From assembly GCA_048477415.1 (NCBI GenBank), contig DBGBEC010000311.1, positions 1-43,757 on the forward strand: DNA of 43,757 nt, written 5' to 3'. Within the stretch, counting starts at the first letter, position 1. Each line of letters opens with the position of its first letter. This document shows, piece by piece, positions 1-43,757 of the stretch. Source of the stretch: Candidatus Limivicinus sp. Its GTDB lineage: Bacteria > Bacillota > Clostridia > Oscillospirales > Oscillospiraceae. The notes under the pieces are model-generated. The model saw only the letters and a program-made list of their open reading frames with translations. It was not told the origin of the DNA and did no database searches. The position numbers and the translations under genes are program-made.

Positions 1-66
1 CTTTTCTTCTATTATATAAACACCGGAGGGAGAAAGCCCGCCGAACGCGCTGGGAGGTATGTAATT

Positions 67-894
67 GTGGAAAGGAAACGGATCACCGAGCTCTGCCCCT
101 GGCTGCTGCCCTTGAGGAAGCGGCAGAGGAAGCTCTTTTTCTACGCCGCCATGAAGCGGGACGGGCGGCGCTACAGCCGGGAGCTTCAGGCGGAACGGCT
201 GCCGGTCCGGCTTTTTGAGAGCCGCTGCCCCATGATAAACGACAGCACGGGCTTTGACCTGAAGTATCAGGAGAACAAGGTATACAACCTGAAGCTGGCT
301 GCCGAAAAGCTGGACGGGCTCGTTATAAGGCCGGGAGAGACCTTTTCCTTCTGGCAGGCCATACGGGACGCGGACAGGGAGCGGCCCTATAAGGAGGGGC
401 TGGCGGAGATAAACGGCAGACTCACCACCGAATACGGCGGGGGGCTGTGCATGCTGTCAAACCTTATCTTCTGGGTCATGCTTCACAGCCCGCTGAGCAT
501 TGCCGAGCGCCACGGCCATCGGGAGAAGGACTTTCCCGAGCCCCCCAGCGACGCCCTCTACGGAGTTGACGCCACAGTAGCCGAGGGCTGGCTGGACCTG
601 AAGTTAGAAAACAGGAGCGAGCTGAGCTTTCAGCTTGAGATAGGCTTCGAGGGCGGCTTTATCACAGGGGCTATCCTGTCCTCCCTGGATCTGGGTCAGC
701 GCTACAGCCTTGAAAACGGCCCGGTGGAATATCTCCGCCGGGGCCGGGAGATCTATGAAAGGGCCCCGGTCATCAGGCTCTGCCGGACAGAGGGGGCGGT
801 GCCGGAAAGGGAAGCACTGTATACGAACCTGTGCCGCATAGGATACACGCTGCCGGAGGGCACAGAGATAAGGGAGGAAGAGAGCGATGGATAA
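67..894 (+). CDS. vanW: VanW-family protein (vancomycin-resistance accessory protein-like)
   Basis: The 275-aa ORF has the VanW-domain core (ETFSFWQ...GGGLCMLSNLIFW...DATV). A GTG start lies 9 nt after GGAGG. Its end overlaps the next gene by 8 nt. It sits immediately upstream of a VanG-like ligase, as in vanG operons. Confidence 0.8.
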   Translation: MERKRITELCPWLLPLRKRQRKLFFYAAMKRDGRRYSRELQAERLPVRLFESRCPMINDSTGFDLKYQENKVYNLKLAAEKLDGLVIRPGETFSFWQAIRDADRERPYKEGLAEINGRLTTEYGGGLCMLSNLIFWVMLHSPLSIAERHGHREKDFPEPPSDALYGVDATVAEGWLDLKLENRSELSFQLEIGFEGGFITGAILSSLDLGQRYSLENGPVEYLRRGREIYERAPVIRLCRTEGAVPEREALYTNLCRIGYTLPEGTEIREEESDG

Positions 895-1936
895 GAAAAA
901 GAATATTTTGATAATTTTTGGGGGCTGCTCCCCGGAGTACGGGGTGTCGCTCCAGTCCGCGGCGGGGGTGATCTCCCACCTGGACAATGAGAGCTATGTC
1001 CCCATCCCCCTGGGCATAAGCCGGGAGGGGCGCTGGTTCAGATATTACGGCCCGGTGGAGGCCATCGCGGAGGACCGCTGGCTCAACGAAAAGGACTGTG
1101 TACCCGCCCTGCTCTCCCCAGACCGGGGAGACAGCTGCCTGCTCGTCCTGGCCGCAGGCGGGCCCCGGCGGGAGCGGATAGACGGGGCCTTCCCGGTGCT
1201 CCACGGGAAAAACGGGGAAGACGGCACTGTCCAGGGCCTTATCGAGCTGGCGGGTATCCCCCTTATCGGCTGCGGCACCCTGGCCTCCGCCCTGTGCATG
1301 GACAAGGACCGGGCCCACAGACTGGCGGCGCTGGCCGGGATAAATGTCCCGGACTCCTTCGTCATAGAGCGGGGCTTCGAGCCCAGGGCCGCTCTGGCCC
1401 GGGCGGAGAGCCTGGGCTATCCCCTGTTTGTAAAGCCGGTGCGGGCCGGCTCCTCCTTCGGCGTGACCCGGGTGGAAGAGCCCGATGGGCTTCTTCAGGC
1501 CCTGGACCGGGCCCTGAAATACGACGGGCAGGCCATTATGGAACAGGAGATACCCGGCTTTGAGGTGGGCTGCGCCGTCGTCGGCGGGGATAAGCTCATC
1601 TTCGGCGAGATAGACGAGATAGAGCTTCAGGGTGGCTTTTTCAACTTTGAAGAGAAGTACAAGCTCATAAGCTCCCGGATACATGTGCCCGCCCGGATAG
1701 ATCCGGGCACCTCCTCCCGGCTGAAGGAGGCCGCTGGGAAGATATACCGGGCCCTGGGCTGCTCCGGCTTTGCCCGGGTGGACATGTTCCTCAGCCCCAG
1801 CGGGGAGATATTTTTCAACGAGGTCAACACCATCCCGGGCTTCACGCCCCACAGCCGCTTCCCCGGCATGATGAAGGCGGCGGGGCTTGACTTCGGGGCG
1901 CTGCTCCGGCTGATAATCAGCGGGGAGGTGGGCTGA
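887..1936 (+). CDS. vanG: D-alanine--D-serine ligase, VanG-like (ATP-grasp Ddl family)
   Basis: Long colinear runs match the VanG sequence as I remember it: FPVLHGKNGEDGTVQGL.ELAGIP, LCMDKDRAH, YPLF.KPVRAGSSFG.T.V, GFEVGCAV.G, EIEL..GFF...EKY.L.SS.I..PARID, LGCSGF.RVDMF..PSGEI.FNEVNTIPGFT.HSR.P.MM. Confidence 0.85.
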   Translation: MDKKKNILIIFGGCSPEYGVSLQSAAGVISHLDNESYVPIPLGISREGRWFRYYGPVEAIAEDRWLNEKDCVPALLSPDRGDSCLLVLAAGGPRRERIDGAFPVLHGKNGEDGTVQGLIELAGIPLIGCGTLASALCMDKDRAHRLAALAGINVPDSFVIERGFEPRAALARAESLGYPLFVKPVRAGSSFGVTRVEEPDGLLQALDRALKYDGQAIMEQEIPGFEVGCAVVGGDKLIFGEIDEIELQGGFFNFEEKYKLISSRIHVPARIDPGTSSRLKEAAGKIYRALGCSGFARVDMFLSPSGEIFFNEVNTIPGFTPHSRFPGMMKAAGLDFGALLRLIISGEVG

Positions 1937-1937
1937 G

Positions 1938-2399
1938 ATGAGCCTTCGCGAGAGGATCATCGACCGTTCCCTGGGAAATGATCTGCGTTCCTTCTGGCGG
2001 CTGTATTACCGGCGTGAGCGGGCCAAAAGCCGCGCCTGGCGGCTGCTGCTCACATATTTTGTGAACCGGAAGGCCCAGCGCCATGGGGGCTATGTGGGAA
2101 ATGGCGCGCTTATCGAGGCAGTGCCCTCCCTGCCCCACGGGCTCCACGGGCTGTATATCTCCCGCTATGCCCGGATAGGCTCCGGCTGCCGGATATACCA
2201 GAACGTGACCATCGGCGAGGTGGAGGGCAGAGCCCCCAGTATCGGGCGAAACTGCCTCATCGGGGCCGGGGCCTGCCTTGTGGGCGGGATAAGCATAGGC
2301 GAGGGGGCAAAGATCGGCGCTGGGGCCGTGGTGGCCTTTGACGTGCCCCCGGGCAGCACCGTGGTGGCCCAGGCCCCCAGAGTGATAGTGAAAGGCTGA
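1938..2399 (+). CDS. Left-handed beta-helix (hexapeptide-repeat) acetyltransferase, serine O-acetyltransferase (CysE/EpsC)-like
   Basis: The 153-aa ORF carries tandem hexapeptide repeats (IGSGCRIYQNVTIGE...IGRNCLIGAGACLVGGISIGEGAKIGAGAVV). The ATG lies 1 nt after the ligase stop, and its stop overlaps the racemase start (ATGA). Confidence 0.75.
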   Translation: MSLRERIIDRSLGNDLRSFWRLYYRRERAKSRAWRLLLTYFVNRKAQRHGGYVGNGALIEAVPSLPHGLHGLYISRYARIGSGCRIYQNVTIGEVEGRAPSIGRNCLIGAGACLVGGISIGEGAKIGAGAVVAFDVPPGSTVVAQAPRVIVKG

Positions 2400-3529
2400 T
2401 GAGCATGGATAGCATAGAAACTGCCCGGGCCTGGATAGAGCTGGACCGGGCCGCCCTCCGGCACAACGTCTCCCTGCTTCAGGGCCGGCTGCCCCGGGGC
2501 TGCCGGCTCATGCCGGTGCTGAAGGCCGACGCCTATGGCCACGGAGCCCGGCTCATGGCCCCGGAGCTACAGGCCCTGGGCTTTTCAAGCTTCGCCGTGG
2601 CCAGCGCCGCCGAGGGGGCGGAGCTGAGAAGGCTGGGCATAAAGGGTGATATCCTGATCCTGGGCTATACCCATCCCTCCCAGGCAGAGCTCTTGAGCCG
2701 CCTGGAGCTGAGCCAGTGCCTGGTGGACCCGGACTATGCCCGGGAGCTGGACAGCCGGGGCTTCCCCCTGAGGGCGGAGCTGGCCATAGACAGCGGCATG
2801 AAGCGTCTGGGGACAGACTGGCAGGACCTCCGCTCCATGGAAGAGATATGCCGGCTCAGGCATCTGCGCGTCACCGGGGCCTTCAGCCACCTCTGCACCG
2901 ATGACGAGGCCTTTTCCGCCCTTCAGAGCCGCCGCTTCTTCTCCGCCGTGGATAGGCTGCGGGCCGGAGGGCTGAGCATACCCCGGGCCCACATACTGAG
3001 CAGCTATTCCATTTTTGACTCTCCCGGCCTGGGCGGTGACTTTGCCCGGAGCGGTATCGCCCTGTGCGGCCTGTTGAGCTCCGCCGGGGACGAAGAGCGC
3101 CGGCATACGGGGCTGCGCCCGGTGCTGTCCCTATGGGCCCGGGTGGCCTCCCTGAGGGAGCTGGACGCCGGACAGGGCGCGGGCTACGGCCTGTGCTTCC
3201 GCCCCGGGGAGCGGCGGCGTATCGCCGCCATAAGCATCGGCTATGGCGACGGCCTGCCCTCCGCCCTGGGCCTGGGCCGGGGCCGGGCCCTTATAAACGG
3301 TCGCTCAGCCCCCATTGTGGGCCGGATATGCATGGACCAGGCCCTTCTGGACGTCACCGGCCTTGAGCTTCGCCCCGGGGACAGGGCCCTGCTCATCGGC
3401 CCGGGCATAAGCGCCTATGAAATGGCGGAAAAAAGCGGCGCCATAACAAACGAGATCCTAAGCCGCCTCGGCCCCAGACTGTGCCGAACATGGAAGCCCG
3501 AAAGCCCTGGGAATGGCGGACTTTCCTAA
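2399..3529 (+). CDS. PLP-dependent alanine/serine racemase (soluble; VanT racemase-domain-like)
   Basis: It has an N-terminal AWIELDRAALRHN, the PLP-lysine motif VLKADAYGHG, and a C-terminal GRICMDQ motif. At 376 aa it has no N-terminal membrane domain. Confidence 0.88.
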   Translation: MSMDSIETARAWIELDRAALRHNVSLLQGRLPRGCRLMPVLKADAYGHGARLMAPELQALGFSSFAVASAAEGAELRRLGIKGDILILGYTHPSQAELLSRLELSQCLVDPDYARELDSRGFPLRAELAIDSGMKRLGTDWQDLRSMEEICRLRHLRVTGAFSHLCTDDEAFSALQSRRFFSAVDRLRAGGLSIPRAHILSSYSIFDSPGLGGDFARSGIALCGLLSSAGDEERRHTGLRPVLSLWARVASLRELDAGQGAGYGLCFRPGERRRIAAISIGYGDGLPSALGLGRGRALINGRSAPIVGRICMDQALLDVTGLELRPGDRALLIGPGISAYEMAEKSGAITNEILSRLGPRLCRTWKPESPGNGGLS

Positions 3530-3558
3530 CGGTCGAGCGGGGATATAGCCCGGAGGTA

Positions 3559-3587
3559 TTGACTTTTATGGGTCTGCGCCCTATGCT
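3559..3587 (+). promoter_or_regulatory. Sigma-A-type promoter (TTGACT-17 nt-TATGCT) upstream of the XRE gene
   Basis: The -35 TTGACT is at 3559-3564, followed by a 17-nt spacer and the -10 TATGCT at 3582-3587. It lies about 65 nt upstream of the ATG at 3652. Confidence 0.45.
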
Positions 3588-3651
3588 GAGACCAGCTTAT
3601 GAAAGAGCTGATCTCCCGCCGGGCAAACGGCGGAATGGGGAGTGACGAAAA

Positions 3652-3858
3652 ATGGAAAACAAGCAGAGCTTCGGCGCGTACATCCTCCGCCGACGCAAGG
3701 AGCTGGGCATGACCCAGAAGGAGTTTGCGGAAAAATTATATGTGACCGAATCCGCCGTCAGCAAATGGGAGCGGGGCATGAAATATGTACAGCCGTATCA
3801 TCCGCCAGGTTTCGGGGATGATACGGCTGAATGCTTTTCTTTTCAGGCGGGGAGATAG
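3652..3858 (+). CDS. Short XRE/Cro-family helix-turn-helix protein, possibly a truncated remnant
   Basis: It shows the canonical HTH_3 signature FGAYILRRRKELGMTQKEFAEKLYVTESAVSKWERG. After WERG the frame reads straight through a terminator hairpin, and its end overlaps the convergent gene. Confidence 0.6.
   Translation: MENKQSFGAYILRRRKELGMTQKEFAEKLYVTESAVSKWERGMKYVQPYHPPGFGDDTAECFSFQAGR
3790..3840 (+). terminator. Rho-independent terminator between convergent genes
   Basis: A perfect 13-14 bp stem pairs CAGCCGTATCATC(C) at 3790-3803 with (G)GATGATACGGCTG at 3816-3829. It is followed by the T-rich AATGCTTTTCTTTTC. Confidence 0.7.
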
Positions 3859-4607
3859 TCCATGGGGTTTGCAAAGCCCCCCTCAGTCCTGATGGCGAAG
3901 TGCAGGTGCTCGGCCTGGCTCACCTCGCAGAGGGCAGTGTCGCCCACGGTCCCGATGACAGCGCCGGGCTCCACCCAGTCGCCCGGGTTCACGGAGACTG
4001 TCTCGGCCAGGTTTGAATACAGGCTCCTTGTGCCGTCGCCATGGTCAATGGTGACGGTCATGCCGTAGAGGTCGTCCTTCACCACGCTCTCTACAGTGCC
4101 GGCGTGGGCCGCGGCCACCTCTGTACCCAGGGGAGCCAGGATATCTATGCCCTCGTGGGTGCGCCAGTCGCCCATGGTCTGGTCATAGCTGAGCCGTTCC
4201 ATGTGATATTCCCGTTCAAGCTCGCCGCTGATGGGCCAGACGTAAACAGAAGCCGCAGCTGGGGCCGCGTCCTCGCTCCAGACCTGGCTGCTCTCCTCGG
4301 TGACGGTGGTCTCCGTCTCCGCCAGGCCCTGGCTCTCCACCGGGGGAGCCTGGACCTCCATGGGCTCGTCCAGCCCGTCCGCGGCCTCGGTCTGCTCCGT
4401 TTTCGGGGTGACGATGACCGTTTCCACCCGCTTGTTTTCCAGACGGGACTGGTTCATATCTCCAAGGTCTTCCGCCATAGTCCTCTTTCCTGCCGCCATC
4501 ATCCAGGCGGACACGCCGATAACCGCGGCGCACAGGAAAAGGACTATGTAAAAGCCCTTTCCCGTAAAAAATCCTTCCAGCTTACCGCCGGAGCCTTTGC
4601 TGCTCAT
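3843..4607 (-). CDS. Membrane-anchored M23/LytM-family metallopeptidase, SpoIIQ-like
   Basis: The C-terminal LytM domain has HEGIDI...DHGDG...HLHF. A single N-terminal TM segment is present (FYIVLFLCAAVIGVSAWMMAA). I moved the start to the ATG at 4607 (MSSKGSGG), which is preceded by GGAGGT. The track's 4691 start has no RBS. Confidence 0.8.
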   Translation of the reverse strand: MSSKGSGGKLEGFFTGKGFYIVLFLCAAVIGVSAWMMAAGKRTMAEDLGDMNQSRLENKRVETVIVTPKTEQTEAADGLDEPMEVQAPPVESQGLAETETTVTEESSQVWSEDAAPAAASVYVWPISGELEREYHMERLSYDQTMGDWRTHEGIDILAPLGTEVAAAHAGTVESVVKDDLYGMTVTIDHGDGTRSLYSNLAETVSVNPGDWVEPGAVIGTVGDTALCEVSQAEHLHFAIRTEGGFANPMDYLPA

Positions 4608-4651
4608 AGGTCTTACCTCCGTTTGTGTTTGGTTAAATTGGATCGCACCCC

Positions 4652-4681
4652 TATTCTTGCCTCCGCAGGGATAATTTATAC
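4652..4681 (-). promoter_or_regulatory. Candidate forespore-type (sigma-F/sigma-G-like) promoter of the M23/SpoIIQ-like gene
   Basis: The minus strand reads GTATA (4681-4677), 15 nt, then GGCAAGAATA (4661-4652). This matches the sigma-F-type pattern as I recall it (G[C/T]ATA, about 15 nt, GGnRAnAnTW). It lies about 45 nt upstream of the ATG. Confidence 0.4.
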
Positions 4682-4798
4682 AAAAAACCAAAAAGTTTCT
4701 TCTCCCTCGGTCACAGCCCCTTGACTTATCCCCCCAAGAGTTTTTTCTTTACACGGGGGCTATGGATTTTTTTGGGTGCTTGTGCTATAATGCGTGGC

Positions 4799-5467
4799 AT
4801 GAACAGAAATTATCAGAAAGAGCTGGACAGGATAATACAAAAAAGGGGCAAACGGCTGCCCCGGGTGCTGCTGCACAGCTGCTGCGGTCCCTGTTCCAGC
4901 GCCGTGCTTGAGTATCTTACAAAATATTTTGAGCTCAGCCTGCTCTGGTATAACCCCAACATCTATCCCGAGGCAGAGTTCCAGCGCCGCTTTCAGACCC
5001 AGCTCCAGCTTATAGAGAGAATGGGCCTCGCGGACCGGGTGGAGGTGCTGGCGGAGCCCTGGAAGAGCCAGGATTACTACAGCCGGATAAAGGGTCTCGA
5101 GGCCGAGCCGGAGGGGGGCGCCCGCTGTGAAGAGTGCTTCCGGCTGCGGCTGCTGGAGACGGCGCGGATGGCAAAGCGCTATGGCTTTGACTATTTCTGC
5201 ACTACCCTCACCCTGTCCCGGCACAAGGACGCGGCCCTGATAAACCGGCTTGGAGAAGAGACGGCAAGGGCCCTGGGCGTAAGCTGGCTCCCCTCGGACT
5301 TCAAGAAGAGGGACGGGGAGAACCGCTCGATAGAGCTCAGCGAAAAATACGGCCTTTACAGGCAGCTATACTGCGGGTGTGAGTTTTCTCTCCACCGCCG
5401 AATGGAAGGGGCAAAAGGCGAAAGCGCCCCGAAAGATCGACAGACCGGAGGTTTCCAACAAGCATGA
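4799..5467 (+). CDS. queH: Epoxyqueuosine reductase QueH (DUF208 family)
   Basis: It has LLHSCCGPCSS near the N-terminus and a C-terminal YRQLYCGCEFS, both hallmark QueH cysteine motifs. The start is set at MNRNYQKEL. The upstream TTG-initiated extension overlaps the promoter region. Confidence 0.85.
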   Translation: MNRNYQKELDRIIQKRGKRLPRVLLHSCCGPCSSAVLEYLTKYFELSLLWYNPNIYPEAEFQRRFQTQLQLIERMGLADRVEVLAEPWKSQDYYSRIKGLEAEPEGGARCEECFRLRLLETARMAKRYGFDYFCTTLTLSRHKDAALINRLGEETARALGVSWLPSDFKKRDGENRSIELSEKYGLYRQLYCGCEFSLHRRMEGAKGESAPKDRQTGGFQQA

Positions 5468-6003
5468 AAAGCAATTCCCCAAAGATATATAGTCTGGCGG
5501 CTTCTGCCGCTGTCGGGGCGGTGTATGCGGCGCTGACCCTTATCCTGGCCCCTATAAGCTATGGACCAGTGCAGTTTCGGGTCTCTGAGGCCCTGTGTGT
5601 GCTGCCCCTTTTCATTCCGGGGACGGCCTGGGGGCTCTTCGTCGGCTGCGCGCTGGCAAATCTTTTGACCGGGAATATTTTTGACATCGTTTTCGGCTCT
5701 CTGGCCACTCTGGCCGCCGGGCTTTTGACCGGGTATATCGGCAGAAAGGGGCGGAGCCTTGGCCTGGCGGCCCTGGGCTGCCTTATGCCGGTCATCCTGA
5801 ACGCTCTGGTGATAGGGGCGGTCATAACAGAGGCCTATAACGGGATGAGCGTATTCTCCAACGCCGGGGTGTTTGCCCTGAACGCCGCACAGGTGGGCCT
5901 GGGCGAGGCAGGGGTCATGTACATCATCGGCCTGCCCCTGGCCCGCTATCTGCCGAAAAAGCGCTTTTTCCGTGAATTCACGGAAAAAGCCCTTGAAAAA
6001 TAA
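5464..6003 (+). CDS. queT: Queuosine-precursor transporter QueT (ECF S-component family)
   Basis: The 179-aa polytopic protein contains GPVQFRVSEALCVLP and NIFDIVFGSLATL. An ATGA overlap couples it to queH. Confidence 0.8.
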   Translation: MKSNSPKIYSLAASAAVGAVYAALTLILAPISYGPVQFRVSEALCVLPLFIPGTAWGLFVGCALANLLTGNIFDIVFGSLATLAAGLLTGYIGRKGRSLGLAALGCLMPVILNALVIGAVITEAYNGMSVFSNAGVFALNAAQVGLGEAGVMYIIGLPLARYLPKKRFFREFTEKALEK

Positions 6004-6034
6004 AACAGTACAGCCACAGAGAAAGGAGCCAGCC

Positions 6035-6910
6035 ATGAAAGTCAGGAAGGCCATCATCCCCGCCGCGGGGCTCGGCACGCGCATGCTGCCCAACACCAAG
6101 AGCATTCCCAAGGAAATGCTGCCCCTGGTGGACAAGCCCGTGCTTCAGTACATCGTGGAGGAGGCGGTCTCCGCCGGGGTGGAAGAGATACTCATCATCA
6201 CCAACCGCGGTAAATCCCCCATCGAGGACTATTTTGACTATGCCCCGGACCTGGAAGCCCGGCTTATCCAGGACGGAAAACACGCCGAGGCCCGCACCGT
6301 CCGGGAGGTGGCCGACATGGCGGACGTCTTCTTTCTCCGCCAGAAGGAGACGAAGGGCCTGGGCCACGCCGTGTGGAGGGCCAAGAGCTTCGTTGGGAAC
6401 GAGCCCTTCGCCGTGCTTCTGGGCGATGACATAATGCTCAGCCGCAAGCCCGTGCTCAGACAGTTGGTGGACGCGGCGGAGGAGCACGAGTGCAGCGCCG
6501 TGGCCGTCCACGAGGTGCCGGACGAGCTTATTGTCAAATACTCCTCGGTAAAGCTGAAGGAGAAACTGGGCCCCAGGGTATACAGCATAGACGACATGAA
6601 CGAAAAGCCCACCCTTGAGGAAAAGCTCTCCAGCTTCGCCATACTGGGCCGCTATGTGCTGACACCCCGGATATTCGAGATATTAGAGCGGACCCCCCCC
6701 GGGCGCAACAACGAGATACAGCTCACCGACGGCATGAGAGAGCTCTGCCGGCTGGAGCCCATGTGCGCCGTGGATTTCGAGGGCAAACGCTATGACACGG
6801 GGAACCTGAAGGGCTATCTGGAGGCCACCATAGATTTCGCCCTGGAAAATAAAGAGGCGGGGGACTGGCTGCGCCGCTTCATCATCGAAAAATCCAGAGA
6901 ATTGACTTGA
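6035..6910 (+). CDS. galU: UTP--glucose-1-phosphate uridylyltransferase
   Basis: The N-terminus reads KAIIPAAGLGTRMLPNTKSIPKEMLPLVDKPVLQYIVEE, with VLLGDD further downstream. The ATG at 6035 is preceded by AAAGGAG. The track start at 5972 lies inside queT. Confidence 0.93.
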   Translation: MKVRKAIIPAAGLGTRMLPNTKSIPKEMLPLVDKPVLQYIVEEAVSAGVEEILIITNRGKSPIEDYFDYAPDLEARLIQDGKHAEARTVREVADMADVFFLRQKETKGLGHAVWRAKSFVGNEPFAVLLGDDIMLSRKPVLRQLVDAAEEHECSAVAVHEVPDELIVKYSSVKLKEKLGPRVYSIDDMNEKPTLEEKLSSFAILGRYVLTPRIFEILERTPPGRNNEIQLTDGMRELCRLEPMCAVDFEGKRYDTGNLKGYLEATIDFALENKEAGDWLRRFIIEKSRELT

Positions 6911-6935
6911 CTTTCCGCCTGGCGGGGGATAAAAT
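6907..6935 (+). promoter_or_regulatory. Sigma-A promoter (TTGACT-17 nt-TAAAAT) driving the TPP riboswitch and thiT
   Basis: The -35 is at 6907-6912, overlapping the galU stop, and the -10 is at 6930-6935. The riboswitch begins about 10 nt downstream. Confidence 0.55.
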
Positions 6936-6943
6936 CGTATTAA

Positions 6944-7080
6944 ACAAGTGGGTGCTGGGTCCTCCCGGCTGAGACAGGGTAAAAGAGCCCTGAAACCATG
7001 GAACCTGATCCGGGTAATGCCGGCGTAGGAAACAGAGACCGGGTTTTTCCGCAGGTTCAGTTTCTGGACCTGCGGTTTTC
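6944..7080 (+). promoter_or_regulatory. TPP (thi-box) riboswitch with an intrinsic-terminator expression platform
   Basis: The thi-box core is present: GGTGC...CTGAGA...CCCTGAAACCATGGAACCTGATCCGGGTAATGCCGGCGTAGGAAAC (about 6950-7033). It is followed by a hairpin (CCGCAGGTTCAG / CTGGACCTGCGG, 7049-7075) and TTTT. The downstream gene is thiT. Confidence 0.9.
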
Positions 7081-7122
7081 CGTCTCCGCTTCCGAATTTA
7101 TATTTTGGAGGTAAAAAGAACG

Positions 7123-7650
7123 ATGAACAGATCCCACATGAAGATCCGCATGCTCTGCGAAGGGGCCATAATGCTGGCCCTTGGCCTGGTGCTCAACTAT
7201 CTGCGGCTGTTCCGGCTTCCCAACGGCGGGGCCGTGGACCTGGCCATGATACCTATTTTCATTTTCGCGCTGCGCTGGGGCGCGGCCTGGGGCCTGCTGG
7301 AGGGCTGCGTCTTCGGCATTTTGCTGGTGCTCATCGACGGGGCCATCGCCTGGGGCTGGCAGAGCCTGCTGCTGGACTATGTAGTGGCCTTCATGCCTCT
7401 GGGCCTCGCGGGGCTGGGCCTGGGCTGCTTTCTGCGCTTTGCCGTGCACTATATAAGCGGGGTGACTATCTATGCCATCACCATGCCCACAGAGCTTTTC
7501 GGCCTTGTCTGGGCAAGCCCCTGGACCTATTCCCTGGTCTATAACGGCAGCTACATGCTTTTGAACAGCATTATGTGCTTCGCCGTCTTCGCCATTCTCT
7601 ACAAGCCCCTGGACAAGTATCTTCAGGCGAAGGATCTTGTAAAAGCGTAA
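7123..7650 (+). CDS. thiT: Thiamine transporter ThiT (ECF S-component)
   Basis: This roughly 175-aa six-TM protein sits directly behind the TPP riboswitch and contains LPNGGAVDLAMIPIFIFALRWG. The ATG at 7123 lies 7 nt after GGAGGT. Confidence 0.85.
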   Translation: MNRSHMKIRMLCEGAIMLALGLVLNYLRLFRLPNGGAVDLAMIPIFIFALRWGAAWGLLEGCVFGILLVLIDGAIAWGWQSLLLDYVVAFMPLGLAGLGLGCFLRFAVHYISGVTIYAITMPTELFGLVWASPWTYSLVYNGSYMLLNSIMCFAVFAILYKPLDKYLQAKDLVKA

Positions 7651-7657
7651 GTTTTTG

Positions 7658-7686
7658 TTGACATACGGGGCATTTATAGGTATAAT
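7658..7686 (+). promoter_or_regulatory. Consensus sigma-A promoter (TTGACA-17 nt-TATAAT) upstream of rpmH
   Basis: It has an exact -35 TTGACA at 7658-7663, a 17-nt spacer and an exact -10 TATAAT at 7681-7686. Confidence 0.75.
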
Positions 7687-7721
7687 AATCACCCGGTAGC
7701 CTTTGGCTGCCGGGTGATTTT
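7687..7721 (+). terminator. Strong hairpin plus T-run: probable thiT terminator and rpmH 5' leader structure
   Basis: AATCACCCGGTAGC (7687-7700) pairs with GCTGCCGGGTGATT (7706-7719), giving 14 bp with one G-U. The stem runs into TTTT. Confidence 0.55.
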
Positions 7722-7790
7722 GTCAACTACTTCTGGCCCGCTCCCCGCGGGGCAGATGTTGAGTATCAAACCTGAAAGGAGTGCAAGTAA

Positions 7791-7925
7791 ATGCTGCGTA
7801 CCTACCAGCCCAAGAAGCTTCAGCGCAAAAAGGAGCACGGCTTCCGCAAGCGGATGAAGACTGCCAACGGCCGCAAGGTCCTCGCCCGCCGCAGAGCAAA
7901 GGGCAGAGCAAAGCTCAGCTACTGA
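7791..7925 (+). CDS. rpmH: 50S ribosomal protein L34
   Basis: This gene is too short for the ORF track. My own translation gives [44 protein letters not shown], a textbook L34. AAAGGAG lies 9 nt upstream. Confidence 0.95.
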
Positions 7926-7960
7926 GCCGCCCCGTGAGCAGGTCAAACAGGAATATTTTT

Positions 7961-7990
7961 AGGGCGGAGCGATCCGCCCTTTAGGTGTTT
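7961..7990 (+). terminator. Weak or attenuating hairpin after rpmH
   Basis: AGGGCGGA-GCGA-TCCGCCCT forms an 8-bp stem at 7961-7980. It is followed by TTAGGTGTTT, a poor U-tract, so read-through into rnpA is likely. Confidence 0.4.
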
Positions 7991-8016
7991 GGAGAGTTTT
8001 TATCTCTCCGGCAGGA

Positions 8017-8370
8017 GTGAAAGCCTTGAAGCTGAGATATACCTTAAAAAAGAACAGCGAGTTCAGGCGTCTTTACTCCCGGGGAAAAAGCGCCGTGACC
8101 CCCTATGTGGTGCTCTACTGCCGCCGGGGCGGGTCTGTTAACCGCCTGGGCTATACCGTGTCCGCAAAGCTGGGCCACGCGGTGGCGCGCAACCGGGTTC
8201 GCCGCAGGCTGCGCGAGATATACAGGCTCAACTCCCCCGCGCTGAAGACCGGATACGACATCGTCGTCGTGGCCAGACAGCGCTGTGTGGGAGCGGACTA
8301 CCGGAAGATGAACGCCGCTTTTCTCGCCGCCTGCGCCGAGCTGGGGCTTCTCCGGGAGGACAGGCCGTGA
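8017..8370 (+). CDS. rnpA: Ribonuclease P protein component
   Basis: It contains [16 protein letters not shown]...YVVLY...[25 protein letters not shown]. The GTG at 8017 abuts the RBS. The in-frame TTG at 8026, 8 nt after AGGAG, may be the true start. Confidence 0.9.
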
Positions 8371-8585
8371 AAAAGCTTTTTCTCGCCGCCATCCGCTTTT
8401 ACAGGCGGAGCATCTCCCCCATGAGGCCGCCCTGCTGCCGCTTTATTCCCACCTGCTCCCAATACGCGCTTGAGGCCGTTGAGAAATACGGCGCCCTGAA
8501 GGGCGGCTGGCTTGCCCTTAAGCGTATTTGCTGCTGCCACCCCTTTTACAGGGGCAAGCGGCAGATGTATGACCCCGTACCCTGA
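8367..8585 (+). CDS. yidD: Membrane protein insertion efficiency factor YidD
   Basis: It contains [55 protein letters not shown] overlap couples it to rnpA. Confidence 0.93.
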
Positions 8586-8613
8586 GAGTAATAAAAAAAA
8601 TTAGGAGTTATCT

Positions 8614-9972
8614 ATGTGGGCAACAATAACTAAACCCTTTGCCTGGCTGATGGTCAAGCTCTATGAGCTCACCGGAAGCTATGGCCTGGCCATCATACTT
8701 TTCGCCCTGGCCGTCAACCTCATCCTCAGCCCCTTCATGGGCAAGAGCAAGAAGAGCATGATGCGCTCCACCCGTCTTCAGCCCCGCATACAGGAGCTTC
8801 AGCGCCGCCACGAGGGCAATCCCCAGAAGCTCAACGCCGAGATGCAGAAGCTCTATAAGGAAGAGGGGGTAAACCCCATGTCCGGCTGCCTCTGGTCTCT
8901 TATCCCCTTCCCCATACTCATCGCCCTGTACAGCGTTATACGTCAGCCCCTCACCCGGATGATGTTCGTTGCCCAGGATTTTGTGACCACCCTCCAGAAT
9001 TTCTTTGTTGAGCAGGGCCTTTATACCATACCGGAGAAGGTCAGCGCATATTTTGAGATAGAGCTGGCGGAGCTGGCCCACAAGCACTGGGATCTGGTCC
9101 AGACCGGCCTGGCCGACAAGATGGACCCCCGGATGATGGACATCGACTTCGGCTTTCTGGGGCTCAACCTGGGCGAACAGCCCCAGTGGAACTTCTTCAT
9201 GCACACCGACTGGAGCGACGCGGCCGTATGGCTCCCCGCCCTGGGCCTCTTCCTCATCCCCTTCATCTCCGCCTTTTTGTCATGGCTGTCCATGAAGATA
9301 AGCAACATGTCGAACCCCCAGAACGACCAGGCTGCCGCTCAGATGAAGACCATGTCCCTGATGATGCCCCTCATGTCCATATGGATCTGCTTTGTCATGC
9401 CCGCCGCCATGGGTATCTACTGGATAGCCAACAGCGTTTTCGGCATGATAAGGGACTTTGTCCTCACCAAGATGTTCAAAAAGCAGCTTGACAAAGAGGA
9501 CGCTGAGCGCAATGCCCTTCGCAGCGCCAGAGAGAAGGAGCTGGAGGAGAAGCGCCTTGAGACCGAGCGGCTCCGGGCCGAGGGCAAGACCGAGAAGAAC
9601 AGCAACACCAGCAAGAAAAAGATCCAGGCCGGCGAGAAGCAGAAGCAGGAGGAGCGGAAGGCCGCCCTCGAAAAGGCCGAGCGGGCCGCCCGCCGCGAGC
9701 GGCTTGGCATAAAGGAGGAGGACAGACCCGCCTCCCAGGTGGGCAACCGCCGCTATGCCAGGGGCCGGGCCTATGTGCCGGACCGTTTTACCAACCCTGA
9801 AAACGCCGAGGCTGCCACCCTCGCCGCTGCGGAGGAGTCTGAGTTCGCCGCCGCCATAGACGAGAGCGTGGAGGACGACGTCATGATAAGCTCCGCCGCC
9901 GCGGAGACCGTGACCGAGGCCGAGGAATATCAGGACGCCGCCCCGGCCGAGGCCGACGGCGACGAGAATTGA
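8614..9972 (+). CDS. yidC: YidC/Oxa1-family membrane insertase with a long charged C-terminal extension
   Basis: The 60-kDa inner-membrane-protein core is present (LAIILFALAVNLILSPF...QPRIQELQRRH...NPMSGCLWSLIPFPILIALY...MPAAMGIYWIANSVFGMI). It follows rnpA-yidD, and AGGAG lies 6 nt upstream of the ATG. Confidence 0.92.
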   Translation: MWATITKPFAWLMVKLYELTGSYGLAIILFALAVNLILSPFMGKSKKSMMRSTRLQPRIQELQRRHEGNPQKLNAEMQKLYKEEGVNPMSGCLWSLIPFPILIALYSVIRQPLTRMMFVAQDFVTTLQNFFVEQGLYTIPEKVSAYFEIELAELAHKHWDLVQTGLADKMDPRMMDIDFGFLGLNLGEQPQWNFFMHTDWSDAAVWLPALGLFLIPFISAFLSWLSMKISNMSNPQNDQAAAQMKTMSLMMPLMSIWICFVMPAAMGIYWIANSVFGMIRDFVLTKMFKKQLDKEDAERNALRSAREKELEEKRLETERLRAEGKTEKNSNTSKKKIQAGEKQKQEERKAALEKAERAARRERLGIKEEDRPASQVGNRRYARGRAYVPDRFTNPENAEAATLAAAEESEFAAAIDESVEDDVMISSAAAETVTEAEEYQDAAPAEADGDEN

Positions 9973-9988
9973 CAGGAGACATTGAGTT

Positions 9989-10720
9989 ATGATAAAAACT
10001 TTGGAAAAGACCGGCCGCACGGAAGACGAGGCCATATCCGCCGCCCTTAAGGAGCTTGGTCTTGAGCGTGACGACGTGTCTGTAGAGATAGTGGAGCGGG
10101 CAAAGTCCGGCTTCCTGGGCATAGGCGCCTCCCCCGCGGTCATCCGCGTAAGCTATGAGGCTCCCGACGAGCCCGCCGCCCCTGCGGTGAGCGTCAGCCC
10201 CGCCCAGGCAGTCCCTGCCGGCGGAGACGCCGATCAGGCCGCCATAAGCGCCTTTCTCAGCGGCCTTCTTGAGCGCATGGGCGTAAAGGCCGAGATGAAG
10301 TTCAGCCCGAGAGACAACGGCGGCATAAGCGTGGAGCTCTCCGGCAGCGGCATGGGCGCCATAATCGGCCGCCGGGGCGAGACTCTGGACGCCATACAGC
10401 ACCTTACCAACTATGTGGTGAACAAGGGCAGCGAAAAGCGGCTCCATGTCAGTGTGGACGCGGAGAACTACCGCAGCAAGCGGGAGGAATCCCTTACGAA
10501 GCTGGCCGAGAAAATGGCCGAGAAGGCCATAAAGTACAAGCGCAGCATGGCGCTGGAGCCCATGAACTCCTATGAGCGCCATGTCATCCACACCGCCCTG
10601 CAAAACTATGAGGGCGTCACCACCAGCTCAACGGGGACCGAGCCGAACCGCCGCGTTGTGGTGTCCTATGTACGAAGCGAGCAGAGCGGCGGCAAGCCCC
10701 AGAGCCGTGAATGGGCCTGA
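9989..10720 (+). CDS. khpB: RNA-binding protein KhpB/Jag (Jag_N + KH + R3H domains)
   Basis: The N-terminal Jag_N region reads GRTEDEAISAALKELGLERDDVSVEIVE. A KH region (IGRRGETLDAIQHL) and an R3H motif (EPMNSYERHVIHTAL) follow. Its position after yidC is conserved. Confidence 0.9.
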   Translation: MIKTLEKTGRTEDEAISAALKELGLERDDVSVEIVERAKSGFLGIGASPAVIRVSYEAPDEPAAPAVSVSPAQAVPAGGDADQAAISAFLSGLLERMGVKAEMKFSPRDNGGISVELSGSGMGAIIGRRGETLDAIQHLTNYVVNKGSEKRLHVSVDAENYRSKREESLTKLAEKMAEKAIKYKRSMALEPMNSYERHVIHTALQNYEGVTTSSTGTEPNRRVVVSYVRSEQSGGKPQSREWA

Positions 10721-10763
10721 GTCCTGAAAATATTTGCGCGCACCGCGTATTGGAGGAATTGTG

Positions 10764-10991
10764 ATGATTTTTGAAAGTGTTAAAGAAGCCCTGGCAAAGC
10801 AGTTCGAGCTTGACCCCGAGAGCATAAGCATGGACACCCACCTTATCGACGACCTGGGAGCCGATTCCCTGGACGTGGTGGAGCTGGTGATGTCGCTGGA
10901 GGATGTTTTCTCCATCGCCATCTCCGACGAGGACGCCGCCCAGCTCTACACCGTGCGCCGGATAGTGGAGTATCTGGAAAAGCTCCAGTAA
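10764..10991 (+). CDS. Acyl carrier protein (stand-alone)
   Basis: The 75-aa protein has the phosphopantetheine site LGADSLDVVELVMSLEDVF. The ATG lies 7 nt after GGAGG. The track start at 10734 has no RBS. Confidence 0.85.
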   Translation: MIFESVKEALAKQFELDPESISMDTHLIDDLGADSLDVVELVMSLEDVFSIAISDEDAAQLYTVRRIVEYLEKLQ

Positions 10992-11002
10992 AGGCATTCG
11001 GC

Positions 11003-11479
11003 ATGGGGGCTGAAATGGACGACGTATACCAGATCCAAAAGCTGCTGTACAGCTACTGCTGGCTGATAGACTCCGGCGACTTCGACGGGGTATGCCAGCT
11101 TCTGAAGGACGCGGACATCTATTATTCCGGCAAGCTTACCTATAAAAAGGACCCCAAGGGCTATATGAACACCCTCAAACCCATCGTCCGCTACGAGGAC
11201 GGCACGCCCAAGACCAGCCATCTCTGTCTGAACCCAGTGATAGAGGTCTCCGCAGACGGGCTGAGCGCCACGGCCAGATCATACACCGTGGTGGTCCAGG
11301 GCATAAGCGGGCAGATGCTCCCCCAGGTGATCTGGGTAGACAGGAAGATGGACCGCCTTGAAAAGGTTGACGGACAGTGGCGCTTCAAAAGCCGCGACTT
11401 TGTCACCCGGGCCGAGGGCGACACCGCCCGTCACATCGACATGAGCGTATTCTCACGAAAGAAAAGATCCAAAGCCTGA
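11003..11479 (+). CDS. NTF2-like / SnoaL_4-family protein
   Basis: The 158-aa protein has the typical SnoaL_4 opening IQKLLYSYCWLIDSGDFDGVCQLL and the C-terminal beta-sheet pattern (DGQWRFKSRDF). Its function is unknown. Confidence 0.65.
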   Translation: MGAEMDDVYQIQKLLYSYCWLIDSGDFDGVCQLLKDADIYYSGKLTYKKDPKGYMNTLKPIVRYEDGTPKTSHLCLNPVIEVSADGLSATARSYTVVVQGISGQMLPQVIWVDRKMDRLEKVDGQWRFKSRDFVTRAEGDTARHIDMSVFSRKKRSKA

Positions 11480-11496
11480 GCCCCGTAAAACAGCAC

Positions 11497-11532
11497 AGCG
11501 CCGCCCAAAAGCCGAAGCTTTTGGGCGGCGCT
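11497..11532. terminator. Bidirectional intrinsic terminator between convergent genes
   Basis: A perfect 16-bp stem pairs AGCGCCGCCCAAAAGC with GCTTTTGGGCGGCGCT around a CGAA loop. A/T runs lie on both flanks. Confidence 0.8.
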
Positions 11533-11595
11533 AAAGTTTGCTTTCAAATAACCTTTGGTCAGGAGCGGCGGTCAACCCAAGGGGTCATATCCGGT

Positions 11596-13488
11596 TTAGT
11601 CCGCCGTGCCCAGGCCCAGGACCACTTTAAAGAGGTCGCCGTCTACCGTGAGGTCCATGCTGCCTTTTTGAAGCTGCATAAGGCTCCTGGCAATAGACAG
11701 GCCCAGGCCGCTCCCCTCGGTATTGCGGGAGCTGTCTCCCCTTACAAAGCGCTCCATCAGCTCATCGCCGCTGATATTGAGCTGGCTGCGTGAGATGTTG
11801 CGGAAGATTATCCGGGCCCGGTCCCCCTGGCGCTCAAGGCTTAGATACACCCTGGTGCCGGGCTGGGCGTATTTGCAGGCGTTGCTCATAAGGTTGTCGA
11901 ACACGCGCCACATATGCCGCCCGTCGGCCATTACCGTCACGGTCTCCTCCGGCCTGGACAGGACGAGCTCCAGCCCTGCGGCGGACAGCTTCTCCGCATA
12001 TTCGCCGGCGGTCTGGTCCAGCAGCACACCCAGCTCACAGCGCTCAAGATTTACAGACAGGTTCCCGGTGGAGGCCTTTGAGGCCTCCATCAGGTCCTCG
12101 ATAAGCTTTTTCAGCTTCGCGGACTGGCGGGACAGGACCTCGATGTATTCCCGGCTCTTCTCATTCTCGGGCTGTTCCTTGCCCAGCAGGTCCACATAGT
12201 TTATTATGGAGGTGAGAGGGGTCTTTATATCGTGGGAGACGTTGGTGATAAGCTCGGTCCGGAAGTGCTCGCTCTTCATGCGCTCATCTACGGCGCGGCT
12301 TATGCCGTCGCTTATGTTGTTCAGGTCCTCCGCGTGGCGGAGAAGCTCACCCCGCATATCCTTCGTGTCTATTTTATAGCCCTCGTTGCCGCCTGCTATC
12401 TCCTGGGCGCCCCGGCGTATCTTCCGGGCGCAGACCACAAAGTACAGCAGCAGGGCGGTGAAAACGGCGCTCTCCACCAGCCAGCCGAAAAGCTCCATGC
12501 CGTTTGAGTATTCGGTGGCGAGGATGAAGATGAACTCCACCAGCAGCAGCCCGCCGAGGGCGGCCCCCCAGCGGCCCAGGAGCGGCAGGGCGCGGACAAG
12601 GCCCATAAGGCCCTGGCAGAGCTTTTTTATGGTGCGCCAGCACCACATCGTCACCCTGTATACAAGGCAGCTTCTCAAAACTCCGCCCAGCTTCAGCCTT
12701 GTGGCGAGACTCATGCAGAAAAGTATCAGGATGGGCTCCCCAACGATGATGGCCAGTGCGGCCACCACTATCAAGGTCCCGGCATGTGTTATGCTCCCAC
12801 CAAAGACCAGGGAGAGCAGCAGGAGCAGCACCGTGCCGATGACCAGGACGAACACGTCAAAGGGTATCCTGTCCAGAGCGTTTGACTGCACGGGCCCGTT
12901 CTCGTCCCGGTGGCCCGCGGCGCACATCAGGAAAACGAACAGCAGCACCCAGACTATCAGGGCCAGGAGCCCGTAGACAATAAGCTGATATCTGGCGAAG
13001 TAGGTCCATTTCAGGATAGAGACCACGGCGCGTATATCGTCATCGGCGCTCATATCCTCCAGGATATAGCCCTTTACATAGTATACCTCCTGATTGGACT
13101 CATCCTCCGGCAGATCCACGGGGAAATAGGGATAAAAATACACTCCCCCCTCCCAGAGGACCGCCTCGCCATTATAGTCCTGGTATACCAGATTCTCTTC
13201 CTCGTCATATATGCTCAGGCGGAAATTGCTTCCATCCGGGTAATCTCCGCTCACATAGCCGCTGTGATACACCCCGCCGCTGAGCACATACTCGCCATAG
13301 TTATAGCAGCGGTCAATGCCCATGCCGCTCAGGGCGTTTTCCAGCACCTGCTCATAGCCGCTGGGGAAAGCGCCGAAGCCCGCCAGCACCACGGTGGCGA
13401 CGAGGCAGGCCACGAAGACCAGAGCCAGCAGCACGCTCAGTATTATAACGCATGCTTTCGCAAAGGGACTGCCCTTCAGCTTTTTCAT
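11596..13488 (-). CDS. Sensor histidine kinase (HisKA + HATPase_c) with a large N-terminal sensing/membrane region
   Basis: The H-box is ELITNVSHDIKTPLTSIINY, the N-box is DNLMSNACKYA, and G-boxes are present (GSGLGLSIARS). An N-terminal TM segment is followed by an aromatic/Gly-rich extracytoplasmic segment and several more TM segments. Confidence 0.9.
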   Translation of the reverse strand: MKKLKGSPFAKACVIILSVLLALVFVACLVATVVLAGFGAFPSGYEQVLENALSGMGIDRCYNYGEYVLSGGVYHSGYVSGDYPDGSNFRLSIYDEEENLVYQDYNGEAVLWEGGVYFYPYFPVDLPEDESNQEVYYVKGYILEDMSADDDIRAVVSILKWTYFARYQLIVYGLLALIVWVLLFVFLMCAAGHRDENGPVQSNALDRIPFDVFVLVIGTVLLLLLSLVFGGSITHAGTLIVVAALAIIVGEPILILFCMSLATRLKLGGVLRSCLVYRVTMWCWRTIKKLCQGLMGLVRALPLLGRWGAALGGLLLVEFIFILATEYSNGMELFGWLVESAVFTALLLYFVVCARKIRRGAQEIAGGNEGYKIDTKDMRGELLRHAEDLNNISDGISRAVDERMKSEHFRTELITNVSHDIKTPLTSIINYVDLLGKEQPENEKSREYIEVLSRQSAKLKKLIEDLMEASKASTGNLSVNLERCELGVLLDQTAGEYAEKLSAAGLELVLSRPEETVTVMADGRHMWRVFDNLMSNACKYAQPGTRVYLSLERQGDRARIIFRNISRSQLNISGDELMERFVRGDSSRNTEGSGLGLSIARSLMQLQKGSMDLTVDGDLFKVVLGLGTAD

Positions 13489-13489
13489 C

Positions 13490-14191
13490 TTATTTACCCC
13501 TTTCCATTTTATAGCCCTGCCCCCAGACGGCCTTTATATACCTGGGCTCAGCGGGGTTTATCTCTATCTTCTCACGCAGGTGCCGGATGTGTACGGCCAC
13601 GGTGCTCTCCGCCCCGTAGGGTTCATCCTCCCAGACCCGGCGGTAAATGGTCTTGGGCTGGAAGACCTCACCCGGGTGCTGCATGAGAAATTTAAGAATG
13701 TCATACTCCCGGGGCGTCAGGCTCACCCGCTCCCCGTCCACGGTGACTTCCTTGCTCTTGTCGTCAAGGCACACTCCGCCTATGCGGATGCTGTTCTCCC
13801 TCGCCGCGCCCCCGCCAAGCTGCATATAGCGGCGAAGCTGAGAGCGGACCCGGGCCAGCATCTCCACCGGGTTAAAGGGCTTTGTTATATAATCGTCCGC
13901 CCCGACGTTAAGGCCCAGCACCTTGTCCGTGTCCTCGCCCTTGGCGGTGAGAAGGATGACTGGCACATTGCTGCTCTCCCTTATCTTTACCATTGCGCTT
14001 ATCCCGTCCAGCTCAGGCATCATTATGTCCATGAGCACGAGCTGGATATCCTCCCGCTTCAAAAGCTCCAGCGCCTCACGGCCGTTAAAGGCCTGAAAGG
14101 TGGCATAGCCCTCCGCCTCCAGATATATTTTCAGGGCGGACACGATATCCCTCTCGTCGTCGCAGATAAGTATGTTGTACACTCTCTTCAC
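13490..14191 (-). CDS. OmpR/PhoB-family response regulator
   Basis: The receiver domain reads ILICDDERDIV...LVLMDIMMPELDG...LTAK. The winged-helix output domain reads LTPREYDILKFLMQHPGEVF...VAVHIRHLREK. The GTG at 14191 abuts the RBS, and the GTG at 14182, 8 nt after GGAGAGG, is the more likely start. Confidence 0.92.
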   Translation of the reverse strand: MKRVYNILICDDERDIVSALKIYLEAEGYATFQAFNGREALELLKREDIQLVLMDIMMPELDGISAMVKIRESSNVPVILLTAKGEDTDKVLGLNVGADDYITKPFNPVEMLARVRSQLRRYMQLGGGAARENSIRIGGVCLDDKSKEVTVDGERVSLTPREYDILKFLMQHPGEVFQPKTIYRRVWEDEPYGAESTVAVHIRHLREKIEINPAEPRYIKAVWGQGYKMERGK

Positions 14192-14230
14192 CTCTCCTGT
14201 ATTTTAACCCGCGCCCAATTAAAAATCGAG

Positions 14231-14264
14231 CCTTAAAACAATTAAGGTTTTCTTAATATCTTAA
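14231..14264. repeat. Cluster of CTTAA/TTAAG motifs in the promoter region of the two-component operon
   Basis: The region reads CCTTAA-aacaa-TTAAGG-tttt-CTTAA-tat-CTTAA (14231-14264). It combines inverted and direct copies and lies 40-70 nt upstream of the RR start. Confidence 0.35.
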
Positions 14265-14282
14265 AATTTTATCCCTCAGCAA

Positions 14283-14327
14283 CAGACCCTCCGGAAAGGC
14301 CGTGCCTTTCCGGAGGGTCTGCTTTTC
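14283..14327. terminator. 17-bp hairpin immediately downstream of lepA
   Basis: CAGACCCTCCGGAAAGG pairs with CCTTTCCGGAGGGTCTG at 14283-14321, 6 nt beyond the lepA stop. The T-run is good on the plus strand and weak on the minus strand. Confidence 0.65.
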
Positions 14328-16133
14328 TTACTCGTCAAGCTTCAGCACCGCGAGGAAGGCCTCTGTGGGTATCTGCACCGTGCCGAGCTGGCGCATTTTC
14401 TTTTTGCCCTCCTTCTGCTTCTCGAGGAGCTTTTTCTTCCTGGTTATGTCCCCGCCGTAGCACTTGGCAAGCACGTCCTTGCGCAGGGCCTTCACCGTCT
14501 CCCGGGCGATTATCTTGCCGCCTATGGCCGCCTGTATGGGTATCTCGAAAAGCTGCCGGGGAATGTTCTCCTTCAGCTTCTCACAGAGCTTTCTGGCCCG
14601 GGGATAGGCCTTTTCCCGGTGGGCGATGAAGCTGAGAGCGTCCACCTGGTCCCCGTTGAGCAGCATGTCCACCTTCACAAGGTCGCTGGTCTTATACTCG
14701 CTGAACTCATAGTCCAGGGAGGCATATCCCTTGGTCCGGGCCTTCAGGGTGTCGAAAAAGTCGTATATTATCTCGTTCAGGGGCATTTCATAGTGCAGCT
14801 CCACCAGGCGGCTGTCCAGATACTGCATGTTTTTGTATTCGCCCCGCCTGTCCTGGCAGAGAGGCATGATATTGCCCACAAACTCGTTGGGCGTAATGAT
14901 GGAGACCTTCACAAAGGGCTCGTAGGCCTCCATGATGGAGGCGGTCTCCGGATAGTTGTGGGGGTTGTCCACCATGACCACGCTGCCGTCGGTCTTTACT
15001 ACCTTATATATAACAGAAGGGAGGGTGGTGACAAGCTCCAGGTCAAACTCCCGCTCCAGACGCTCCTGGATGACCTCCATGTGGAGCATGCCCAGAAAGC
15101 CGCAGCGGAAGCCAAAGCCCAGGGCCACGGAGCTCTCCGGCTCGTAGGCCAGGGAGGCGTCGTTCAGCTTCAGCTTGTCCAGAGCCTCCCGCAGGTCCGG
15201 GTATTTGGAGCCGTCCTCGGTGTATATGCCGCAGTAGACCATGGGCCTTGCGGGCCTGTAGCCGGGCAGGGCCGTCTCCGCAGGGTCCCGGGCCAGGGTC
15301 ACGGTGTCGCCTACCTGGGTATCCGCCACGTTTTTTATGCTGGCCGTGAAATAGCCCACGTCCCCCGCGCTGAGCTCCTGGCAGGGCTCCAGGCCGATGG
15401 GTCGGAGATATCCCAGCTCCAGCACCTTATACCTCGCCCCGGTGGACATGAGCAGCACCTCGCTGTCCTTCCTCAGGCGGCCGTCTATAAGCCGCATGAA
15501 CACGATAACGCCCCTGTAGTTGTCGTACTGGCTGTCAAATATCAGGGCCTTCAGGGGCTTTTCCGGGTCTCCGGCAGGGGCGGGGACATTTTTCACGATG
15601 TCCTCAAGCACCGCCTCGATGTTGAGGCCCGCCTTGGCGCTTATCTCCGGCGCGTCCTGGGCCGGGATGCCGATTATCTCTTCTATCTCGTCCTTCACCC
15701 GCTGGGGCTCCGCCGCGGGCAGGTCTATCTTGTTTATGACAGGCAGTATCTCCAGGTCGTTGTCCAGGGCCAGATAGGTGTTGGAAAGGGTCTGGGCCTC
15801 CACCCCCTGGGAAGCGTCCACCACAAGGACAGCCCCCTCGCAGGCCGCCAGGGAACGGCTGACCTCGTAGTTGAAGTCCACATGGCCCGGGGTGTCGATA
15901 AGGTTCAGGGTATAGCTCTCCCCGTCCTCCGCCTTATACTCAAGCCCGACGGCCCGGGCCTTTATGGTTATGCCCCGCTCCCGCTCAAGGTCCATGTTGT
16001 CCAGTATCTGGTCTTCCATTATCCGCGCTTCCACAGCGCCGCATTTTTCGATGAGCCGGTCGGAAAGGGTGGATTTCCCGTGGTCTATGTGGGCGATGAT
16101 GGAAAAGTTTCTTATATTCTCCTGTCTGCTCAT
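14328..16133 (-). CDS. lepA: Translation elongation factor 4 (LepA)
   Basis: It contains [33 protein letters not shown] and a C-terminal LepA_C region ([54 protein letters not shown]). The start is trimmed to MSRQEN at 16133. Confidence 0.96.
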
Positions 16134-16441
16134 GGCCTGGTCCGCCCCTCCTCCAGAAAGATCTCCGCCCTGTCCAGCAGGCCCCGTATCTGGCCCAGGA
16201 AGACCCGGGCCGCCGCCCGCTCTCTGCCCTCCGGCTCGTCCGTGCGGCAGAGCAGGTAGTCCGCCGTGACCCCATAATAGTCGCAGGCCCGGCACACAAA
16301 GGCGAGCCCCGGCTCTCGCGCACCCTTTTCATAATGGCTAAGCAGGGCCTGGCTTATGCCCAGCTCCAGAGCCGCCTGGCGCTGGCTTATATTCTTTTCA
16401 CGGCGAAGTGCCGACAATGTCTCGGGAAAGCTTCTGTTCAT
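16130..16441 (-). CDS. XRE-family HTH transcriptional regulator, translationally coupled to lepA
   Basis: The HTH reads [32 protein letters not shown]. Its stop overlaps the lepA ATG (ATGA). The start is trimmed to MNRSFPE at 16441. Confidence 0.8.
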
Positions 16442-16478
16442 GCTGCAACGCGCTCCATTAATCCATATTGACCCAGAT

Positions 16479-16507
16479 ATTATAACGGCAGTATAGTTTT
16501 TTGTAAA
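16479..16507 (-). promoter_or_regulatory. Sigma-A-type promoter (TTTACA-17 nt-TATAAT) for the XRE-lepA operon
   Basis: The minus strand has TTTACA at 16507-16502 and TATAAT at 16484-16479, about 40 nt upstream of the XRE ATG. Confidence 0.55.
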
Positions 16508-16669
16508 CAGTAAAAAACACACGGAATACGTTTTTTCCTTCCGCAGCGGCTTGGACGTTCACAAAATCTCCGGGCTTTGTTTAAAATTTCTTGGGAGTTT
16601 GTTCATTACAGGGACATAAATGCCGGTTATATTATACCCACAAACAAAGCAAGGCGAGAGGTCAGCGAG

Positions 16670-18118
16670 ATGTACGAGCCCGATGGAAAAAGCGCCCTGG
16701 ATGAGCGGAAAGAAAAAAGCGATTCCGGTCTGGTTTCTCCGGAGGCCCGGATCTCCTCCCACCCCAGAGACACGGACCGGGTAAACGGTGAGTATCACTA
16801 CAAAAACGGCTACACCCAGAAGATCTATTCCGACGCGCATTATGTGCCCGCCGGAGAGAGCACGGTGCCGCCCCGGTACTACAGCCCCCCCGGGAAGCCC
16901 GTGAGAGAGCCTAAGCCCCCCCGGGAGAAAAAGCCCGGAGGCGGCGCGGGGAAGATCTTTCTGATGTGCATGGTCTGCGCCCTGCTTGGCGGCTTCATAG
17001 GCTCTGCGGTAACGAGCAGCGGCTTTGAAGAGCGGATAGCTCTTCTTGAGCAGCAGGCGGTCCAGGCCCAGGAAGAGGCCCTTGTTGTGAGCAGCCCCCA
17101 GCCCGGCATGGCTTTGAGCTCCGGCTCCGCCCTCTCGGCGAGCCAGATATACGAGCGGGCCTGTCAAGAGGTGGTGGGCGTGAGCACAGAGGTGACATAT
17201 ACCAACTATTTCGGCATGACCAGCGCCTCCGCCGTCAGCGGCACAGGCTTCATCGTCTCTGAAAACGGCTACATCGTCACCAACTACCACGTTATAGAGC
17301 AGGCCTACGCCCGGGACCTTGAGGTCTCAGTCATGCTCCACGACGGTTCAAAATACTCCGCCTCCATAATAGGCGTTGAGGAATGCAGCGACCTGGCCGT
17401 TCTGAAGATAGAGGCGGTCAATCTCAGCCCCGTGAGCCTTGGCGACAGCGACAGTCTCCAGGTCGGGGACGACATATACGCTGTTGGCAACCCCCTGGGC
17501 GAGCTTGATTTCTCCATGAGCACCGGCCATGTGAGCGCTCTCGACAGGCTTATCTCCACCGACGACAGCTCATACGCGATAAGCATGTTTCAGATCGACG
17601 CGGCGGTGAACACCGGCAACTCCGGCGGCCCGGCCTACAACTCCAGAGGCGAGGTAGTGGGCATAGTCAGCGCCAAATACAGCGACGCGGGCGTGGAGGG
17701 CATAGGCTTCGCCATCCCCATAAACGACGCGGCCTCCATAGTAAGCGACTTGATAACCAAGGGCTATGTCACCGGCAGGGCCTATATGGGGATCGAGTTT
17801 GATAATAGATACAACACGATATACAGTCAGTATTACGGAATGCCCATCGGCGCCTATGTGTACTCGGTCGAAAGCGGAAGCTGCGCCGAGGAGGCTGGGC
17901 TCCAGTCAGGAGACATCATCACAGAGCTGGGCGGTTTGGAGATAGCTGGATACAGCGATATCAAACAGGCCGTAAAGCAGTTCTCCGCCGGTGACACCGT
18001 CGGGCTCAGCCTCTACAGGGCTGGAGAAAGCCTTGAACTGACCATAACCTTCGACGAGGCCCAGCCGGACTCCACCTCCGACAGCCCCATAAAGATAAGC
18101 CCCGGCACCGGGGAATAA
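16670..18118 (+). CDS. HtrA/DegP-family trypsin-like serine protease with a C-terminal PDZ domain
   Basis: The catalytic triad contexts are VTNYHV, DLAVLKI and GNSGGPAYN. The PDZ segment reads GLQSGDIITELGG. A Pro/Lys-rich cytoplasmic N-terminus precedes one TM segment. The start is set at MYEPDGK. Confidence 0.9.
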   Translation: MYEPDGKSALDERKEKSDSGLVSPEARISSHPRDTDRVNGEYHYKNGYTQKIYSDAHYVPAGESTVPPRYYSPPGKPVREPKPPREKKPGGGAGKIFLMCMVCALLGGFIGSAVTSSGFEERIALLEQQAVQAQEEALVVSSPQPGMALSSGSALSASQIYERACQEVVGVSTEVTYTNYFGMTSASAVSGTGFIVSENGYIVTNYHVIEQAYARDLEVSVMLHDGSKYSASIIGVEECSDLAVLKIEAVNLSPVSLGDSDSLQVGDDIYAVGNPLGELDFSMSTGHVSALDRLISTDDSSYAISMFQIDAAVNTGNSGGPAYNSRGEVVGIVSAKYSDAGVEGIGFAIPINDAASIVSDLITKGYVTGRAYMGIEFDNRYNTIYSQYYGMPIGAYVYSVESGSCAEEAGLQSGDIITELGGLEIAGYSDIKQAVKQFSAGDTVGLSLYRAGESLELTITFDEAQPDSTSDSPIKISPGTGE

Positions 18119-18181
18119 ACGGTGGACACTTTATTTGCTACTTTTCTACTCCTATAAATCCTCTCTTTTCTCCCAAAAACG

Positions 18182-18219
18182 AAGCCCCCTGCGCCTCGGC
18201 GCAGGGGGCTTTGTTTTTC
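18182..18219. terminator. Bidirectional terminator between htrA and the GH13 gene
   Basis: AAGCCCCCTGCGCC pairs with GGCGCAGGGGGCTT. It is flanked by AAAAAC upstream and TTGTTTTT downstream. Confidence 0.8.
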
Positions 18220-18235
18220 TGTTGACCGGCATAGT

Positions 18236-19933
18236 TCAGTCGAGCTCATCCACCGGGTCATAGCTCAGGATGACGGCCTGGTATGGGGCCAAGCGCAGCT
18301 CTTCGGCCCCGTCCAGCTCATATCCCTCTATATTTGACAGGATGAGCTTAAGAGCACGATAGCTCTCGGGCAGCCTGGGGCACAGCTCATTTTCAGAAAA
18401 GTTTCCTACAACGAACCAGTGTTCGCCTTCAAACTGCTTCTCATAGGCAAAAAGCTCTTCATCCTCGGGCCAGACCAGGGATATCTCGCCGTAGGGCATT
18501 ATCAGATTATCTTTTCTGAGTTTTATCAGCCGCTTGTAAAAGTTCAGGACTGAGTCCGGATCCCTCTTCGCCGCCTCCACATTTATCTCACCATAGTCCG
18601 GGTTCAGCATTATCCAGGGCGTGCCGCTTGTAAAGCCGCCGTTGGGAGAAGCGTCCCAGGGCATGGGGGTGCGGGCATTATCACGGGCCTTGCGGTGAAT
18701 AGCCTCCCACATGAACTCCGGGCTGGCCCCGCTTCGCTCACAGTCGTTCACAAAATTCAGGCTCTCAACATCTCTGAGCTGCCCGGTGGAAGTCCAGGGC
18801 ACGTTTACCATGCCTATCTCCTCCCCCTGGTACACAAATGGCGTGCCCCGCAGGGTGTGAAGGATGAGCCCCAGCATTTTTGCGCAGCGGACCCGATATT
18901 TGCCGCTTGTACCAAAGCGTGACAGGGCCCTCGGCTGGTCCTGGTTTGACCAGAAAAGGCCAAGCCAGCCATCTCTAAGCTCCCACTGCCACTGGGCCAG
19001 CCGCTGCTTGAGTTCGCTGAGCTTCCAGGGCCGGTAATACCACTTTCCCTGCGGCTGCGCGTCCATATCTATATGCGCGAAGGAAAACACCGCGTCCAGC
19101 TCACGTCCCGGGCCTGCCGTGTATCTCCTCCCCTGCTCCGGCGAAAGAGATATGCACTCGCCCACTGTGAATATATCCCTGTCCGCATACACTTTTTCCG
19201 CCATTTCCCGCAGATATTGGTGGATGGGCTCGATATCGCACATGTGTTCAGCGGGAAAAACATAGCCGTTCATGTCCTTCTCGCCCGAGGCGTCGGGAAA
19301 TCCCTCTGTCTTGCACAGGAGGTTTATCACGTCCATTCTAAAGCCATCCGCACCCTTTCCAAGCCACCAGGACATCATATCATACACTTCCCGCCGTACC
19401 GCCGGGTTATGCCAGTTCAGATCGGGCTGCTTTTTGGAAAACAGGTGCAGATAATACTCGTCCGTCGCCTCGTTATACTCCCAGGCCGAGGGAGTGAAGA
19501 ACGAGGCCCAGTTGTTTGGCTCCTTCCCGTCTTTCCCCGGCCGCCATATGTAGTAGTCGTGCTTTTCGTTGTCCCTGCTCTTCCGGGCTTCAATGAACCA
19601 GGGGTGCTCATCGGAACTGTGGTTCACGACCAGGTCCACCAGTAGCTTTATCCCGTTGGCGTGGAGCTTATCCCGCAGCTCCTCCCAGTCTGCCATTGTT
19701 CCGAACTGCTCCATGATATCCCGGTAATCCGATATGTCATAGCCCATATCGTCGTTCGGAGATCTGAAGACCGGCCCAAGCCACACAGCGCCTATGCCAA
19801 GCTCCACCAGATGATCCAGCCTGTTGATAATGCCCCGAAGGTCCCCCATTCCGTCCCCGTCCGAGTCCTGAAAGCTGCGCGGATATATCTGGTAGAACAC
19901 ACATTCCTTCCACCAATGCCGCTGATGTACCAT
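18236..19933 (-). CDS. GH13 alpha-glucosidase (oligo-1,6-glucosidase / trehalose-6-P hydrolase-like subfamily)
   Basis: It contains WWKECVFYQIYPRSFQDSDGDGMGDLRGI, DLVVNHSSDEHPWF, GFRMDVINL and the GEEIG region. AAGGGGG lies 7 nt upstream. Confidence 0.92.
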   Translation of the reverse strand: MVHQRHWWKECVFYQIYPRSFQDSDGDGMGDLRGIINRLDHLVELGIGAVWLGPVFRSPNDDMGYDISDYRDIMEQFGTMADWEELRDKLHANGIKLLVDLVVNHSSDEHPWFIEARKSRDNEKHDYYIWRPGKDGKEPNNWASFFTPSAWEYNEATDEYYLHLFSKKQPDLNWHNPAVRREVYDMMSWWLGKGADGFRMDVINLLCKTEGFPDASGEKDMNGYVFPAEHMCDIEPIHQYLREMAEKVYADRDIFTVGECISLSPEQGRRYTAGPGRELDAVFSFAHIDMDAQPQGKWYYRPWKLSELKQRLAQWQWELRDGWLGLFWSNQDQPRALSRFGTSGKYRVRCAKMLGLILHTLRGTPFVYQGEEIGMVNVPWTSTGQLRDVESLNFVNDCERSGASPEFMWEAIHRKARDNARTPMPWDASPNGGFTSGTPWIMLNPDYGEINVEAAKRDPDSVLNFYKRLIKLRKDNLIMPYGEISLVWPEDEELFAYEKQFEGEHWFVVGNFSENELCPRLPESYRALKLILSNIEGYELDGAEELRLAPYQAVILSYDPVDELD

Positions 19934-19945
19934 AAAAGCGCCCCC

Positions 19946-20992
19946 TTAATCAAAAGCCAGCTCCCGGCCCAGGCTGGCAGAGCCATATATGGCGTCTATG
20001 AGCCGCTGGACAGTGTAGCAGTTTCGCGCCGAGCTTATCGGCTCCAGCCCTTCCCTGACGCAGCGCACGAAATGTTCCGCCTCGTTTCTGAAGCCCTCCA
20101 TCCAGGCATCGTCCCGGGAAAAACTGGGCCTGATATCCGTGGAGCCGCCCTGCCCGGCGCCGAAGATCACAAAGGGTTCAAGACTCGCTCCCTCCCGGCT
20201 GCCGTATATCTTCAGGTTTAGGTCCTCTTCAGGGCCGTTTATCGCCCAGCTCACTGTGAGCGTCATGCTTTTATGCCCTTCAAAGCGGATGAAGGCCACC
20301 GCTGCCTCCTCCACGTCCATCACTGCCCCGTCCGACCTCAAGTCGCCCCAGTTGAAACTGCTCTCCGCGCGGACATCCCCCAGACGGCTATGGGTCATGG
20401 CGCTGACCGTAAGCGGTTTTGGACAGCCCATCAGATACCAGGCAAGATCAAGGGCGTGAACGCCGATATCTATGCCGGCTCCGCCTCCGGACAACGCCTT
20501 CTGGGCAAACCAAGGGTTGGCGGGTATTCCCCGGCGGCGGACCCATCTTGCGTCGGCGTGGTATATCTCCCCCATCAGGCCCTCTCTGCGGCGTCTGTCC
20601 AGGATGAGCGTCTCCGTGCGGAAGCGGTTCAGCATGCCCAGCATGAAGGTCACGCCGTTTTCTTCCACCGCGTCCATGATCTGCTTTGCTTCGGCAGCGC
20701 TGAGGGCCATGGGTTTCTCAAGAAAAATGTTTTTCCCTGCCCTGGCCGCCTCCAGCGCCATGGGGCAGTGCATATCAGTGCGGGTACATATAGAGACCGC
20801 GTCAACCCCGCCGCGGGCAAGCAGCTCAGAGTAATCGGTATATACTTCCGCGCCAAGGGGCTCCGCCAGGGCCCGGGCCTTGCCCTCTTTGCGGTCATAC
20901 ACCGCGCTTATCTCCACCCCTTCGCAGCTCATGAACGCGGGGACATGGAAGGTCCTCGCCGCAAGGCCTGCGCCAACGATAGCAAGTTTCAC
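19946..20992 (-). CDS. Gfo/Idh/MocA-family NAD(P)-dependent oxidoreductase (paralog C)
   Basis: The N-terminal Rossmann fold is MKLAIVGAGLAAR, the EKP motif is IFLEKPMA, and a C-terminal alpha/beta domain follows. Confidence 0.88.
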   Translation of the reverse strand: MKLAIVGAGLAARTFHVPAFMSCEGVEISAVYDRKEGKARALAEPLGAEVYTDYSELLARGGVDAVSICTRTDMHCPMALEAARAGKNIFLEKPMALSAAEAKQIMDAVEENGVTFMLGMLNRFRTETLILDRRRREGLMGEIYHADARWVRRRGIPANPWFAQKALSGGGAGIDIGVHALDLAWYLMGCPKPLTVSAMTHSRLGDVRAESSFNWGDLRSDGAVMDVEEAAVAFIRFEGHKSMTLTVSWAINGPEEDLNLKIYGSREGASLEPFVIFGAGQGGSTDIRPSFSRDDAWMEGFRNEAEHFVRCVREGLEPISSARNCYTVQRLIDAIYGSASLGRELAFD

Positions 20993-21011
20993 AGTTCAGC
21001 CTCCTCCCGGT

Positions 21012-22043
21012 TCAAAAAAGCTCTTTCAAATACACGGCCCTGTGTTCCCGGACCGAAAGCAGCACGGCAGACGCTATAGCCAGGCTGTTCAGGTTGTCTT
21101 CCAGCGTAGGAAGTTCTGTTCGCTCCCCCTTGAGGGCACGGCGGAGCTCGGCGAGTATGCCCTCCCTGTCAAAGCCGGGGAAGGAGATCTTATCCGCCGC
21201 CGGTATACTGCCCGGCTCGTCCGCCGCCGGATACAGCCTCAGTTCTTCTCCGGACAGCCAGGTGGCAAGGCCCCTGGCACACTGGACCCGCCAGTCTCCC
21301 TGAAACTCTGTAGGCGCGCCCACAGAACTCATATGGCTTGAAAACAGGGCCCGCACTCCGTTTTCAAACTCCATGTTGATGAAAAAGGATTCCGGCCCCC
21401 GAGTGACCGCCCATTTCGGGTTCCAGCCGTCCGCATATACGCTTTTTACATTTGAAGAGCTTAGGAAGCGGAGCATGTCAAAGTGATGTATACACACCTC
21501 ATAGGCCTGCATGCAGACCTGTTTACCGCGCCAGCCCTGAATATTCCATATATGCTCCCTGGGATCTGTCGTCATCCCGGCGCGATAATCCAACTGAACG
21601 AATTGCAGTTCCCCCAGCTCTCCGCTGCCGATACCCTCACGGAGCCGCCATAGTTCCTCCCGGAAACGGTAGTTCTGGCTTACAAACACCCGCTCCTTTC
21701 GACCCTCCATCCAGCGGGCAAAGGCCTTTGCCTGGTCCAGATCGTCGCACAGGGGCTTTTCGATAAGGACATTTTTCCCCGCAAGCACAGCCCTTTTCGC
21801 AAACTCAATGTGCGCGTAGTGGGGCAGCACTATAAGGACAAGGTCCGCCTCAAGCTTGAGAGCCTCGTCATAATCGTTAAAGCATTTTTCTTCCGGCAGG
21901 CCCCAGGCCTCCCGGGCTTTTTTTAGAGTCTCCGGCGTCCGCACCACAAGGGCCGCCAGTTCAAGATCCGGGCTGTCCAGAATGTACTTGATCCAGCTTT
22001 CACCCCAATAGCCATAGCCTGCCTGTATGATCTTGATATTCAT
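21012..22043 (-). CDS. Gfo/Idh/MocA-family oxidoreductase (paralog B)
   Basis: It contains IIQAGYGYWG, VLIEKPL and FVSQNYRF. It is 343 aa long. Confidence 0.85.
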   Translation of the reverse strand: MNIKIIQAGYGYWGESWIKYILDSPDLELAALVVRTPETLKKAREAWGLPEEKCFNDYDEALKLEADLVLIVLPHYAHIEFAKRAVLAGKNVLIEKPLCDDLDQAKAFARWMEGRKERVFVSQNYRFREELWRLREGIGSGELGELQFVQLDYRAGMTTDPREHIWNIQGWRGKQVCMQAYEVCIHHFDMLRFLSSSNVKSVYADGWNPKWAVTRGPESFFINMEFENGVRALFSSHMSSVGAPTEFQGDWRVQCARGLATWLSGEELRLYPAADEPGSIPAADKISFPGFDREGILAELRRALKGERTELPTLEDNLNSLAIASAVLLSVREHRAVYLKELF

Positions 22044-22077
22044 CCGCTCCTTTCAAAAAAGCTGCGGCGGGGAGGGC

Positions 22078-23232
22078 TCAGAGCTCTTCGAGAGGGATGG
22101 GCTCAAAGCTGGTTTTCAGTTCCGCCGCCATCCCGGTCTCGGCCGATCTGTAGGCGGCCTCGATTATCTCTATCACATGCCTGGCGTGCTCGGCTGTGCC
22201 CACTGCGGGAACACCGTTTATCACCCAATCCGCCAATTGGTTTATATCCTCAAAAATATGGGACTCGCCCAGGCCGACCTGATGGTCGTTCAGGTGCGGC
22301 AGGCCCATGTTGCTGCGGATGAAGTCCATATCCATCTTCCCCGGCTCGTACAAGATCACCTCTCCATTTTTGCCTTGTATCCTGCCGTCCATTATCCGCC
22401 CCTCGGTGCCGAAGGTTATGGTAGAAAAGCCATTATAATTCCCGAAATCCCCCTTGAGCGAGGTATACATCACGCCGTAAAACGCGTCTCCGAAGTCGAG
22501 TATCATCTGGGTAGAGTCGTCCACCTCAGAGGATATGGGCTTTCCGTCGAAATAGTATGTGGGCACGCGCTGGCCGGAGAAGGCTGTGACCCGCTTTGCC
22601 GGGCCGAATATGCCCGTCATAGCATGGAGCGCGTAAACCGTGCAGTCCCATATGGGCCCGCCGGCCGGGCGCTTAAAATACCAGGTGGGGTCTATTTTTT
22701 CCATGCCGCTGCCAAGGTCTCTGTTCGGCTGAGTACAGTGCCAATACAGCACCCCCTCGGAGCCGCCTATGGTCCAGCTCGGGATACCTATCTCCCCGCT
22801 CAGTATGGCCTTCCTTATCCGCCGCAGCGCGGGGGAGGTCATCTGCCCGGGGGAGGCTACGAGCCTGACCTTGTATTTCTCTGCCTCGGCGATCATTTCG
22901 GTGGCCTCATCGGCGGAGAGGCACATCGTCTTGTTAAAATGTACATGCTTCCCGGCCCGTATCGCTTTCATGCCCTGCTCGAAATGGACTCCTATAGGAG
23001 AGGCCAGGGTCACGGCATCCAGCTCCGGGTCCTTCAGCAGTTCATCATAGCTTGTGTAAAAACGGGGTATATTGAATTTTCTCGCCACATATTCCGCCCT
23101 GCCCGGCACAGGGTCCATAACGGCGGCCGCGAATACGAGCTCGCAGCCGTCCTCCTCGCAGGTATGCTGGCACACGGACTGTATGCCCGTTGAGCCGCAG
23201 CCGACGACGCCAATACCAAGACGCTTTGTCAT
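22078..23232 (-). CDS. Gfo/Idh/MocA-family oxidoreductase (paralog A)
   Basis: It contains LGIGVVGCGSTG plus the family's C-terminal domain. In place of the canonical EKP motif it reads VHFNKTM. The start is trimmed to MTKRLG at 23232, preceded by GGGAGA. Confidence 0.85.
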   Translation of the reverse strand: MTKRLGIGVVGCGSTGIQSVCQHTCEEDGCELVFAAAVMDPVPGRAEYVARKFNIPRFYTSYDELLKDPELDAVTLASPIGVHFEQGMKAIRAGKHVHFNKTMCLSADEATEMIAEAEKYKVRLVASPGQMTSPALRRIRKAILSGEIGIPSWTIGGSEGVLYWHCTQPNRDLGSGMEKIDPTWYFKRPAGGPIWDCTVYALHAMTGIFGPAKRVTAFSGQRVPTYYFDGKPISSEVDDSTQMILDFGDAFYGVMYTSLKGDFGNYNGFSTITFGTEGRIMDGRIQGKNGEVILYEPGKMDMDFIRSNMGLPHLNDHQVGLGESHIFEDINQLADWVINGVPAVGTAEHARHVIEIIEAAYRSAETGMAAELKTSFEPIPLEEL

Positions 23233-23295
23233 TATCACATCTCCCTTTTCAGCTATATGCTCCATCTGCCCCTACGGGATTCAGACAGAGCTTTA

Positions 23296-24282
23296 TTAAT
23301 AGCGTTTTACCAGTTCCTGCATATAGCTGACGAACTGATATGTACATTTCCTGTCGAACTCGTGCATTTCCTCCAGGCAGTTATATGGACGCTCCGGCAG
23401 GATAAAAGCAGGTTCTGCCATGAGTATCATGTTTTCCTTTCGCTTTGCCTTTTCACAGATAGCTCCCATTACGACGTCAAAATCGATAATGCCCTCCCCA
23501 AGGCGGCAGCCCTTCAATATCATTGGCATGTCCTGCCAGAGATGCTCAAACACCGGGTTATCCACGACCTTGAAGTCTTTGAAATGGGCCGCCACGGCCC
23601 AGGGCGCAAGAGTTTCCACGTCCGCCATTGGGTCGCAGCAGATTACAGCCCCGTTTCCTATATCGAACATCCCGCCTATATTGGGGTGGCCTGTCTCTTC
23701 CAGGATCCCGGCTATCTCACTGCCTGTGAAATCGCAGTGGTTTTCATAGGCCATCATGATATCTGTCCCCTCCAGCGCCCTGCCCAGTTCTCTCAGGTTC
23801 GCACAGACAAATTTTTTTATCTCGTCATACCTGAGCTTTTTGTTATAGCGGCTGTACCTGGTCTCAAGCTTTCCATAGCCGCCGCTGAGGGTATTGGCGC
23901 CGAATATGCCGCAGATCTCGATGATCTTGTCCAGGTACCGGCGGGCCTCCGCCGGTTCCATGGCTTTCTCCCCTGTGACCGGGTGCGGCAGACCGGCAAG
24001 GCTCATACATGGGACGCAGTATACGACATAGTGTACGTCCGCTTCCTTCGCTATGGCCGCCATTTCACGGACATAGCCCATATCCTCAAAGGCCAGGAAG
24101 CCCGCGTCGTATTTCTCACCCACCGGAATGCCGGGCACGGGCAGCATTGACAGGGCGTGGGCGTCCATCCGTCTGCACTCCCCGATATACCACAGGAAGG
24201 AATCTCTGCCTGGGGCCAGAGTCTCCGGGCAGCGGTTGGCAAACTGCTGAAAACCGATTTTAAAATTAAAGCTGTTATTCAT
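23296..24282 (-). CDS. Xylose-isomerase-like TIM-barrel enzyme (sugar phosphate isomerase/epimerase family)
   Basis: The family metal-ligand contexts are present: MMAYENH, MFDIGN, AAHFKDF and LMAEP. The start is at MNNSFNF (24282), preceded by GGAGGGAG. Confidence 0.8.
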   Translation of the reverse strand: MNNSFNFKIGFQQFANRCPETLAPGRDSFLWYIGECRRMDAHALSMLPVPGIPVGEKYDAGFLAFEDMGYVREMAAIAKEADVHYVVYCVPCMSLAGLPHPVTGEKAMEPAEARRYLDKIIEICGIFGANTLSGGYGKLETRYSRYNKKLRYDEIKKFVCANLRELGRALEGTDIMMAYENHCDFTGSEIAGILEETGHPNIGGMFDIGNGAVICCDPMADVETLAPWAVAAHFKDFKVVDNPVFEHLWQDMPMILKGCRLGEGIIDFDVVMGAICEKAKRKENMILMAEPAFILPERPYNCLEEMHEFDRKCTYQFVSYMQELVKRY

Positions 24283-24319
24283 ATCTCCCTCCACCTTCTT
24301 AACGAGATCTGACGCTTTC

Positions 24320-25161
24320 TCATCCCTTCACGGCTCCGCTCACGGTCATGGCCTTCTCCACCTGGGCGCTGAATATAGCATATATCAGGACCGTGGGGAT
24401 GCTGGCGATCACCATTGTGGCCCCCATCGCGCCCCAATCCGTCGTATATTCGCCCTGGAAAAACAGCAGACCCAGGGGAAGGGTCTTCAGTTCGTCCCTT
24501 GTGAGCAGGATAAGCGCCAGATTATACTCGTTCCACACCCCCATGAACACGAATATGGCCACTGTCGCGATGGCGGATCTGATGTTAGGAACAATGATCT
24601 TCAAAAAGCAGGTCCAGACCGAGGCGCCGTCTATGCATGCGGACTCCTCCAGTTCAAATGGCAGGCTCCTCATATAACCATACAGCACCATTATGGAAAA
24701 AGACAGGTTAAACGCCGTATATGGCACAATGACCGCCCATAGTGTGTTGTTTATATGCAGGTCACGGACCAGGACCGCTATCGGGATCATTATGCACTGC
24801 AATGGCAAAAACAGGCCGATCATGGTCAGCATACGCAGAAAATGCTGGCCCCGGAAGTGCATCCTGGCAGTGGCATACGCAAACATCGTGGCAAAAATGG
24901 TGACGAAGAATATCACGGCCGCCGTCACTTTCACGCTGTTCATGAAATATGTAGGCAGATCAAAGGTCTGCCAGGCCTTCACATAGTTTTCAAAGCGGAA
25001 GACCTGGGGAAAGCCGAAGGGGTTTGTGGTAAATATCTCCATGTTGTCCTTAAAAGAGTAGAACAGCATCCAAATGAGCGGATAGAGATTTATCACGGCG
25101 TAAACATACAGGATAAGCTTGAAGGCTGTGGAGCCCAGGGAGAGCCGTCCGCGTTTTTTCA
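24320..25161 (-). CDS. Carbohydrate ABC transporter permease (MalG/CUT1-type)
   Basis: It has six TM segments and an EAA-loop region (ESACIDGASVWTCFLKIIVPNI). The GTG start at 25161 (VKKRGRL) follows GGGGGGA. The track's upstream extension overlaps the preceding gene. Confidence 0.88.
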
Positions 25162-25176
25162 CTGTTTTCCCCCCTG

Positions 25177-26061
25177 TCAATATACAATGCGCTCCCGCGC
25201 CACCAGCCTGTTTATAACAACAGAGACAAGCAGGCACTGGGCCACCAGCATGACCGCCGCAGTGCAGCCGTAGCCGTAATTGCCCACTATAAATGCGGAG
25301 CGGTACATCAGATAAGTCAGAGTATAGGTCTGGGTGCCCGGGCCGCCGCCGGTCATGATGTTCATGCTGGCAAAGGCGTTTAGGCCGCCGGTTATGGCAA
25401 TTATCAGGCAATATTTGTAGGTCTCCTGCATGAGCGGTATGCTTATTTTTATATGAGCGCGCAGCTTTGAGCAGCCATCCAGCCGCGCCGCCTCAAAATA
25501 ATGATCGGGTATGGAGTTTACCGCCGACAAAAGCAGAATGAACTGATATCCGGTAAACTGCCAGGTGTTGACCACCGCAATGGCGATTATGGCCGAGTTC
25601 CCGTCCCCGCCAAGCCAGTTCTGCCTGTAGCTCAGGCCCAGCGTCTCAAACAGCTTATTTATCAGGCCATGATCCGCGTTATACATGGACAGCCAAAGCT
25701 GGGAAACGACGGTGATCGACAAAACCGCAGGGACATAGTAGGAAATACGGAAAAACTTTTTTTCTATCCTGCCGGAATCCTTTACGGCGAAGGCCAGCAG
25801 CGTAGCCAGTGGGACCTGCACGCATACCTGGATAAGGGCAAAGATCGTTCCATTTTTCAGGCCGGTGTAGAAAATCGGGTCTTTTAATATTCTGGCGTAG
25901 TTTTTCAGCCCGTTAAAGACGGCCGCATTCAGGCCGTCCCATTGGGTGAAGCTGTGCACGAGCAGGATACACAGCGGATAGAGCACCATGACGCCGATCA
26001 GTATCACAGTTGGCGCGATGAGCAGCGTTATCATGGCTTTATTGCCCAGATATTTTTTCAT
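25177..26061 (-). CDS. Carbohydrate ABC transporter permease (MalF/CUT1-type)
   Basis: The EAA loop reads FEAARLDGCSKLRAHIKISIPLM. The start is at MKKYLGNKA (26061), preceded by AAAGGGG. Confidence 0.88.
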   Translation of the reverse strand: MKKYLGNKAMITLLIAPTVILIGVMVLYPLCILLVHSFTQWDGLNAAVFNGLKNYARILKDPIFYTGLKNGTIFALIQVCVQVPLATLLAFAVKDSGRIEKKFFRISYYVPAVLSITVVSQLWLSMYNADHGLINKLFETLGLSYRQNWLGGDGNSAIIAIAVVNTWQFTGYQFILLLSAVNSIPDHYFEAARLDGCSKLRAHIKISIPLMQETYKYCLIIAITGGLNAFASMNIMTGGGPGTQTYTLTYLMYRSAFIVGNYGYGCTAAVMLVAQCLLVSVVINRLVARERIVY

Positions 26062-26126
26062 GAAGCGCCCCTTTCTTTCACTGAGGGGTCCCGGCAAGGC
26101 CCAAAACATGCCGGGGCCCCGGCTTA

Positions 26127-27452
26127 TCAGTCGCCTGTGACAAGGGCAACGCTTTCAATAAACTCCTCCGCGGTCATTACTCCCGCAAGAAGGCTCTGAG
26201 TCCCCTCGCCAATGACCGTATAGAGCTCCATATTGGCGCCGCTGCCGGCAAGGACGGTGGTGCTGGTCGCCATGCTTGTATACTCGCTCAATTTCGCGTT
26301 CATGGGGACCTGCTCCACAGCCATTGGAAGCTCGCACTTCACAGCGTTATTTGTGGAGCCGCGCTGAGTATAGTTATACTCCGAGTATTTTTCCGCGAGA
26401 TAGCAGGCTACCTCAACAGCCTCGTCAAAATGCTCGCTCCAGGCGCTTACGCCAAAGCCGGCCGCGTAGCCGTATCCGCCGGAAAACGCGTACATGGAAG
26501 ATTCCACAGTATCGGGAGAGGCCGCCGGAAACTGGATCCAGTCCACCTCATCCCCAAGCTTCTCTGTGGATGAGGCTATCTCCCACTGTCCGTTGAGGAA
26601 CATTGCCGCCTCCCGGTTATACCAGAGGTTCGTGGCCTGTTCATAATTCAGCGTGGTCACTCCGGTGGGAAAGGCCCCTGCCTCCGCGAGAGCCTGAAGG
26701 TCCTGGGCCGCCTTCAGATAGCCTTCCTCACGGATATTACGCGTCCCGTCCTGAAGTCCGGTCAGTCCCTCCGGTATATACCTGGTCACGATACCGTCAT
26801 ATAGGGTGTTGCAGATCCACTGCTCCTTGCCGAATATGGGCAGGACCGTTACGCCCTTGGCGGACAAGGTCTCGGCGGCAGAGATCCATTCGTCGATGGT
26901 GGCGGGTATCTCAACGCCGTTCTCTTCAAAGATCGCCTTGTTGACAAACAGCAGTGCTACCTCGTTCCCGGTAAATGGCAGGGTGTATATCTTTCCATCG
27001 CTGTGATACAGCTTGGATGTGGCCGTGGGGAGCACCTTGTCGACAAAGCCGTTTGCCTCCACTTTTTCCGTAAGGTCTACCACGGCACCCGCCTCTATCA
27101 TAGAGTCCAAAAGCTGCGCCCCGGCTATCCCGAAGATATCAGGCATATCCCCGGTGGCGACCATGGACTTAAGCTTCACCCCGTCGTCGGCCGGCATAGC
27201 GTCCAGCTCCAGCGTCACCCAGGGCATGTCTCTCGCAAGGCACTCCACCGCGTAATCATAGGGCTTTATCGTGTCGTCGTCTGAATAGCGCACATAGACG
27301 CGAAGAGTGATCGGCTCATGTTCGGCGCTTTCTCCCGCAGCGGGCTGTGCCTCCGCCGGGTCCTTCTCCGCCGGGCCTGCCTGGTCCGTGCCGCAGGCCG
27401 CCATGGAAAACAGCAGCACCAGGGTCATAAGCAGCGCAATTAGTTTTTTCAT
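26127..27452 (-). CDS. ABC transporter extracellular sugar-binding lipoprotein (SBP family 1)
   Basis: The signal peptide and lipobox read MKKLIALLMTLVLLFSMAAC. The start at 27452 follows AGGAGGAAAAGAA. It is the first gene of the operon. Confidence 0.88.
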   Translation of the reverse strand: MKKLIALLMTLVLLFSMAACGTDQAGPAEKDPAEAQPAAGESAEHEPITLRVYVRYSDDDTIKPYDYAVECLARDMPWVTLELDAMPADDGVKLKSMVATGDMPDIFGIAGAQLLDSMIEAGAVVDLTEKVEANGFVDKVLPTATSKLYHSDGKIYTLPFTGNEVALLFVNKAIFEENGVEIPATIDEWISAAETLSAKGVTVLPIFGKEQWICNTLYDGIVTRYIPEGLTGLQDGTRNIREEGYLKAAQDLQALAEAGAFPTGVTTLNYEQATNLWYNREAAMFLNGQWEIASSTEKLGDEVDWIQFPAASPDTVESSMYAFSGGYGYAAGFGVSAWSEHFDEAVEVACYLAEKYSEYNYTQRGSTNNAVKCELPMAVEQVPMNAKLSEYTSMATSTTVLAGSGANMELYTVIGEGTQSLLAGVMTAEEFIESVALVTGD

Positions 27453-27500
27453 TTCTTTTCCTCCTATTTTTTTATAAGCCGAGCCAATTGGCACAGGATC

Positions 27501-27529
27501 GAAAAATAGTCGTGCTTCGGCTATTTTTC
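27501..27529 (-). promoter_or_regulatory. Hairpin in the 5' leader of the SBP operon
   Basis: GAAAAATAG pairs with CTATTTTTC (9 bp, extendable with one mismatch). It lies about 50 nt upstream of the SBP ATG. Its function (attenuator or stabiliser) is unknown. Confidence 0.35.
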
Positions 27530-27635
27530 AGAATATAGCCGCCCTGATATTCCCGCTCGAGGCAGCTTGTACGATACATTTAATTATGCACACGGAGTCG
27601 CTTTTGTACATGGAATTTTCGTTTATCGCTTGTAA

Positions 27636-30896
<3,261 letters not shown>

Positions 30897-30939
30897 AAAA
30901 AGCCGCCGATCGGTAAAACTCTTGCAAGGAGGCGCTGAC

Positions 30940-31713
30940 ATGGCTTTTGACCTTTCAGCCAAGCTCGATCCAAATGCGCCGAGAGCCATATATCTACAAC
31001 TGCTTGACATAATAGAAACGCAGATCACAGAAAAGAAGCTCGCCCCGGGGGATATGCTCCCCTCTGAAAACGAGCTGTGCGAGTCCTTCCATATAAGCCG
31101 CACGACCGTTCGCCTGGCCTTGCACGAGCTTGAGCTGCGCGGTCTCATCATGCGCAGACGGGGTATTGGCACATTTATAATGGAACCCAAGATCTCCCGA
31201 CAGTTGGGGAACCTCTACAGCTTTACGGAGGACATGAAAAAGATCGGCCTTATGCCCAGCTCAAAGGTCCTGAGCTACAGACTTTTGTCACGGGATGAGT
31301 GCCCCGCACCGATACAGGCCTTTCAGTCCCAGCGCATTATAGAGGTAGTGCGGCTGCGGCTTGCAGACGGGAGACCTATGCTCATCGAAAGGACCCATCT
31401 GCCAGTGGAACTGTGCCCTGATCTGTCCTGGGAGAGGCTTGAAAACAACGCGCTGTATTCCATCCTTTCCGAGCATTACGGTCTCAGGCCCTGTCGGGCG
31501 GTGGAGACATACGAGGCAGCCGTCGTGAACAAGGAAGAGGCCCAGCACCTACAGTGCGAGGCCGGTCAGCCGGCCTTTCTGCTGAAGCGCTCCACCTGGG
31601 ACACGGAGGAAAGGCTTATCGAGTACACAGTCTCCATCATGCCCGGCTCACGCTCAAAGTTTGAGATAAGCATGTACCGCGACAGTGTGCAGGTAGCCAG
31701 GAAAACGCTCTGA
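30940..31713 (+). CDS. GntR-family (HutC/UTRA subfamily) transcriptional regulator
   Basis: The winged HTH reads LPSENELCESFHISRTTVRLALHELELRGLIMRRRGIGTFI and is followed by a UTRA effector domain. The ATG at 30940 follows AAGGAGG. Confidence 0.9.
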   Translation: MAFDLSAKLDPNAPRAIYLQLLDIIETQITEKKLAPGDMLPSENELCESFHISRTTVRLALHELELRGLIMRRRGIGTFIMEPKISRQLGNLYSFTEDMKKIGLMPSSKVLSYRLLSRDECPAPIQAFQSQRIIEVVRLRLADGRPMLIERTHLPVELCPDLSWERLENNALYSILSEHYGLRPCRAVETYEAAVVNKEEAQHLQCEAGQPAFLLKRSTWDTEERLIEYTVSIMPGSRSKFEISMYRDSVQVARKTL

Positions 31714-31755
31714 AGGGGCAGGCCCTATTTCGGCCCGCTTCACGGGAGGTGTCCA

Positions 31756-33486
31756 ATGAAGCAGAGAAGCATCCACAAAAAGCTGACCAGGTCCTATCTG
31801 ATTTTGCTCGTGGCAGTGGTCCTGGTGCTTCTGGCGGGCTTTGTCATGACGCTTTGGCTTAGCGTCCTGCCGAACATGAGCCTCACGATGCAGAGCAAGA
31901 TAAATGAGCTCCAAAGCCGTGTGAGCGAACAGTTTTCCTATCTTGAGCGGGCGGCGGACACAGCCTTTCTCAACCTGAACGGGCTGGAGCCGCAGCTGCT
32001 TCTGGGGGAAGGGGACGGATCTTCTCTCGCCCGGTATAACGCTATAAACAACTGTCTGTATCAGATGAGGCAGGTCTATTCCGATGTGGAGCACGCCTTC
32101 CTGCTCGACACAGCCGGCAGCGCTTACGCGGACAACATTATTCTTGAAGAGCAACTCAGCGGGCAGTTCCCGGCCGAACTGAGCGAGACTTTGGAAGCGG
32201 CCCGCGGTAAGACCCACGTTTTTGGTATCCGCAGCATACCCGGCACCGGCAGCAGCGAACCCCTTCTTCTGGTCGGGAAGATGATACGCTGCATAGACAA
32301 CTGCCAGAAAGTCGGGTATCTGTATGTTGCCGCGGAGCAGACGACCCTGAAAAAGCTATATAATGAGCAGCTCATATGCCGGGGACAGGAAATATATCTC
32401 TGCGGCAGCGACGGGACCGTGCTCTCCTCCACCGATGACAATGCCCTTGGAAAACGCCCCGGTCTCGGCGAGCTGGCGGAGGACAGGCTCTTTGTCCGCT
32501 GCGATGGGAAGATATGCCTGTATAAATGCCTGTACGACGACACGATGCAGGCAACGCTCATCCTCACCATCCCGGCCTTCGAGCTCTACAGGAACAGCGG
32601 GCTGTCCATACTTGTCATCCTGCTGTCCGTCTTCGTAGGTCTCTGCCTGGCCATGTACGAATCCGGCAGCATAACAAGACGTATCCTCACCCCCCTGCTC
32701 AGCCTGACAAAAGCCGTTAACGAGATAAGCGGCGGGAATATGCGGATGCGCTGCCGCGTTGACAAGGTTGAGGACGAGATAAGCCTGCTTGCCGCAAGCT
32801 TCAACAGTATGCTGGACAGGATAGAGCATCTGCTGGAGCAGATACAAAGGGAACACGGGGAAAAGCTCCGGTCCCAGCTCGCTGTGCAGCAGAACAAGAT
32901 ACAGCCCCATTTTCTCTATAACACCATAAACCTAATAAGCGTTCTGTGTGAAATGAAGATGCACGAAGAGGCTTCGCATATGGCGCGGCTCACCGCCCAA
33001 TACTACCGCGGCATACTGAATGATGGGAACGACGTCATCACCATCGGGCAGGAGCTTCAGAACATAGAGCTTTACTTTCAAATCGTCCTCACCGGCAGGA
33101 AAGGCTTTTTTGAATATTCCATTGACTGCTGCGAGAGCGCTAAGGCCGCGCCCATACCCAAAATGTCGCTTCAGCCTCTTGTTGAAAACGCGGTCAAATA
33201 TGCTTTTGTCGGCCGTGAAAACAACCGCATCCACATCCGCGCCGAGGCGGAGGGCGGGATGATCTCCATCACCGTGAAAGACAACGGAATAGGCCTTACG
33301 AAGGATGAGTTCTCGCAGAAAATGGAGCGCCGCCAGGAGGGGCACTTCGGCATATACAGCGTGTGCGAGCGCATGAAGCTTCTCTGCGGCGGGAACTTTG
33401 TCCTGGAAGCCCGGAGCCATCAGGGCCCCGGAGCCGAGATCCTGCTGGCTTATAATCTGTCCGCCATAGAGGAAGGCATCGTCTAA
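31756..33486 (+). CDS. YesM-type sensor histidine kinase (two TM segments, HAMP, His_kinase, HATPase_c)
   Basis: The H-box is LAVQQNKIQPHFLYNTINLI, the HAMP region reads ITRRILTPLLSLTKAVNEISGGN, and the ATPase region contains PLVENAVKYAF and DNGIGL. Confidence 0.9.
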   Translation: MKQRSIHKKLTRSYLILLVAVVLVLLAGFVMTLWLSVLPNMSLTMQSKINELQSRVSEQFSYLERAADTAFLNLNGLEPQLLLGEGDGSSLARYNAINNCLYQMRQVYSDVEHAFLLDTAGSAYADNIILEEQLSGQFPAELSETLEAARGKTHVFGIRSIPGTGSSEPLLLVGKMIRCIDNCQKVGYLYVAAEQTTLKKLYNEQLICRGQEIYLCGSDGTVLSSTDDNALGKRPGLGELAEDRLFVRCDGKICLYKCLYDDTMQATLILTIPAFELYRNSGLSILVILLSVFVGLCLAMYESGSITRRILTPLLSLTKAVNEISGGNMRMRCRVDKVEDEISLLAASFNSMLDRIEHLLEQIQREHGEKLRSQLAVQQNKIQPHFLYNTINLISVLCEMKMHEEASHMARLTAQYYRGILNDGNDVITIGQELQNIELYFQIVLTGRKGFFEYSIDCCESAKAAPIPKMSLQPLVENAVKYAFVGRENNRIHIRAEAEGGMISITVKDNGIGLTKDEFSQKMERRQEGHFGIYSVCERMKLLCGGNFVLEARSHQGPGAEILLAYNLSAIEEGIV

Positions 33487-33534
33487 GCCCCTAATTGGGG
33501 GAGCGTTGAGAGCTGAAAAGGGAGGTGCTCCGTC

Positions 33535-34644
33535 TTGCTGAAGATTTTGATAGCCGATGATGACGATATTTTTGCCGGCTTTGTACAGACCTGCGTGGAC
33601 TGGAGCGCCCTTGGCGCCCAAGCGCCGGCAAGGGCAAAGACCGGGCCCGAGGCCGCGGACCTCGCTCTCAGGCTCCGCCCGGATATAGTTATAATGGATG
33701 TGGAAATGCCGGGGTGCAGCGGGCTTGAATGTGTTGAAAAGATACGCCGAAGCGGAAACAACTGCGAAATTCTGCTGGTGACTGGCTACGACGAGTTCAG
33801 ATACGCCCAGTGCGGCGCGAGCTACGGCGTCACGGATATCATGCTGAAGCCCGTAAGCAGGCAGGAGCTTCAGCTACAGCTATGCAGTATCGTGAACAAG
33901 CACTGGATAAAGCGCGTTTCATCCCTGGTAATGGAAAGCCTCATGGGTAAAAGCCGACCTATCGGCATACTCAATCTGTTCGAGGAAGATCTTCCCAAGG
34001 GCTCGGTAATCGACCTGGCGGCGGAAATAATGAATTCCGTGATAGAAAACAAGCTTTCAGACCTGGCCGGACATATCTCCCGTTATATGCACGCGCTGGA
34101 AAGCTGGCGCGCGCCGAACAGCCAAATGCTCTGGATGTACAGCTTTCCCGGGCTGATCTGCGCGGAGCTTCTGCAAGAGAGCGAGGCTGTCAACATCCCG
34201 GCCCCTCTTAACGACAGACACGAGCTTGCCGGCGCTATCCAGGCAGCGCTGTTCTCCCGCACGGTAGATCAGACCCTTGCCGAGCTCTGCACCCAGACCG
34301 CCGCCATACTTCAGGGGCAGCACAAAAACGGCAGCTCCCAAGCCGTGGAAGATGCATACAGAATGATACTCGACAATTATTCCGACCCAAAATTCAGCGT
34401 CGCCGCCCTGGCTGAGGCCACCCATTTCTGCGAATCCTATCTAAGAAGAGTTTTTAAGGCCGAATTTGGGCGGTCTCCAAACTCACTTTTGAAGGAAATA
34501 CGGATGAATCAGGCCAGAAAGCTTATATCCGGCGGAAACATGCAGATACAACAGGCCGCACGCCTTGTGGGTTTTGACGACGCGGCCTATTTCAGCAAGT
34601 GCTTCAAGCAGTTCTTCGGCTATTCACCCTCGGAACAGAAATAG
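33535..34644 (+). CDS. YesN-type response regulator (receiver domain + AraC-family HTH)
   Basis: The receiver domain reads ILIADDDDIF...IVIMDVEMPGCSGLE. The C-terminal AraC HTH reads YLRRVFKAEFGRSPNSLLKEIRMNQARKLI...AARLVGFDDAAYFSKCFKQFFGYSP. The TTG start lies 9 nt after GGGAGG. Confidence 0.88.
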   Translation: MLKILIADDDDIFAGFVQTCVDWSALGAQAPARAKTGPEAADLALRLRPDIVIMDVEMPGCSGLECVEKIRRSGNNCEILLVTGYDEFRYAQCGASYGVTDIMLKPVSRQELQLQLCSIVNKHWIKRVSSLVMESLMGKSRPIGILNLFEEDLPKGSVIDLAAEIMNSVIENKLSDLAGHISRYMHALESWRAPNSQMLWMYSFPGLICAELLQESEAVNIPAPLNDRHELAGAIQAALFSRTVDQTLAELCTQTAAILQGQHKNGSSQAVEDAYRMILDNYSDPKFSVAALAEATHFCESYLRRVFKAEFGRSPNSLLKEIRMNQARKLISGGNMQIQQAARLVGFDDAAYFSKCFKQFFGYSPSEQK

Positions 34645-34720
34645 CAATATGCCGCCCTTGCCCCGGCACAGCCGTGAGGCGCCGCTAAGTGTTTCGGGGC
34701 TTCGACATCCAACAAAATAT

Positions 34721-34758
34721 CAGCCCGCCGAAAAAGCTTTGGCTTCTTCGGCAGGCTG
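34721..34758 (-). terminator. Imperfect 17-bp hairpin, probable terminator of the GT2 gene
   Basis: CAGCCCGCCGAAAAAGC pairs with GCTTCTTCGGCAGGCTG (two mismatches) around a TTTG loop. On the minus strand it is followed by ATATTTTGTT. Confidence 0.5.
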
Positions 34759-34762
34759 AGGT

Positions 34763-34788
34763 CTCCGGCCCCCTGGGTCGGAGTTTTC
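34763..34788 (+). terminator. Small hairpin plus TTTT, probable terminator of the yesMN transcript
   Basis: CTCCGGCCC pairs with GGGTCGGAG (one G-U) and is followed by TTTTCC. Confidence 0.45.
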
Positions 34789-34803
34789 CTATACTCAGGA
34801 GCT

Positions 34804-35859
34804 TTATTTTCTGTGTTTCAGGCTCATGAAGAGTTTTGGGGCGGCTTTTCCTGTCAGGGTCACGAGGTGGAAGCCCGCTTTTATCAGGGCTGGGGAGCCG
34901 CTGCGGAGGAGAGCACAGAGGACCGCTGTGGGCAGGCCGCCGGAGCAGTCGCGGCAGCGGCGCTTCACCCGGGGCTCGGCCGATATTTTTTCTATCTCCG
35001 CCCGCTTTTCCCCGGGGCTGAGGGTGCAGGAGGGGGCGAAAAGGGTAGTGAGGCAGGAAAACACGCTTTTTGCGAACATATATCGGAGATCCCGCTGGCT
35101 CTCCTCCGGCAGGCCAAAGCTCCGGCAGAGCTCTTCCGCCCGGCTGTCTATCTCCAGGCAGACGGCAAACTTCTTATCATACCAGCGGCTTATAAGGCTC
35201 TCCCCCGGGTGCATGATATAGCGGTATTTGCACTGGGGCAGCACCTGGACGGAGCAGCCCGCCTCCAGGCAGTCGAAGATGAACAGCCTGTCCTCTCCCC
35301 AGCGGAAATCCCTGAAGACGATGCCCCGCTCTTTTATAAGCTGGGTCTTATACAGCTTGCCCCAGACCTGGTTCAGAAGATTTGCCGTATACAGCCGGGC
35401 AAAGCTCTGCCCAAAGTCCGGGGCGGGGATAAACTGCTCCCGCTCCTGATAGTCTCTGGAGCTGCCGTCGGCGGAGATGATGGAAAAGCCGAAGACCGTA
35501 AGCTCCGCGCCGGAACCCGCCCCCTTCAGGGCATATTCCACCGCGTCCTCCGCCAGCTCATCATCAGAGTCGATAAACATCACATAGTCGCTCTCCGGGG
35601 ACAGGGCCTCCAGCCCCCGGTTCCGGGCAAGGGCAGGGCCCCCGTTTTCAACATGTATGGGCCGCAGCCGGCTGTCTTTTCGGGCCAGGGCGTCCAGCCT
35701 GGGGCCGGTCCCGTCCTTTGAGCCGTCGTTCACCGCTATAAGCTCTATGTTCCGCCAGCTCTGGCTGAGCACGCTGCTGACAGAGGCCTCTATCCAGGAC
35801 TCAGCGTTATAGGCGGGCATCACAATGGAGACAAGGGGACATCTCTTTTCCTCAGACAT
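34804..35859 (-). CDS. Family 2 glycosyltransferase
   Basis: The N-terminal GT-A signature reads VSIVMPAYNAESWIEASVSSVLSQSWRNIELIAVNDGSKDGT, and DSDD occurs further on. AGGAGG is the RBS. Confidence 0.88.
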   Translation of the reverse strand: MSEEKRCPLVSIVMPAYNAESWIEASVSSVLSQSWRNIELIAVNDGSKDGTGPRLDALARKDSRLRPIHVENGGPALARNRGLEALSPESDYVMFIDSDDELAEDAVEYALKGAGSGAELTVFGFSIISADGSSRDYQEREQFIPAPDFGQSFARLYTANLLNQVWGKLYKTQLIKERGIVFRDFRWGEDRLFIFDCLEAGCSVQVLPQCKYRYIMHPGESLISRWYDKKFAVCLEIDSRAEELCRSFGLPEESQRDLRYMFAKSVFSCLTTLFAPSCTLSPGEKRAEIEKISAEPRVKRRCRDCSGGLPTAVLCALLRSGSPALIKAGFHLVTLTGKAAPKLFMSLKHRK

Positions 35860-35868
35860 AGGCTCCTC

Positions 35869-36540
35869 CTATCCTTCTTCACCGGCCAGGCGGTAAAATT
35901 CCATAAAAAACTGATACATGGGCATAAGCTCCCTGTAGCTCTCTGTCAGCAGGCTGGGGAGCTCCGGCGTGAGCAGGGCCCCGCCGAAGTCCTCCTGATG
36001 GGAAAGGCCGATATGCCGCCGGTTATACCAGCGGTTTATAAGCTCCCCCCTGTCCCCCTTTGGCCGTTTATACTCTTCACCTGTGACGGCGTAGCGGCCG
36101 GAGGCCTCTATCCCGCGGGCAAGGCGGACGAAGCGGGAGGGGTTCGCGTCAACGGTGCGGCGGAAAGCGGCCATCTGGCTGGGGCTGGCCTCGTAAAAGC
36201 CCATACCATAGCTGTAGCAGGAGGCCCCGATCTCGAACCAGAGCATGGGCCCCTCGCCCTCTATCTCCCCCGCCTTGAACGACAGCCACATATGGTCCTT
36301 ATAGGGTCCCCGGCCGAAAAGCCGCCGGGCGTCCCTGTATATGCGGGAGATGTGCACCTGCCAGTCTTCCCCGGGGAATTTTTCCGCCATGAGAGCCGCC
36401 GTGTCAGCGGCCAGAGCCTTCATTGGTCTGAGCAGGCAGCGCTCATACTGTTCCTTGTGCCGCAAAAACCAGGGACGCTCATTGTTGAAGCTCAGCTCCC
36501 ACAGGAAGTCCCCTGTCTCTTTCGTAAATCCGGTGAACAT
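35869..36540 (-). CDS. DUF2461 (TIGR02453) family protein
   Basis: The family-typical opening is FTGFTKETGDFLWELSFNNERPWFLRHKEQYE. It is 223 aa long, with a GAGGT RBS. Confidence 0.75.
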   Translation of the reverse strand: MFTGFTKETGDFLWELSFNNERPWFLRHKEQYERCLLRPMKALAADTAALMAEKFPGEDWQVHISRIYRDARRLFGRGPYKDHMWLSFKAGEIEGEGPMLWFEIGASCYSYGMGFYEASPSQMAAFRRTVDANPSRFVRLARGIEASGRYAVTGEEYKRPKGDRGELINRWYNRRHIGLSHQEDFGGALLTPELPSLLTESYRELMPMYQFFMEFYRLAGEEG

Positions 36541-36823
36541 TTTTTACCTCGCTGAAGATAGATCGTTTCTAAAAACTTCTGTACCGTATCTTAACACAGT
36601 TTTTCTCTTTTATCAACAAAGCTCCAAGCCAACACCCTATACAAGAACCAGAAATGATGATATAATAGCCGCGCTGCGGCTATTATAGAGATTATTTCAC
36701 CTCCTTTTTCTCGCCCCTGACGGGGCAGCCGAAAAAGATGATACGATGCATTCCAGATTTTCAGGCTTTTCAGCTTTTCACCGCGATGATCGCGGTATAC
36801 AATGACAAAAGAAGGAGCGGCAA

Positions 36824-38185
36824 ATGAAAATAATTATCGCCGGCGCGGGCAAGATAGGCCATTCCGTAGCCGAGATACTTTCAGACGAGGGCCACGACAT
36901 AACCGTTATCGACAGGGATCCGGAGACCATACAGCTTCTCTCCAACAGCCTGGACGTTATCTGCGTGGAGGGCAGCGCCACCAGCTCCGAGACGCTTCGG
37001 GGGGCAGGGGCAGATCAGGCGGACCTGCTCATGGCCGCCACTGAGCATGACGAGGTGAACATGGTCTGCGGCATATCCGCAAGGCGTCTGGGCACAAGCC
37101 ACGTCATCGCCCGGATAAGGGACCCGGAGTATTTGAGCCAGACCGGCTTTTTAAGGGACGCTCTGGGCCTGTCCGTCATAGTAAACCCGGAGTTTGAGTG
37201 CGCAAAGGAGATATCGCGGATACTCCGCTTCCCCAGCGCCGTGCGGGTGGACGCCTTTTCAAAGGGCAGTGTGGAGATAATAGAGCACCGGGTAACTGAA
37301 AACTGCAAGCTGGACGGGGTCCAGCTCAAAATGCTGCCCAGGCAGTTCGGGGCCAGGGTGCTGGTGGGCGTTGTGGAGCGCGGGGGCGAGGCTCTTATCC
37401 CCAATGGCGACTTTACGCTGAGAGCCGGGGACAAACTGAGCGTGACCGGCACTGCCAGCGAGCTGCGCCGCTTTTTCATTGCCGCCGGAGCCTATAAAAA
37501 GCCTGTGCGCCGGGTGATGATAATGGGCGGCGGCAGGATAGCCGTGTACCTGACCAAGATGCTTATAGAGAGCGGTATGGACGTGACCGTGGTAGAGCGC
37601 AGCCGGGAGCGCTGCGAGATCCTGTGCGAGCATATTCCCGGGGCTCACATAGTCTGCGGCGACGCCACCAGGAGCGACGTGCTTTTAGAGGACGGCCTGG
37701 CCTCGGCAGACGCATTTGTGGCTCTCACCGGGGACGACGGGGACAATGTGATAACCTCCATGTACGCTAAAAGCTGTTCTGTGGGTAAGATAATCGCCAA
37801 GGTGAACAGGGAGCATTTTTCCGACATTCTGGAGAGCTCCGGCCTTGACAGCATAGTCACTCCAAAGCAGATAGTCGCCCAGCAGCTTGCACGCTATGTG
37901 AGGGCCATGTCCAACTCCGTTGGCAGCAGCATGGAGACCCTGTACCGCCTGGCGGACGGGAAGGTGGAAGCTCTGGAGTTTAAAGTCCGGGAGGACGCGG
38001 CCTGCGTGAATGTGCCGCTGAAGGACCTGCGGCTCAAGCCAAATATACTTATAAGCGCCATCGTCAGGGGCAGCAAGAGCATTATCCCGGGGGGCGACAC
38101 CCGCATTCTCCCCGGGGACCACGCCGTCATCGTCACCGCCGCGGGCCGGCTCACAGACATTGACGCCATCGTTGAGGAGAACTGA
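36824..38185 (+). CDS. trkA: Trk-system K+ uptake protein TrkA (double RCK/NAD-binding)
   Basis: Two Rossmann repeats are present (MKIIIAGAGKIGHSVA... and VMIMGGGRIAVYL...), each followed by a TrkA_C domain. It is 453 aa long and follows AAGGAG. Confidence 0.92.
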   Translation: MKIIIAGAGKIGHSVAEILSDEGHDITVIDRDPETIQLLSNSLDVICVEGSATSSETLRGAGADQADLLMAATEHDEVNMVCGISARRLGTSHVIARIRDPEYLSQTGFLRDALGLSVIVNPEFECAKEISRILRFPSAVRVDAFSKGSVEIIEHRVTENCKLDGVQLKMLPRQFGARVLVGVVERGGEALIPNGDFTLRAGDKLSVTGTASELRRFFIAAGAYKKPVRRVMIMGGGRIAVYLTKMLIESGMDVTVVERSRERCEILCEHIPGAHIVCGDATRSDVLLEDGLASADAFVALTGDDGDNVITSMYAKSCSVGKIIAKVNREHFSDILESSGLDSIVTPKQIVAQQLARYVRAMSNSVGSSMETLYRLADGKVEALEFKVREDAACVNVPLKDLRLKPNILISAIVRGSKSIIPGGDTRILPGDHAVIVTAAGRLTDIDAIVEEN

Positions 38186-39621
38186 TGAACTACAGGATGA
38201 TATTCCGGGTGCTGGGCATGATACTGCTCTGTCTCTCGGCCCTTATGTTGCTGCCCCTTGTCGCGGGGCTGTGCTATGGGGAGAATGTGCTCAACTTTGT
38301 GTATACCATCGGCATAAGCGGGGCGCTGGGCGGGCTGCTGTACTGCTCCAGACCGGTGAGCACCCGGCTTTTCGCCAGGGACGGCTTCGCCATAGTGGGG
38401 CTGGGCTGGATACTCATATCCCTGCTGGGCGCCCTGCCCTTCGTGTTCAGCGGCAGCATACCCAATTATATAGACGCCCTGTTTGAGACGGTGTCCGGCT
38501 TTACCACCACGGGCTCCACCATCCTTTCAGATGTGGAGGCCCTGCCCAGAGCCGACCTGTTCTGGCGCTGCTTCACCCACTGGATAGGCGGCATGGGGGT
38601 GCTGGTGTTTATAATGGCGGTGCTGCCCATGAGCGGGGAGCACTCCATGCACATAATGCGGGCGGAGGTGCCCGGGCCCACAGTGGGCAAGCTCGTGCCC
38701 CGGGCAAAAAAGACCGCCTCCATACTCTATCTCATATACGTGGCCATGACGGCGGTGGAGACCGTGCTCCTGCTTCTGGGCGGCATGGATCTTTATGATG
38801 CCCTGCTCCACTCCTTCGCCACCGCGGGCACCGGGGGCTTCTCCACCCGCACGGCCAGCATAGGCGCCTTTGACAGCCTGTATGTGGAGATGGTGACGGC
38901 CACCTTCATGCTGCTCTTCGGTATAAACTTCAACCTGTATTTCCTGCTGCTCATGGGCCGGGTGAAGGACGTGCTGAAAAATGAGGAGCTGCACTGGTAT
39001 CTGGGTATAATCAGCATCTCGGTGCTGGCTCTGGCCCTGGGCATAAGCAGGATGTACGGCAGCTTCGGCACCGCCCTGCGCCATGCCTACTTCAACGTTA
39101 CCAGCATAATAAGCACCACGGGCTTCGGCACCGAGGACTTTAACCTCTGGCCGGAGTTCTGCAAGTGGATACTGGTGCTGCTGATGTTCACGGGGGCCTG
39201 CGCCGGAAGCACCGGCGGCGGCCTGAAAATATCCCGTATCGCCATCCTTTTCAAAACGGCCCTGGCGGAGCTGCGCCAGATGATACGGCCGCGGAACGTC
39301 TCCCAGGTCCAGCTTGACGGACGGAAGGTGGACGCCGGAGCGGTGAAGGCCGTGTCCACTTTCTTTGTGCTGTACATCTTTCTGCTTTTGTTCTTCACCT
39401 TCATTGTCTCCTTTGACAATTACGACATAGGCACCAATTTTACCGCGACTCTATCCTGTATCTCGAACGTGGGCCCGGGCATGTCCCTGGTGGGGCCCAC
39501 CGGCAATTTCGACATTTTTTCCGGCTTCTCAAAGCTGGCCCTGTCCCTGGCGATGCTCTTTGGCCGGCTTGAGATATTCCCCATTCTGGTCCTCTTCTCG
39601 CGGCGGACCTGGAGGAACTGA
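38185..39621 (+). CDS. trkH: TrkH-family K+ transporter membrane subunit
   Basis: The polytopic protein has pore-loop motifs (SGFTTTGST, TAGTGGFST, TTGFGTEDF, SNVGPG). An ATGA overlap couples it to trkA. Confidence 0.9.
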   Translation: MNYRMIFRVLGMILLCLSALMLLPLVAGLCYGENVLNFVYTIGISGALGGLLYCSRPVSTRLFARDGFAIVGLGWILISLLGALPFVFSGSIPNYIDALFETVSGFTTTGSTILSDVEALPRADLFWRCFTHWIGGMGVLVFIMAVLPMSGEHSMHIMRAEVPGPTVGKLVPRAKKTASILYLIYVAMTAVETVLLLLGGMDLYDALLHSFATAGTGGFSTRTASIGAFDSLYVEMVTATFMLLFGINFNLYFLLLMGRVKDVLKNEELHWYLGIISISVLALALGISRMYGSFGTALRHAYFNVTSIISTTGFGTEDFNLWPEFCKWILVLLMFTGACAGSTGGGLKISRIAILFKTALAELRQMIRPRNVSQVQLDGRKVDAGAVKAVSTFFVLYIFLLLFFTFIVSFDNYDIGTNFTATLSCISNVGPGMSLVGPTGNFDIFSGFSKLALSLAMLFGRLEIFPILVLFSRRTWRN

Positions 39622-39651
39622 GGCCGGAGCCGTGCAAGGTGAAAGACTTAA

Positions 39652-40995
39652 ATGAAAAAACGCTTAAAGCTCAAACCCGCTCAGATCATCGCACTGAGCT
39701 TCCTGCTCATAATAAGCCTGGGCGCACTGCTGCTGATGCTGCCGGCCGCCCGGACCGACAGGTGCGCCGCCCCCCTGGAGACGGCCCTTTTCACCTCGGT
39801 CTCCGCGGTGTGCGTCACGGGGCTCGTGGTGCAGGACACGGCCCAATACTGGTCCGCCTTCGGCCAGGCGGTCATTCTGGTGCTTATCCAGATAGGCGGC
39901 ATGGGCGTTGTGACGGTGGGAGTTCTGCTGATGGTCCTCTCCGGGCGGAAGATAGGCCTGCGCCAGCGCTGGATAATGCAGGAGTCCATATCCGCCCCTC
40001 ATGTGGGGGGCATAGTGCGCATGACCGGCTTCATCCTGGTCCTGACGCTCAGCATCGAGCTTTTGGGGGCTGTGCTGCTGTCCCTTGTCTTCTGCCGGGA
40101 CCTCGGTCTGGGCCGGGGTCTGTGGTACGGTCTGTTCCACTCGGTCTCCGCCTTTTGCAACGCGGGCTTTGACCTTATGGGCAGCGGCGGCGCCCCCTTC
40201 GTCTCCCTTACGGGCTACAGGAGCAGCGCTCTGGTGAGCATAGTGGTGCCGCTGCTCATCCTCGCCGGGGGCCTGGGCTTTGCCACCTGGGGGGATATAC
40301 GGGCCCATCGTCTCAGTCTGCGGCGCTATTCCCTGCAAAGCAAGCTTATCCTCAGCGTCTCCCTTTTTCTTGTGGGCGGGGGCTTTCTCTTTTTGTTCCT
40401 CTATGAATTCTCCCTGCCCCAGTGGGCGGGGCTCAGCCTGAAGGAGCGGCTGTGCGCGGCCTTTTTCCACGGGGTGACGCCCAGAACAGCGGGCTTCAAC
40501 ACCGTGGACCTGGGCAGCATGAGCGCCGGGGGCCAGCTTGTGACGCTGCTGCTGATGCTGATAGGCGGGGCCCCCGGCTCCACTGCCGGCGGCTTTAAGA
40601 TGACCACCTTCGCGGTGCTGCTGCTGTGTATAAAGGCGGCCTTCAAAAACAAAGAGAACGCCGAGGCCTTCGGCCGGCGTATCCCCGGGGACACCCTGCG
40701 GAACGCGGCGGCTATCTTCATCCTGTATATCCTGCTGTTTTTGGGCGCGGGGATATTCATCTCCTGCTATGAGGGAGTGGAGCTTATGCCGGCCCTGTTT
40801 GAGACTGCCTCCGCCATCGCCACGGTGGGGCTGTCCCTGGGGCTCACGCCGGGGCTCGGCACCCTGTCCCATGTTATTCTCATGCTGCTTATGTTCTTCG
40901 GCCGGGTAGGCGGGCTCACCCTTATATACGCAGTGGCCGCCGGAGATCCCCCGGACGGGGGCAGGCTGCCCCAGGAGCCCGTGGCCATAGGCTGA
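39652..40995 (+). CDS. ktrB: KtrB/TrkH-family K+ transporter membrane subunit (second copy)
   Basis: It contains FTSVSAVCVTGLVVQDT...WSAFGQAVILVLIQIGGMG, SAFCNAGFD, TPRTAGFNT and ATVGLSLG, which is a KtrB-like pattern. Confidence 0.88.
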   Translation: MKKRLKLKPAQIIALSFLLIISLGALLLMLPAARTDRCAAPLETALFTSVSAVCVTGLVVQDTAQYWSAFGQAVILVLIQIGGMGVVTVGVLLMVLSGRKIGLRQRWIMQESISAPHVGGIVRMTGFILVLTLSIELLGAVLLSLVFCRDLGLGRGLWYGLFHSVSAFCNAGFDLMGSGGAPFVSLTGYRSSALVSIVVPLLILAGGLGFATWGDIRAHRLSLRRYSLQSKLILSVSLFLVGGGFLFLFLYEFSLPQWAGLSLKERLCAAFFHGVTPRTAGFNTVDLGSMSAGGQLVTLLLMLIGGAPGSTAGGFKMTTFAVLLLCIKAAFKNKENAEAFGRRIPGDTLRNAAAIFILYILLFLGAGIFISCYEGVELMPALFETASAIATVGLSLGLTPGLGTLSHVILMLLMFFGRVGGLTLIYAVAAGDPPDGGRLPQEPVAIG

Positions 40996-41015
40996 ACTGA
41001 CAAGGAGGAAAAACC

Positions 41016-41663
41016 ATGAAATCTGTACTTTTGGTGGGTCTGGGCCGCTTTGGCCGCTATGTGGCCCAGGAGCTCTTCGAGCTGGGCTGCGAGGTGATGG
41101 CCATTGACCGGGATGAGAGCCGGGTCAACGACGCACTTAAATATGTTACCAGCGCCCAGATAGGCGACATTACCAGCGAGCGCTTCATAAGCTCCCTCGG
41201 GGTGCGGAATTTTGATCTGTGCATAGTCACCATCGGCGACGACTTTCAGAGCTCTTTAGAGACCACCTCCCTTTTAAAGGACTACGGCGCGCCCTTTGTC
41301 CTGGCCCGGGCCTCGGACGACACCCATGCCAAGTTCCTTCTGAGAAACGGAGCGGACGAGGTGGTGTATCTTGAGCGGCAGATGGCAACGCTGACCGCCG
41401 TGAAATACAGCAACGACAATATCTTCGACTATATGGAGCTCAGCGAGGACTACGCCATATACGAGACCAGGCTCCCCGGCTCCTGGCTGGGAAAGACGGT
41501 CCTGGATCTGGAGGTCCGCAAGCGGCATAACGTGAACATACTGGCCACGAAGAAAAACGGCAGCCTCACCCCTCTCTCCGGCCCGGAGCATGTTTTTTCC
41601 GCCGACGAGACCCTCCTCGTTCTCAGCTCCAGGCGGGATATGGAAAAATTTCTTAAAATGTGA
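41016..41663 (+). CDS. ktrA: KtrA-type RCK-domain K+ uptake regulatory subunit
   Basis: It has a single Rossmann fold (VLLVGLGRFGRYVAQEL) plus a TrkA_C domain. It is 215 aa long and follows AAGGAGG. Confidence 0.88.
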   Translation: MKSVLLVGLGRFGRYVAQELFELGCEVMAIDRDESRVNDALKYVTSAQIGDITSERFISSLGVRNFDLCIVTIGDDFQSSLETTSLLKDYGAPFVLARASDDTHAKFLLRNGADEVVYLERQMATLTAVKYSNDNIFDYMELSEDYAIYETRLPGSWLGKTVLDLEVRKRHNVNILATKKNGSLTPLSGPEHVFSADETLLVLSSRRDMEKFLKM

Positions 41664-43732
41664 GAGAGCTGATCTGCGATATGGAGAAAACTGATTTGAA
41701 AACCAGCCCCGAAAACGGAGGCTCGCGCCGCTTTAAGGCCCCTGCTCCGGCCGCCCTCTCTTTTCTCATTCTGGCCCTGGGCCTGGCCTTCCTTGGGCTG
41801 TGCCTGCGTGTCACGGCGGGCCTGCCCATTTTTTATCCCGGGATAGGCGTCGGGCTTTTCGCCTGCCTGGGCTATGCCGCCCTGGGGGCCTGTCTCTGCG
41901 CCCTGGCCGGCGGCAAAGGCCTGTCAAAGTGGCTGTGCTTTGCCTTTTTGGAGCTTTTCACCCTGTGGTATCTGGCGGCCTTCTTCATGGACGATTCATA
42001 CCAGGTGTTCATGGAGCTGTCCATAGTTTTCAGCGTGGCCGGGGACGCGGCGGAGAATTTCGGCGGAAACGTGCTGAACGTGTTCACCAAGGGCCTGCCC
42101 CTCATCCTGCTGTACCATATACCGGCGGCCCTGTTCCTGATCTTCGCCAGAAAGCTCCCATTTGGGGGCCAGGGGCGGCTCAAAAGCGGCCTTGCGCTTT
42201 TCTGCGCCGCCTTTATATTCACATTTGGCGGCAGCCTTTTGGCAAGGTCCATGCCCGCTCTCAGGGAGCAGTATGAAAATGAATATACCTATGACAGCGC
42301 TGTGCGTAATTTCGGCCTGCTTTCGGCCCTGAACCAGAGCCTGAGCCGCGCCGCCGCCCCCGGAGAGGTACAGGCCCCGGACTTCGTCAGCCTGCCCCAG
42401 GAGACAGAGGCTCCCCCGGCAGCCGAGACGCCCCGGGTCTATGGCAAGAACCAGATGGACATCGACTTTGCCGCCACGAACCCCGGCGGAAACTCCATCT
42501 ACAGCGCCCTGAATGAATATGCCGAAAGTCTCAGCCCCTCAAGCCAGAACCAGTATACCGGGCTTTTTGAGGGGAAGAACCTTATACTTATAACCGCCGA
42601 GGCCTTTTCCAAAGAGCTTATCGACCCGGAGCGGACCCCCACCCTCTACCGCCTTGCCAGCAAGGGCATCGTGTTCGAGGACTTTTATCAGCCGGCCTGG
42701 GGCGGCAGCACCTCCACCGGGGAATATTCCTGGCTCACGGGCCTGGCCCCCACCCACTCCATGGCTATGATGAACTCTATAAACAGCAACATGTATTTCA
42801 CCATGGGCAACCAGCTTCAGCGTCTGGGCTATTTCAGCGTGGCCTATCACAACGGTACCACCACCTATTATAACCGGGACCTGACCCACCCTAATCTGGG
42901 CTATTCCCAGTTTATAGCCATCGGCAACGGCATGGAGCAGGGCATAAGCGGGGGCTTCCCCGCCAGTGACCTGGAGATGATGGACTTTACTCTGCCCCAA
43001 TATGTGGACAAGCAGCCCTTCAGCGTGTATTACATGACCATCAGCGGCCACGCCAGCTATGCCTTCCGGGACGATGTGAACGACATGGCCCTGAAGAACC
43101 AGGCCATAACGGAGGATATGGAGGGCTCCGACGCTGTCAAGGCCTATTACGCCTGCAACCAGGAGCTGGAATATGCCCTGGAGAGCCTGGTCTCCGGCCT
43201 TGAGGAGGCGGGCATAGCAGACGACACAGTTATCGCCCTGGTCTCCGACCACTATCCCTACGGTCTTATGCCCAGCGCCGCCTGGGGGCTCAACGAGAAC
43301 CACCTGGAGGAGCTATACGGCTTTGAGATAGAGACAAGCCGGGACCGTGACCACAACGCCGCTATTATCTGGTGCGGCAGCCTTGAGGAGTTGGAGGAGC
43401 CCATTGTGGTCTCCGAGCCGGTGTCCAGCCTGGACATCCTGCCCACGCTGTCCAACCTCTTCGGCCTGGAATATGACTCCCGCCTGCTCGCGGGAAGGGA
43501 CGTCTTCTCTGACCAGGAGCCTCTGGTCTTCTGGAATGACTATTCCTGGCTCACTGACAAGGGATATTACGACAGCCATACCCGGACCTTCACCCCCGCC
43601 CCGGGCGAGGACCCGGACGAGGTCTATGTGGAACAAATGAAAAACACCGTGAAAAACAAGCTGACCTTCTCCCAAAACGTCGCCGGCTTTAACTATTACG
43701 GCTTCCTCTTCGGCAAGGACGAGGTGAAATAA
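41660..43732 (+). CDS. LTA synthase-family (sulfatase / alkaline-phosphatase superfamily) polytopic membrane protein
   Basis: N-terminal TM segments are followed by an extracytoplasmic sulfatase domain (NLILITAEAFSKELIDPERTPTLYRLASKGIVFEDFYQP...STSTGEYSWLTGL...VSDHYPYGL). The GTG at 41660 overlaps the ktrA stop. The ATG at 41681 is an alternative start. Confidence 0.85.
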   Translation: MRELICDMEKTDLKTSPENGGSRRFKAPAPAALSFLILALGLAFLGLCLRVTAGLPIFYPGIGVGLFACLGYAALGACLCALAGGKGLSKWLCFAFLELFTLWYLAAFFMDDSYQVFMELSIVFSVAGDAAENFGGNVLNVFTKGLPLILLYHIPAALFLIFARKLPFGGQGRLKSGLALFCAAFIFTFGGSLLARSMPALREQYENEYTYDSAVRNFGLLSALNQSLSRAAAPGEVQAPDFVSLPQETEAPPAAETPRVYGKNQMDIDFAATNPGGNSIYSALNEYAESLSPSSQNQYTGLFEGKNLILITAEAFSKELIDPERTPTLYRLASKGIVFEDFYQPAWGGSTSTGEYSWLTGLAPTHSMAMMNSINSNMYFTMGNQLQRLGYFSVAYHNGTTTYYNRDLTHPNLGYSQFIAIGNGMEQGISGGFPASDLEMMDFTLPQYVDKQPFSVYYMTISGHASYAFRDDVNDMALKNQAITEDMEGSDAVKAYYACNQELEYALESLVSGLEEAGIADDTVIALVSDHYPYGLMPSAAWGLNENHLEELYGFEIETSRDRDHNAAIIWCGSLEELEEPIVVSEPVSSLDILPTLSNLFGLEYDSRLLAGRDVFSDQEPLVFWNDYSWLTDKGYYDSHTRTFTPAPGEDPDEVYVEQMKNTVKNKLTFSQNVAGFNYYGFLFGKDEVK

Positions 43733-43757
43733 AGATAATATAAATTGTATCACGAGG

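Follow-up and report, generated by a model that had tools for sequence, protein, structure and literature searches.

A conserved four-enzyme module in a sugar-uptake operon of an uncultured gut Oscillospiraceae: probable processing of a glucoside via a 3-keto intermediate and possible 2-deoxygenation

Two glucoside C3-dehydrogenases, DgpA and YcjS, have been characterised experimentally. The E. coli ycjN-S genes encode an ABC importer, a dehydrogenase, a TIM barrel, a second dehydrogenase and a GH13-family enzyme, and a parallel architecture is found in the operon described here, from an uncultured gut Oscillospiraceae. This is a real sugar-uptake operon of eight genes, and its four core enzymes, i.e., a TIM barrel and three Gfo/Idh/MocA oxidoreductases, are a conserved, unstudied module. 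The imported glucoside is probably reworked via a 3-keto intermediate, possibly with removal of the 2-hydroxyl of the sugar ahead of its splitting. To our knowledge, no system of Gfo/Idh/MocA enzymes with a TIM barrel is known for catabolic C2 deoxygenation, which counts against this last step.

The first-pass annotation of the 43.7-kb window (the whole stretch of DNA that was analysed) had described a single co-directional string of nine genes on the minus strand. The string is borne out, from 18236 to 27452, with eight genes, which is also the sum of the genes listed in that annotation. The kinds of genes named agree with Pfam: SBP_bac_1, two BPD_transp_1, AP_endonuc_2, three GFO_IDH_MocA and Alpha-amylase/GH13. 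The gaps between the genes, from the GH13 end to the binding-protein end, are 12, 19, 34, 30, 37, 11 and 17 nt; the last one, between binding protein and permease 1, becomes 65 nt if permease 1 starts at its second Met. A strong intrinsic terminator (18182..18211) closes the operon; 10 of the 13 bp in its stem are GC pairs, a T-tract comes next, and it scores on either strand. Its GC-rich hairpin, at 18211-18182, is directly 3' of the GH13 stop, can be read on both strands and is common to the operon and the convergent htrA. AGGAGG is found 8 nt upstream of the binding-protein ATG at 27452. The short gaps, the one terminator and this ribosome-binding site thus indicate a single operon. Reading of the sequence between the binding-protein gene and a divergent GH2 gene reveals an AT-rich control region of 433 bp (27453..27885). 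Its plus strand has a promoter-like TTGACA-17-TATCAT (11/12 matches) at 27748-27776; the promoter-like sites of its minus strand, at 27610-27583, are weaker.

The first gene of the operon encodes a CUT1 solute-binding lipoprotein (26127..27452, minus strand, SBP_bac_1, E 1e-21), whose N-terminus MKKLIALLMTLVLLFSMAAC is a lipoprotein signal with a lipobox. It is 46-73% identical to its orthologues in class-1 loci. The closest solved binding proteins take xylo- or chitin oligosaccharides and match at E 1e-30 only, so that the ligand specificity is not inferable. Two permeases follow, both with BPD_transp_1 and on the minus strand. Permease 1 (MalF/UgpA-like, 25177..26109) has UgpA and GlcT as best NCBIfam matches, both under cut-off, and is 63-82% identical to its orthologues. 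Permease 2 (MalG-like, hereafter PermB, 24320..25165) is 29% identical to E. coli YcjP and 64-87% to its orthologues. The operon contains no ATPase gene, as is common in Firmicute CUT1 systems.

The three Gfo/Idh/MocA paralogues are, as annotated at first, divergent: their mutual identity is 24-33%, in the N-terminal domain only. GfoC (19946..20992, minus strand, 348 aa) is a YcjS/DgpA-like putative glucoside 3-dehydrogenase. It matches DgpA (7xr9) over its full length at E 3.8e-42 (next family, 1e-26) and is 31% identical over 345 aa to E. coli YcjS, a D-glucoside 3-dehydrogenase (E 5e-48). Since GfoC is a full-length homologue of both characterised enzymes, a 3-keto-glucoside intermediate can reasonably be inferred; about 30% identity with these two is not enough to settle which carbon GfoC oxidises. 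GfoA (22078..23265, minus strand, 395 aa, Pfam) has an NKT motif where EKP is expected, and Met at 23232 is an alternative start. Among solved structures, the scyllo-inositol/L-glucose dehydrogenase 5ya8 comes closest (E 2e-16), and the alignment of its orthologues contains 100 invariant residues, including K112. GfoB (21012..22043, minus strand, 343 aa, Pfam) is the most divergent paralogue, with a closest solved relative at E 3e-12 only. E95-K96-P97 and H186/H187 are invariant among 15 orthologues of GfoB. In GfoC, E92-K93-P94 and H179 are invariant. Catalytic Lys and His are invariant in all three paralogues.

The xylose-isomerase-like TIM barrel (23296..24282, minus strand, 328 aa, AP_endonuc_2, E 6e-16) is the candidate for beta-elimination or dehydration of a keto-sugar. 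Its family is rare: at 90% identity only 27 clusters were found among 5.8 billion proteins, and at 50% identity a set of 1.84 billion gave only about 2 full-length representatives, beyond which the scores fall from 268 to 180 bits. The metal site is intact and its residues are invariant; E180, H182, D184, D207, N210, H233, K235, D236 and E290 are among the residues invariant in 20 orthologues. Together with the Lys and His of the Gfo paralogues, this invariance predicts active enzymes. The AF2 model (pLDDT 86.8) has a TIM-barrel fold for which Foldseek returns generic matches, with TM 0.55-0.64, to epimerases, AtHYD, YcjR, Art22, DgpBC and IolI. In the profile search of the PDB, 4ovx, Art22, AsbF (deposited as probable 3-dehydroshikimate dehydratase) and IolE are the only matches (E 7e-6 to 5e-4), which suggests an enzyme of dehydratase type. 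It must be noted that the IolE/AsbF matches are weak (E 5e-5 to 5e-4), which counts against the strength of the dehydratase reading. The chains of DgpB/C, AtHYD and YcjR are matched neither in the sequence nor in the profile search of the PDB. The first-pass annotation had put forward a 3-keto system of Gfo and TIM-barrel enzymes. An uncharacterised sugar system of this composition is supported, and the homology of GfoC to DgpA/YcjS agrees with it. For the TIM barrel, kinship with DgpB/C, LgdB, AtHYD, OGE (the Agrobacterium O-glycoside beta-eliminase) and YcjR comes down to generic fold matches with no specific relation, in libraries where LgdB structures and OGE were not separately identified. 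The parallel with ThuA/ThuB is not supported either: Pfam detects a ThuA domain in none of these proteins, and ThuA, listed with such barrels in the first-pass annotation, is not known to have a xylose-isomerase-like fold.

One-to-one orthologues of the core TIM+GfoA+GfoB+GfoC, with 41-84% identity, occur at about 20 non-redundant loci from gut Clostridia MAGs, and the full gene set is syntenic in at least 8 other species-level MAGs (62-87% protein identity). This co-occurrence is beyond chance. In all related loci of sufficient length the four core genes lie side by side, except in the variant L005, which lacks GfoA and the aldolase; in all other complete loci a GfoA orthologue adjoins the TIM-barrel gene. 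Around the core, the transporter (CUT1 or CUT2), the glycosidase (GH13, GH1 or both) and the regulator (GntR+TCS or DeoR) are exchangeable, and a glycoside hydrolase is kept in every version of the cassette. The absence of kinase, aldolase and phosphotransferase genes from the string, noted at first, is confirmed, and the rest of the window has no kinase, aldolase or PTS gene either. As an argument this absence is misleading, since nearly all orthologous cassettes include a DERA-type aldolase, and most of them a kinase too. Of 24 related places whose flank is readable (near-identical copies counted), 22 have a DERA homologue next to the cassette; it scores 191-197 bits on TIGR00126 (cut-off 117) and its catalytic lysines are conserved. 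A kinase of Khk or hexokinase type is present in most related loci. In relatives the DERA gene sits where the window has the control region 27453..27885, in which no DERA remnant is found. The DERA-type aldolase in nearly all orthologous cassettes suggests a family-wide route ending in aldol cleavage and not in regeneration of glucose.

The GH13 exo-alpha-glucosidase (18236..19933, minus strand, Alpha-amylase E 3e-154) is of the oligo-1,6-glucosidase type, its closest structures being 9u7v and 1uok (E 1e-197 or better). In region IV it has Gln in place of His (Q331, codon at about 18941-18943), i.e., 'snQdqpr' opposite the 'nnHdqpr' of these structures. The nucleophile motif (GFRMDVIN), the acid/base motif (TVGE) and region I (DLVVNH) are intact. 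NQD is found in 22/22 orthologue clusters and NHD in 97/98 sequences of the nearest outgroup (one unmatched by the pattern); the substitution is confined to operon-linked copies. In the linked GH1 clade, the Asn of NEP is replaced: LEP in 37/38 scorable clusters and QEP in the remaining one, vs. NEP in 79/80 of the nearest outgroup sequences (one unmatched). Both variants co-occur in a single operon, L026. The region IV His of GH13 and the NEP Asn of GH1 are textbook contacts of O2 of the −1 sugar, the His normally gripping O2/O3. Both substitutions fall in the −1 (glycone) subsite and suggest that the glycone is modified.

The divergent LacZ-type GH2 beta-galactosidase (27886..30896, plus strand, Pfam GH2 N, TIM and Bgal_small_N) scores 746-770 bits on NCBIfam LacZ-type models, under the equivalog cut-offs, and its active site is canonical (WSMGNES and ILCEYSH intact). 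Downstream on the plus strand are a GntR/UTRA regulator of HutC type (30940..31713, Pfam GntR plus UTRA) and a YesM/YesN-type two-component system (31756..34644, Pfam), i.e., a HAMP/His_kinase sensor (31756-33486) and a response regulator with AraC output (33535-34644). Synteny with the cassette is observed for GH2 in L001, L007, L008, L009 and L013, and for the GntR/UTRA gene in L001, L008, L010, L011, L014 and L026; a YesMN-type pair also flanks it in L001, L005, L008 and L010. GH2, regulator and two-component system together probably trim and sense the substrate of the operon.

Our tentative reading of these sequences, in which we have limited confidence, is that a glucoside undergoes oxidative 2-deoxygenation and is then hydrolysed, phosphorylated and split by an aldolase. 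The CUT1 ABC system would import a di- or oligosaccharide of alpha-glucoside type, to be processed in the cytoplasm by the four-enzyme oxidoreductive module. GfoC would oxidise C3 of the terminal glucosyl residue, as its matches to YcjS and DgpA suggest. The metal-dependent TIM barrel would then take the C4 proton, giving a 3,4-enediolate, and the 2-hydroxyl would be expelled (a beta-hydroxy-ketone dehydration of IolE/AsbF type). GfoA and GfoB would reduce the 3,4-diketone to a 2-deoxy-glucoside, to be hydrolysed by the GH13 of the clade without the region IV histidine. In complete cassettes, the kinase (Khk-type or hexokinase-type) and the DERA-type aldolase would convert the 2-deoxy-hexose into acetaldehyde and tetrose 4-phosphate. 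In this genome the genes for these last enzymes are unlinked to the operon; as the window is devoid of aldolase and kinase, we extrapolate these final steps from related cassettes. The 2-deoxy logic comes from the DERA linkage, the kinase in most loci and the altered GH13 and GH1 clades, and the four steps (one oxidation, one dehydration, two reductions) fit three Gfo enzymes and one TIM barrel. On the other side, we know of no established activity of DERA toward 2-deoxy-hexose 6-phosphate, and deoxygenation has no obvious physiological reason since an ordinary glucosidase could cleave the glucoside. The variant L005 also speaks against a 2-deoxy route.

Other explanations account for part of these data. 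An ordinary isomaltose, alpha-glucoside or lactose locus, with oxidoreductases as accessory or unrelated passengers, would agree with the canonical GH2 and with a GH13 that has about 55% identity with genuine oligo-1,6-glucosidases. It is very unlikely, given that it is the four-enzyme block that stays invariant in the cassette while transporter and glycosidase are exchangeable, that the genes are tightly packed before one terminator, and that only operon-linked GH13 copies carry the substitution. It is also quite unlikely that the glycosidases free a cyclitol or polyol aglycone and that an IolG/IolE-like core catabolises this aglycone and not glucose. The weak IolE and AsbF matches, the relationship of GfoA to scyllo-inositol dehydrogenase and the CUT2 importers of class-2 loci (monosaccharide/cyclitol-type, the binding protein weakly matching a rhizopine binding protein) are in its favour. 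However, the orthology check with inositol catabolism, suggested in the first-pass annotation, gives 117 bits for IolG (cut-off 355) and 20 for IolE (cut-off 290), all Iol models being far under cut-off. IolD, IolB, IolC, IolJ, IolA and ring-opening enzymes are absent from every related locus examined, the glycosidase substitutions concern the glycone subsite, and the closest characterised homologues of GfoC work on glucosides. Membership in the Iol, Dgp, Lgd and BT2156-60 families is rejected, all curated models being far under cut-off.

A Ycj-like epimerisation would convert an unusual glycoside (alloside, guloside or galactoside-type epimer) into a form cleavable by the glycosidase, via 3-keto intermediates and a TIM-barrel epimerase, the extra Gfo paralogue allowing a second inversion. 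The likeness to ycjN-S, the resemblance of GfoC to YcjS and of PermB to YcjP, and the presence of YcjR among the fold matches are consistent with it. We nevertheless rate it as improbable: the TIM barrel has no BLAST match to YcjR, the operon lacks a YcjQ-type zinc alcohol dehydrogenase, the DERA linkage is unexplained, and glycosidases acting on an ordinary glucoside would be expected to keep the canonical His and Asn. The non-hydrolytic model of the first-pass annotation likewise appears unlikely. After C3 oxidation, the TIM barrel would break the glycosidic bond by beta-elimination, the glycal would be hydrated and the 3-keto-glucose reduced to glucose by other Gfo paralogues, as in Lgd, DgpABC and BT2156-60/Agrobacterium. 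The YcjS/DgpA-like GfoC, the intact metal site, the superposition of the TIM model on AtHYD and DgpBC (TM about 0.55-0.6) and the several paralogues available as oxidant and reductants argue for it. Against it, the curated models of levoglucosan dehydrogenase, BT_2158 and BT_2159 score 94, 32 and 28 bits (cut-offs 650-750), and the conserved DERA and kinase are left unexplained. Known beta-elimination routes use two TIM-barrel genes (DgpB+DgpC, LgdB1+LgdB2, or lyase plus hydratase), whereas the operon has only one, unrelated at the sequence level to DgpB/C or AtHYD. Finally, a glycoside hydrolase, superfluous for non-hydrolytic cleavage, is retained in every cassette, with its O2-contact residue specifically altered.

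The string at 18236-27452, described in the first-pass annotation as nine minus-strand genes, consists of eight long ORFs, and Pfam backs every assignment made there. In transcription order these are, all on the minus strand: a solute-binding protein (26127-27452), permease 1 (25177-26109), permease 2 (24320-25165), a xylose-isomerase-like TIM barrel of the AP_endonuc_2 type (23296-24282, hereafter TIM), three Gfo/Idh/MocA oxidoreductases, i.e., GfoA (22078-23265), GfoB (21012-22043) and GfoC (19946-20992), and a GH13 enzyme (18236-19933). The intergenic gaps are, in the same order, 17, 11, 37, 30, 34, 19 and 12 nt. The gene of the binding protein is preceded by AGGAGG as ribosome-binding site, and its product carries a lipoprotein signal (…LFSMAAC). 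Directly past the GH13 stop, a 13-bp GC-rich hairpin with a T-tract (18211-18182) also serves the convergent htrA. According to Pfam, a family 1 binding protein stands with two BPD_transp_1 permeases, i.e., the composition of a CUT1 importer; the ATPase is encoded outside the operon, a common arrangement for such systems. The long plus-strand ORFs overlapping the operon genes (e.g., 22027-23193) arise as antisense artefacts from a G+C content of 55-59%. No RNA element was detected in or near the operon by the Rfam scan.

An AT-rich spacer of 433 bp (27453-27885) separates the operon from a divergent LacZ-type GH2 beta-galactosidase (plus strand, ATG at 27886; Pfam and NCBIfam), whose active-site motifs WSMGNES and ILCEYSH are canonical. 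Downstream of GH2 are found a GntR/UTRA regulator, then a YesM/YesN-type sensor kinase and a response regulator with AraC output. The absence of a kinase, an aldolase and a phosphotransferase from the string, pointed out previously, was verified, and neither a kinase, an aldolase nor a PTS component occurs among the other genes of the 43.7-kb window. Homologues of the aldolase, kinase, ABM protein and GH1 enzyme of related loci (see below) were also sought across the window, with a best match no better than E 0.1. The remaining genes are chromosomal housekeeping ones (ddl, alr, queH, yidC, jag, lepA, htrA, trkAH and an LtaS-like gene). It can be mentioned that a TPP riboswitch is present at 6939-7048 on the plus strand (Rfam RF00059, 56.9 bits), upstream of a 181-aa ORF (7105-7650), and that at 36824-40995 (plus strand) trkA precedes a tandem pair of TrkH-family genes (38185-39621 and 39652-40995).

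TIM and the three Gfo reach no curated family model beyond the superfamily level. The IolG equivalog (TIGR04380, cut-off 355 bits) gives 116.6 bits for GfoC, 85 for GfoB and 61 for GfoA, and the IolE equivalog (TIGR04379, cut-off 290 bits) gives 20.5 bits for TIM; IolD, IolB, IolC, IolJ and IolA are found neither in the window nor in any related locus. Inositol catabolism through Iol orthologues was rejected on these two grounds, i.e., NCBIfam scores far under the cut-offs and absence of the other Iol genes. The best scores are 94 bits for levoglucosan dehydrogenase (NF052479, cut-off 650 bits), 32 bits for BT_2158 (NF058561, cut-off 750) and 28 bits for BT_2159 (NF058563, cut-off 650). All these values being far under the cut-offs, the comparison with the Iol, Lgd and Bacteroides 3-keto-glycoside enzymes, proposed in the first-pass annotation, ends without membership in any of these families. 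As for ThuA/ThuB, the Pfam scan of all eight operon products gave no match to the ThuA family. No zinc medium-chain dehydrogenase domain of the YcjQ type is present in the operon, and no window protein matches YcjQ.

GfoC is the sole paralogue with a clear characterised relative. It matches the 3''-dehydrogenase DgpA (7xr9) over its full length (E 3.8e-42, 148 bits), the next family being at 1e-26, and it shares with E. coli YcjS, annotated as D-glucoside 3-dehydrogenase, 31% identity over 345 of 348 residues (E 5e-48). The match to YcjS indicates homology rather than activity, and an identity of about 30% does not fix the regiochemistry. GfoC is equally close to DgpA and to YcjS and belongs to the same broad clade as both. 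The best solved relative of GfoA is a scyllo-inositol/L-glucose dehydrogenase (E 2e-16), and GfoB has weak generic matches only; KijD10 (3rbv) is among the weaker PDB matches of GfoB and GfoC. In 15 orthologues of each Gfo, neither the catalytic Lys (EKP; NKT in GfoA) nor a conserved His varies, thus all three are predicted to be active enzymes under selection.

The TIM family is rare: in 5.8 billion proteins it forms only 27 clusters at the 90% level, almost all of metagenomic origin. An exhaustive profile search of 1.84 billion representatives gave about one full-length 50% cluster and one more (268 bits), followed by a drop to about 180 bits. The structure model is confident (pLDDT 86.8), and with Foldseek it matches the whole xylose-isomerase-like superfamily about equally (TM 0.55-0.64), i.e., ketose 3-epimerases, UlaE, AtHYD, YcjR, Art22, DgpBC and IolI, so that the search with the model confirms the TIM-barrel fold and assigns no function. 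The profile matches in the PDB are limited to 4ovx, Art22, AsbF and IolE (E 7e-6 to 5e-4). YcjR gave no BLASTP match to TIM at E up to 0.01, and its structure (6wn6) ranks fifteenth with a TM of 0.56. No DgpB or DgpC chain appears among the PDB sequence matches (E up to 1) or in the profile search, and DgpBC (7drd) ranks 46 with a TM of 0.55. AtHYD (8ro4) is related at the fold level only (13-14% identity). The TIM orthologues all have E180, D207, H233 and E290, i.e., the usual Glu/Asp/His/Glu set of metal ligands. The next-nearest TIM-barrel family, P0030 (about 180 bits), gives no functional lead, because its gene setting (SDR epimerases, transketolase, aldehyde dehydrogenase) is unrelated; P0028 was discarded as well, its contig of 2.3 kb being too short to use.

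Metagenome contigs and 17 GTDB species genomes provided the neighbourhoods of the TIM gene; every related locus is a MAG or a metagenome contig. All are Clostridia MAGs, mostly Oscillospiraceae, except L020, whose bin is labelled Bacteroidaceae. Because L020 has the same class-2 layout (described below) as L019, a Clostridiales MAG, and near-identical scores to the window proteins, this label is doubtful and probably reflects a binning error, not a transfer between phyla. Wherever the contig is long enough, TIM, GfoA, GfoB and GfoC adjoin as one-to-one orthologues (41-84% identity), as they do in the window, with one TIM-barrel gene per cassette in every locus. Class 1, to which the window is similar, associates a CUT1 importer, the core and GH13 with, on the divergent side, a deoC-type aldolase, then GH2 or a Khk-type kinase, then GntR and a two-component system. 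In class 2, whose identity to the window is 41-47%, the aldolase, the core and a GH1 beta-glucosidase are associated with a DeoR regulator and with a CUT2 importer that includes its ATPase, as well as with a 95-aa ABM-domain protein and a kinase of the hexokinase family or of the Khk type. The core is adjacent throughout while the surrounding genes differ, thus the four enzymes constitute the invariant unit, the transporter, the glycosidase and the regulator being exchangeable. Among close class-1 loci the order of TIM and GfoA is inverted (L001, L007, L011, L013, L016 and L026 vs. the window, L008, L009, L010 and L012), the rest of the operon being collinear. In a hybrid locus (L026:11361-16972) the core precedes GH1 and GH13, which stand in tandem, and next come a GH35/42-like enzyme (DUF5597) and an esterase of the BD-FAE/Abhydrolase_3 type.

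Several details of these loci can be added. In class 2 the ABM-domain protein always lies between GH1 and the kinase (e.g., L017:15787-16074), and an APH-family phosphotransferase often adjoins the DeoR regulator (e.g., L017:3474-4334). An esterase is also found near the class-2 cassette of GCA_016648615; together with that of L026 it may hint at an acylated substrate. In the variant L005:6785-9903, TIM is 53% identical to that of the window, GfoA and the aldolase are absent, and GfoB is split into two ORFs by a frameshift or an assembly error.

Of the informative related loci, L005 is the only one in which the core is not adjoined by the aldolase. This enzyme exceeds the cut-off of the deoC equivalog model (191-197 bits vs. 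117), its PDB matches at E ≤ 1e-20 are all deposited as deoxyribose-phosphate aldolases (DERA) or aldolases, and it keeps all three motifs of the catalytic lysines. In relatives of the operon it lies between the binding-protein gene and GH2 (L007:4476-5237, L008:5735-6451 and others), and some of them also carry a Khk-type kinase. DERA is absent from all 43.7 kb of the window: no remnant was found in 27453-27885, and GH2 abuts the spacer directly.

The glycosidases linked to the core show substitutions specific to their clades. GH13, at about 55% identity to bona fide oligo-1,6-glucosidases, retains the catalytic Asp of region II, Glu of region III and Asp of region IV (GFRMDVIN, TVGE and the D of NQD align with 1uok and 9u7v) as well as the His of region I. 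Region IV reads NQDQPR vs. the usual NHDQPR (Q331, codon 18941-18943, minus strand). This Gln is present in 22/22 orthologue clusters (61% identity or more), whereas among the 98 next-nearest homologues (57% or less) 97 have His, the last one being unmatched by the pattern. In the same way, class-2 GH1 reads T-I-L-E-P vs. T-x-N-E-P for the acid/base motif of the family (L017:14433-15785 and the genes of L004, L015, L018-L021, L026 and L027): Leu occurs in 37 of the 38 scorable members of the clade and Gln in one, and Asn in 79 of the 80 next-nearest homologues, with one unmatched. In GH13 and GH1 structures in general, the His of GH13 region IV and the Asn of the GH1 NEP motif hydrogen-bond O2 of the subsite -1 sugar (O2/O3 for GH13). 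Both residues being altered, two unrelated glycosidase folds appear, at the level of sequence, to have lost the O2 contact independently. These putative losses coincide with linkage to the core and to an aldolase predicted to be specific for 2-deoxy-aldose phosphates. As the active site of GH2 is canonical, the change at the O2 site is specific to the GH13 and GH1 clades.

The comparison of these data leads to the proposal that: (i) GfoC would oxidise C3 of a terminal glucosyl residue; (ii) TIM would form the 3,4-enediolate, as YcjR does, and expel the 2-OH; (iii) GfoA and GfoB would reduce the resulting 3,4-diketone to a 2-deoxy-glucoside; (iv) the variant GH13 or GH1 would hydrolyse this 2-deoxy-glucoside; (v) the kinase and the DERA-type aldolase would yield acetaldehyde and a tetrose 4-phosphate. 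Step (ii) would be a dehydration of a beta-hydroxy-ketone, the known chemistry of IolE and AsbF. One oxidation, one dehydration and two reductions correspond to three Gfo and one TIM; the kinase and the aldolase, both missing from the window, are the last two enzymes of the route. It is probable that the genes are co-transcribed as an uptake operon, that its conserved Gfo/TIM core serves to remodel a glucoside via a keto intermediate, and that it is distinct from the Iol, Dgp, Lgd and BT2156-60 systems. C2-deoxygenation is put forward tentatively as the most likely mechanism, and the complete, so far undescribed catabolic pathway, with TIM as a new dehydratase acting across C2-C3 and acetaldehyde and erythrose 4-phosphate as end products, is rather doubtful.

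Other readings share part of these data. The first-pass annotation is essentially right in its observation and right in part in its interpretation. In the interpretation of the first-pass annotation, an imported glycoside would be oxidised at C3, then cleaved or isomerised, and the product reduced again by the other paralogues. GfoC fits such an oxidative scheme; a single TIM, unrelated to the partners known in these routes, glycosidases that are both kept and altered, and the linked aldolase are hard to square with it, so that this model is rather unlikely. An epimerisation route similar to that of E. coli Ycj, which has the most architecture in common with the operon, predicts canonical glycosidases and no aldolase, and is judged equally improbable. 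The core could also act on an aglycone or a cyclitol; the family scores do not favour this route, the ring-opening enzymes are absent and its probability is low.

Concerning the substrate, 1,5-anhydroglucitol and 1,5-anhydrofructose, from which 1-deoxy and not 2-deoxy products would result, were set aside for lack of evidence, and so were Amadori compounds, aldobionic acids, sugar alcohols from maltitol or lactitol, and hydration of glycals by the glycosidases. The structure comparison of the binding protein gave no clue, its solved relatives being distant xylo- or chitin-oligosaccharide binders only.

The guts of humans, chickens and ruminants harbour abundant Oscillospiraceae and related uncultured Clostridia, whose carbohydrate metabolism has for the most part been deduced from annotation; the cassette is conserved across many species-level MAGs. 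If the core works via 3-keto-glucosides, gut Firmicutes would join Bacteroides, Agrobacterium and E. coli in the oxidative processing of glycosides, with another set of enzymes. If C2-deoxygenation is true, the pairing of Gfo and TIM-barrel enzymes would gain a new type of catabolic reaction, and DERA a physiological role beyond the catabolism of nucleosides. Moreover, the GH13 and GH1 variants would be naturally adapted to 2-deoxy-glycosides and useful as biocatalysts, and hexoses would undergo a C2+C4 split, similar to that of phosphoketolase, in uncultured Oscillospiraceae abundant in the gut. The changes from His to Gln and from Asn to Leu, each specific to its clade, are simple handles for direct testing. 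No description of the cassette was found in the literature searched on the cassette itself, on a 2-deoxyglucose/DERA route and on 3-keto-glycoside pathways. It is best regarded as a variation on the known oxidative processing of sugars by Gfo/Idh/MocA and TIM-barrel enzymes, and it may well prove to be a new type of pathway.

Among known systems, the E. coli ycjM-V operon is similar in having a CUT1 importer, a Gfo glucoside 3-dehydrogenase, a xylose-isomerase-like TIM barrel and a GH13-family enzyme. It comprises YcjS (D-glucoside 3-dehydrogenase), YcjR (3-keto-D-guloside 4-epimerase) and YcjQ (D-guloside 3-dehydrogenase), and in both cases a glycoside is, or for the present operon would be, remodelled via a 3-keto intermediate prior to bond breakage. 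The operon differs from Ycj in that TIM has no detectable sequence relation to YcjR, two extra Gfo replace the zinc alcohol dehydrogenase YcjQ and cleavage would be by a hydrolase instead of a phosphorylase; the cassette differs, moreover, by its linkage to DERA and a kinase and by glycosidases with altered O2 contacts.

The Dgp/DfgA-E systems (C-glycoside deglycosylation in gut Lachnospiraceae) also pair Gfo and TIM-barrel enzymes in gut Clostridia. In contrast, the operon has one TIM gene and no DgpB-DgpC heteromer, its core is accompanied by a sugar ABC importer and glycosidases, and nothing points to a polyphenol as substrate. BT2156-2160, the A. tumefaciens dehydrogenase/OGE/AtHYD set and LgdA/B1/B2/C follow routes of oxidation, beta-elimination, hydration and reduction. 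The operon would share their logic, i.e., NAD-dependent oxidation at C3 enables carbanion chemistry in a metal-dependent TIM barrel and Gfo enzymes reduce the product. However, Lgd uses two TIM enzymes (LgdB1 and LgdB2) and BT2156-2160 a separate lyase and hydratase, whereas the operon has one TIM gene; the operon keeps a hydrolase, unlike the beta-elimination routes, and the cassette route would end in an aldolase reaction while theirs end in glucose. Inositol catabolism (IolG, IolX, IolW, IolE and IolI) draws on the same two superfamilies, IolE being a TIM-barrel dehydratase of a beta-hydroxy-ketone.

By analogy, the chemistry proposed here would be the same as in 2-deoxygenation of TDP-sugars by a 2,3-dehydratase and a Gfo 3-ketoreductase (e.g., KijD10), in which water is lost from C2 via a 3,4-enediolate and the ketone is then reduced by a Gfo-family enzyme. 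That route belongs to antibiotic biosynthesis and acts on nucleotide sugars with a Nudix-fold dehydratase, whereas the operon would be catabolic and act on a free glycoside, with TIM as the candidate dehydratase.
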